Shown: positions 1-64,000 of the stretch, piece by piece
How the letters are laid out: each line of letters starts with the position of its first letter
Position numbering within the stretch: position 1 is the first letter of the stretch
Assembly (NCBI GenBank): GCA_964016885.1
Contig: OZ024744.1
Coordinates: forward strand, 41,106,001-41,170,000
Length of the DNA stretch: 64,000 nt
Origin: Eledone cirrhosa
Taxonomy: Eukaryota
Direction: 5' to 3'
Position numbers and translations under genes: made by a program
The notes under the pieces: model-generated
Seen by the model: only the letters and a program-made list of their open reading frames with translations
The model's database searches: none
Told to the model about the DNA's origin: nothing

Positions 1-9
1 GAGTGGAAG

Positions 10-305
10 TATAAAGAAAAAGGGATGAAATCGAAAATGCAACTGAAGTCTTATTTTTTTTTAAAATATATATATTTATTTGGTTCCTTTACCGGTTTCG
101 CAGTTCTTCTGCTTTTCAAAAGGTGAGTTGAGATGGAGGGTCTGTGGTTTTTCTCACACCAGATGTGAGAAAAACCACAGACCCTCCATCTCAACTCACC
201 TTTTGAAAAGCAGAAGAACTGCGAAACCGGTAAAGGAACCAAATAAATATATATATTTTTAAAAAAAATAAGACTTCAGTTGCATTTTCGATTTCATCCA
301 TTTTT

Positions 306-312
<7 letters not shown>
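10..312. repeat. Near-perfect palindrome (~148 bp arms, 5 nt loop at 159-163); inverted PLE pseudo-LTR pair
   Basis: Left arm ...gagggtctgtggtttttctcaca is the reverse complement of right arm tgtgagaaaaaccacagaccctc...; near-identical ORFs on both strands; bounded by (TA)n on the right. Confidence 0.9.
199..236 (+). ncRNA. Minimal type-I hammerhead ribozyme, U3-A8 core variant (mirror copy on - strand at 86-123)
   Basis: cctt-TTGAAAA-gcag(aagaa)ctgc-GAAA-ccgg-TA/aagg: stem I cctt:aagg, stem II gcag:ctgc, palindromic stem III CCGG, GUA cleavage triplet. Confidence 0.7.
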
Positions 313-381
<69 letters not shown>

Positions 382-897
382 ATATATGTATATATATATA
401 TATGTATATATATATGTATGTATATATATGTATATATATATATATGCCCTGCTAAAAATAAATGTCCTCTCAACAACCATTGTCTTGATAATAACTTAAT
501 CTACGAATGTAAAGTTATAACTGACACCAATTCCTTCACCTATTTTGGCTCCACTTCCACCTCCTTTAAAGCTCGTCTTTATAATCATCATTCGTCTTTT
601 AAATACCAACTTAAAAGAACCAACATGGCTCTCTCAGAACTCATATGGTCCTTGAAAGACAAAAATATTAAATATAACATCTCTTGGAAAAAGGTTTCTT
701 CTGCTTCCACTTGTTTCTATCCAAGACTTGCAATCTCTGTCTAAATGAAAAAATTACCATTATATCTAATTTAGATTCTATAATAAATAGACGCACTGAC
801 TTGTTTTCTATCTGCTTGCATAAATTCCACAGAACTTTCAATAAAGTATACAGCTAATATCCTAAACTTTATCAATTCAGAATCCTTTTCTCAAAGC

Positions 898-995
<98 letters not shown>

Positions 996-1373
996 CTTCT
1001 TTAAAAATATACCCATCTTTCTACCTTATTTCAAAGTTATTTATTATACATTATATAATACTTGTTACTCATTCTATATCACTCCTATTTATCACTTCCC
1101 TTTCTTCCTTTTCCTTTTCTTTTCTGTTTCTTTTCTTTTAATTTCTAACCCCTAATCTGTACCTTTTCTCACTGTGCCTAACATAGAAACAATTATTACA
1201 CAATACAATATATTCTTACTTTATATCAACTTGAAAAAATCGTTCGTAAACATAAACATTTTTTTGACGTTAGATTATTCATCCTCTATTCATTATTTTT
1301 TTTCTCCCTTTTATCTAACTTATTCATGCTCATCTCACAATATATCCTTACTTACATTACTTTTTTTTTTTAA

Positions 1374-1545
1374 TAATACATATCAACATTTTCTTTCCAT
1401 CGCACATATTATTAAACCCTTAAATATTATTCTTAATACATATTAACATTTTCTTTCCATCGCACATATTATTAAACCCTTAAATATTATTCTTAATACA
1501 TATTAACAATTTCTTTTCATCGCACATATTATTAAACCCTTCAAT
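1374..1545 (+). repeat. ~3 tandem copies of a 60 bp unit in the PLE 3' UTR
   Basis: acattttctttccatcgcacatattattaaaccctt recurs at 60 bp spacing. Confidence 0.85.
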
Positions 1546-1669
1546 ATACAAACCTTAACTTTACATTATTTTTCTCTTCGTTAATTTTCAAATTCTTTTA
1601 ATTTATACATTATCTTCCAACGGTTTTTCAACCTCTCTATGTAAAACAATATATTTTTCTCAGTTATAA

Positions 1670-1706
<37 letters not shown>

Positions 1707-1938
1707 CCCATCTCTCCTCCTATCTCATCCTTCCTCATTATACTCCTCCCCCCTCCACTTTTTACTCTCATCTCCTCCTCTTTTTACTCTCATCTCCTCT
1801 TTTTCATCCTTTCCAACCTCCCCTCCCCCCTAAAAAATTTTTTCCCCAATATCACACATCAATCTAAAACTATTTTTCATATGTTGATTTAAAACTGCAC
1901 TATCCACAAGTGTTTTTAACCTTCATATCATGTCTTCC

Positions 1939-2009
1939 TATTTTGTCTGATGAAAACACAAATGTTATTGCATGATGATATTTGTTTTTGAAATGCGCAT
2001 AATAAAATA
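1939..2009 (+). ncRNA. Type-I hammerhead ribozyme, PLE family A
   Basis: tattttgt-CTGATGA-aaacacaaatgttatt..gatgatatttgttttt-GAAA-tgcgca-TA/ataaaata; palindromic stem III TGCGCA. Confidence 0.85.
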
Positions 2010-2061
2010 CATGGAACTCATTTAACCATCTTTTGATCTTATATATTATATATATATATAT

Positions 2062-2370
2062 ATGCAAAAGTTTTAATTAAGATTGTTGGGTTACAACGAG
2101 TAAATATTTTATAACTGATATAAAAGCACTCAACAGTTTCTGGAGTAGGTTTACGATATTAAACTGTCATAACAGTTTCACTACCAAATCAACTTTTTAA
2201 ATGGAAGTTGCATTATTATAAGGTATGTCAATAATTATTTATAAAACAGCTTATGTATTGTATTTTGTCTGAGGAAGGCATACCATATTTTTAATATGAT
2301 ATCCCAGAAATATATATAACGAAATAAATATGGTTTTATAAATATAGTTTCCATTTGTTTAATATCGTAT
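2062..2370 (+). mobile_element. ~310 bp non-coding derivative of PLE family B
   Basis: 5' part matches the minus strand of 43838-43910 (tttttataactgatataaagcactcaac); 3' part matches the minus strand of 39590-39820 (tatggttttataaatatagtttccattt); (TA)n flanks. Confidence 0.7.
2261..2326 (+). ncRNA. Type-I hammerhead ribozyme, PLE family B
   Basis: tattttgt-CTGAGGA-imperfect stem II-GAAA-tatata-TA/acgaaata. Confidence 0.7.
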
Positions 2371-2389
2371 ATATATATATATATATATA

Positions 2390-4164
2390 ATGGAAAAATT
2401 TGAACAGGGACAAAACAGAGAGGCAGTACAACGAATGTTTATTAATTTCACGCTCTGGAGAGTGGGGTGTTGGTGGGGGACGACGTTTCGGGCATAAGCC
2501 CTTCCTCAGGTGGGAAGTGTGTGGGAACAGAGTTCAAAGGGTGTGTAGGGGAGTGGTGGAGAGACATATAGCGAAAGGAAACGGTGCGAATGAAAAAATA
2601 AAAAATAAAGATAAAAATAAAAATAAAGCATGATCAAAATACAAGGAATGAGATAAATTTAAAAATAAAGGCATGATCAAAATAAACTGAAATTAAAAGG
2701 GGGGTAAACAGGTGGTGGAAGGGTGTGGGTGTGTAGAGGTGGTGGCGGGTGGAGTGGGGCGAGGGAGACGGGGTGTCCAAGCGGGGAGGGCTGAAGATGG
2801 TGTGTGTGTGTAGGTGTGCGTGTGTGTGTGTGTGTGTGTATGTGAAAGTAAGGGTTGGGGGATGAACGGGGTTGCATGTTCAGGAAGAGGTGTGTGTGTG
2901 TGTGGGGGGGGGGGTCGGAGTGTCTGTGCGTGTGTGGATAGAGGGGTGGGGGAGAGGAATCAGGAGGCTGAGGGTGTAAATATGTGGTGGAAAGCACGTG
3001 TGTGTGGGGTTTAAGCGTGTTGTGGGTGTAGGTGGCGTGTGGATAAAAAAAATTGTTTGGGGTGTGTGTGTGGGTGAGTTATATAGGTGATTACGTAAGA
3101 GGATGGTTGAAAAGTTGGTAAATTCCGAAGATGTTTAGTGGATTGGTTGTTGGTCAATTTCTGCGTGTGGGTATTCCATGAAGCGATGGTCGGAAGAGGA
3201 GAGATGTGGGGTGCGCGCGCAACAGGAAGTGGTCAGCAGTGGGAGTGCTGTGGTCTGTTTGTGCTGGGAGGTGGTCAGTAGCAGCAGTCGGTGGAATGGT
3301 AAAGGGGCGAGGATGGGTAGGTGTGAAAGTTGGAGTGAGGAGGGTGTGTGTGTGTGTATTAGTAGGGGTGTTAGTGGGATGAGTGAGTGTGGAACGAGGG
3401 TGTGGGTGGAGCGGGGAGAGAAGGGTGTGTGTGGTTCTATGGAGGGAGTGTGGTGTACTGGTGTGTGTGTAGTTTGATGAAGAGGTGTTAGTGGGTGTTA
3501 GTATACGGGAGGTGGGGAGGGGTTGAATGCTGGTGTGAGTGGGGGTTAGTGGTGGTAGGGTGTGTAGAGTTGGTGGTGTACGTGGGTGTGTGGGTACGTG
3601 TGCGTGGGGTTGGGGGGTGTTAGTGATGTTAGTTGCGTGTGGGGTGGGTGGTGTAAGTGTGTGCGTGTGTTCGTGTGCTTGGGGTTAGGGGGTGTTAGTG
3701 AGGTTAGTTGCGGGGTGGTGGGATGGAGGTGTGGGGGTGAGAGGTATGGGGGTGAGTGTTAGTGGTGGTAGTAGGGTGTGTGTTTAGTGTGAGCGCGTGT
3801 ATATATGTGCCGGTGGGTGTGTGCGTGTGATAAGGAGGGGGGAGGAGGAGAGGAGGGGAAGGAAGGGATGTTAGTATGTTAGTTGGGGAAGGGTGGTCAG
3901 ATGGGGGTGGAGTGGAGGTGTTAGTATTGTTAGTTGTGGGGTGGGCGGTGAAAAGGAGGCGTGTGTTAGTGGTGTTAGTGGGGGATAAGTGTGTGTGTGT
4001 GTGGGGGGGGGGGGTCGATCGAAGGCTAAAGGAATAAGGGTGGGGAGTTCAGGCGGGGGGGAGTGTGGGTCTGTAAGATGAAGATAGTTCGTTTTTCGAC
4101 CGTAAGGCGATTAGCGGGTGTTCCGTGGCACTGGAGTAGGCCACAGACTGTGAGATGGCGTGCG

Positions 4165-4167
<3 letters not shown>
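2390..4167 (-). mobile_element. 3' remnant of a Neptune/Naiad-type PLE: GIY-YIG C-terminus, C/A-rich 3' UTR, HHR-like motif
   Basis: HLTVCGLLQC..RLTVEKRTIFILQTHTPPRLN resembles the R..E..IF.L.T..P.GLN end of PLE endonucleases; minus strand 2478-2515 reads CTGAGGA-a-gggc(ttat)gccc-GAAA-cGTC with weak stem I. Confidence 0.6.
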
Positions 4168-4245
<78 letters not shown>

Positions 4246-5035
4246 TAGGGGGGAAGAAAAAATGGCTTCACTTGTGCTTTCAACAAATTTATTTTCTTCA
4301 CAAAATCCAAAAAGAATTCTTCTTAAAAAAAATTATTTTATAAATTAAGTTGTTGGTTGTTGGTTAGGTCTTAGGAGTTCTTGGTTAACGTAGGAGGTAT
4401 TGTTTCGTTTTTAGAAAGACCTTTCACGCTGAGGTGCGCTTGTCAAACTGATGTGTATGTGGTGTGTTGTTCTATATATAGGGATTTAACATGTCTGTGG
4501 TGTGGTGGGGGTTTCTTTTCTCCCCCTTTAATAAGTGCATGGGTGTAGGTGTGTTGAAAAAGTGTTCATAGCAGTAAAGAGTTGAGACGGTGAGTAGGGT
4601 TGGGTGGGGAGAAATGTAGCAAGTGCGGCCTGCCCCGGTCATTCTCGAAAAATTCCTTTATTCAGGGGAAAAAGCTTTTAGCATTGCTTTTGTGTTGAGA
4701 ATGGTCACGGGCAAATCGCACCTGTCAAGTTTGTGAATAATTATTTTTTTCTTTCTTTCCTGAAGAATTTTTCTACGTCCATCCCAAAGTTAGTCCTTTG
4801 TTCAACACACACATATGTGTGCATATACGTACATACACACACGGGCATATGTAGGAATATATAGGCACACACCATCAATCACACACCCATGTACAAATAC
4901 ATCAACATACATACACAAAAACATATAGAGACACATATAAAACACACATGCACATACGTACACAAACGAATATGTACTCATACCTCCACATGGGCATATA
5001 TATATATATATATACACACACATATATATACACAT

Positions 5036-5070
<35 letters not shown>

Positions 5071-5095
5071 CATACATATACACATACACACACAT

Positions 5096-5207
<112 letters not shown>

Positions 5208-5237
5208 AGATCAAAAGATGGTTAAAAGAGTTCCAAG

Positions 5238-5308
5238 TATTTTATTATGCGCATTTCAAAAACAAATATCATCACGGGATGATATCTGCGTTCTCATCAG
5301 ATAAAATA
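5238..5308 (-). ncRNA. Type-I hammerhead ribozyme, PLE family A
   Basis: tattttat-CTGATGA-gaacgcagatatcatc..gatgatatttgttttt-GAAA-tgcgca-TA/ataaaata; stem II differs from the 1939 copy but stays paired. Confidence 0.87.
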
Positions 5309-6447
5309 GGGATACATGATATGAAACTTAAAAAACACTTGTGAATAGTGAAGTTTTAAATCAACATATGAAAAATAATTTAAGATTGATGTATGAGAAT
5401 GGGAAAAAGTGAGGGGTGGGTGGGTGGAAAAGGTAAGGAAGAGGAGGAGATGAGAGTAAAGAATGGTGAGGAAGGAAGGATGAGAGAGGAGGAGAGATGG
5501 GTGATAGAGAGAGAGAGATAGCCTTTACAACTGAGAAAAAAAAAATATTGTCTCACAGAGAGAAGTTAAAAAGCCGTTGGAAGATAATAGATAATTTAAA
5601 AGAATTTGAAATGAAAAGTTAATGAGGTTTATGCATGAAGAGAAAAAGGAATTAAGAATAATATTAAATTAAGGTTTGTATATTGAAAGGTTTAATAATA
5701 TGTGCGAGGAAAAGAAATTATTTATATGTATTATTAAAATTAAAATATGAATGTTATTAAGGATATAATGTGAAAAGAAGGAGCAGAATGAATGAGTTAT
5801 GAATGAGAGGAATTAGTTAGGGTTTAAATTTGTTTTTATGTAATGTAATATGTGTGCGTAATATGTGTACGTAAATAGTTTGTTTAAAAATGAGCGCAGA
5901 AGGCAAAGAAGAAAAGAATGTTTAAGGAAGAAAATATCTAACATGAAAAAATATATATGTTTACGAAATATTTTCTAATGGTAATAATATAATATATTAA
6001 AATAAATTAGTTAGGGTTTAAGTTTGTTTTTATGTATTGTAATATGTAAAAGTCAAACGAGCATGAAAGAAATTTAAGGAAGAAAAATCTAACGTAAAAA
6101 AAAATGTTTATGTTTACGAAGGACTATTAAAGGTAATACTATAATGTATTTAAAAAAAATTGTTTATGGCCAATGATATGAGGAAAGATGGAAGAATGGA
6201 TATGTTGTGGGGGAGTAATAATAAGAATTGAGAAGTAGTTAGGAAGAAAAATTACAGATTAGAGGTTAGAAATTAAAAAGAAAAGAGGAAGAAAGGAAAG
6301 TGATAAAGAGGAATGATATAGAATGAGTAACTTGTATTATATAATATATATTAAATAATATTGAAATAAGGTAGAAAGTTGGGTATATTTTTAAAAGATA
6401 TATAAGCGTTTGTGAAAAAGGATTTTAAACTAGTAAGGTGTTAGATA

Positions 6448-8822
6448 TTAGCTGTATACTTTCTGGAATGTTCTGTGGAATTTATGCAAGCAGAGAGAAA
6501 ATAAATCCGTGCGTCTATTTATTATAGAATTGAAATTAGATATAATGGTAAATTTCTCAGATAGGCAAAGATTACATGTTCTGGATAGGGAGGCATTCAA
6601 GTAGGGAGAGGCATAACAAACTTTCTCCAAGAGGTGTTACAGTTAATATTTTTGTCTTTTAAGGACCATATGAGTTCTGAGAGCGCCGTGTTAGTTCTTT
6701 TAAGTTGGTATTGAAAAGACGAATTGTGATTATAAAATCTAGTTTTGAAGGAAGTGGAAGTGGAACCGAAATAGGTAAAGGAATTGGTATCAGTTATAAC
6801 CTTACATTCATAGACTAAGTTTTTATCAAGACAATGGTTATTAAGGGGACATTTAGTTCTAACAGGGAAATTACAATTACGATTAGAGGAATTAACAGAG
6901 TTATTAACAAGTGACCTAGTGTTATTTATAGGAGGAATTGGATTGGAGAAGTTATTTACGATAGGAATAATAGTTTCCTGATTTAGATTGGTATTATGAA
7001 CATTCAACGAAGTTACGTTTGACGTCGTATTTAAGTTTACAGAATCTAGCCTAGAGTTAACAATGACGTCGGGAGTACTACTGCTATTTTTATGACGCTC
7101 AGTGTTGGAAGGATGTGATTTAATATTTAATATTTTATTGTTGTGTTTAGAGATAATGTTAGAGATGTTGGAAGAGGTGGAATAATAACATTTTTATTGT
7201 ATGTTTGTTAAAGATTTTACTATAGATATGTGAGGGAGGGAAGCATTTATCTAAGGCCCTAAAGAATAGTTTAGGAATATTATTATTAATAGAAATAGAG
7301 AAAGGAGCATTATACCAGATTATATTTTTGTATCTAGGTCTTTTATTTAAGTTATTGGAATGATCATAATTTATTATTTTACTGTAAGATCTTCTAGGAT
7401 TGGTTTCTTTACTGTATTTAATTTTATCAGGATAACCGGCTTTAGAAAGCGCATTATTATAGTAATTGGCGTTAGCATCGAAGATATTTTTATTAGAGGA
7501 TAGGTTTGATATTCTTTTTCCAATATTACTGACTATAGCATTTTTAATGTTAGTGGGTGGTTAGATTTAAAATTAACATAATTTAGATCCTCATTGTTTT
7601 TATGGTAAGGGTAATATAGGCCAGTGTCAAGATTAAGGGATATATCCAAGAAGTTAGCTAGTTTGACGTTGTTATCAAATTCAATTGTAAGGTTATGTTG
7701 CTTAAAGAGATCACGTATATTGTTCTTAATAATATTAAGGTTAACTAAGTTGCAATTTAAGATAGTAAAAGTCCATCGTTACGATAAATTCCACCGCGAA
7801 GTTGAGGAATTTTCCGATTTAAAGAATTCAAAATAAATATACAAATCAAATCAGTCAATTGCGATGAATCGGAAGCACCCATTGTGATATCAAAGTTGTT
7901 GGAAGTATCGGCTCTAGTCCAGTATTCATTGTTGAATTCTAAGATGGTTTTTCTTGCGGTGAGAATGATGTGAAGTTCATCTGTGGTGATGTCAGAATAT
8001 TTAAATGCGAAAGATAGTGCATTGTTGAGAAGTGAAGGCGAAATAGAAGCTGGCAATATCAAATTGAATACATTTTTGTTTGTTTTTCTTATTCAGGTTG
8101 TTGGACGAGCCAATTACTTCAGATGTACAAAACCATAAATTTAAGTTAGAAATAGAGCAATTAGAACGAACCTGTGGGATAATTCTATCCAAGATGGCTT
8201 TACTAACAACCCCAGATCTGATTTAGAGGGGGCGATTAGTCTAACAGGTAGTTCCGCTCGAAAATTACTTTTGTGATCCTTGAGATTTATCCTCGGAGTT
8301 CTTGGGAGGAATGGTTCGGTCTTTTTTTCAATGCCAAGTTTTGACATAATAGATTCCAAATTGTCATGGTTAGTTTTACGATAGTTCTTCCTTAGTTCCT
8401 TAAGGATAAGGTTGTTATAGTTATCCCTAGATACACCATATAAATTATTAGTTTTGTCGGAGTGGACTAAGACATTTTAAGAGAAATTAAGGTTTAAAAT
8501 CGTATTCCCGAGATTTAGAAGATGCTCTTGTTCTCTGTAAAGGTTTCTCTTGAATTTAAGATTTCTTATAATATTAGTTAATTCTTCCTCGAACTGCACT
8601 AGATTTTTGTTGGAAGGAGGATTTCTTCTAGAGTTAAATAAATGATCAAGAAAGTTGTTCCTTAGTATAGAAATTTCCTTTTTGGCGCTGGTCGTGGAAA
8701 AAAGCTATCCATCTAAGCCTTTTCATAAAGGAGTCAGTTTTTTCAATCAGAAGTTTGGTGAATTCAGATTTACCAGGTATAGGAATGTCTTTAGTTGAAG
8801 TGGTTATGTTGTAATAATCCAT
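6448..8822 (-). pseudogene. PLE reverse transcriptase/GIY-YIG ORF with multiple frameshifts and stops
   Basis: ORF fragments 8141-8359, 8001-8192, 7757-8062, 6597-7007, 6448-6630 are collinear; candidate ATG near 8822. Confidence 0.88.
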
Positions 8823-9050
8823 GTTGTAGAAGAAAAATTATTGTGCTACAATAAAACTCACCTACTACATATATATATATATATATATAGTATTAGTTAT
8901 ACTATTTATGGTTATGTAAACACAAAACCTTAAGCAGTTGTAAGTATTTTACACACACCCTAAATAGTGGTAGGCAGTAATGTATTACTACCTTATTACC
9001 AGTAAGTTAAGTAGCTCAATGTAAAAACATCAGATGATTTACAGAGCAGT

Positions 9051-9342
9051 TATATGAAATATAAGAATCAAAGAACTGTTCAAAACATTATTGTGCTTAC
9101 AGCTGTTTCCTCCAAACCGAAGTGTGTACTGCCACTCTAAATTCTGTAATGAATGTTGACCCACAATGTTTGAATATGTATCAATGTTTGAATATGTGTT
9201 GGTGTGTCTCTCGGCTGAAGGGGAGGTCATATAACTGTCCATGCATTAATAAATTGCTCCGAAGAATCCAAACCTCGGTTTGGAGGAAACAGCTGTAAGC
9301 ACAATAATGTTTTGAACAGTTCTTTGATTCTTATATTTCATA
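9051..9342. repeat. Inverted repeat (~70 bp arms, 9051-9120 and 9274-9342); pseudo-LTR pair
   Basis: atatgaaatataagaatcaaagaactg..cctccaaaccga vs tcggtttggagg..cagttctttgattcttatatttcatat. Confidence 0.85.
9254..9301 (+). ncRNA. Hammerhead-like motif with CCGAAGA core
   Basis: tgct-CCGAAGA-atccaaacc(tc)ggtttggag-GAAA-cagctg-TA/agca; palindromic stem III CAGCTG. Confidence 0.6.
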
Positions 9343-9350
9343 TATTTCAT

Positions 9351-9437
<87 letters not shown>

Positions 9438-9512
9438 CGAAGGAAATGTGGTAAGGAACCAGGTGGACCATAACGCACCAAAGTACTCAATACTTGAGGT
9501 AGTAGAGTGGGT

Positions 9513-9746
<234 letters not shown>

Positions 9747-9751
9747 TATAC

Positions 9752-10490
9752 ACAAGTGTTGACCGTATCTTCTTTACACCTACCGATGAGCCTTGAGAAG
9801 TTATGGCACCAACACAGTTTATGGTGAAACATTTTCTCCTTTGAGTTTGTCCAGGTGTTTTATAGTTATAAAGGTGGATCTGTACAATTTAATATAAGTT
9901 TCTAATTATTAGGTATTTTCCACACTTTTCGTAGACTTTATGTTCTTCACTCTAGTTGTTCTCTACCGCTCATTATTGAAAACATACCCTTTTTGTTTTT
10001 TTCTCTATATACTAAATTACATGGGGTTAACGTGAGTCTTTAACTCCATTTTTTCTTTTGATATTTTGGCTCCTAATTTCTTTGATAGTTGACCTTTTTA
10101 ATTTGAATGGTTATAGTCTGCCATTTCTAGCGGTTTCTTGATCCATTCAAGCCACTATGTACTGTCTGGCATGCATGTTTTCATTTCTCACACCATGTGC
10201 GATATTTCAGTTGTCTAAAGTATCTTTAGAAATGTTGACCATAACTTTTTACGCCTACCGACGAGCCCTGAGAAGTTATGGCACCAACACTGTTTAAGGT
10301 GAAACATTTTCTTCCTTGAGTTTGTATAGTTATAAAGGTGGATCTGTACATCTTAATTTCCCTTTCAATTATTATGTATTTTCCACACTTTTTGTAGACT
10401 TTATGTTCTTCACTTTAGTGGTTATCTACCTCTCGTAATTGAAAGCATACCCTTTTTGTGTTTTCTTCTCTATATACTGTATTATATAAA
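9752..10490 (+). repeat. ~1.5 tandem copies of a ~475 bp unit, each with a branched hammerhead-like motif
   Basis: cctaccgaYgagcc..gagaagttatggcaccaacac..ggtgaaacatttt at 9779 and 10254; downstream sequence also duplicated; (TA)n flanks. Confidence 0.8.
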
Positions 10491-10519
10491 TATAAATTAA
10501 AAAAAAATATATATATATA

Positions 10520-11605
10520 TATAAGTAGTAACACAACAATTACTTCATACTGAGAACAAATCTTTGCTCTTGCGGATCTTCAGCTCAGACTGAGAATGGT
10601 TGTATGGAGCAGGAAAAAGAGAAACAACCGAATGAATACGCATGCGCAGAAATAGTCACTTCCCCCAGGCGATAAAAATTCACGGTCGAAAGGTCTAATG
10701 GAGATAAGTGCGAATGTCCGGATTAAATTGTTCGAGTTGATTAGAATATTAGAATGTTGATGTTATTCAATCCAGAGCTTTGTAGTTATTCAAGAGGTGT
10801 TTCCAGATGTGTGGGCAACGTGAGAAAAGCTCATTTCTTGAATTTAGGCAATTGCTATTGCGTAATCTCCTCAGAATATTGATCCTTCAACAACAATGCA
10901 ACACATCCGCTGTAGTTTATGAAGCTGTGGTCATTTCCAACCGACCAAATCAACCACAGGAGGTCAAATCCTATGTGGGTATGGCAGAGGGCCGGTTTAA
11001 GGAACGCTTCCTGAACCATCAGTTGACCTTTAGATACCCGAACAAATGATCGGTCATGAAATTGCGAGCCACGTATGGTCCCTCAAAGACTCAGGTGTAG
11101 ACTACTCCATCCAATGGAAAGCTATCACTGAGTCCAAGCCATACGCAAGGGGTAAACGATCTTGCGGACTGTGCATTGAAGAAAGGGTCAATATTCTGAG
11201 GAGCTAACGCAATAGCAATTGCCTAAATTCAAGCAATGAGCTTTTCTCACGTTGCCCACACATCTGGAAACACATCTTGAATAACTACAAAGCTCCGGAT
11301 TGAATAACGTCAACATTATAATATTCTAATCAACTCGAACAATTTATTCCGGACATTCGCAGTTATCTCCCTTACACCTTTCAACTGGATTTTTGTTGCA
11401 AAGGGGAAGTGACCATTTCTGCGCATGTGTATTCATACGGTTGTTTCTCCTTTTCCTGTTCCGTACAACCATTCTCAGTCTGAGCTGAATATCTGCAAGG
11501 TCTCGGTATAGTGAACTAACTGTTGTGTTACTACTTCTACCAAACTCTTTCCATCGACTGAGTGCTCTACTACTATGGATATTACCCTCCAGTGTTCTAC
11601 CTTTA
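10520..11605 (+). mobile_element. 5'-truncated PLE (GIY-YIG fragment) with inverted pseudo-LTR at its 5' end
   Basis: CNTSAVVYEAVV..SYVGMAEGRFKERFLNH at 10885-11040; 10520-10765 is the reverse complement of ~11310-11545. Confidence 0.85.
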
Positions 11606-11984
11606 TATATATATATATATATGAATACATGACAATGTCATAACTATATGAAATCATGATGGCTGAATGACACATGAAAAGAAATCCTTGTTTCAGAGCG
11701 GCAATTAATTAATTAATTAATTAATTATTCGATTTCAAAAAAAGGAATGACAACAGAGGCCAAGGACAGTGTATAAACCTCATAAAAATAATAACAATAT
11801 GACTTCTACATGAAATTTCACTGAAAAGGCATTGGTAGAACTGTGTCAATAATAGAAGACACTTTCTGACAAGATCCCACAATGGGACTGGCCCTTCAAA
11901 CATTGTTGTGAAGTAAACTGCTTAACAACACAACCGTATCTGTGCTATTTAATTATTTTTCGATTTATTTTATTGTATATTGTA

Positions 11985-12234
11985 TTTGTGTTGTTGTTCC
12001 TGTTGCTTTTGTCTTCATTGTTGTTGTTGTTGCTATTGTTGTTGTTATTACTCTTATCACTGCTGCTACTGCTGCTGTTGTCGCTACCAGTGCTTTGTTC
12101 TTGTTATTATTGCTGTTGTTGTTGTTGCTGTTGTTTTTGTTGATGTTCTTGCAGTCATTGTCATTGTTGTCTGATCTTGTTGTTGTTGTGTTGTTGCTGC
12201 TGCTGATGATGTCGTTCTTTGATTTGATGCTTGT

Positions 12235-12269
<35 letters not shown>

Positions 12270-12379
12270 AAATGATGTGATGTTCGTGTCAATTAAAATC
12301 TCAAATCAACCAAAGCAATAAACATGATTATGTCTGTTTACTGGAGTCCGGTTTCACAGATTCTAATAACAATGATGAC

Positions 12380-12412
<33 letters not shown>

Positions 12413-12680
12413 GGTCGTCGTCATGACGATGATGATGATGATGATGATTAGATGATGATGGTGATGGTGATGATGAGGATGGTGGTGGTGGTGATGGTGA
12501 TTATGTGGTGGTGGTGATGATGATGGTGATGATGATAATGATGATGATGATGGTGATTATGGTGGTGGTGGTGATGATGATGATGATGATGATGATAATG
12601 ATGGTGATAGTGATGATGAGGGTGGTGTTGGTGGTGATGATAATGGTTATGATGATTATGGTGATGATGATTATGGTTTG
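11985..12680. repeat. Compound trinucleotide microsatellites (TTG)n/(CTG)n and (GAT)n/(GGT)n
   Basis: Seen directly in the sequence. Confidence 0.9.
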
Positions 12681-14269
12681 TGTACTGGTGGTAGCAGGGT
12701 GCTACTGACACTAATGAGAGTGCATGTATCCCGGAAATCCTGGCTTCATTCAATGCTTATTTATTTATAATAACTTAAACTTAATGAAGCAAACAGTCTA
12801 GCTTTCAGCTCGAGTTCATGTATTCATGTAATTTACCTACTTTTAGAATGACCATGTAGGTGTTAAATGCAGAGAGGGGAAAATGTCACCATCATTATAT
12901 CTGAGACAACCAGACTAACATGATTTTAAGTTTTCCCAAAGTTCCTCTGTTTTGGTTGTCTTTCTTCGGAAAGACAAACTGTCAAAGTTATTTGAGTGTA
13001 GGACAAAATACTTCACAGTAATTTATTAATATGTTCTGATATTTCAGCATGAACATCTCTTCTTCTGAGGAAAATGAAAGGGTCTAATCCAGTATTGGAT
13101 GGAACGGGCTATACCATGCTGCCAGAAGTGGACATGGGGTTTGTTTTTTTAACCTCTTTTGTTTTGATGAATTTAAAAGTGATGATATGTCAAAAGGGCA
13201 CAGAGTTATTTCCTCTTAAATGTATATAGATATATACATACATATACATGCAGACACAAATGTACATGCATATATGTGTGTGTATAAGCATGTACACAAA
13301 TACGCATACATGCATGAATATAATCATGTAATATACATGTATAAATATAATACATGCACATACATAATTTCTCATAGAATAACTCTGTGCCTTTTTGATC
13401 TATCAAAACCTTTAATTTTATTAAAACCAAAGAGGTTAAAAAAACCCTATGTCCACTCTGGCAACATGGTATAGCGCATTCCATCCAACAGTAGATTAGT
13501 CCCTTTTATTTTCTTCAGAAGAAGAGATTTTGATCTGTGGATTACTTGGATAGTAAACTTCATCAGTTACCCAGTTTAACACCACTATCAAATCTTTGGG
13601 TGTTTTTTGTGGAGTACACTCTGTTATAATAATTTGAGCTAGGTCACCGTTTTGAGGATACTTTCTTTCCACCCTCCAAAGAATATCAGAGACTCTGAAA
13701 AATGGAAGTGGGTACTGCTCTTCCCTCCCATGAGTATCAGAGACCTTGAAAAATTGTAATACATACTGCCTTTCCCTCCCTATTAAAAAATGTTAAAGTC
13801 TGTCTCAAGACTTGAGGTTCACTAGGCTGGAGCTTATCTCAGTTTCATTGATGTTAATTTGCTGTGTGTACATAAGTTCATCACAGGTTAACCCCCCCCA
13901 CCCAAGCTACTGCTGCTGACCCTCATTTTCAGTTGGGTATATGGGAGAAATGTGAAATGAAGTGTTTTATTCAATAACACAATGCACCACTAGGTCCAAG
14001 AATCAGAGCTACTAAATGATGACAATCAGGATGATGTTAATGATATTACAATTATTAGTCCCTAACTGTATTGGCCATGGCCTTTCCCTTGGACATCATC
14101 TGTGGTGTGCAGAGGGGAGACTGGTATGCATGGGTAACTGCTGGTCTTCCTCAAACAACCTGGTCCGGACTTGTGCCTCGGAGGGAAACTTTCTAGGTGC
14201 AAATCACATGGTTATTCGTGACCGAAGGCGGTCTTTGAGTCCCTAACTTGTTGAAATTCAAATGTTTTC

Positions 14270-14565
14270 AATGACTAGTGCTCCAGTTGATTCAATCAAT
14301 GGAACTGCCTGTTTGTGAAATGCATTTGTAAGTGGCTGAGCATTGCCCAAGAGCATGCACCCCTAATGTAGTTCTCAGAGAGATCCAGTATGAGACAATG
14401 TGGGAAATGGCTAGCCCCATAGATTACAGCTATAACTCATTTTTGGTAGCTCAGTGAACTGACACAATGTGAAATAAAACGTCTTCCCAAGGACACAACC
14501 TGCTTCCTGCTCTAGGAATCAAACTCCTGACCTTACAATCGTCAACTGAACACCTTAACCAACAT
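14270..14565 (-). mobile_element. Degenerate SINE-like interspersed repeat (related copy at ~28845-29275)
   Basis: Shared blocks taatgtagttctcagagagat / taacataattctcagggagattcag and ..caaggacacaa..ggaatcaaactc..ccttaacca. Confidence 0.45.
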
Positions 14566-14775
14566 CCTAACTATTAGCAATTAAATAGTTTTAAAAAAAA
14601 GAATGTACTCAAGGAGCCTTCCTAAAGTCTCTGCAGAATTCTAGTATTGTCCTCAAGTAGGCTGGTTTCCCTTTGGATAAAAGAATTTATTGGTGCCTCT
14701 CATTTATATTTATATGAAATTTAATTGTTCCTTCATTGGAAAATAATTTAGTTGAGGAACTATTTTTGTTGTTGC

Positions 14776-17528
14776 TGTAGCGAAAGAGCAAACGCTCCAG
14801 CGCAGTCAGGCGAGGCTTAGGACAAGGTACGACGGTCAGGCGGTAGCAGATGACAGACGCGATGTACGCGTTAGCCACCTCCGCTCGACCTTTCAGGGAT
14901 AGGTTCCTCTCGGCCCATTTCTGGGTGAGAGAAGCCACCCTGCTCGTCACCTCGTCCCAGTTTTTGTCCGTCTGGAGGTCCGGACCGAACCAGACCCCTA
15001 GCAATTTAACCGGTCCGTCCGTCCAGCATCCGACGACGCTGTTGGACGGCATGGACCTGCCTCTCCAGGTGCCGAGCTGCAGGCCCACTGACTTTTCCTG
15101 GTTGATCATTGCTCCTGTCACCGCTTGGTATTCTCTTAGTGTAGTGCCGATCGCCTCGATGTGTTTGGCGTTCGACACCACTACGGTGACATCGTCCGCA
15201 TATGCTGACACGGATCTTCCGCATCCTAGTTCGCGCGGCACGCCCCTCAACGTCTCCAGTCTGTGCAGTAATGGCTCGAGAGCCAATACGTACAAGAGGG
15301 ACGAGACGGCACATCCTTGGCGGACCGAGCGCATGATGTTGAACGGTTCCGACAGGTGACCGTTCACTCTCACCACAGAGCAGATGTCGCTGTGCATGGC
15401 AGCGATCCAGCCTCTGAAGACGGGCCCAAAGCCAGCCGCCCTCAGGACTGCCGCTAGGTAACGATGGTCGACCCTATCGAAAGCTTTCGACTGATCTAAA
15501 TTGATCAAGGATCCACCCGTGCCAGGTTCCTTAGCTACCCTCTCTACGATGTATCGCATGAGGTGGAGGTTGTCGTGAATGGATCTGTCGGGATTGGCGC
15601 ATGTCTGCGCCTCTCCCACCAGACCACCAACGACAAGCGCCAACCTCTTTGCTAGCCCCTTGGCCAAAATCTTGAACTCTGTGTTTAGCAGAGTTATGGG
15701 CCGGAAATTATCTATGTTATCCCCCTTGTTCGGATCCTTTCTCAGCAGTGCCACCGCTCCTCGGCTCACAGAACTGGGAATTCTCCCGTTCTGTTGCCAG
15801 TTGCAATAGACGTCCGCCAAGAGGCCTCCGAACAAGTCTGGCATCTGTACGTAAAGTTCATAGGGCAGACCATCCAAACCAGGCGATTTACCACTTGTGC
15901 AGCCAGTCATTGCCTCCCTTACTTCAGCGGCTGTTATCGGCTTTTCGCAACACTTCGCCTCAGTGGCCGAGAGCTGCGGCAGTCCGTCGAGGTAGACACT
16001 AAAGTCCATCCCTCGACCCGGCCCACCGCTGCCCCCGAACTATAACTATAGTACACACAGCTAAAGCATAGTGCATAGAGATTATACTACAACACATGAA
16101 GTCAGCTAGTGTTCCCTTGAATATCAAGTATAATAAGTAAAACTCACTCGAAGTACTGGTACTAGTCAAAAATACACTACAGGAATTTTGTACTGGAACA
16201 ATCCTAGAGCCCTTGCCCTTCCCATCATTTTCCGTTTTTAAATATCTGTAGTGTTGTTATTTGAAATAGATTTGTTTATGATTTTTACAAATTTTTATTA
16301 ATAAAACATATTTAGCTGATAGAGAAGTGTCGCTGAAAAGCTTCACACATTTGCCCGGGATCGAGTAGCATGCGCCCGTCATGGTCCACCAAAGACCGGA
16401 TCGTGGCTTTGTTGCCACGACGCGCCTCCGCCACTCGAGCCCATTGAACGGCTTTCGTCCCCTCGTGTCTGAGAGCACGCACCCTTGCTCTGACAACGCA
16501 GCCTTCGTGCTTTGCATTGAAGAATTGGTCAAGGGCCAATTTCGCCGCAAGCACGTCGGTCGCAATGGCTTTGCTAAGCGCCTCGTCTAATTTTCTAACT
16601 AGTTCTCCCTCTGCTCTATTTTTCTCTATTGCTAAAGCCTTACTAAACCTAATGGATTCTATTCTAATCGCTCTTTTCAGAGCAAACCACCACTTGTTGT
16701 TGACGATGGCCCCCGTCAACGCACGCTTAACTAGTTCGCTAATCCGGTCTCTGTAGGCCTTGCGCGCTGGTAAGGACGCGTTTAGCTTCCAGTAGCCGGG
16801 TCCTCGTCTATGAAGCCTATCTAAGTAAAGCACACAGATCACGAATTTGTGGTCCGTCTAGCTGACTATCTTGAATTGTGGACAGCCTATGTTAGACCTA
16901 TCTATTTCCCTACAAAATACTCTATCTAGATATGATCTGGATGACCCTATGCGATTTGTCTAAGTCCATATTGGCACATTCGGGAAATCCAATCGGTACC
17001 TGTCAGACAGTTCAAAACGCCTGAGCAGGTTGGTGAGGCTCTTGCACCCTCCACCCCTATCCGCTAATCCCACACAGTCCCAGCGTGCATCTAAGATCCC
17101 GTTCCAGTCGCCCACTAACACTAAAGAGCGGGACGTTCCAAGAAAGGTCTCCAGACGCCGGAAGAAATCAGGCCGCCCTGCTCCTGTCGGGGCATAGACG
17201 GCCACTAGCCTGAAAGCTTGCCGTCTCCGCTGGTCACGTCCAGCACCACCAGCTTACCCTCTGGGTCCAGGAAGATGGCCCGTATGGCGAGATCCAAACC
17301 TCTCCGAAAAAGCACAGCAACTCCTCCCCCCGATCCAGGACGGCTGGGAGATGCGTACACATCGTAGCCGCCGAAGATCGGTGCGAAGGCCCGTGCTTCG
17401 GAGATTCTGGTCTCGCTAATGGCCACTACATCTATGTTTAGTGACCTGAGGTCGTTGAGCAGGTGACCCTGCTTCCATGACGACCCCAAGCCACGCGCAT
17501 TTATGCTGCCTATTCTGAATGAGGTCAT
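14776..17528 (-). pseudogene. LINE ORF2 (APE endonuclease + RT), disrupted
   Basis: Frameshift at ~17205, stops near 16960 and 16860, ~285 bp foreign insert at 16041-16324, truncation at 14776. Confidence 0.9.
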
Positions 17529-17563
17529 GTTTAAAATAGAGTCGAAAAGATGGGAAAGACCAC

Positions 17564-19666
17564 TTACCGTACTTTTGGTAGAGGAGGGATGGTTTTTACA
17601 TCCCTTTTCACTTGATCGTCTGGTGTAGGGACCGTTGAATCGTCCCTTCGGCTGGTCGTCGGCTCTTCTATGAGAATGTCTGAATATACTCTTCGATTGA
17701 TAGTTCCTCCTAGGTCCCTGAAATCACCAACTGCGTTGGGGAATTTCGTTTTATTGTTTGTGCATTGTTTCTGTGCTATTTTTAGCAGTCTTATGTTAGT
17801 TGGCCTTTTGATTGGTGCTGGTATTATGTAGTCGTGTTGTGAAATGTCTGTGTGTTCAATTATGTAAGTCATTAGTTTCTTGTTGTGTGTATTTATTGCC
17901 GTGCATTTGTTTTTCTGGGTGTGGGGTGTGGTTCTGCTATTTTCTTGTCGTTGTTGCTGGGTGTGTGTGTTTTGTTGTTGTGTTTGCGATGTTGGTGCTT
18001 GTGGTGGTGGTGTTGAAGGTGTTGTTGGCGGTGGGGTTGTCGCCGGTGGCGATGGTGGTGCTAGTGTGGGTGGTGATGGTGTTGGTGGTGTTGCTGCTGT
18101 GGGTCTCTTTGCAGTAGACTTTACCCTTTTCTCATTTCTTTCATCCCTTTTCAAAGGCGACGATGCGCTGCTTCTGCGTTTGTGCCTTCTTACGACCTTT
18201 TGCCATCCCTCTCCCACCTCACACTCCATATCTGATTCTGTGAGGTCGGGGAGGGGTACCAGCTCCACTCTTTCACTTGTTGTTGTTGGTGATGTTTGCA
18301 CTGGAGTCTCTGTTGCAGCTGCATTTGGTATTGCTGTTGTTGTTGTTAATATTTCCACTGCTGCTGCTGTTTTTGATTTCCGTGGCGTGGGTATGGGTGC
18401 CACGGATCTATCGTTCCTGGTTGCCGCTTGTCCTGTTGCTGGTAGCAGTGGAGCCGGTTTCGGAAGGAGGGGGGTTTTCTCCTTTCTCAGGGTCTTCTCG
18501 TTGCAGAAGGCCCTGAGGTGAGTCTTCGATCCACAGCGAAAGCATTTCGGGCGTTTTCCCTCAACACTTATGGGCAGTTGAGTGCCGTTATCGAAGTCTA
18601 TCACATCCGGGATAGCTTCGATGCACTCCTGGTTGGTTTGGATTAGCATCTCAATGGAGGTGCCGACCCAATCTTCTCTTACTTTTTTCTGTACTTGCAG
18701 TACAGTTGTTTTGTCCTCGATTCCGACGAGGACAGACGCGGCCAGCCAAGAAGGGGCCATCCCGGGGGGCACGTGGGTCAGTTTGACCCTCACAATTTTT
18801 TGCCCGCAGTAGGAGGGCACCAACACCATTTCCTCGCTCCTTAGGGTCACTACGGATTGGGCCTTTGCCTCATGGGGTGTGGCAAAAAGTACGTCTACGG
18901 TGGCATATTTTTTGCCTCGGGTGATGTGCGTTTTCCGCTGCCACACAGACCCCAAGGCTTTTTGTATTTGAGCCTCTGTGGCTCTTTCCACCCTACGGGA
19001 TTTTGTACTTACTGTACGGTACGTGACCGTACAGTGCTGTTGGGTTTCGAAAAATTTTTCCGCTGCCTTGCAGATTGCTCGGTGTCCAGTCTTTGTCACC
19101 ATCTTCTTCGCTTCCTCTAATTCCTCATTTGTTATGAGGATTGTTTCCAAGTTTTTCGCAATCCCTGCAAATGAGATTGGTTTTTCTTTGCTGCTGTTGT
19201 TGTTGTTGTCGTCAGAGCTGCTGTTACTTTTGTTGTTGCTGCAGATACTACGACTACTGCCTCCGCCGCTGTTGCTGTGGTTGTTGTTGGTGTTGCTGCT
19301 GCTAATGCTGTTGTTGTTTATGCTGCTGGTGATGCTGTTGCGGCTGCTACTGTTGTTTTCATTATCACTGTTGCTGTTGTTATTACGGCTGCTACTGCTA
19401 TTATTCCTGACGTCAGACGAATGAACTGGATTTTCGTATTTCCCGCACACCTGTTTCGTCGCTGTCGTGGTCGTCGTGGAGAAACCTTGCACGCTTTGCA
19501 CGAGACTTTTCTTTTCTTTCGTCGCTTGCGAAAGAGAAGGGAGGGAGAGAGACACATTTAAAGAAGGGAGGGAGAGAGACAATCTTCTCTCTGCTGTAGT
19601 GATGATTGAGGAAGAAGAAGACGGAATGAGTGGGAGTGACCTATGAAATTTCTTTTTCGTAGCCAT
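17564..19666 (-). CDS. LINE ORF1p (gag-like), ~700 aa, uninterrupted, CCHC zinc knuckle
   Basis: CFRCGSKTHLRAFC (Cx2Cx4Hx4C), SFAGI and GEGWQKV motifs typical of Tx1 ORF1; stop lies ~35 nt before the ORF2 ATG; first ATG at 19666. Confidence 0.85.
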   Translation of the reverse strand: MATKKKFHRSLPLIPSSSSSIITTAERRLSLSLPSLNVSLSLPSLSQATKEKKSLVQSVQGFSTTTTTATKQVCGKYENPVHSSDVRNNSSSSRNNNSNSDNENNSSSRNSITSSINNNSISSSNTNNNHSNSGGGSSRSICSNNKSNSSSDDNNNNSSKEKPISFAGIAKNLETILITNEELEEAKKMVTKTGHRAICKAAEKFFETQQHCTVTYRTVSTKSRRVERATEAQIQKALGSVWQRKTHITRGKKYATVDVLFATPHEAKAQSVVTLRSEEMVLVPSYCGQKIVRVKLTHVPPGMAPSWLAASVLVGIEDKTTVLQVQKKVREDWVGTSIEMLIQTNQECIEAIPDVIDFDNGTQLPISVEGKRPKCFRCGSKTHLRAFCNEKTLRKEKTPLLPKPAPLLPATGQAATRNDRSVAPIPTPRKSKTAAAVEILTTTTAIPNAAATETPVQTSPTTTSERVELVPLPDLTESDMECEVGEGWQKVVRRHKRRSSASSPLKRDERNEKRVKSTAKRPTAATPPTPSPPTLAPPSPPATTPPPTTPSTPPPQAPTSQTQQQNTHTQQQRQENSRTTPHTQKNKCTAINTHNKKLMTYIIEHTDISQHDYIIPAPIKRPTNIRLLKIAQKQCTNNKTKFPNAVGDFRDLGGTINRRVYSDILIEEPTTSRRDDSTVPTPDDQVKRDVKTIPPLPKVR

Positions 19667-19882
19667 GTTGTTTTTTTTATTTAAAATAAATATTGGGTAC
19701 AAAACCCCAATAAGCAGTTATTTAACCCCGAAGGGCCAAATAACAGGCAGAAAGACCCCTCTCACGAGGAGGAGGGAGTTTTTGTCTACAAGTTCGTTAA
19801 AGTTTTAAACAATTTACAATTGTTATAGTGTTCAAAATTTACAATACCTTACAGAGCCGAGCCTCAGTCAACCATAGCATTC

Positions 19883-19914
<32 letters not shown>

Positions 19915-19918
<4 letters not shown>

Positions 19919-20975
19919 GATACAGTAATGGACTACAAATTTCAGAAGTCCCATTTACTGCTGAAATGGAAAACACAGAAAAAGCAAAGCAGGTAAAAGT
20001 AACTGCAAAGAAAGAACTGCTACAGAAACTGGCTAAGAAATGGCAAGAAAAGCCTCTGTATGGAAAATACCCAGAGCGAGCTAACAATCCTGATTTTGAC
20101 AAAACTTTAACCCATCAGTGGTTGGCATCCTCTGGACTGAAATCGGAGACTGAAGGACTGATTATATCAGCACAAGATCAGTGTCTGCCAACAAAAAATT
20201 ACCAAGCCAACATAATAAAAAATGGGTGCAGCCCATTATGTCGTGTATGCAAAAAACAACCAGAGACCATTGACCATATAATTTCAATGTGCAGTTCTAT
20301 AGCTCCAACCGAATACCTAAACAGGCATGAAAGAGCTGCACAATACATACATTGGATAATGTGTAAGCATTTTGACCTGCCCCATCAAAAGAATTAGTGG
20401 GAGCATCAACCACCTCCCATACTTGAAAAAGATCACATCTCAATCTTGTGGAACTTTAGCATCCAAACAGACCGAAAAATGGATGCAAATAGACCTGATA
20501 TAATATTGAAGGACTTTCAAAGGAGGGTATGCCTGCTAATTGATATGTCTGTTCCAATAGACAAAAATGTATCTATAAAAACATTTGAAAAATTGAGCTA
20601 GTATAAGGACCTGGAGATAGAAATTGGAAAAATGTGGAAATTGAGAACTAAAACAATACCAGTGGTTGTAGGCGCTCTGGGAATGATACCTAAGGGGTCT
20701 AATGATTACATATCGCAAATCCCAGGAAACCCGGGTATAGGAGAAATACAAAAGATAGTACTAATGGGAACTGCCCATATACTAAGGAAGATTCTGTAAA
20801 TATAGGTACATCACAAGTCTAAACACTAAAGATGCATGTGTGAATATGTATGTTCTTTCTTGAACATGGCGGACCTTGTTGTCTCTTGAGGTCACTGGTT
20901 GTGACTTGGTGATAACTCGTATGAACATAAAGCAAGGTAAATGCAACTATAATAAAAATAATAATAATGATTTCT
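19915..20975 (+). mobile_element. 3' part of an R4/Dong-like RLE non-LTR element
   Basis: WLASSGLKSETEGLIISAQDQ..CRVC..ETIDHIISMC..RH, then RPD..ID..K and P.VVGALG; (AAT)n on both sides. Confidence 0.88.
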
Positions 20976-20977
20976 TT

Positions 20978-22029
20978 ATTAACCACAAGGGTTTACATAA
21001 AGTAGACATTAAGGACAGTGCAGGACAATACAGTACGGTACAAATGGGCATTTCTGCGTGTAAAAAACAAAAACAGAGAATGTAACAAAAAATAACAATG
21101 AAAAATTCCCCAATAGGGGGAGACTTCGGAGGGACATTTGTGGCGAAAGCCCATAAAAGGCCACAATGACCCTGACCACCAAGGCAAGTGCCCTCTCCCA
21201 GTTTTCCACCTTTAATTTACAGATATATACTCAGAGTAGACCCATTCACTCGGGCCATTCTTGCTTCTCTCACCCATCTTTCAACAAATTGCTGGGAAGA
21301 GAGCACTTCCCTCTCTACTCTGATTTTCCTTTTCAAATGAAATTTGAAAAAGTCAATCAGAGCATCACCGAAGAGGTAAGTGCTCGTCTTCAGCCCTTTC
21401 AAACGTGTACACCATACTATTCTCTTTCGCCATGGCCACCAGACAGATAAAAACTGCCTGCCCTTGCCGGCTAAAGGAGGAGGGCGGGGCAATCCTCACG
21501 ATGGACTCAGATGATAGCCGGATCCGTCCTAAACGCGACAGCAGGTGTTCGACATAAACCCACAAGTCAGCAATTTTCGGACACTGGACGAGTGCGTGCA
21601 GGACGGTTACGTCGCCCTGCGCGCATCTCGGACATGCCCGGCTGACGGCACCTCCATGCCTGTAGAGTTTATCCCGAACTGGCAAGGCTCCTCGGTAGCA
21701 CTACCAGGCCAGAGATTTCTGGAAGTTCTCCATAGGCCCTGGCCCGAAAGTTCTTCCGAAGAGATTGGCTAGTTGATTTTCGTCGACGCCTAGAGTTTCC
21801 CCAAATACGTCGTCGCTCTTCCCCTCCACTAATCCTCTATAGAACGCCGAGGTGGAGTTTCCACCGATCACATTGCCCGATTGGTCGAGGGCTGTGAGCG
21901 CCTGAAGACATTTCAGTCTCCAAGCGCTCCCTCTCGGTCTTCGCTTGACCCAGGACTGCACATTCGTCAAGGAAACGAGCTGGGGAAATACGTGTCTAGC
22001 AAACGGCGTATTTACCCAGCTCGTTTCCT

Positions 22030-22030
<1 letters not shown>
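20978..22030 (-). mobile_element. 5'-truncated Tx1-type LINE 3' end
   Basis: PVRDKLYRHG..CPRC..TVLHALVQC zinc finger; AATAAAGAAAT 3' end running into (ATT)n. Confidence 0.88.
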
Positions 22031-22064
<34 letters not shown>

Positions 22065-22069
<5 letters not shown>

Positions 22070-23132
22070 TATGTTCCACAAGAGGAGTGATGTCCATAGA
22101 CTCTACTTAAGGAGATCTGAGGGTGGAAGAGGTCTTATCAGCATAGAGGACTGTGTTCAGATGGAGAAAAACAACCTACACAAATACGTGACTGATAGTA
22201 AGGAGCCAATGCTGAGAGCTGTACTGAAGGAGAGGACAATAGGCCAGAGGATGTCCAAGGAGGAAATAACATCAAGGAGAAAGAGCAGCCTTCAGGAAAA
22301 TCCCTTCATAGTATCTTCTTTGAGAAAACTGAATTTAGAGATCCACAGACATGGAGCTGGTTGAAAAGAGGAGACCTTAAAAAGGCTACAGAAGGAATGT
22401 TAATGGCTGCGCAGGAGCAGGCCCTCAAAACGAAGTGGTTGAAACACCACACTTACAAGGAGGAGGCTATCCCACTGTGCAGGATCTGTGGAGAGAGAGA
22501 GGCGACTGTCGCTCACTTTGTATCCGAGTGTAAACACCTAGCCCAGACTCACTATAAGGGCTGGAGACATGATGTGATGGGCAGGGTGATCCACTGGCAC
22601 CTGTGCAAAGTAAACAATTTACCACATTCTGAGAAGTGGTATGAGCATAAGCCAGAGTCGGCGATAGAGAACGATCAGGTGAAGGTGCTGTGGGATTTTA
22701 GGATACAGACGGACAAGAAACTGCAACACAATAGACCTGACCTGGTGGTTTTGGACAAAGAAAAAAGATCGTGCCTGATTGTGGATGTGGCCTGCCCATT
22801 CGACACGAGAGTGCAAGAGAAGGAGAGGGAGAAGAGGGAGAACATTAACCGATACCAGGACTTAAAGTGGGAGGTAAAAAGGATTTGGAACTGCTATGAA
22901 GTCAAAGTAGTCCCGATTGTCATAGGCGCACTAGGGACTATCTCAAAAAGTTTCCAGGGATGGTTAAAGAAAATTGGCCCCTTCACGCTTTTTGGAACGC
23001 TTCAAAAGGCATGCTTGCTGGGAACAGCAAGAACGCTCCGATACGTCCTGAATATCTGAGGCTGCAGGTAGTGGCTTGATATTCATCTCAACAAACTTTC
23101 CAGTTAACTAACATCAATGACTGAGACTCAAA

Positions 23133-23135
<3 letters not shown>
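22065..23135 (+). mobile_element. 5'-truncated R4/Dong-like element with intact RLE domain
   Basis: LYLRRSEGGRGL; TEGMLMAAQEQAL; CRIC..H..C; WRHD; NRPDLV..IVDVACP..E..Y; PIVIGALG; (AAT)n flanks. Confidence 0.92.
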
Positions 23136-23211
<76 letters not shown>

Positions 23212-23242
23212 AAGAAGAAGAAGAAGAAGAAGAAGAAGAAAA

Positions 23243-23611
23243 AAGATCGTGTCTGATTGTGGATGTGGCCTGCCCGTTCGACACGAGAGTGCAAGAGAAG
23301 GAGAGGGAGAAAATTAACCGATACCAGGACCTAAAGTGGGAGGTGAAAAGGATTTGGAACTGCCATGAAGTCAAAGTGATCCCGATTGTCATAGGCGCAC
23401 TGGGGACTATCTCCAAAAGTTTCCAGGGATGGTTAAAGAAAATCGGCCCCTTCACGCTTTTTGGAACGCTTCAAAAGGCATGCTTGCTTGGAACAGCAAG
23501 AACCCTCCGATACGTCCTGAATATCTGAGGCTGCAGGTAGTGGCTTGATATTCAATCCAACGGACTTTCCAGTTAACCAACATCAATGACTGAGATTCAA
23601 GGAATAACAAC

Positions 23612-23650
<39 letters not shown>
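23243..23650 (+). mobile_element. Second, shorter 3' end of the same R4/Dong-like family, in tandem
   Basis: Near-identical to 22760-23135; follows (AAT)n(AAG)n and ends in (AAT)n. Confidence 0.9.
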
Positions 23651-23838
23651 TGTTTCTACGTTAGGCACAAGGCCAGCAATTACCCAGTGCATTACTGGTA
23701 CTTTATTTTATCGACCCCGTAAGGATGAAAGGCAAAGTTATCCTCGGCGGGATTTGAAATCATAATGGCAAGGGCCGTAACTCTAAACGTCAAAGCATGG
23801 CGTCCGACCCTCTCCCAATACTGCCAATCCACCGCCCT
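23650..23838 (-). mobile_element. tRNA-derived SINE
   Basis: Minus strand: A-box-like tggcagtattgg, B-box-like atttcaaatcc, central gcctttcatccttacggggtcgataaaataaagtacc, ATT tail. Confidence 0.8.
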
Positions 23839-23839
23839 C

Positions 23840-24612
23840 GATTTCTTTATTGGCTACAAAGGCTGACATCAAGAAAAACATTACAGACGGCTCAGGACGG
23901 TACAGGACGGTACGATGTGGGTTTTGTGCGTGTAAAGATTTTTATTATTTTTATACGAAACGAAAAAGAAAAATGCCATAGAAACATATATATATATAAA
24001 CAATAAAAATGAAAATTCAAACAATGAAAAATTCCCCAATAAGGGGGAAACCGCCGAGGGTTACTCATGGCGAAAACCACACAAAAGACCACGGCCACCC
24101 TGACCACCAGGGCAAGCGCCCTCTCTCAATTTGTTCCCATTCCTCAAACTACAAGTGTATATTCAGAGCTACATTCTCGTACATTCACCCACCTTTCAAC
24201 AACCTTGCTAGAAGGCAGCACTTGCCTCTCCGCCCTACTTTTCCTCTTCAAGTGAAACTTGAAAAAGTTAATCAGGGATTCGCCGAAGAGGAAAGTGTCT
24301 GTCTTTAACCCTTTCAACCTTGTCCACCACACAATCTATTTCGCCATGGCCACCAGGCAGATGAAAACCGCCTGCCCTTCCTCCTCGAAGGAAGACGGCG
24401 AGACCATCTGCACAATGGACTCAGTCGATAACCAGATCGGTCCTACACACGACAGCAACTGTTCGACATAGCTCCACAAGTCAGCAATGCTCGGGCACTG
24501 AACGAGTGCGTTCACAACAGTTTCATCACTCTGCGCGCATCTTAGACAAGCTGGGCTGACGGCACTTCCGTTCCTGTAGAGCTTATCCCGAACCAGCACC
24601 ACTCCCCGGATA
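23840..24612 (-). mobile_element. Tx1-type LINE 3' fragment
   Basis: VRDKLYRNG..CLRC..ETVVNALVQC, WWTRLKGL; ends AATAAAGAAAT. Confidence 0.87.
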
Positions 24613-27300
24613 AAGTTAAAAGAAATGACAGCTAAGGTAAACAAAGTCATCCCATACCTTGAGGCGAAGAGCCTTCACTAAATCAACAACATCCTCAAAG
24701 CAACCGCAAATGTGGTGAAACAATTACTTGGTATAAAAACGAGAGGAAACAACAAACAAGAAATATCAGAACCTTAGTGGAAGAAACGACTGAATGGTCA
24801 AATCAAGGAAATGAGATAAGACATTGGAAAGGTTGAGTCTTTACTGAATGGAACATTACAAAACATAGACACTAAAGATAGATTGAAAATAAAATACAAC
24901 ACTAAGGGAAAAAAGTTAAATGTTATCATAGAGGAACTAAAGCAACACATCGTAGCATATGAGAACAGAGTTAGTCAGTATAGACAGAACCACACGTTTG
25001 ACAACAACCAGAAGATGTTATTTGATCAGGTTGAAGGGAAAGAAAGAAGTAACGACCTGATCCCTGAACAGACTAAGGCATTTTGGAGAGGAATATGGGA
25101 GCAGGGTGTTGAATATAATAGTCAGGCAGTGTGGATTGAGACAGTTAAAAAGGAGATTAGTGAACAAGCACACCAACAACCTGATTTGAGTATCACAGCT
25201 GAAACTCTTAAAAAACAGGCCAAAAAACTAACCAACTGGAAATCACCAGGCCCAGATGGTGTGCAAGGATATTGGACAACAGATATAACACCTCACCACC
25301 CATAACTGACAGCCATGTTCAATGACTGCTTAGTATTGGGTAAAGTACCAGAGTGGTTGACAAAAGGTACCACACTCTGGTAATGAAAGACCGAATCAAG
25401 GATAATGGGGTTACCAACTATAGGCCTATCACATGCCTGTCCATAATGTGGAAACTGCTAACAAGCATTGTGTCTGAGGAAATTAACTATCACCTCTACA
25501 TAAACAACTTATTGCCGGATGAACAGAAAGAAGTTCTTTGGTACAAAACACCAGTTACTTATTGATATGATGGTAATAAGGAATTGCAAGAGGAAGCATA
25601 CTGGTCTTGACATGAGATGGATAGACTACAAGAAGGCATTCGGCATGGCTCCTCATTCTTGGATAACCAAAAGCCTAGATATCTTCAAGGTAGCAAACAA
25701 CATCAGACGGCTATTAAGTAAAAGTATGAAGTTCTGGGAAATAGAGCTAACATCAGCTGGAGAATCCTAGGGAGGCGTGAAGATCAAGAGAGGTATCTTC
25801 CAGGGAGATAGTTTCTCTCCTTTGTTGTTTGTCCTTATCTTCATACCCTTGTCCCTCATATTGCGAAAAGTGAAAGCAGGTTACAAGCTGGGAAGAGGAG
25901 AGCTTACCATCAACCACCTCATCTTCATGGACGATCTTAAACTCTTTGGCAAGAGTGAGAAGGAGTTGGATGTACTTGTTGACACTGTTCGTATATTCAG
26001 CAATGATATATGTAAGGAATTTGGTGTTAATAAGTGTGGAGCCCTAGTGAAGAAGAGAGGTAAATTGAACAGAAGCAATGGAAACCCGGCTACCAATGGG
26101 TGAGATGATAAAGGATATCGACACTGAGGTGGGATACAAATATTTAGGTGTTCTGGAGGCAGATGGCATCAAGAACAAAAACATGAAGGAATTGATAAGA
26201 TCTGAGTACACAAGGAGAGTAAGGAACGTATTAAAATCACATCTAAATAGTAGGAATGTCACAAGTGCAGTAAATTCCCGAGCTGTCTCTATTATTAGGT
26301 ACAGTGTGGGAATTCTGAAATGGAATGTTGCTGAACAAAAAGAAATGGATAGGAAGACTAGGAAGCTATTGACTATCTACAACATGTTCCACAAAAGGAG
26401 TGATGTCGATAGACTCTACTTAAAGATATCTGAAGGTGGAAGAGGTCTTATCAGCATAGAGGACTGTGTTCAGATGGAGAAAACAGTGTGCACAAATATA
26501 TGTCTGACTGTAGGGAGCCAATGCTCAAAGCTGCACTGAAGGAGAATACAATAGACTAGGGGATGTCTACGGAGGAAATAACAACAAAGCGGAAGAGCAA
26601 TCTTCTTGAAAAATCGCTTTATAGCACCTTCTTTAAGAAAACAGAATTTAGAGATCCACTGACATGGAGCTGGTTGAAAAGAGGAGACCTTAAAAAACCT
26701 ACAGAAGGAATGCTAATGGCTGCACAAGAGCAGGCCCTCAGAACAAAGTGGGTGAAGCACCATATTGACATGGAGGAGGCTAGCTCTGTGAAGACGAGAG
26801 AGAGGAAACTGTGGCTCACATTGTATCCGAGTGTAAACACCTAGCCCAGACTCACTATAAAGACTGGAGGCATCATATAATAGGAAAGGTGATTCACTGG
26901 CATTTATTTTATGCAAACTAAATAATTTACCACATTCTGAGAAATGGTATGAGCATAAACCAGTCGGTGATAGAAAACAACTAAGTTAAGGTGCTATGGG
27001 ATTTTAGACAAACAAGAAATTAGAACATAATAGGCTTGACCTGGTGATTTTTGACAAGGAAAAAAATTGTGTCTGATTGTAGATGTAGCCTGTCCCTAGA
27101 GTGCAAGAAAAGGAGAGGGAGAAAATTAACCGATAGCAGAATTTAAAGTGGAAATTGAGATTGAAGAGTTTTCAAGAATGATTTAAAGACCCTTCAAAAG
27201 GCATGCTTGCTGGGAACACCAAGAACCCTCTCATACATCCTGAATATCTGAGGCTGCAGATAGTGGCTTGATGTTCATTTGAACAAACTTTCCAGTTAAA
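24613..27300 (+). mobile_element. Decayed R4/Dong-like element (RT + RLE)
   Basis: NWKSPGPDGVQGYW; YRPITCL; WIDYKKAF; RGIFQGDSFSP; HLIFMDDLKL; YKYLG; 3' end matches 23000-23110. Confidence 0.92.
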
Positions 27301-27319
27301 TAACCAAAAGAGGCAAGAA

Positions 27320-28285
27320 CATTTAGGCAAAAACTGGACATGGAATGAGGCATACCGTTAGAAAATCAATTGCTACACAGCTAAACTATATCTGTGAAGA
27401 TCAAAGCAAAGAAACTCCAAACAGAGGAACTAAACTGTGAATGGAAGGCAAAACCACTACATGGCAGATTCCCAGAACGACTTTCTCACAATGATATCTA
27501 TCAGCATGGTTCACTATCCTGGCCCAGAAGTGCTGGTTTGAAAGCAGAGACTAGGGGACCCTTAGTCGCTGCACAAGACCAAACTCTAAACACTCGGGCC
27601 TATAGACACAGAATAGTGAAAGAGGGGACTAGCGCACTATCCAGAATATGCTACAAATGTGAAGAAATGGTAGATCATGTTATCTCAGGGTGTCCAGAGC
27701 TGGCAAAAATTGACTATATTGAAAGACACAACCGCATTACCAAATATGAGCACCGGATGCTCTGCCGCTCTCATGACATCCAAACTGCTAATAAATGGTA
27801 TGAACATCAACCAAAAACAGTCATGGAAAAGGGCAACATATCCCTCTTATGGGATATACCTGTGATAACCAACGGAGAAATTGCTGCCAACAGACCAGAT
27901 ATCATCATACAAAACAAAACAGATCAGATATGTAGTCTTATAGATATTTCCTTACCAGCTGACAAGAATATATTTATAAAAACAATGGAAAAACACAAAA
28001 TACAAAGACCTGGAAGTAAAGATCAACCACATATGGAGGATGACCACAAACACTATCCCTGGGATAATAGGAGCACTAGGATTAATACCCAAATCCTCAG
28101 ACCAGCACCTTAGTCCCTTCTCTGCAAGATCAGAACATATGAGCTACAGAAGATCAGGCTACTAGGAACAGCACACATTTCCAGATGAGTTCTCTCTCTA
28201 CAATGAAAACATCTATTGCCAGGTTCAAAGCCTGAACCTGGCAATAGAGAAACAGAACTGAGCTAAACGCAATAGCACAATAATA
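27320..28285 (+). mobile_element. 3' fragment of another R4/Dong-like family
   Basis: WKAKPLHGRF; GLKAETRGPLVAAQDQTL; ERHN; ANRPDIII; LIDISLP. Confidence 0.85.
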
Positions 28286-28287
28286 TT

Positions 28288-28472
28288 AATTGTTTCTACT
28301 TTAGGCACAAGGCCAGCAATCACCCAGTGCATTACTGGTACTTTATTTTATCGACCCCGTAAGGATGAAAGGCAAAGTCAACCTCGGCGGGATTTGAACT
28401 CAGATCGTAAAGGGACGTAACTATGCTGGAAAGCATGGCGTTCGACCCTCTACCGATACTGCCAATCCACCA
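28288..28472 (-). mobile_element. tRNA-derived SINE
   Basis: Same family as 23650; A box tggcagtatcgg, B box gagttcaaatcc on minus strand. Confidence 0.85.
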
Positions 28473-30001
28473 ATAATATTAATAATCATCATTTTTATGT
28501 CTGTTTTTCCATGCTTGCATGGCTTGGACATAATGATAATCATCATTTTCATGATCATGTTTTTGGCAGGATTTTTCTGGCTGAATGCCCTTCTTATCAC
28601 CAACTAACTACCTTACTGAACTCAAGAGTCTTCTCCGCCCCATGTTAGGTTTTATTTGGAGTGTCTGCTCTCCTAGATGTGTTGCCTTCACTACGGCTTA
28701 CAGAGCCTATGTCTACTATGTGCAGTAGTCTTTAATCGGAGTTACTGCCCTCCTAGATGGGTTGCAAAAAACTGGTTTGCATTACCGAAATCCCCTAGAC
28801 ATTGGAATGGACTGCCATCAGTTTTGACAGTGAGTTTTCTAGTTGTTCCTGAAATCAATGTGCAAGTCGATGGGTATTTCACAGATTTATGTCCTCTTAT
28901 CATAATTCTCAAGGAAATATAGTGTGACACATGGGACAAGACTGGCCCATTAAATTACATGTGTAGTCCACCTAGTATCAGACTGCAAGTGAATGAGCAT
29001 TCCATAGTCACATGTACCTTTAACATAATTCTCAGGGAGATTCAGTATAATGCAATACTGTGTGACAAATCTAGTTCTTTGACAAATCTAGTTCTTTGAA
29101 TTACAGGCACAATCCCTCCAACAGGCTTCCAAAGAGTTTCTTTCTACCTAATTTCACTCACACGGCTTGGGTTAACTCAAAACGATGATAAATGACAGTT
29201 GTCCAAGATATCACATCATTGGATTGAACTCAGGATCTTATGATTGTTAAACAAACTTTATAACCATAGCCAAGAGATTATCACTTACTATATGATGCCT
29301 GGAATAAAAAATAATCCATTAAGTTATATTTATCATAAATAGATTTATAAACAGTGTTTGTTTCATATAAGAAGAAAACAATTGATCAAAGGTCAGACAT
29401 ATTTTCTTATAATAATACGACAAAAAAAAAGATGATAATTATTGTTTTTATAAAAATAAAACTAGAAAAATCTGAACTTTTTTTTTACTAGAATATATTT
29501 TTAGTTTTCTTTCCGACTAATGCGATCTATTTTAATTATTTTTTAAAGTATCTTATATAATAATCTAATATCATTTGCTTAAAAAAAAGGACAATAAAAA
29601 GTCAATGTTTTTTCTTTTGTATAACAATTATCCAGAGATTAAGCAGAAGTAAAGAAATAGACGATAGAAAGCCAGCCTAAAAGGTCTTGCATTTCAGTTA
29701 GCTTCCATGTATCCAAATGATACAAACTGTGTGTATTTTGTTCAGATAACTAATCTTATCATAGACAAATGAAACTATACTGAACATAATTAGATTTTAT
29801 GTCATTGACACAATAAAGTCTACCCTTGTTCAATGTTTTCATGCCTTTTCAGATGTGATCTAGATGCTGTAAAATCATTCTTTTCAATTTAATTGTCAAT
29901 ATGTATGCTTTCTCTTTACAGATAAGGTAACAGGAACAAACTCGATTATTGTAACATTTTATTTGTATGTTGTGCTCATATATATATGTTGTAACATATA
30001 T

Positions 30002-30622
30002 ATCACTACCAGTGGTACCCAGCGTTGCACGGGATAAGGAATTTTGGAATGCGGGCCCTAGGGGATCAAGAAATGTTTATGTGCATAATATATATGCCTT
30101 AAAATTTCGGGAAAAATCGGCTAGACGTAACGCCTCCAAAAAGCCCTAAAAAGCTGAAAAAATGAAGTTTTTCACCTAGGAGATCAAAAAGTTGAATTTT
30201 TTTATGTGCATAACACTCCCTGAAACATAAGTAATACACATGTAAAGCTAAAAAAAATCGGTTGGGTACTTCTCGAGTTTTAGGGATTCAAACGCACAGA
30301 CACACACACAGATACAGACATCCTCAGGGAAGTGACGTAATGCAGACAGCTAGACATACAGACAGATATTATAAGGGCGCTACGTTATATGTATGTATCT
30401 ATCTAAAAAGAGAAAGACTAAGAATTATAGAGAGAGATCGCTAAATCACCTAATGTGGCCTCTAGGGCATTGAAAATTTGAATTTTTCTTTGCTCAGAAC
30501 GCTCCCTGAAACATAAGTATTACATATGTAAAGTTTCAAAACAATCGGTTGGGTGGTTCGCGAGTTTTAGGGATTCAAACTCACACACACAGACAGGCAT
30601 CCTCCGTTTTATATATATAGAT
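30002..30622 (+). mobile_element. Non-autonomous Helitron-like (Lep1/DINE-type) element with internal duplication
   Basis: 5' actaccagtggtacccagcgttgcacggg and 3' cacacacagacaggcatcctccgttttatatatatagat termini; ~30190-30300 duplicated at ~30477-30590. Confidence 0.55.
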
Positions 30623-30639
30623 GATATATAATTTTACCA

Positions 30640-31930
30640 TTATATCTGCATCAATGGCCGAACTAGAGAAGAAATTCCAAACATGGAAGCATGGCCTAGA
30701 ATCAAAAGGCCTTAAAATTAACCTGTCTAAGACTAAAGTTCTAGTTTGTAGGAAGGAAAATAGGGTACCACTCCCATCTGGGAAATGGCCATGCTCAGTG
30801 TGTAGGAAAGGAGTAGGCAGAAACTCCATTTTATGTCCCAAATGCAAAGTATGGGTGCATAAAAGATGTAGTGGGATCACAGGTAAGCTAACTAAGAATA
30901 TAGATTTTATATGTGGCCGGTTCTCTGGTGCAATAAGTAGCAGCAAGTGCCCACAGAATACTAGCTCATTCCATTGCACAGATGGTTCTATAGAAATAGT
31001 GGACACCTTCCGTTACCTGGGTTACAAAATCAACAGTGGTGGAGGGTGCTCTGAAAGTACAGTAGCTAGAGTCAGAACGGGATGGAAAAAGTTCAGAGAG
31101 CTTATACCACTATTAGCCGCTAAAGGGTTCTCTCTAAAAATGAAAGGCTGGCTGTATGATGCCTGCATACGAACAGCAATGTTACATGGCAGTGAGACCT
31201 GGGCATTGTGTGCAGAGGATATACGCAGACTAGAGAGGAACGAAGATTGCATGCTCCGCTGGATGTGTATAGTAATAACGAACGCATAAACGAACTAAGG
31301 GAGAAATTAGGAATAAGAGGGATCAGATGCTGTTTACTCGAGAGAAGACTACGTTGGTACGGTCACGTGGTGCGCATGAAAGACGACAGCTGTATAAAAA
31401 AGTGCAGGGCGATAAAAATAGACGGTAGCCAGGGAGTAGGCAGACCCAGAAAAACCTGGGACGACTTGATAAATTCCGACCTCACACACACCTCTCCAAG
31501 ACAATGTCACTGGACCGAGATCTTTAGCGCTACACAGTCATACAGAAGATCCGCCTTGCCTAAGTACAAAGCGAAACCTTCAGTCAGTAGGCACCTCTAA
31601 CAAAAATACACCCCCGTCCCACTACCCCACCCCATCCACACCACCACCCTTAAATGTGAAGTTATGTTGGTACCACAACATCCAGTCCGAAACAAATGAG
31701 GTCGTGCAGGTGTCACGACAAAAAAACATACAGTCCACGCTGTAATGTGGTCATGTAGGTAACATTGTAAAAACCTCCCAGTCCACACTGTAAACGTGGT
31801 TGGTGTTAGGAAGGGCATCCAGCCGTAGAAAACCCGCCAGACAGTCCTATACGAGCAAGACAACCAATCTTGCCTCAAGTGGGAAAATTCCCGTCCAAAC
31901 CCATGCTAGCGTGGAAGATGGACGTTAAAC

Positions 31931-31978
<48 letters not shown>
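30640..31978 (+). mobile_element. 5'-truncated RTE-clade LINE with (GAT)n tail
   Basis: GLKINLSKTKVL; FRYLG; RTAMLHGSETW; RRLRWYGHVVR; GRPRKTW; 3' UTR ends gttaaac(gat)n. Confidence 0.88.
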
Positions 31979-32364
31979 ATTATTGTGTTTTCTGTCAAGA
32001 AATGTTATCTTTTCGTTCTCTTCGAACCCAACCATGCCTAATCCATGCATTCCTTTCTCAGATCATAGTCTTTCACATCTTTTTCTCCTTCATCTCAAAA
32101 TTTCTTTTTTTATTTCACCATATCCCAACTCCTCTCAACACCATTGCCACACCAACCAATCATACCTCTACAGCACAAACTAACAACTAGCTAACTCAAT
32201 CTCCTCCAAGGACAGTTGTTTTCGATCTGATGTTTGTTTCTATATGGCATATGGATTACTAAGTTGTTGGAGCATTACTAATCAACAAATATGAACCCCC
32301 CAACCACCTCTGGACAATCACGCAATCGCTTTTCTTCTTTATTTCAGACATGGAAAACCAACAC

Positions 32365-33640
32365 CAACTCTCTAGCTGAACTAGAGATGAAATTCCAAAC
32401 CTGGAATCGAGGCCTAGAATCTAAAGGTTTTAAAGTCAACCTGGCAAAGACTAAAGTCCTAGTAAGTAACAGGGCCCAGATCTCCTCTGGGAAATGGCCC
32501 TGCTCAGTGTATAGAAAAGGAGTAGGTAGAAATTCTATTCTATGTACCAAATGCAAGCATTGGGTACACAAGAGATGTAGTGGGATCTCAAGCAGGCCTA
32601 GAAAGAATGTAGGTTTTACTTGTGGCTGGTGTACAGGGCAGTAAGTAGCAAGAACTCTCAGGATACAACCACCTTCAAATGCTTGAGGGCTCGGTTGAAG
32701 TGTTAGAGAGTTTCCATTACCTGGGTGACCAAATCAGGAGTGGGGTAGGATGTTCTGAAAGCACAGTAACCAGAGTGAGATCAGGTTGGAGAAAATTCAG
32801 GGAGCTACTACCGTTACTAACTACAAAGGGTTTTTCTCTCAAAATGAAAGGCAGACTGAATGATGCATGTATACAAACAGCAATGTTGCACAGCAGCAAG
32901 ACCTGGGCACTGTGCTGAGGACCTGCAAAGACTGGAAAGACATGGAGCCTCCATGCTTTGCTGGATGTGCAATAGCAATATACGTGAATGGCAAAGTATA
33001 AATATACTGCATGAGAAATTAGGCATAAGAGGGATCAGTGGTTATATGGAGGAGAGGAGATTGCATTAGTATGGACATGTGATATGTATGAGTGCAGAGT
33101 ACTCAAAGTTGATGGTAACCGTGGTGTGGGCTGGCCTATGACAACTGATACAGGACTGCAATCTCTGGTGCTATGCAGTTTTACAGAAGACCTGTCCTCT
33201 ATCATTCTCAGGATGAGGCTTATACTTAGCAGGCAACACCTTCCTCAACCTTCTATCCTCTTTCATTCAACTCCTTTAGTGGTAACCAAACCTCCCCTGC
33301 TATCCTGTTCACTTTTTTCCCCAAGCTTCTTCCTCGCTTCCTAGTTCCAAGACAAAAGTGCCGAGGCCCCACTGCAAAGTGGTTGTGTCGGTGACATGAC
33401 AAAGGTGCCCAGTACACAATGTAAAGTGGTCATGTAGGTGACACGACAAAAAGTGCCCAGTACACACTGTAAAATGGTCATGTAGGTGACACAACAAAAA
33501 GCACCCAGCAGACACTGTAAGGTAGGAAGGGCACCCAGCTGTAGAAACCAAGCTCAAATCTGCCCCGGGTGAACTCAACAAGGGTCAAACCATCCTACCC
33601 TAGAATGATGGACGCTAATTGACGAGGTTGATGATATATT
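32365..33640 (+). mobile_element. Second, more decayed RTE-clade fragment
   Basis: Collinear with 30640-31978; 3' UTR carries ~45 bp tandem units. Confidence 0.82.
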
Positions 33641-33807
33641 TATGTGTGTATATATGAAGTATGTATGTGTATGTATGATATATGTATGTATATTACATAT
33701 ATGGTATATGTATATGCATGCAAATATATATATATGTGTATATCATTAACATGATATGTGAATGTACTCGTATGTATGTATATATATAAATATATGTATA
33801 TTATACT

Positions 33808-34033
33808 GGTACCACAAAGCACCAAGCCCACACTGTAAAGTGGATGTGTAAAAGACACGGCAAAAAGCACCCGGCACACACTGTAAATGTGGTTGGCGTT
33901 AGGAAGGACATCCAGCCATAGAAAACCAGCCAGAGACTCTCCTATATGAGCGAGAGATGATCACCCAACCCAACTTGCCTCTAAATGAGACAAACCCGTC
34001 TAACCCATGCTAGCATGGAAGATAGACGTTAAT

Positions 34034-34068
<35 letters not shown>
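33808..34068 (+). mobile_element. RTE-related 3' tail (SINE or truncated LINE)
   Basis: aaaagcacccggcacactgtaaatgtggttggcgttaggaaggacatccagcc..catgctagcatggaa..(gat)n. Confidence 0.75.
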
Positions 34069-34923
34069 TTTATGAGTAAACATTTGAAGGCCTTTAGCTA
34101 TAGATTTTACTGGTGATAGCAGTGCCACATCTGCCTAGTTCCAGTGGAAACAAGTGAGTGGGGAATAGTCGCCAGCCGTTTGGCCATTCTCAAGACTACA
34201 CACCCCTTTCCTTCTTCATACTGGAACTATTTATAGCACTAAAGTATGCAGCATTTTGAACAACTTAATCAGTTGGAGACATTAAAATCTATGAATGAAC
34301 AACAGTTAAAGGTCTACTTATATGGTATTTATAATGTCCTTGCAGATGCAGTGTGCTTGGCCTATTGTACTATTATAGTTTAGAATGCTGAACTCTGAAC
34401 AAAGGGATTTAACCCTTTAGCAATCACATTACTCTATATATATACTATTATATTTTCATGGTAAATGCTTTATCTCATATAAGATCGAATCTATGAGATT
34501 TTGAAAGTATTTATTTTGAGAACAATACCTTAACATCAGTTTGAGTGACCAGTTACAGCCAGTTTCAACAGAAAAAGGTAGAGAATTCTGGCCGATTTTG
34601 GCCGGTTTGAACATTAAAGGGTTAAGGCATTTGAAATGTAGCGTTACAGGCAGATGATGGTTAACTGGATAGAAACTGTCAGAAACAACACAGTGCTTAA
34701 CATGGTCAAAACAGCCAAATGAGTCATAAGGATTATCAAAGGGAAGAAGCTGAAGTAATTTGGCCACCTGATGAGGCGCTGAACGATTGCTGACAACAGT
34801 GAAGTGGCAGAGAGGATGAGCAAATTGCTGAAGACTATGGCTGGATGACACCAGGAAATGGATGAATGATGGCAACTTCAGCAGTTCATTCAGAGACAGA
34901 TTACTGTCTCTGAATGATATCGG

Positions 34924-35075
34924 TTGCCCTCCAACAGGTTTGCTGTTGAGCCCGTAGCAGTGGAGACTTATGGTGTCCTTGGCCCTAGGACCACCATTGG
35001 TGCAGAGCTGGCTACCTGCAGAAGTGCGCCTCGTGAGCTGGAGTGGGTCATCCAGCGCATCTCCTCTGAGGAAAC
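34924..35075 (+). pseudogene. Short fragment resembling the RLE C-terminus of a CRE-type non-LTR element
   Basis: PVAVETYGVLGP..EWVIQRIS resembles P.A.ET.G.WG..QRLS. Confidence 0.45.
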
Positions 35076-35139
35076 GCCTTCTCTAATCTGTCCGCCGGGG
35101 CTGTGGGACGGCCAGCGCATGGGCCCCCATTTGCTCATA

Positions 35140-35330
35140 ATAATTGTTTCTACTTTAGGCACAAGGCCAGCAATTATCCAGTGCATTACTGGTACTTTAT
35201 TTTATCGACCCCGTAAGGATGAAAGGCAAAGTCAACCTCGGCGGGATTTGAACTCAGATCGTAAAGGGACGTAAATATGCTGGAAAGCATGGCGTCCGAC
35301 CCTCTACCGATACTGCCAATCCACCGCCAT
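35140..35330 (-). mobile_element. tRNA-derived SINE with target-site duplication
   Basis: Same family as 28288; flanked by direct repeat ccatttgctcataataat (~35127 and ~35327). Confidence 0.88.
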
Positions 35331-35487
35331 TTGCTCATAATAATGAGAGATGGGGAGAGCAGGAGAGACAAATGTGGTGAGAGTAGGAATTTGGTTCCTC
35401 TCTGTTTGGACCTGTGTAGTGACTAATATAAGAATTATATCAAAACTGGCATATCTTTAAAGTAGAAGTTATCTCCCTTAGAAACTA

Positions 35488-35525
<38 letters not shown>

Positions 35526-35544
35526 AATACATATATATATATAT

Positions 35545-35755
35545 AATTTTAATTGAATATAAAAGAAAAACGAACACAGATATATACATATATGTGTTCA
35601 AATCAGAAGGGACCAGATTCGCTAAGGTGAAAAGAATACTAACTATAGACAATAGGGTTTGCCTGTCTCGATTTAAGAAAAAGATCCCTTGCGATTTGAA
35701 CACAGATATGTATATATCTGTGTTCGGTTTTCCTTTTCTTTTATATTCAATTATA
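35545..35755. repeat. Imperfect inverted repeat with internal hairpin gaacacagat..atctgtgttc
   Basis: aattgaatataaaagaaaa..gttcaaatc..aaggga vs tccctt..gatttgaac..ttttcttttatattcaatt. Confidence 0.75.
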
Positions 35756-35837
35756 ATATACGGCTCAGAAAAATCTCTTTCTTAGAGCTATTTTATTGTA
35801 AGAGACTATTTTGAGTTCCTAACTGAATATATACATT

Positions 35838-35912
<75 letters not shown>

Positions 35913-35960
35913 TATGTATGTATACGTACATACATATATGTATACAGACGTACAGTAGCA

Positions 35961-36018
<58 letters not shown>

Positions 36019-36183
36019 CACATATGCATACAGGTACACATACATATATGCACGCATCAGTTTAGCCGACGTTTATTATAACGCAGCTTTGTTCGCATGT
36101 TTGTCAACAAACCGAACAGCCTGAATTTATGCCATACGGTGTTAAGGCAACCACGTCACCTTTTTGTTCAACACTGACACAGG

Positions 36184-36228
36184 AACGGTGTACTAGTTTC
36201 AAGCTTGTTAGCTATCATCAGCACCGTT
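36184..36228 (-). ncRNA. Minimal type-I hammerhead ribozyme, array copy 1
   Basis: aacggtg-CTGATGA-tagc(taacaa)gctt-GAAA-ctag-TA/caccgtt; perfect 7 bp stem I, palindromic CTAG. Confidence 0.9.
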
Positions 36229-36463
36229 TACCCATCTGCCAGATAGTTGAACGTTCGAAAGTATATACTTTCCTTATGAAAATTAACGGTTGAGCAGCCT
36301 AATTTGCATATTGAGTGAGTTAAATCGGTCAGGCATACCGAAAACGACAAGTTGAAAAAAAATGAAAGCGAAATTTCATTTCTCACTCTTAGTATGGCAC
36401 TTACTTAAATGTAAGTATGTATGTATACGTACATACATATATGTATACAGACGTACAGTAGCA

Positions 36464-36545
<82 letters not shown>

Positions 36546-36710
36546 CACATATGCATACAGGTACACATACATATATGCACGCATCAGTTTAGCCGACGTT
36601 TATTATAACGCAGCTTTATTCGCATGTTTGTCAACAAACCGAACAGCCTGAATTTATGCCATACGGTGTTAAGGCAACCACGTCACCTTTTTGTTCAACA
36701 CTGACACAGG

Positions 36711-36755
36711 AACGATGTACTAGTTTCAAGCTTGTTAGCTATCATCAGCACCGTT
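36711..36755 (-). ncRNA. Minimal type-I hammerhead ribozyme, array copy 2
   Basis: As copy 1, with a G-U pair in stem I (catcgtt). Confidence 0.9.
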
Positions 36756-36990
36756 TACCCATCTGCCAGATAGTTGAACGTTCGAAAGTATATACTTTCC
36801 TTATGAAAATTAACGGCTGAGCAGCCTAATTTGCATATTGAGTGAGTTAAATCGGTCAGGCATACCGAAAACGACAAGGTGAAAAAAAATGAAAACGAAA
36901 TTTCATTTCTCACTCTTAGTATGGCACTTACTTAAATGTAAGTATGTATGTATACGTACATACATATATGTATACAGACGTACAGTAGCA

Positions 36991-37040
<50 letters not shown>

Positions 37041-37205
37041 CACATATGCATACAGGTACACATACATATATGCACGCATCAGTTTAGCCGACGTTTATTA
37101 TAACGCAGCTTTGTTCGCATGTTTGTCAACAAACCGAACAGCCTGAAGTTATGCCATACGGTGTTAAGGCAACCACGTCACCTTTTTGTTCAACACTGAC
37201 ACAGG

Positions 37206-37250
37206 AACGATGTACTAGTTTCAAGCTTGTTAGCTATCATCAGCCCCGTT
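37206..37250 (-). ncRNA. Minimal type-I hammerhead ribozyme, array copy 3
   Basis: Core intact; one stem I mismatch (aacgggg). Confidence 0.8.
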
Positions 37251-37406
37251 TACCCATCTGCCAGATAGTTGAACGTTAAAAAGTATATACTTTCCTTTTG
37301 AAAATTAACGGCTGAGCAGCCTAATTTGCATATTGAGTGAGTTAAATAAGCCAGGCATACCGAAAACGACAAGTTGAAAAACGTTCAACTATCTGGCAGA
37401 TGGGTA

Positions 37407-37451
37407 AACGGTGCTGATGATAGCTAACAAGCTTGAAACTAGTACATCGTT
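37407..37451 (+). ncRNA. Minimal type-I hammerhead ribozyme, array copy 4
   Basis: aacggtg-CTGATGA(37414)-tagctaacaagctt-GAAA(37435)-ctag-TA/catcgtt; predicted cleavage after 37444. Confidence 0.9.
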
Positions 37452-37616
37452 CCTGTGTCAGTGTTGAACAAAAAGGTGACGTGGTTGCCTTAACACCGTA
37501 TGGCATAAATTCAGGCTGTTCGGTTTGTTGACAAACATGCGAACAAAGCTGCGTTATAATAAACGTCGGCTAAACTGATGCGTGCATATATGTATGTGTA
37601 CCTGTATGCATATGTG

Positions 37617-37720
<104 letters not shown>

Positions 37721-37874
37721 TGGTACTGTACGTCTGTATACAGATATGTATGTACGTATACATACATACTTACATTTAAGTAAGTGCCATACTAAGAGTG
37801 AGAAATGAAATTTCGTTTTCATTTTTTTTCAACTTGTCGTTTTCGGTATGCCTGACCGATTTAACTCACTCAAT

Positions 37875-37882
37875 ATGCAAAT
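37875..37882 (+). promoter_or_regulatory. Octamer motif ATGCAAAT in the array unit (ATTTGCAT in each inverted copy)
   Basis: Exact octamer ~80 nt upstream of the HHR core; function not shown. Confidence 0.35.
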
Positions 37883-37955
37883 TAGGCTGCTCAGCCGTTA
37901 ATTTTCATAAGGAAAGTATATACTTTTTAACGTTCAACTATCTGGCAGATGGGTA

Positions 37956-38000
37956 AACGGTGCTGATGATAGCTAACAAGCTTGAAACTAGTACATCGTT
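37956..38000 (+). ncRNA. Minimal type-I hammerhead ribozyme, array copy 5
   Basis: Identical to copy 4; predicted cleavage after 37993. Confidence 0.9.
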
Positions 38001-38311
38001 CCTGTGTCAGTGTTGAACAAAAAGGTGACGTGGTTGCCTTAACACCGTATGGCATAAATTCAGGCTGTTCGGTTTGTTGACAAACATGCGAACAAAGCTG
38101 CGTTATAATAAACGTCGGCTAAACTGATGCGTGCATATATGTATGTGTACCTGTATGCATATGTGTATATGCATATATATATATATATATATATATATGC
38201 ATGCTACTGTACGTCTGTATACATATATGTATGTACGTATACATACATACTTACATTTAAGTAAGTGCCATACTAAGAGTGAGAAATGAAATTTCGTTTT
38301 CATTTTTTTTC

Positions 38312-38378
<67 letters not shown>

Positions 38379-38479
38379 AGGTGAGTTTTATTGTAGTACA
38401 ATAAAGCAATGCAGATATCGGATAAGAAGCACTCTACAGTTTGTAGGACTGGAGTATATATAATATAATATAATATAAT

Positions 38480-38815
<336 letters not shown>

Positions 38816-38901
38816 AGGTAAGCAAGAAAGTGTTGGTAAAATCCAGTACTTCAGTATGCGGATAGGGAGCACTCAACGAAGATATAAATTCCGGAGTTAT
38901 A

Positions 38902-39171
38902 ATAGTGACGAAACATAAGTCAATGCATGAACTCATAATCATTTATTTACTGCTATATATATTTCGATGATAGCCATTGAATGGCTATGACCTCATCAGG
39001 CTTTTGTCCGAAGGCTCTGAACCCATCAATACCAAAAACACAGAGCTGGCATATCTAAGAACTGAGTAACTGCCTGATGAGTTCATAGCCATTCAATGGC
39101 CATCATCGAAATATATATAGCAGTAAATAAAGGATTATGAGTTCATGCATTGACTTATGTTTCGTCACTAT
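38902..39171. repeat. Inverted pseudo-LTR pair with an HHR on each arm (38949-39003 -, 39069-39124 +)
   Basis: actgc-CTGATGA-gttcatagccatt(c)aatggccatcatc-GAAA-tatata-TA/gcagt and its mirror copy. Confidence 0.87.
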
Positions 39172-39192
39172 ATATATATATAAATATATATA

Positions 39193-39257
<65 letters not shown>

Positions 39258-39344
39258 GAAGTAATTCCGTCGGAAAGGTCCAGGAAAAAAGAATGCTCTA
39301 TGTAGATTACAGAGTTTATTAGTTATGTAATAAACAACATAAGA

Positions 39345-39404
39345 TTTCATTTACCAGTGGTTTCTTGAGAGCAAACAAATTTGCTTTCAGTCATCAGAAT
39401 GAAA
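39345..39404 (-). ncRNA. Type-I hammerhead ribozyme in a pseudo-LTR fragment (~39300-39545); homologue at 52290
   Basis: tttcatt-CTGATGA-ctgaaagcaaa..tttgctctcaa-GAAA-cc(act)gg-TA/aatgaaa. Confidence 0.85.
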
Positions 39405-39546
39405 AAATCCTGGTGTATTTATTGACAGTGGATTTGAAAAACAAAAATATGATAAATATGAAAATGAGGCTGGAGGAAGAAGAAGAAAAAAAGGGGGGAA
39501 AAAGGATAATAAATAAAAATATATAAGCACACACGTACACACACAT

Positions 39547-39593
<47 letters not shown>

Positions 39594-39635
39594 ATATATT
39601 AATAAATGGAAACTATATTTATAAAACCATAATTA

Positions 39636-39788
39636 TTTTATTATATATATTTCAAGGGCAACCAAGGTAAATTATGGTGCGCTTTCATCAGCATTACAAA
39701 TTTGGTGCGCTTTCATCAGCAATACAAATTTGGTGCGCTTTCATCAGCAATACAAATTATGGTGCGCTTTCATCAGCAATACAAATTT
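39636..39788 (-). ncRNA. Family-B HHR whose 5' half is repeated four times in tandem (28-29 bp unit, 39669-39788)
   Basis: (atttgtattg-CTGATGA-aagcgcacca)x4 followed by one ..tggttgccctt-GAAA-tata-TA/taata. Confidence 0.65.
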
Positions 39789-39960
39789 GTTTTATAAATA
39801 AATATTGACATACCCTGAAAAAAGACAACCTCAACGGTTGAAATTCGCTGGATAGTGGAGATACTTGAGGGTGCTACAAATTTGTGAGTGAGTATGCAAA
39901 TGATTGTCGGAAAAATTGAAAAAAACAACGGTTTATTTAAATTAAACTGTTGGAAGTAAA

Positions 39961-40400
39961 TAGATGTAAAAGGGAGAGAGACAAGATAGATGTAAAAGGG
40001 AGAGACATAAAATAGATGTAAAAGGGAGAGCGACAAGATAGATGTAAAAGGGAGAGAGACGAGATAGATGTAAAAGGGAGAGAGATAAAATAGATGTAAA
40101 AGGGAGAGCGACAAGATAGATGTAAAAGGGAGAGAGACGAGATAGATGTAAAAGGGAGAGAGACAAGATAGATGTAAAAGGGAGAGAGACAAGATAGATG
40201 TAAAAGGGAGAGAGACAAGATAGTTGTAAAAGGGAGAGAGATAAAATAGATGTAAAAGGGAGAGAGACAAAATAGATGTAAAAGAGAGAGTGACAAGATA
40301 GATGTAAAAGGGAGAGAGACGAGATAGATGTAAAAGGGAGAGCGACAAAATAGATGTAAAAGGGAGAGCGACAAGATAGATGTAAATGGGAGAGAGACAA
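39961..40400 (+). repeat. 26 bp minisatellite, ~17 copies (tagatgtaaaagggagagagacaaga)
   Basis: Head-to-tail units without spacers, within the PLE 3' UTR. Confidence 0.92.
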
Positions 40401-41849
40401 AAAATTGAGAGGGAGAGAGATAGAGAGAAAAAATATATTGAAAGGGAGGGAGATAGAATAGTGAGTTGGGAGAGAGAAGAGAATAGAAAGAGAAAGAGAG
40501 AGATAGAAGAAAAAAGAGAAAAGATATAATATTGAGAGAGAGTGAAGGAAAGGACAAATATTTGAGATGGAGAGAGAAAGAAAAAAGTATTGAGAGGGAG
40601 AGAGAAAAGAATGTTGAAAAAAGAGGGAGAAAGAGTAGTGAGAGAGAGAAGAAAGAGAAAGAGAAAGAGAAAGAGAAAGAGGGGCGAAGTGAGTGAAGAA
40701 ATAAATTTATATAGATGAATAGTCAGAATGTAAATATATTATTCGTTATGTGTTTATATTACTTATAAAGGTAAATTTAAAAAATTAAATTAAATTATTG
40801 ATAAGAAAACTTTACAAAAGAGTATTGTTATAATTTAGTTAAAAATTTAACCAGAAATTTAATTAAAATTTAATTAGAATTTAATTAAAATTTAATTAAT
40901 TACTATAAGATATATTACAAAAAGAAGTATTTAAAATTTACTAAGATGTATTAATACTATATAGGTTTAGATGGGTATTTTATGTTATAGGTTATAAATT
41001 ATTTGAATGTATAGTATTTTGCATTGGGAAAAAAAAACAAGTATAGTTTAATTGATTTTGGCAAAATTATATTTAGCCAGAGTTTATTAATAGTTGTAAG
41101 TTAAATCTTAAACATCAAATATTTATGAAGATTTACGAGAGTTTAGAAAGGAAAAATTATTTAATTAGGTGTATATATTAAAACAATTTACAATTTCGAC
41201 TATAAAGACTATAAAGATTGAGATTATAAAAAGAATAAGGAAGTTTAAAGGAAGTTAAAAAGGGATTTTTTTTATGATTCAAGGATAGATAAGAATCACT
41301 ACGAAAGTTATAAGAAGTTATAAAAAATTATAAAAATTTATCTTAAAATATAATGAAAATATAAGACATAATTATTGCACATATATATAAAAATAATATA
41401 AATGATTGGATATATATGAAGATACATAAGTATTAAAAATAGTTGGATATATAAGAAAATACATAAGTATTAAACATGTTTAGAATATGTAGCGTAATGG
41501 AAGATATGAAAATAATGGATTTTCATATCTTTCAAAAGAACCTTTCAGAAATTTAATCATAAGTTTTACAAAAATTTCCAGGAGGAGTTTCGAAGGAAAT
41601 TTTTAGAATTTTTCAAAATATTTTCATAAAAGAATTTCTGGAGAGTGCGATAATATAAGTATTAGAAAGTAAAGGTTTTAAGGAGTAAATTAAAATTAAA
41701 ATTAATAAGTGTACTTCATATATGTAGGAAGGTTAGAATTATATTGATATATATATAATCTGAGGGAAGAGATTATAGGTGTTTGGATGGAGAAAAACGT
41801 TATGTAAGGAAGAATGAACATATATTACATTTTATATATATATCTAAAA

Positions 41850-43835
41850 GTTGAGTTTAACCAATGTTTACAAGAACTAAATAAATTATTCCGCAAATTA
41901 ACAGAGTTCTTAGATTTTAGTATAAAGAATATTTCCTCTACACAAAGCTACAAAATTTCGATAGAGCTGTGTAGCATGGTGCTTTGGGGACAATATTTCA
42001 AGATAAAGAGTAGTTTATATTCTTGGATTTTAAATTCCATAATAAGTTGGATATAGAAGTTGAAGATTTCTTGGTAATATTCGTAAAGGAACAGTTATGG
42101 TTATTGAAACGAGATTTGAAGTCTGTCGAAGTAGAGCCGACATAGTTGAAGGAATTATCTGTGGTTTTGACATTACAATTGTATACTATATTTTTAACTA
42201 AACAGTTATTATTTAGAGGACAGTTAGATTTATTTCTACAATTACATTTATCGGAATTTATATTATTGGGAGCCGTAACATTATATTGGATATTGCTAGG
42301 GTTATTAATGCTATTCTGGTTAAGTTTTAAGTTTCTATTATTAATTTTATTAATATTCTGCGCTAAATTCATAGTGGTAGAGTATGATAATTTAATAGTA
42401 TGTCTATTAAAGATTGAGTAATACCTGTGCGTCTTGGGAAAACAATTATCTAAAGCTTTAAAAAATAGTTTAGCTATTGGAGTTTTAATACTTAATGAGA
42501 AAGGGGCAGCGAACCATAATATATTTCTAGTTCTATTTCTTCTTTTGATTTTCGAGTTAGTGCAAGGTTTCCTATTATAATTATAATTATAGTTATGGTT
42601 AATTGGCACATCCTTATCAATATATTTAATTTCATTATTATAGCCTGCTCTACTTAAAGTTTCGTTATAATATTGTGCCTTATCTTCAAATATATTTTTA
42701 TTCGCTGAGATTCTAGAAATACGTTGCTGCACAGAATTTACAATAGTGTTTTTTAACGGATCTCGGGTGATTGGAATTAAAGTTAACATAGTTTAAATTC
42801 TCATTGATTTTATGAAAAGGATAATAAAGACCAGTATTAAGGTTTAAAGTTACATCTAAAAAGTTAACTATTTTATAATTATTCTCTACTTCTACTTTAA
42901 GATTAAGGTTATTAAAAAATTGTATAATTACTTTTCTTTTCCTGTTGATTTCACAATTATTATTATTTTCAATAAGCAATAGCATATCGTCACGATATAA
43001 ACCACCGGTCGTCTCTGGTATTTTCCTATGTACAGTATTGTTAATAAAAAGCCCCACAAGATCCGTTAATTGCGCCGAGTTCGATGACCCCATAGTGATA
43101 TCGACATTGTTATCCCTATCTGCTCTAGTCCAAAGGTGGTTGCTAAATTTAATTAAGGTTTTACGTGCAGTTAAGATGATGTGCATTTCATCGCTAGATA
43201 AATCAGTATATTTAAATGCATAAGTAAGGGCTTTATTAAGTAAATTAGGAGTGATAGATGAGTAATAATTAGCAATATACAATTGAATGAATTTATTGTT
43301 ATGCTTATATTTAATGTCCTTAAACCAGTCAATAACTTCATTAGTCCCATTCCATAATTTTAAATAAGATATTTCCTTAGATTGCGGTATGATTATATCT
43401 AAAATATTCTTGCTAAGTATGCCAAAGTCCGATTTAGATGGTGCAATCAGTCTAACTGGTAATTCAATTTCAAAATTTCTTTTATGGTCCTTCAAATTAA
43501 TTTTTGGTTTCCTAGGTATGATGGGTTGAGTCCTATTTTCGATGCCTAATTCTTGCATTATATAAGAAGTTTCAGTATTTAGTCGTTCAAGGTCGTCATT
43601 GGTTGTTCTTTTGTAATTTTTCCTTAATTCCTTCAATATAAGATTATTATAATCGTCCTTTTGCATTCCGTAAAGATTGTTGGTTTTATCTGATTTAACA
43701 AGAATTTTTTCCGTTTCTTCAAAATTTTCCATATTATTTTTGAGACATTTGAGGTAATTCTGGCCTACAAAATAGTTTTTCTTAAATTTAATGTATTGTA
43801 TAATAGAAATAATCTCATTTTCAAATTCTGTTAAT
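41850..43835 (-). pseudogene. PLE RT/GIY-YIG ORF, 5'-truncated and frameshifted
   Basis: ORFs 42713-43732 and 41998-42789 overlap in different frames. Confidence 0.9.
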
Positions 43836-43908
43836 AACCGTTGAGTGCTTTATATCAGTTATAAAAATGTTTAAGCTTATTGAATCCCAACAAATTAAAT
43901 ATAACCTC

Positions 43909-44015
<107 letters not shown>

Positions 44016-44372
44016 GTATATATACATACATATACACACCTATATATACACATATATATCCATACATACACATGCATAATATACACAAACACACATATAT
44101 ATATATATATGTGTGTGTGTGTGTTGAGTACTTTAGACTTTGTTTTATCATGAGTTAAGGCTCTATTGATTTTTCCCTGGATTTCTCTAAATTCTGTTGG
44201 ATCAATCTATATCCTGATTCCTTTTGAATTGAGTCTGAATTATTTTTCCCTTATCTTATGTTAACTATTTTCCCATTTTGACGCTATAGTCACATATATG
44301 TTATGGAAGACTGTTAGCTTCTCGCTACAACAATTTCTATACTTTTCATATATATATATATATATATATATA

Positions 44373-45960
44373 TGTAGCGACTAGCGCCAACTTGCCCGGG
44401 GAGAAAAAACTAATTGGAGTTACTTCCCGTTGAATTCTAGAAGATTCCTTGAACTTCCGGTCTAGGGATTATAAAGGAGGGAGAAAAGAGACATCTTGGC
44501 TTATTTGGCGACGGCTCACGGACAGTTTACTCGAGTGTGATTGTTAACCTTATTATATCTGTATCAAATAAAATTAGTTGTTGGCCTGCAGTGGCGTTTA
44601 CCAAAGTAAATAACCCTGTGACTAATTCACTAAAGTGGTGACCCCGACGTGAATAAATCTTTTACTGTAATCGCTAGTGAAGCTGAGATGCCCATGGGCT
44701 GAAATCTCTCGACCATTCCATTGGAAGCTTCCTTATTTCGTGAAATATCACGACTCTTGGGTGCTCATCACATTCATACGACCAGCTATCATCCAGCCTC
44801 CAATGGAATGGTAGAGAGGTTTCATAGACAATTGGAAGCTGCACTTTGCGCTACTCCTGATTCGCAACGTTGGACTAAATTTTTGCCAATCGTGCTTCTT
44901 GGTTGTCGCTCTACCATTATGATAGATTTAGGTTTTCTTCGGCTGAACTTCTTTATGGTACCACATTGTCTCTTCCTGGGCAAATGTTAGCACCAGTGGA
45001 TTCATTACATCTTGACCCAGCATCATATGTCACCAGGATTCGTTCGTATTTCTCGGATCTTCCACCAATGAACCCTCGTGACCAATCTACTATTTTCTTC
45101 TGCTGTCCCATCGGACATCTCTACGTGGACACACATTTTCATATGGAATGATTCCGTCAAGAGACCTCTTACGTCACCTTATAATGGACCTTTTCGTGTG
45201 CTTTCGCACACACCAAAACACTTTACAGTGGCTGTCAATGGTCGAAAAGAGGTAATATCCGTTGACAGAGCAAAGAAGGCTTTCTCTGAAAGTCTCACAT
45301 CATTGCCTGGCATACCTTGCACATAGACTCCCACACAAACACCTTCACCTCCACCGCAAACACCACATACCACACAACCATATGTCACACGAAGTGGCAG
45401 GACAGTAATATGGCCACGGAAACTCTCAAAAACAATATTCGTCTAACCCCTAGTAGCATTAACTATTTGACTGAAAAATGTTGAACTTATTTTTTTAGCA
45501 GTATTTTCCTTGCTCCCTTGTACTGTTTTGAATTGTATTGTTCCAGTTACATTTTTCTGCATGTTTATTTTCATACTTTGCTTCTGTTGCAAACCATTTT
45601 AATGTATGTACCTTTTGCTTTGCTTGATCCTTATTCTACGGCTCCTGGCTACAATGACCTTACGGTTATTATCAACTATTGTCTGGAGGGGAGCCTTGTA
45701 GCGACTAGCGCCACCTTACCCGGAGAGAACAAAACTAATTGGAGTTACTTCCCGTTGAATTCTAGAAGATTGCTTGAATTTCCGGTCCAGGGATTATAAA
45801 GGAGGGAGAAAAGAGACATCTTGGCTTATTTGGTGACGGCTCACGGACAGTTCACTCACGAGCGAGTTTGTTAACCTTATTATATCTGTATCAAATTAAA
45901 TTAGTGGTTGGCCTGCAATGGCGTTTACCAAAGTAAATAACCCTGTGACTAATTCACTAA
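44373..45960 (+). mobile_element. Internally deleted Ty3/Gypsy LTR retrotransposon
   Basis: LTRs 44373-44634 and 45697-45960 (both start tgtagcgactagcgcca); PBS tggtgaccccgacgtga 44636-44652 complementary to the tRNA-Trp 3' end; PPT ggaggggag 45685; integrase HTTSYHPASNGMVERFHRQL and PYNGPF; inserted in (TA)n. Confidence 0.93.
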
Positions 45961-46288
45961 CTATATATATATATATATAGATATATATACATATATACAT
46001 GGTGGCTGCCAACTCGTTTTCGAGTACGGCCACTACTTTATATCCATGTAGGAGAACCCCTATCGATGCGCTGAACGAGTGTGACTTTTTAGTCCAGCCA
46101 GCGACTTGAGAACTCTGGTACAAACACTACACTTGTGACAATTATTGACACATAGTGCTGGGCCCATGGTACCATGTAACGACAAATGCAGAGAGATCTC
46201 CAGATATAAAGCAATGCCTGTGCCGTGAAGCTTTTATACATACATACATACATACATACATACATACATACATACATACATACATACA

Positions 46289-46323
<35 letters not shown>

Positions 46324-46785
46324 CACACATACATACGCACACACATATAAGGATATATATACATACATACCTACACACACAATTAAGAATAAATAAAAAT
46401 CAATGAACAACCATATTAGGCCGTCACATACAAATAGGCAAATAAAAAATAAGAATTAAGAAAATAAAAATTATTATTGAGTTGAAAGCGATACAGGACG
46501 GCACAAATAAATATAAATAACCAAACACACGTGGTAAGCAAATGCACAAGCTAAAATAAAAAAATAAAAAATATATATATACATACACACATATATACAC
46601 ACACATACATATACACACACATACATATACAAATACATGCATACACAACCGAATACATATATACACATACACAGAAAAATACACACAGATAAATATATAC
46701 ATATACGCATAAGTACGTACATATACATACGCACGTACATACATATATATATATATATCTATATATATCTATATATACACATATA

Positions 46786-46933
<148 letters not shown>

Positions 46934-47039
46934 CACATACATATACACTCATATATATACACATATACATATACATATATATACATATACATATACACAT
47001 ATACATACATAAATACATATATATACATAAAAATAAAAA

Positions 47040-49090
47040 TAAACAGGAAGTAAAAAGGTGGAAGGAGTATTCAAATAGTTGGGAATACGACAAATAAAAA
47101 ATAAAGGTATAAATGTTTATAGCTGATATAGAGCACTCAACAGGGACCTGGAGCAAATAATCAATGAAAGTAATAGTATCACCAACAAATATCAATTAGC
47201 TGACAATAACACCTACAATACTATTAATAAAGAAGATAAGGAACTAGCCTTTTTTTAAAAATAGACAACCGGATTGAAAGCCTAGCTAAACGTAAAGAAT
47301 ATATTACCCTTAAAGACCATAAATTAGACTTTACTAATCGACCTAGCTGTAGAATGATAAACCGAAGTTGGCCTTGCAAGTAAAAAAATCGTTAAAAAAA
47401 TAATTCTCAAAATTAGAACTAAGACTGACTTATCACAATGGTTAAATACATCCTCTGTTATTTTTTGGTTTAATAATATACAAGGTAAACATAAGTGTAG
47501 ATTTACCCAATTCGATATTATTGATTTTTACCCCTCTATTACTGTTTCCTTATTAAGATTTTGCAAGACCTTTCATTAATATTTCTAAATTAGAGGAAGA
47601 CATTATCTTCATGCTAGGAAAACTCTACTCTTTACCAATGAAAGTATCTGGGTTAAAAAGTCAAGCCCTGAAAACTCTTTCGATGTTGCAATGGGTTCAT
47701 ATGACAGTGCGGATGTGTGTGACTTCGTTGGAATATTCCTTCTCCACACCCTTAAAGAGAAATTTCCTTCCCATAATATCGGTTTATACCGTGACGACGG
47801 ATTGGCAGTTTCTCATACCACCAACGGCCATAACCTTGATAAATTCTGTAAAGATTTAATCAATACTTTTGCTAACCTAAACCTTAAAATTACTATAGAT
47901 ACGAACCTTACCAATGGTAACTTTCTCGACATTAATCTTGACCTACTTACTGCCTCTTGTAAACCTTATCATAAACCTAACGAGAATCTAAGATATATAC
48001 AAAGAGTCTTGCCATCCCCCTATAGTTTTTAATAATCTTATTCCTACCATTAGCCGTAGGATTTCTACCTTATCTTCGTCTCTAGTCATTTTAAACAAAG
48101 CCGCCACTTATTATAATAAAGCCCTCAATAACAGAATACATTAAATATTTACCTACTCCTCCCCCTAAAACTAATAACAATAATTGGAAAAGGAAAATTA
48201 TTTGGTTTACACCCCCCCTTCTCTCTAACTGTCAAAACTAATGTAGGAAGGAAATTCCTTGACCTCCTAGACAAACATTTTCCCCCTAATCATAGATATT
48301 ATAAGATATTTAATAGAAATGTAGTTAAAATTAGTTACTCTTGCTGCCCATCAATGAAGTCTAAAGTCACCAACTCTAATCGTACGAGAATAAATCCAGC
48401 ATGCAGTTGCAGAAAGCTGGATGAATGCCCATTACAGGACAAATGTAACAACAAATCCGTTGTATATGAGGCCAAAGTGACACCTTTGATTAACAACCAG
48501 CCAGCCAGGAGTGAACAATATGTTGGCATGACTCAGGACAGGTTCAAAACCAGGTTTTATGCACATGTCGCTTCTTTTAAACACCCTGATAAAAGAACAG
48601 CAACGGCCCTCGATAATAAGGTGTGGGAATTCAAAGATAAAAACATTCCATACTCGATTGGTCTATTTTAGACCATTCGAGGGAATACCAAAGGGGCACA
48701 AAGAATTGTTCTTTGTGTACCACTGAAACATTTAGAATTCAACAAAATTTGAATGCCACTTCAACTTGCCTTAACTCCAAAACCGAGATCTTCAAATGTT
48801 GTCCTCACCTGAAATCACATATGCTCTGTAATTGGATTGACATTCCTACGATGACACAACCACCTTGAACTTCTTCTTTGCTCTTTACGCTTTACGTCCA
48901 CTATGACTTTTATTACTCTCAGAACTCACTTTCTGTACCCTTATATTCTTTTACTCCCTTATCTCCTCTTATATTTTAACTTTTTCCTATGTTATTTATT
49001 TTCCTTATTCTCCCTACTTTCTACCTTACTCTTTACATATTCACCTCCTTTTTATTTATAGATATTTATTTGTGTATGTATGTTTTTGTG

Positions 49091-49167
<77 letters not shown>

Positions 49168-49248
49168 CATTTTATATATATGTATATGTATATGTATATA
49201 TATATATGTGTGTGTGTGTGTTTATATGTGTGTGTGTGTATATAAGTT

Positions 49249-49291
<43 letters not shown>

Positions 49292-49515
49292 ATGTAATTG
49301 GTTGTGTGCGTGTGTGTGTATGTATATATATATGTATATGCATAATTACATACAGAGTTATTTAATGTTTACTTTCATTGATTATTTGCTCCAGGAACTG
49401 TTGAGAGCTCTATATCAGCTATAAACATTTATACCTTTATTTTTTATTTGTCGTATTCCCAACTATTTGAATACCACTTCCACCTTTTTATTTCCTTTTT
49501 ATTTTTATTTTTTAT
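47040..49515 (+). mobile_element. Decayed Penelope-like element with inverted terminal segment
   Basis: ITLKDHK; MGSYDSADVCD; GLYRDDGL; FLDINL; CPLQDKC..VVYEAKV..YVGMT..RFYAH; 47040-47190 is the reverse complement of ~49365-49515. Confidence 0.9.
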
Positions 49516-49539
49516 GTATATATATATATATATATATAT

Positions 49540-50679
49540 TGGTAAACGGAATAGAAAATGCTGACAAATTGTTCACAGTTGAAAAATGGTTTAATTAGGA
49601 ATAAAAGAGTATTAGTGATTGTATGGGTTAGTATTCAGTTGTGGTTTTAAGTTTTTAAGTTTTTACCGGTTGCGCATTTCTAAATGCTTTTCAAAAATAA
49701 TATTAAAATTAATATTCCCTACAACTTAGCCAAGAGAATCTGTACTATAGTCTCCAATAAAAACATCTGCTACTTACGGCTACAAGAACTAAAGGACACA
49801 CTCATAGGCAGGGACTACCCTGCATCACTAATTGACAATGGAATCCAACGTGCCCTAAAACTCAGTACCCAGGACCTTAGACACCCTAAAGTAAATCAAC
49901 CAAAACTAAAAGCTCTTCCATACATCTCCACACACAACCCCCTCAACAATGAGGCCTTTGACACCATCCTCCAGAACATCCCTGTATTGAAAAAGGACCA
50001 TAGAATGAACCAAATTCTACGAACACACGATATCATAAAGAGCAAAAGACAATCCAAGTCAATGAAAAACAACAACGAAACCCACAGTAAAAAAATGCGA
50101 TAGACCCAACTGTGGCATTTGCATCAACCTAATAGAGGGTTCGGAATTCTATTTCAAAGATGGACAACGTTTTATAGTAAAACACAATTTCACATGTGCA
50201 TCGGAAAATTTAATATATGTATTAACTTGTTCAGGTTGTCGAGAACAATACATAGGCCAGACCAAAAACAGCCTCCGCCAACGCATGACTGTCCATAGAT
50301 CCCAAATTAAAATACGGGAATACAGGAAAATACCACTGAGTGAACACATTGATACCTGTGCCGCCCAAAATCATCCCAACTTCAGAATCTTTCCCCTCTA
50401 CAAATTTAAAGATAATGCCACCCACACCCAGCGCATCAGCAAGGAATCTTACTTCATTAACAAATACGGACCCCGTCTAAACACTTCTCCCTAAGACGAA
50501 CCCACAACATACACACGTCAACATACATACCTACATCAGCACACATCTCTACCCACATATAAACACAATGACACACGTAAACACACATGCTCTATGGTGC
50601 AATACAAAAAAATATATGTGCATATATATGTATGTATATATGTATATATATATATATATATATGTAGTGAAAATATATA

Positions 50680-50711
<32 letters not shown>

Positions 50712-51107
50712 GTGAATATCATTTCACACCTTTTATTGTTAAGATTGTTGATGTTCTATTAAGAGAACCGATTTTACTGAAAAAATCGAATAATGTACAC
50801 CATTTTACCAGGGGGAAAAAATACTGGTCCACCCACACACGCACACACACACACACACACATATGTACACAAACACATACACACGCGTACATCAACATAC
50901 AAAGAGACTTATGCACAAACACACACACACACACACGCACTTCTCTGTATAAGACAAAAGCTGAAAAATATCTTTTGACCTTCGAATGACTCTGCTGTGT
51001 GTATGTACGCACACACACACACACACACACTTATCTTAATAGCCATTTGACACACATCGCTGGTGGCTATTGTCGCAGCATCGAACACCTTACTACTACT
51101 ACTACTA

Positions 51108-51141
<34 letters not shown>

Positions 51142-51605
51142 TTGTTGTGAAAGAGTCATTTCTCAATCTTGGCGCAAAACCAATTTTTTATCCACATGAC
51201 CTCTACCGACCAATCAAAATTGTTTTGACCAATAATTTTTGCTGGAGCCACTTTTCTAACATTTTAACATAAAAACAGTCTTGGCGCAAAATCAACTTTT
51301 TACATTCACATGACCTCTACCGACCAATCAAAATTGTTTTGACCACAAGCATTTTTGCAACACAAAAATAACGCTGGAGCCATTTTTTTAACATAAAAAC
51401 AGGTAGAATTCCCAAAACTAATCAGATCAGAGCAAACAGCACGGACACTCAATCTCAAAATTATTTTTGAAAAGCATTTAGAAATGCGCAACCGGTAAAA
51501 ACTTAAAAACTTAAAACCCATACAATCACTAATACTCTTTTATTCCTAATTAAACCATTTTTCAACTGTGAACAATTTGTCAGCATTTTCTATTCCGTTT
51601 ACCAA
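49540..51605 (+). mobile_element. 5'-truncated Neptune/Naiad-type PLE with inverted pseudo-LTRs
   Basis: NIPYNLAKRICTI; KCDRPNCGIC; FTCASENLIYVLTCSGCREQYIGQT..RQRMTVH; 49540-49700 is the reverse complement of 51460-51605. Confidence 0.9.
51463..51501 (+). ncRNA. HHR-like motif, U3-A8 variant with GCAA in place of GAAA (mirror copy 49660-49698 -)
   Basis: ttt-TTGAAAA-gcattt(ag)aaatgc-GCAA-ccgg-TA/aaa. Confidence 0.5.
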
Positions 51606-51640
51606 TATATAATAACTTGTGTGTTACACCTCTATTCTTT

Positions 51641-51732
<92 letters not shown>

Positions 51733-52010
51733 GTATTTATGTATGTATATATATGTATATGTATGTGTATATTTATGCGTGTATATGCATGTATATATAT
51801 ATATAATATAAATATATATATATATATGTGTGTGTGTATGTGTGTATGTGTGTATATGTGTATATATAGATATATATCTATATATAAATATGTATGTGCA
51901 TGCGCATGTATGTGTACGTACTTATGCGTATGTGTATATATTTATGTGTGTGTATTTTTCTGTGTATGTGTATATATGTATATGGTTGTGTATGCATGTA
52001 TTTATATATG

Positions 52011-52045
<35 letters not shown>

Positions 52046-52289
52046 GTGTTGTGTATATTATGCATGTGTATGTATGGATTTATATATGTGTATATGTATT
52101 TGTGTATATGAATGTATATATACATATATATATATGTGTGTGTGTGCGTGTGTGTGTGTACGTGTGTGTTTATATATTTTTATTTATTATCCTTTCCCCC
52201 CTTTTTTTCTTCTTCTTCCTCCAGCCTCACTTTCATATTTATCATATTTTTGTTTTTCAAATCCACTGTCAATAAATACAGCAGGGTTT

Positions 52290-52349
52290 TTTCATTCTGA
52301 TGACTGAAAGCAAATTTGTTTTCTTTCAAGAAACCACTGGCAAATGAAA
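52290..52349 (+). ncRNA. Hammerhead motif with mutated cleavage triplet (GCA), probably inactive
   Basis: Homologue of 39345-39404: ttcatt-CTGATGA..GAAA-ccactgg-CA/aatgaa. Confidence 0.7.
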
Positions 52350-52377
52350 TAATTATCTTATGTTGTTTATTACATAC

Positions 52378-52417
<40 letters not shown>

Positions 52418-52619
52418 AGAACATTTTTGAAACTTTAAATATATATATATATTAAATATATATATATATATATATATTTAAAGGTTAAACAAGGTTCAAT
52501 GAATAAATCAAAGAATGAGTTTTACAATAGATTGGAAGCACTCAACAGAAATGGTTTTCCGGAGTTATTAATATCAATTCAAAAGATTAACAAAATAGAT
52601 ATTCTTGTGATCAACATAT

Positions 52620-52685
52620 ATTTTATTATACACATTTCAGAGGTACTGAGTTAAGTTCAACAGTACGTCCTCATCAGACAAAATA
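52620..52685 (-). ncRNA. Type-I hammerhead ribozyme in a pseudo-LTR fragment (~52480-52740)
   Basis: attttgt-CTGATGA-ggacgtactg..cagtacctct-GAAA-tgtgta-TA/ataaaat. Confidence 0.78.
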
Positions 52686-52739
52686 AGATGATGCATGACA
52701 TACCCTGAGATAGTAGATGGTTAAGATTCAGTCATGGTA

Positions 52740-52773
<34 letters not shown>

Positions 52774-52816
52774 GAAAGTACAGCATATTCGAAGTTCGAG
52801 CAGCAACTAAGCCAAC

Positions 52817-52903
<87 letters not shown>

Positions 52904-53199
52904 ACATATCTAATTTATTGTATAAAATAATATTACAAATAAAAAAGAAAAGCAAAAGGAAAAAAAGAAGAAAAAACAGAAGTGTAGAGAGAGAGGCTAG
53001 ACTGGAAATGAAAGATGTACAGCTTCTTCAGTATTCTACTGTAGTAATATATCCAACAAATTAACAACCTTAATTCTCCTACAACTATTCCAAAAACTAA
53101 TACTTTTGCTGCTAATATTTAGTCTCCACAATTTCTAAAACTTCCAACACAACTTAATCATGGTAAACCTCACAGCAAATTTGTGGAGCACAACACCAC

Positions 53200-53590
53200 A
53201 ATTTAGGGGTGTGTAGAGGTATGTAGATGTTTTGAGGCACTTCAGAAATCAGAGACCAGAATTCTTCAAGTCTGGTCAGTGGCACCTACACCAGGACAAT
53301 GCCCTCCCTGCTACAAATCCATCCTGCTGACCAACTACTTGGCCAATATGGGGATAAAGACTGTCCCTCATCCTGCTCACTGTCAAGACTTAGCCCCATG
53401 TGACTTCTTGATGTTCCCAAAGCTGAAGGAGAAACTCATTGGTAACCATCCACTTGGAGGATGTGGAGGAGATGAAGTAGGCTGTGACAAGTGCTCCAGA
53501 CATCTTCATTTTAGAGGACTACAAGGAGCCCTCCCAGAAATTGCTGGAGTACCACAACAAGTACCTTGAAGTTGGAGAATCCTACTTTCA
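53200..53590 (+). mobile_element. Mariner (DD34D) transposase relic
   Basis: WHLHQDNA followed by TVPHPAHCQDLAPCDFLMFPKLKE (HP.YSPDLAP.DF motif). Confidence 0.8.
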
Positions 53591-53659
53591 GGGGTCTAGT
53601 GTTTTGTGTTGAACTGAGTTAAATGCCTCTATGATAAAAGTCTCAAAATCTCTTCAGTG

Positions 53660-53698
<39 letters not shown>

Positions 53699-54163
53699 TA
53701 GCGTACATCTGTGCGCTAATGTTAGTAGATATATTAAATTATCTATATTTATCTCCAAATCACTGATTTGTCGAGCAAACCTGCCAAAACCACTTCTAAA
53801 TTTTTTTTGGGGGGGTGTTAGTAGGCGTCTGTCATCTTAACATCCCATTCCTACTGACTAGCCTCTGTGTCACGTGATTGATTCTTTAGAATCGGCCATA
53901 TGACCAGTGGCAGTGAGAATTTTCAGTAGCTGGAATCCAGTCCTCGATAGCTGTTCCATTTACCGAATTATTATTATTTTTATATGAGTCCCCAGTGTCC
54001 GCGCATTGCCTGGAGACTTGGCTGAGAATGACCTCCCTGATGACGCAATGAAATTCTGAACAGTTCATTACGTAACTGTCTTTATCCCATTGTAGAAACT
54101 AATTAGTTGGAGTGAAAATTTAAGTAAGTTAATTTTTTTTTTTTTTAATTTTCTTATTTTACG

Positions 54164-54254
<91 letters not shown>

Positions 54255-54449
54255 CCTATATATAATGAAGGAAGTGTGGTAAGGAACCGGGTGGACTATA
54301 ACGCACCAGAGTACTCAATACTTTGGGTAGTAGAGTGGGTAATATTATTATAATATATATATATATATATATATAATATGCACCACTCCACCCACTCCCA
54401 TAGATCTCCAACGAGGACAAGCTGAAGTTACATCCATCAAACCCTTCAG

Positions 54450-54895
54450 CTCACACTGTAAAGTGGTCGTGTATGGCAAAAGGTACCCAGCCTATACTGT
54501 AAAGTGGTTATGTATGTGTCACAGCAAAAAGCACCTAGCCTACACTCTAATGTGGTCATGTAGGTGTCATGGCAAAAAGCACCCAGGCCACATGATAAAG
54601 TGGTTGTGTAGGTGTCATGGCAAAAAGAAAAACCAGTCTACACTCTAAAGTGGTCGTGTACGACAAAAAACCACCCAGTCCACACTGTAAAATGGTCATG
54701 ACAAAAAGTACCCAGTACTCACTGTAAATGAAGTTGGCGTAAGGAAGGGCATTCAGCTGTAGAAACCAAGCCAAAATCTGTATGAGCATGACATGGTCAC
54801 GTGACCTGGCATTGCTCACAACAGGATAACTCATCTAACCTATGCTAGTGTGGAAAATGGACGTTAAATGCTGTGATGATGATGATGATGATGCT
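54450..54895 (+). mobile_element. RTE-related 3' tail with ~7 tandem ~45 bp units and (GAT)n end
   Basis: cacactgtaaagtggt..aaaaagcacccag units, then ggaagggcattcagctgtagaaacc. Confidence 0.75.
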
Positions 54896-54954
54896 ATATA
54901 TCATCATCATCATCATCATCATCAATATATATATATATATATATGTATGTATTT

Positions 54955-57900
54955 ACAGGTAGTGACCGAGATAAACCACACCAAAACAAAAGTATGGAAA
55001 CACATACGGCACAAAAAAATATTGAACAAGAGAAAAACACAACTTCACAAATAAATTCCACAACCACAAATCAAGCAATTGAGAACTACAAAAACAACAA
55101 CAACAACAACAACAACAACGACAACAATGACAACCACACCAACAGCAGCAACAGTAATGACAACAACACCAACAAGAACAACTCCACAAACAAGGAAAAA
55201 GGGTTTTCCTTTGCACAAACTGTCCGAAAAACAGAAGTATATACATAAATTGACATCTCTAATGCCGGAGAATTGTTAAGAGATGCCAAGCAATATATAA
55301 CTTTGGGGGAGAATGGCGCTTTTAGCATCACTTCTCCCCAAGAATTGAGTAGAGAAACTGTCCTGAAAACTATAATTTTTAGGACAATCTCAAATACCAT
55401 CAGAAAACCAGCTCAATTAACTCAAAACGAAATTGAGCTGGTTCTAAGAAACTCTACGAAGGACATTACCTTCATACAGAAGGGAAAACTCTTCGGGAGT
55501 TTATCAATAATAATGAAAGACCAATTGATGGCACAGAAATATGCTGTGTTGCCAATTGTGTCCCCCCTCTACAGCTTTTTCCCCACATATATGGGAAAAA
55601 GAACCCCCAAAATAAAAGTAACAAATATCACACCAAATGTAAACATCTGGTGGATATTAGCTGGTTTCATAAATTTTGATGAAGATACAGTAATTTCACC
55701 GCACCCCAGAAACCCCCACCCTACCATACACCCTCCCCACCAAACATCTCCGTACCCACCCGGCCAGGAACCACCACCCTACCAAACAACCCCTCCAACA
55801 CCCCATGGACGTTGTGCAGCCTGGGCCCCAGGAGACGAAGAGGTGAGTGATTTCTTTTCCTCTTCTTTTAACTTTTCAGCACCAACATGGCCAATATAAG
55901 AGTTGGATGTGTGAATGTACGCGGCCTGGGGTTGCCCTGGAAACAGGGCAAACTCTTACACGACCTAAGGTCGCACAGTATGGATGTAGTAGCCATTTGC
56001 GAGTCCAGGATCCACAGCGAGCGACAGCTGGCCCCATCTTCGACGACTTTGAGATCTACGCATCTCTCTGTCAGCCGGGAGATGTGGGCGGGGTTACCGT
56101 TTTGCTGCGGAAACACCTGAACTTCGTAACACAGACGATACATCTGGACTCGGAGGGTTGACTGGTGGTCCTATACTTTGACGGTAGTGAAGGTGGAGCC
56201 TTGAGGCTGGTGGCCGCATATCCCCCATCCGGGACACCGCGGCCAGACTTCTTCAAACGTCTAGAGACTTTTCTGGGAACGTCCCGCTCCTTGCTTTTAG
56301 TGGGGGACTGGAATTGAATCCTAGATGCACGGTGGGACTATGTGGGAGCATGTCCCGATAAAAGGGGGGTGTAACAGCCTCAAACAGTTAATCGGCCGAG
56401 TTGACCTGACCGATAGATATCGACTAGATTTTCCGACTGTGCCACTGTGGACGTGGACTAATCCTAGCGGAACATCTAGATCGTACCTAGATAGGGTTCT
56501 AGTTAGAAATAAAGATGGGGACATTTTAAGCTGTCCACAAATGTTCATGATTGCCTATTCATATCACAAACTAGTGACCTGCATGGTCAACCTTTATAGA
56601 ACCCATAGACAAGGACCCGGCTACTGGAAGCTGAACTTGTCGTTACCGACATGCAAAGCCTACAGTAGACGGATTAGCACTTTAGTTAAACAGCACTTGC
56701 AGGGGCGATTGTCAACAACAGATGGTGGTACTCTCTCAAGAGGGCAGTTAGATTAGACTCGTTAGTTTTTAGTAAATAATTAGCGTTAAATAGAAATAGA
56801 ACCGAGAAGGAACTGATAGATAAAGTAGAAGAGGCAATTAGAAGTGACAACGTAGCCGGCGTGCTAGCAACGAGAACGGCATTGGACCAGTTCTTCGATC
56901 AAAGCACGAGGGCTGCGTTGTCAGAAGCAAAATACGTGCTCTGGGTAACGATGGAGCCAAAGCTGTTAGCTGGGACTGGGTGACGGAGGCAAAAAGTGGC
57001 AACAAGTCCACGATTCGATCTTTGAAGGACCAAGACGGACGCGTGATACGTGAGCCGAAGCAGATGTGTGCGGTCTTTCAGCGGCACTTTACTCAGTTGT
57101 TAGAGCAGGGCGGTGCACCGGGAGGGGCTCTGGATTTCGGCCCATACATCGACGGCCTACCGCGACTCTCGGACAGCGAGGCGAAGTTCAGCGAAAAGCC
57201 GATTTCAGCTGCTGAGATAGGGGACGCCTTTAGCCAATGCGGTAAACGCAAATCTCCAGGTCTCGACGGTCTACCCTACGAATTTTACGTAGCAATGCCG
57301 GACTTGTTCTCCGGTTTCATGGAAGCGGTCTACTATAACTGGCAGCAGAACGGGAGAATTCCCAGTTCTGTGACCAGGGGAGTAGTTACACTAGTCAGGA
57401 AAGACGAGAATAAGGGGGATGACATAGGCAATTTCCGGCGCATAACTCTGCTAAACACAGAGTTACAGATTTTGGCCAAGGTTTTGGCAAAGAGGCTGGC
57501 GCTTGTCGTCGAAAACCTGGTGGGAGAAGCGCAGACATGCGGAATCCCGACCAGGACCATACGCGACAACCTCCACCTCATGCGATACATCATAGAGAGG
57601 GTAGGGTGTAAACCCGGCTTCGGTGGGGCCCTGATCAACTTGGATCAGTCTAAGGCTTTCAATAGGGTTGACCATCGTTACCTGGATGCGGTGCTCGAGG
57701 CGGTAGGCTTCGGACGCGTGTTCAGGGGCTGGATTGCTGCAATGCACAACAGCAACATCTGCTCAAGGGTCAAGGTGAACAGCTACCTCTCGGAGCCGTT
57801 CCATATCACGCGATCCAATCGACAGGGATGTCCTCTCTCCTCCCTTCTGTACGTACTGACTCTCGAGCCACTACTGTGGAAGTTGGAGCTATTGCAGAGC

Positions 57901-59538
57901 ATCCCTCTGGAACCGGGACTGCGGAAAGCAGCGTCGGCCTACGCCGACGACGTGACAGTAATGGTGTCGAGCGCCTCGCAAATCGAGGAAGTTGGCATCT
58001 TACTGAAGGAATACGAAAGGTTCACAGGAGCGAAGCTTAACCGGGACAAGTCCATCGGTTTGCAACTCGGATCGTGGAGAGGCAAACCGATGCCTTCCGA
58101 AGGCGTCGTCGGGCGCTGGACGGAAGGACCGGTGAAGCTGCTCGGGGTTGGGTTCGGACCGGACCTCCAGGTGGAGAAGAACTGGAACAAGGTGACGGCC
58201 AAGGTGTTTGTACTCACCCAGAAGTGGGCCGAGTGCAAACTATCCTTGAAAGGTCGAGCGGAGATGGCGAACACTTTTATAGCGTCCGTCATCTACTACC
58301 GCCTGACCGTCGTGCCTTTCCAGCCAAAACGCTTACCAAAATGGAGCGCGCGCTCTTCCAATTCCTTTGGAAGAAGCGGGCTCCTTTGGTGAGAAGATCC
58401 ATCTGCTGGCAACACCCTTCAAACGGAGGGCTAGGGATGCCGTGGTTGATGATGCGCAAACACGCGCTCAGGCTGCGGCACCTCCACGTATTCCTCACCG
58501 GACAACCGGTGTGGGCCCACGACTCGTCTCGCTGACCGAGCTGCTGTCCTGGGTCAAGCAAAGACCGAGGAAAATGGGCGACTGGCACATCGAATGTGCC
58601 CAGGCGCTCACAGCCCTCTGGCAGGCGGACCCGGCGATCAGTGGAGAATGCACTTCGTCATTCTATAGAGGGTTGGTCCGCAGCAAGTGCGACGACGTGC
58701 TCGGAGAAACTCTAGGCATAGAGGAAGATGAACTGGCCAGTCTGTTTGGTAGAACCTTCCACCCGGGACCGATGGACAACTTCCAAAAGTCCCTGGCCTG
58801 GCAGTGCTACCGAGGAGTTCTACTAGTTCGAGACAAGCTCTACAGACACGGGCGCCCGGGCAGGGACCCTTCGTAAAATATTTGTCTGAGATATGTGCGC
58901 GACGAAGAAACCGTCGCGCACGCATTTGTACATTGCCCGGGAGTCACCGACCTGTGGGGCTATGTAGAACGACTATTGTCGCGGGTGGGACCAATCCGGT
59001 TGACCACCGAGTTCATTGTCATGATCAAACCGCCACCCTCCTTCAAAAACGAAGGAGAGGCTGTTTTCCTTTGTGTGATAGCTATGGCGAAAGAGGTTGT
59101 ATGGTGGACGAGGTTAAAAGGGCTGAGGTCAGACACCTTTCTCTCCGGCCAAAAACTGATTCTTTTTTTCAAATACCACTTTGGAAGAAGAATCAGGATG
59201 GAGAGAGAGGTGCTGTACCGCAGCAAATTTTATGAAAGGTGGGTGAAAGTGGCGAGAATGGCCTGAGTGAATGGGCCTTCTCTCTATATCAGCCTAGAGG
59301 TTGAGGAAAAGGAGGAAGAGAGGAAAGGGGTACAAACTCTTCGTACTCCTGGAGATGAGGGTTTCACATTTTTTCGAGGGTATGTGTTACCCATATGAAA
59401 TGTCTCCCCCTATTGGAGATAATCGATTAACTTTTAAATTACACTTGTGATAATATTTTACATGTTTTTATTGTATGTAAACTTCCCCCTTTGTATTTCT
59501 CCCCTCCTTTTGTGCCCCTGTGGCTAATAAAGAAACAT
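54955..59538 (+). mobile_element. Tx1/L1-clade LINE, decayed (ORF1 remnant, ORF2 55887-59300)
   Basis: GCVNVRGL; VGDWN; YLDRVL; GPGYWKLN; KSPGLDGLP; LDQSKAF; YADD; C-terminal H..C motif; AATAAAGAAAC 3' end. Confidence 0.93.
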
Positions 59539-59599
59539 ATCTATGGTTATATATGTGGGTATACATTGCTTATTTTGTTCTCCATCTATTATTAATATA

Positions 59600-59790
59600 T
59601 TGTTTCTACTTTTGGCACAAGGCCGGCAATTACCCCAGTGTATTACTGGTAATTTATTTTATCGACCCCGTAAGGATAAAAGGCAAAGTTAACCTGGGCA
59701 GGATTTGAACTCTAAACCATGAAGGGCCCTAATTCGTTGCTGCAAAGCATGGCATCAGACCCTCTACCGATACTGCCAATCCATCACCCT
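59600..59790 (-). mobile_element. tRNA-derived SINE
   Basis: Same family as 28288 and 35140. Confidence 0.8.
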
Positions 59791-61550
59791 AGGGGTGTCC
59801 TCTCTCCTCCCTTCTGTATGTAATGACTCTAGAGCCACTGCTGCGGAAGTTGGAGTTGTTGCAGGGCATCCCGTTGGAACCGGGATTGCAGAAAGCGGTG
59901 TCAGCCTACGCCGATGACGTAACAGTAATGGTGTCGACGGCCTCGGGATTTCGGGGCGATCGGCACCTTACTGGAGGAGTACGAAAGGTTTACAGGGGCT
60001 AAGCTGAACCGGGACAAGTCGATCGGTCTGCAACTCGGCACGTGGAGGGGCAGATCGATGCCCTCCAATGGCGTCGTCGGGCGCTGGACGGAGGGCCCGG
60101 TGAAGTTGCTCGGGGTCTGGTTCGGACCAGACCTCCAGGTGGAGAAGAACTGGGGTGAGGTAAAGAACAGGGTGTTTGCACTGACCCAGAAGTGGGCCGA
60201 GTGCAAACTGTCCCTGAAAGGTCGGGCGGAGGTGGCGAACACTTATATAGCGTCCGTCATCTACTACCGCCTGACCGTTGTGCCTTGCTCAAGGGAAACG
60301 CTCGCCAAGATGGAGCGCGCACTCTTCCAATTCCTTTGGAAGAAGCGGGCTCCTATGGTGAGAAGATCCATCTGCTGTCAACACCCTTCGAAAGGAGGGC
60401 TGGGGATGCCGTGGCTAATGATACGTAAACACGCATTAAGGCTACGGCAACTTCAGGTATTCCTCACCGGTCAACCGGTGTGGGCCCCGTTTGTGAGGCG
60501 AGCCTTTCCCAGACTCGTCTCACTCACCGAGCTGCAATCCTGGGTCAAGCAAAGACCGAGAAAACTGGGCGCCTGGCACACCGAGTGTGCCCAGACGCTC
60601 ACGGCTCTCTGGCAGGCGGACCCGGCTGTCAGTGGAGAATCCACCTCGGCATTCTATAGAGGGCTGGTGGTTAGCAGGTGCGACGACGCCCTCGGAGAAG
60701 CCCTAGGCATGGAGGAAGACGAACTGGCAAACCTGTTCAGTAGGACATTCAGCCCGGGACCCATGGATAACTTCCAGAGGTCCCTGGCCTGGCAATGTTA
60801 CAGAAGGGCTCTGCCCTTTCGAGAAAGGCTCTACAGACACGGGCGCCCAGGTAGGGACCCCTCGAAAAAGATCTGTCCCAGATGCGTGTGCGACGAGGAA
60901 ACCGTTGCACACGCATTGGTACACTGCTCGGGCATTGCCGATCTGTGGGGCTATGTCGAACAACTGCTGTCAAGGGTGGGACCGATCCGGTTGACCACCG
61001 AGTCTATTGTAACAATCAAGCCGCCTCCCCTCTTCAAAAACGAAGAAGAGGCGGTTTTTCTGCGCGTAATAGCCATGGCGAAAGAGGTTGTATGGTGGAC
61101 GCGTCTGAAAGGACTGAGGTCAGACACCTTTCTCTCTGGCCAACAACTGGTCCGTTTCTTCCGATATCATTTCGGAAGAAGGATCAGGATGGAGAGAGAG
61201 GTGCTGCACCCCAGCCGTTTTTATGAAAGATGGGTGAAAGTGGCGAGAATGGCCCGTGTGAATGGGCCTTCACTCTACATCAGACTATAGGTGAGGAAGA
61301 TGAAAGACCAAGGGAGCACCCCTTCTCTGTGCTCCTGAGGAAAAGGGTTGCACACTTTTTTTCGGGGGTGTGTGCGACCCCCCAAGGCGCCTCCCCTATT
61401 GAGGACTTTGTTATAAATTTTATTTTTTGTCATATTTTATTTTTATATATTGTTATTGCCACCTCCTTATTGAGGACGCCTTGTTTTGTAAACTCCCTCC
61501 ATTGTACTTGTCCCGCTTTTGATGCCCTGGTGGCAAATAAAAGAAACATA
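59791..61550 (+). mobile_element. 5'-truncated Tx1-type LINE (RT 3' half + zinc finger)
   Basis: GCPLSSLLY..YADD; 410 aa open frame 60058-61290 with CPRC..ETVAHALVHC; AATAAAAGAAAC end. Confidence 0.92.
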
Positions 61551-62332
61551 TCTATTATTAATATATATATGTTTTGAACAGTAAAAAGGTACATCATGTT
61601 ACTATGTATTTGATTATTTATCACATAATGTTATTGGGTATGAAGAACAGTTTGTGTGCAAAAGAAAGATGATGAATAAAGTATGTGTACTGAATACAAT
61701 GTAAATTAAACTGACAAGATTCAAAGTTGTATTTCTTATCTCCCCAGTTAAATTAATTACTCACTATTGTTAACTTATTTATTTAATATCATAGACTAAC
61801 ACACTAAAATCAGCAAATTCTCCTATTGAATTAAATTCTTTTAATTATCTTAATTGTGAGGTCATTTTTAGTAAGATGTTTTATTCTTTATAATTGAAAC
61901 AATTGCAAAAATTATAAAACTTAACTCATGTTTAGAAGCCATGAGTTAAGTCCTACTTTTAATTGATTCCATCATTTGAGTGTGTGTGCATGCTGTGGCA
62001 CTACCTTGAAATCAATTTATATAACCTCCAGTACCTATTTTTCAATTGTGGTACTTATTTTATCGATCACCTTTTGTTGAATTGCTATGTTGCAAGACAA
62101 ACACAGACAGACACAAACAAAGGGAGACATGGATGCACACACACACATGACTTTTCTCAAATGTACTTGAGGATTTGGAAAATATATAGCATTTTCTCAA
62201 GTACACATTGGCTGAGTAGCCTCATTTGCATACTGAGCAAGTTACGGGTGGGCTTGCTGAGAACTAAAAATAAAATTAGAATTTTATTTCTCACCCTAGC
62301 ACAGCTGATACATAAATGTAAGTATGTATATG

Positions 62333-62393
<61 letters not shown>

Positions 62394-62516
62394 ATATATA
62401 CATATACATATGTACATATGGGTTACATCAAATATTAACAATAATATTTGATTTGTTTGTAAACAATAAAATTCTAATTTTATTTTTAGTTTTCGTACAC
62501 ACACACATATTCACAC

Positions 62517-62547
<31 letters not shown>

Positions 62548-63064
62548 CACACACATACAAAAAGTAAACGGAAACAACATAGCAAATAACACAGTACAAT
62601 GAAGAAATATATTAGTTTAATGCTTGATATAGTAGAAGAAAAGTATTTATGTTTTGGACACTAGTCCTTCATCAGAACATAGAATGAAAAAGTAAGATGG
62701 AGAGTGAAAACAGGAAGGAACAGTTTCTGTCTCCTAAATTTAATTCACACTGCATTAGTCAAGCTGAGATTATAGTAGAAATTACTTGTCCATGATGCTT
62801 TGCAGTGAGACTGAACTTGAAAGCAAATGACTGCAAAGCAATCTCTTTAACTACACTTTCAGCCCTGCACATATATGTGTGCACATGTGAGTGTGGCAGC
62901 ATGGCTGTGTTTGTGTACACTTTATATTTAATAAATACTTGAGAAAGGTGTTTTCAAAAGAAGGAGCAGCTGTAGATTTACAAAGTCTAAAGTTTCTTAA
63001 CCCTTCAGCATTTAAACTGGCTATGGCTATATCCAGCCAGTATTCTCTCATCCCTTTCTGTTCA

Positions 63065-63925
63065 AACTGATGGTATCCTGTGTCAGAGAAACGCTTTGGA
63101 ACTTCTGGAACTCTCACAGTCTTATCCGGCCCTCGCAATTTGGATTTATCCCCAATACCAGCTGCTGTGATCAACTTATCGAGTTTCTTGAAGACATCAC
63201 CCGGATCACTGATGGCGATCATGGGTGGATTTTGTTTACCTTGACTTTGCTAATGCTTTCAATTCTGTGCCACACAAAAAACTTATGGTAAAACTCTCTG
63301 CAATGGGTGTGAAGAATGATCTTTTTAACTGGTTAAAGTCCTTCATTCTCAGTCGAAGAGTGGTAGTCACGGTTCTAGGACAGCATGCCTCACCATATGA
63401 GATGTCAACTGGTGTACCACAGGGATCTGTTCTTGGCCCCCTTTTGTTTGTGGCATATATTAATGACAGAGATGCCAACTTAAAGAATGCCACAGTACTG
63501 AAATATCCAGATGACATCAAGCTGTACCTTGAGATAAACAGGACAGATTCTGAAAACTATAGATCTTGCCTGCAATCTGACCTGGACACAATGCAACAAT
63601 GGATCACAGACTGGCAACTCAAGCTGGCTGTGGACAAGTGTACCACCATGCATTTTGGGAGTAAAAACCCAGTGTCCACATACTCCCTCCACAACACTAA
63701 TAACAAGAAGTCTTCTTATAAACGTGACCTGGGCATTATGGTCAGCAGCGATTTACATTGGACGAAGCACGTCACTAAAATTGTCAAGAAGGCCAAAGGT
63801 GTCTTAGCATCACTCAGCAAGACCATTGTCAGCCGCTCTCCAGCTATCTATTTAAAGCTGTATGTAGCTATGGTGCGACCACATTTAGAATTTGCATCAC
63901 CAGTCTGGAACCCCTATCTTGGACG
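63065..63925 (+). mobile_element. CR1-clade LINE reverse transcriptase fragment
   Basis: SQFGF..SCCDQL; VYLDFANAFNSVPH; GVPQGSVLGP; YPDD; RDLGI; LYVAMVRPHLEFASPVWNP. Confidence 0.9.
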
Positions 63926-64000
63926 ATGATGATGATGAAGATACAGACATTGAATATGACATCTTTTATAAGGGCTACACAAAATATATCCATGAGCTAG

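What the first reader, a model, noticed from the sequence alone, without database searches (positions are those of the whole stretch)
9752..10490. Second tandem repeat with a non-canonical four-way-junction hammerhead-like fold
Seen at 9776-9858: acacct-a-CCGATGA-gcc(ttgagaagttat)ggc-acc(aacacagtttat)ggt-GAAA-ca(..)tg-TC/c-aggtgt. Stems I and III and a GUC triplet are in hammerhead register, but the core is CCGAnGA and stem II is replaced by two adjacent 3-bp hairpins. The second copy, 475 bp downstream, keeps both hairpins with changes only in loops but has lost most of stem I. Inference: a structural HHR variant in another retrozyme or pseudo-LTR family. The helices are short, so chance pairing is possible.
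Basis: partly seen in the sequence, partly recalled or inferred. Interest (0 to 1): 0.7.

Follow-up and report, generated by a model that had tools for sequence, protein, structure and literature searches.

The report
Retrozyme hammerhead with long loop-flank helix
The repeat is a worn copy of a many-copy, non-coding mobile element in an animal genome, and each unit carries a self-cutting hammerhead RNA motif; the proposed four-way fold is poorly supported, the more likely oddity is a large loop that pairs over about 19 bases with the sequence just upstream, and cutting has not been shown.

Summary
The described bases are present, and the type I hammerhead motif at 9776-9858 is beyond chance. 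Two public runs of one sample show a many-copy family of head-to-tail units of about 476 bp, often ending in (TA)n. That is the retrozyme / non-autonomous Penelope pattern. Both window copies are decayed.

The four-way junction is not favoured. Its helices show no covariation. Relatives often read C at position 11.1 (8 and 5 contigs), which breaks the A-U pair of the second hairpin and gives the canonical G10.1-C11.1 pair of a three-way core.

The 20 nt upstream of stem I (9755-9774) are complementary to the 30-nt loop II over 19 positions (-20 kcal/mol; 0 of 2000 shuffles as good). The commonest family letters repair this helix, and it spares every core element. Best reading: a three-way hammerhead with the known U4C variant, a 3-bp stem II, and an unusually long flank-loop II pseudoknot in place of the loop-loop contact. 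Rivals: the helix is an off-switch, or a four-way/double-pseudoknot fold forms. Cleavage, expression and covariation are untested.

The parts
9623..9749 (.). (TA)n/(TACA)n microsatellite on the left; probable insertion target
   Evidence: role inferred
9752..10229 (+). Repeat unit 1 (period 475-476 bp), non-coding; about 30 nt that relatives carry near 10013 are missing here
   Evidence: head-to-tail joints 10229->9754 and loose ends at 10013
10230..10490 (+). Partial unit 2 (about 0.55 unit), 84% identical to unit 1 over 271 columns
9755..9774 (+). 5' flank strand, complementary to loop II: 9755-61 with 9810-16 (7 positions), a 1x3 internal loop, 9763-74 with 9795-9806 (12 positions, one U.U)
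   Evidence: family letters 9816 T and 10232 G repair the two private breaks
9776..9782 (+). Stem I, 5' strand; A at 2.1 in both window copies, G in some relatives
   Evidence: 10257 A>G in 2 contigs (X1) and 1 contig (X2), and G in one joint contig
9783..9789 (+). Catalytic core CCGAUGA (U4C variant)
9790..9825 (+).
9826..9851 (+). GAAA, stem III (9829-31/9848-50, a U.U 2x2 loop, 9834-36/9843-45) and the GUC triplet; predicted cut after 9851
   Evidence: 9834 T>C in 40 and 39 contigs turns U.G into C-G; cut site from hammerhead consensus, not shown
9852..9858 (+). Stem I, 3' strand
10214..10230 (+). 7-bp hairpin directly upstream of the flank strand of copy 2; role unknown
10231..10329 (+). 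Second hammerhead copy: flank strand 10231-49, core CCGACGA 10258-64, region II 10265-10300, GAAA 10301-04; an 11-nt deletion behind 10324 removes the 3' strand of stem I and leaves GUA plus 3 chance pairs; probably dead
   Evidence: relatives carry the 11 nt (table 4)
10491..10522 (.). A-rich and (TA)n run on the right, followed by a fold-back Penelope-like remnant

Best explanation
A decayed 1.55-unit insertion of a many-copy, non-coding, head-to-tail retroelement (non-LTR retrozyme / non-autonomous Penelope type), with one type I hammerhead per unit. Shown: the family, the tandem joints, the (TA)n ends, the hammerhead motif and the flank-loop II complementarity. Inferred: tandem transcripts are cut after GUC (9851) into monomers of about 0.48-0.51 kb, which may circularise and are copied back into (TA)n by a Penelope RT/endonuclease in trans. 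Inferred: the active core is the ordinary three-way junction (stem I 7 bp, stem II GCC/GGY 3 bp, a long stem III that allows cutting as a monomer). Inferred: the flank-loop II helix folds first during transcription, stays at least in its proximal 12 positions, and ties the ends of stems I and II together as an unusually long pseudoknot. It would stand in for the loop-loop contact and offset the weak U4C core and the 3-bp stem II. The two window copies are probably inactive or weak.
For: 695 and 676 contigs laid in X1 and X2 (one sample); joints going back 476 and 474; (TA)n loose ends behind 10054, 10064 and 10488. No coding or Penelope ORF remnant in the unit. Common family letters improve the hammerhead: 9834 C (775 of 782 depth, 40 contigs; 822 of 837, 39 contigs), 10257 G (2 and 1 contigs), 10300 C (104 of 125, 8 contigs; 59 of 66, 5 contigs). 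The last change keeps 10.1-11.1 paired (G.U to G-C) in the three-way model only. Flank duplex -20.0 kcal/mol, 0 of 2000 shuffles; copy 2 -17.8, 0 of 2000; best of 383 downstream 24-mers -13.9; 0 of 8 other hammerhead-like motifs of the window show such a duplex. 9816 T (21 and 18 contigs, all depth) and 10232 G (17 and 15 contigs, about 90%) repair it. It covers 19 of the 30 loop II bases and none of the core or stem strands. The flank hairpin (-19.0) is more stable than the whole unknotted four-way fold (-16.2 to -17.6). About 40% of natural hammerheads are predicted to use a stem I-stem II pseudoknot, and U4C is a viable natural variant thought to be rescued by outside contacts (PMC3088659). 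Canonical metazoan helices I and II are 6 and 4 bp (PMC4209133); here they are 7 and 3. Penelope-like remnants and minimal hammerheads occur in the same window.
Against: No two-sided covariation in any helix: only two whole copies could be read, and hid 264 variant rows and gives no linkage between positions. No cleavage or expression data. The state at 9825 in contigs laid on copy 1 is not visible, so the family frequency of C11.1 is known only as at least about a fifth of depth (my estimate). A straight 19-pair helix (about 53 A, from recalled A-form rise) is probably too long for the 6-nt return linker 9817-22, so it must kink or partly open. The predicted circle folds with the ribozyme unformed and is only mildly structured (z -1.66). 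Both window copies share A2.1, T9834 and T11.1, so their common template was already imperfect. No sequence link between the unit and any Penelope element of the window was found. The three bases left unpaired by the flank helix (C9807, A9808, C9809) are exactly those that the four-way fold needs.
Confidence: 0.55

Rival explanations
1. Same element and same three-way hammerhead, but the flank-loop II hairpin is an off-state. It protects the monomer or circle from being cut again, as complementary sequence does in viroids and plant retrozymes, and it must open, or a dimer must form, for cleavage.
For: The circle's minimum-energy fold holds this hairpin and no hammerhead. With the hairpin enforced, the GAAAC region pairs with the 3' strand of stem I. 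The return linker is short. Plant retrozymes, viroids and some mussel retrozyme circles are predicted to have blocked ribozymes (PMC7229834).
Against: The helix sequesters no core base and no strand of stems I, II or III, unlike a typical block. It precedes every copy in the tandem and would fold first, yet stems I and III are kept in good order in the family. ViennaRNA cannot model the knotted state, so its folds are biased towards this reading.
Confidence: 0.2
2. One reading: helices GCC/GGC and ACC/GGU replace stem II. In its strongest form, each 12-nt loop pairs with one half of the 5' flank (a double pseudoknot), with 9761-64 as linker.
For: Both helices are Watson-Crick in both copies. 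Chance level is 18 to 1338 of 20000. Without the flank and with the core open it is the best fold for copy 1 and for the U11.1 version. The break in the flank helix falls at the junction of the two hairpins. The two 18-nt halves share a 7-nt end, as after an old duplication.
Against: 10300 T>C in 8 and 5 contigs makes A.C at the core-proximal pair, and no 9808/10283 A>G row is among the 40 best-supported rows (list cut). GGCG to GGTG is a CpG-type change (CpG observed/expected 0.53 in the element), so the A-U pair may be a by-product. With C11.1 the best core-open fold is three-way. The flank also pairs with G9805, G9806 and C9810, which this model leaves to chance. No natural hammerhead of this build turned up in the paper searches.
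Confidence: 0.15
3. The hammerhead of this subfamily is a dead relic. U4C, A2.1.C1.1 and the long insert in stem II were fixed in a template that spread without needing to cut, and the flank helix is a left-over of a local inverted duplication.
For: Both window copies share the damaging letters. Fold-back duplications are common around the locus (I1, I2, I17). Some Penelope clades spread without canonical hammerheads (PMC8557442). One joint contig also has U at position 3 (table 5c).
Against: The commonest family letters improve stem III and the flank helix, and those seen at 2.1 and 11.1 improve stems I and II. The flank helix has a 1x3 loop, G.U pairs and a U.U mismatch, unlike a fresh inversion.
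Confidence: 0.1

Closest known systems
Metazoan non-LTR retrozymes (Cervera and de la Pena 2020, PMC7229834, passages and section 14 read; Li, Clavereau and Pollet 2026, 10.64898/2026.07.22.740005, parts 1-2 of 5 read)
   Same: Non-coding head-to-tail units, one type I hammerhead per unit, low GC (34%), many copies, Penelope-like elements in the same genome. Mussel retrozyme hammerheads also lack the usual loop-loop bases.
   Different: The unit (about 476-510 bp) is longer than the 150-450 bp first reported, though inside the 51-972 bp range of the 2026 preprint. U4C core, 3-bp stem II with a 30-nt loop, long stem III and a 19-position flank-loop II helix. Cleavage and circles are not shown.
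Pseudoknotted hammerheads (Perreault et al. 2011, PMC3088659, passages and section 8 read)
   Same: A Watson-Crick helix links the stem I region to the stem II region; short stems II and core variants, including U4C, occur naturally.
   Different: The pseudoknots described in the passages read are four to six pairs; here the complementarity runs over 19 positions in two segments, in an animal retroelement.
PK hammerhead / pistol-like hammerhead (Zhan et al. 2024, PMC11300833, parts 1-2 of 6 read; PDB 8YDC)
   Same: Sequence 5' of helix I pairs into region II; G10.1-C11.1 is kept.
   Different: There the 6-bp pseudoknot comes from the loop of a separate helix IV with an A-rich triplex linker and replaces helix II. 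Here the flank strand is not in a hairpin loop, only one base separates it from stem I, and stem II keeps 3 pairs.
Minimal hammerheads of Penelope pseudo-LTRs (Cervera and de la Pena 2014, PMC4209133, passages read)
   Same: Type I topology, partial tandem arrangement, (TA)n flanks (insertion bias per PMC8557442).
   Different: Those have a tiny palindromic helix III and cut as dimers, as do several motifs elsewhere in this window. This one has an 8-position helix III and no ORF remnant in the unit.

Membership tests
Type I hammerhead ribozyme | Core CUGAnGA | tested here: not met
   CCGAUGA and CCGACGA. U4C is a known natural variant, so it is filed as a variant. No C>T row at 9784/10259 among the 40 rows shown; one joint contig has U4.
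Type I hammerhead ribozyme | GAAA, A15.1-U16.1 pair and NUH triplet | tested here: met
   9826-9829, 9850, GUC 9849-51
Type I hammerhead ribozyme | Helices I, II and III around the core, open at helix I | tested here: met
   Copy 1 passes the descriptor with one mismatch at 2.1-1.1; copy 2 does not; family letters improve the helices
Type I hammerhead ribozyme | Tertiary contact between helices I and II | tested here: inconclusive
   Long flank-loop II complementarity; its coexistence with the core cannot be computed here
Type I hammerhead ribozyme | Match to an Rfam hammerhead model | tested here: not met
   The minimal hammerheads elsewhere in the window are also missed at gathering threshold, so the test is insensitive.
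Type I hammerhead ribozyme | Site-specific self-cleavage | not testable with these tools
   No RNA run was listed
   0 of 9 pairs vary in two copies; 10300 T>C breaks 9808-9825 in 8 and 5 contigs with no compensating row shown (table cut)
Non-LTR retrozyme | Head-to-tail tandem units of a few hundred bases | tested here: met
   Period 475-476
Non-LTR retrozyme | One type I hammerhead per unit | tested here: met
   9783 and 10258; the second is damaged, so this locus fails the 'two complete motifs' rule for an active copy
Non-LTR retrozyme | No protein coding | tested here: met
   Six-frame translation is full of stops; no tblastx hit below E 0.3 in the window
Non-LTR retrozyme | Many genomic copies | tested here: met
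   695 and 676 contigs laid at 80% or more in one sample of organism A, which is not shown to be the window's species
Non-LTR retrozyme | Expressed as linear and circular monomer RNA | not testable with these tools
   Only contigs of runs of unrecorded kind were available
Pseudo-LTR of an autonomous Penelope-like element | Sequence continuity with a Penelope RT-endonuclease ORF | tested here: not met
   No ORF remnant in the unit and no match to the hammerhead regions of other elements in the window; only 64 kb were searchable

The most novel reading that the evidence does not exclude
A natural hammerhead in which stem II has been duplicated into two short hairpins, giving a four-way catalytic junction. 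Each loop is held by one half of the upstream flank (a double pseudoknot), or the RNA switches between this fold and the long flank hairpin to turn cutting on in multimers and off in circles.
Probability: 0.15. Interest if true: 0.72.

Novelty: new variant of a known kind. Interest (0 to 1): 0.4.

Why it matters
Retrozymes are known from many animals, so the element itself is modest news. The ribozyme is less ordinary. It is built in a way that standard descriptors and Rfam miss (C at position 4, 36 nt between the core halves), so hammerhead counts in animal genomes may be low. If the long flank helix activates a weak core, it widens the known ways of docking stems I and II. If it blocks the core, it addresses an open point raised for metazoan retrozymes: how circles avoid cutting themselves again. 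Either can be tested with a 110-nt RNA.

Tried and rejected
No whole genome is held for this window, so copies could not be collected and aligned. Rfam: 0 matches at gathering threshold in the window; 12 weak matches in 9700-10520, none a hammerhead. Pattern scans for relatives: 17 viral loci and 3 metagenome loci were GC-rich chance matches without the flanking hammerhead stems or any blastn likeness; family-specific patterns gave 0 in viral contigs and 0 in prokaryote genomes. No RNA holder was listed. No look-alike among earlier findings by sequence or place. My early idea that copy 2's deletion arose between two TATAG words, with U at 1.1 as the old state, was dropped: relatives carry C there (table 4). 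Pfam named only a GIY-YIG and an RVT_1 domain among 6 neighbouring ORFs and nothing useful for 4 homologues. The homologue search gave 20 unnamed proteins of about 700 aa, so the host taxon is not established; 'cephalopod-like' is my impression from repeat content only. Circle folding is not clearly better than shuffles (z -1.66 plus, -1.32 minus). Lunse et al. 2017 (PMC5785218) is not held, and Weinberg et al. 2015 was not looked up; variants in those papers or their supplements could already include this build. For the satellite CYDV-RPV hammerhead I saw only a title in a reference list.

Full report
Setting. The window is AT-rich, microsatellite-rich animal-type DNA full of retroelement remnants. 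Several remnants are Penelope-like: tblastn links them, one has a GIY-YIG domain, and 20 full-length relatives of one RT fragment are 686-727 aa; the one I read has RT motifs and a C-terminal endonuclease-like end (motif names recalled). No whole genome is held. The host is not identified; 'cephalopod-like' is only my impression.

Observation. Copy 2 lies 475 bp downstream and lacks 11 nt of the 3' strand of stem I. A type I descriptor that allows C or U at position 4 passes 7 cores in the window, including 9783 but not 10258, against 2 in 30 shuffled windows. The hammerhead motif is therefore real, although Rfam misses it. The two abutting hairpins are weaker evidence. They arise in 18 to 1338 of 20000 shuffles depending on the null, none of their pairs varies, and at 16 substitutions in 155 sites elsewhere in the unit about one pair of copies in four would keep 12 chosen bases unchanged. 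The free fold of 9776-9858 is not four-way.

The family. Two runs of one sample of organism A held 5-7% of the sampled words, so they are relatives, not this locus. Laid at 80% likeness, 695 and 676 contigs fit. Joints go back by 476 and 474 bases, so units lie head to tail. Loose ends run into (TA)n behind 10054, 10064 and 10488, and the window's element is itself flanked by TA runs. Relatives carry the 11 nt missing in copy 2 and about 30 nt missing near 10013. The unit has no coding remnant. This is the pattern of non-LTR retrozymes (PMC7229834, passages and section 14; 10.64898/2026.07.22.740005, parts 1-2 of 5) and of Penelope-type insertion into microsatellites (PMC8557442, passages). 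Mobilisation by a Penelope protein is inferred; no sequence link to a Penelope element was found in the window.

What the variants say about the fold. One search shows 40 variant rows and hides 264, and it gives no linkage between positions. Among the rows shown, 9834 T>C (40 and 39 contigs, about 99% of depth) turns U.G into C-G in stem III. 10257 A>G (2 and 1 contigs) pairs 2.1 with C1.1. 10300 T>C (8 contigs, 104 of 125 depth; 5 contigs, 59 of 66) puts C at 11.1. That last change gives the canonical G10.1-C11.1 pair if stem II is GCC/GGY, and an A.C mismatch if the second hairpin is real. No compensating A>G row at 9808 or 10283 is shown. GGCG to GGTG is a CpG-type change, and CpG is depleted in the element (observed/expected 0.53). 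The matching row at 9825 is not shown, so C11.1 is common but its overall share is unknown. No C>T row at position 4 is shown, so C4 is probably more than a private mutation, but one joint contig has U at positions 3 and 4. U4C is a natural variant that lowers activity in vitro and still supports viroid infectivity (PMC3088659, passage).

Folding with 24 more upstream bases gives a long hairpin between 9755-9774 and 9795-9816 in both copies: 7 positions, a 1x3 loop, then 12 positions. The duplex scores -20.0 kcal/mol (0 of 2000 shuffles as good) and -17.8 in copy 2 (0 of 2000). The best of 383 downstream 24-mers scores -13.9, and 0 of 8 other hammerhead-like motifs in the window show such a duplex. 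Across the two copies 46 of 49 cells of the three-way-plus-flank structure are paired, with one one-sided change and no two-sided change. The two breaks private to one copy are repaired by the common letters 9816 T and 10232 G; the U.U at 9768-9801 seems to be the family state. [quoted passage not shown]

How it most likely works. A tandem transcript folds the flank-loop II hairpin first. Its 20-nt loop presents the 5' strand of stem I, the core and GCC. When the 3' half is made, stems III, I and II close around the core, and the proximal part of the long helix ties the ends of stems I and II together, as shorter pseudoknots do in about 40% of the hammerheads surveyed in PMC3088659 (passages). 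Helices of 7 and 3 bp are close to the canonical 6 and 4 (PMC4209133, passages). Cutting after GUC would release monomers of about 0.5 kb that may circularise and be copied into (TA)n. All of this is inference. Its weak point is geometric: six bases (9817-22) must return along up to 19 pairs, so the helix must kink or fray. The window's copies share A2.1, and copy 2 has lost stem I, so both are probably weak or dead.

Rivals. (1) The hairpin is an off-state. The predicted circle holds it with the ribozyme unformed, and blocked ribozymes are predicted for plant retrozymes, viroids and some mussel circles. But the program cannot fold pseudoknots, and the helix spares the core. (2) The four-way fold, at best as a double pseudoknot. 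The three bases the flank helix leaves unpaired are the three this fold needs, and the two 18-nt halves share a 7-nt end. Against it stands C11.1. (3) A dead relic with a chance fold-back; the direction of the common family letters argues against this.

Comparison and novelty. It works like a metazoan retrozyme with a type I hammerhead. It meets the sequence tests for that family (tandem, non-coding, many copies, one motif per unit) but fails the strict CUGA core, and cleavage and circles are untested. It resembles the PK hammerhead in having a 5' flank that pairs into region II, but lacks helix IV (PMC11300833, parts 1-2 of 6). It is not a non-circular permutation (PMC10085705, part 1 of 8 and passages). 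Eight paper searches, judged from listings and the passages named, showed no natural four-way-core hammerhead and no flank-loop II helix of this length. PMC5785218 is not held, Weinberg et al. 2015 was not looked up, and no supplements were read, so an earlier description is possible. I also saw passages of PMC6155905, PMC6765202 and PMC3185516. Verdict: a new variant of a known kind, interest 0.4. The four-way/double-pseudoknot reading keeps about 15% and would deserve about 0.7.

Noticed in passing
window 1947 (+), 38550 (+), 5300 (-), 52677 (-): Four minimal type I hammerheads (CUGAUGA, long stem II, 7-bp stem I, short helix III that is palindromic in three), two of them downstream of Penelope-like endonuclease remnants. 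None reaches an Rfam gathering score.
   Followed up: partly
window 35828-38376: A separate tandem and inverted array with five copies of another hammerhead (36221-, 36748-, 37243-, 37414+, 37963+): U.U at 10.1-11.1, 4-bp stem II, CUAG palindrome in helix III. No blastn likeness to the studied unit.
   Followed up: partly
window 39650-39789 (-): The 5' half of a hammerhead (stem I strand, CUGAUGA, start of stem II) is repeated about four times at 28-29 bp in front of one GAAA half, so local duplication inside hammerheads does happen in this genome.
   Followed up: no
window 38898-39176: Inverted pair of hammerhead-like motifs (39074+ and 38999-).
   Followed up: no
window 9514-9625 and 9051-9344: A 112-bp near-perfect palindrome and a 76-bp inverted repeat, each beside TA runs, just left of the element.
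   Followed up: no
window 10520-11539: Fold-back with arms of about 370 bp around a GIY-YIG-type C-terminal remnant (10888-11064), directly right of the element.
   Followed up: partly
window 10220-10226 and the 9765-9771 equivalent: The family flank repeats a 7-mer at 21-nt spacing, and one contig lacks the stretch between, which would remove the distal half of the flank strand (table 5c).
   Followed up: no
window 14687-19717 (-) and 55249-61290 (+): Long ORFs of a two-ORF non-LTR element with an RVT_1 domain; L1/Tx1-like by recall, not tested.
   Followed up: no
window 19918-28113: Several fragments of non-LTR elements, with a 469-bp tandem at 22758-23650; restriction-like endonuclease type by recall, not tested.
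   Followed up: no
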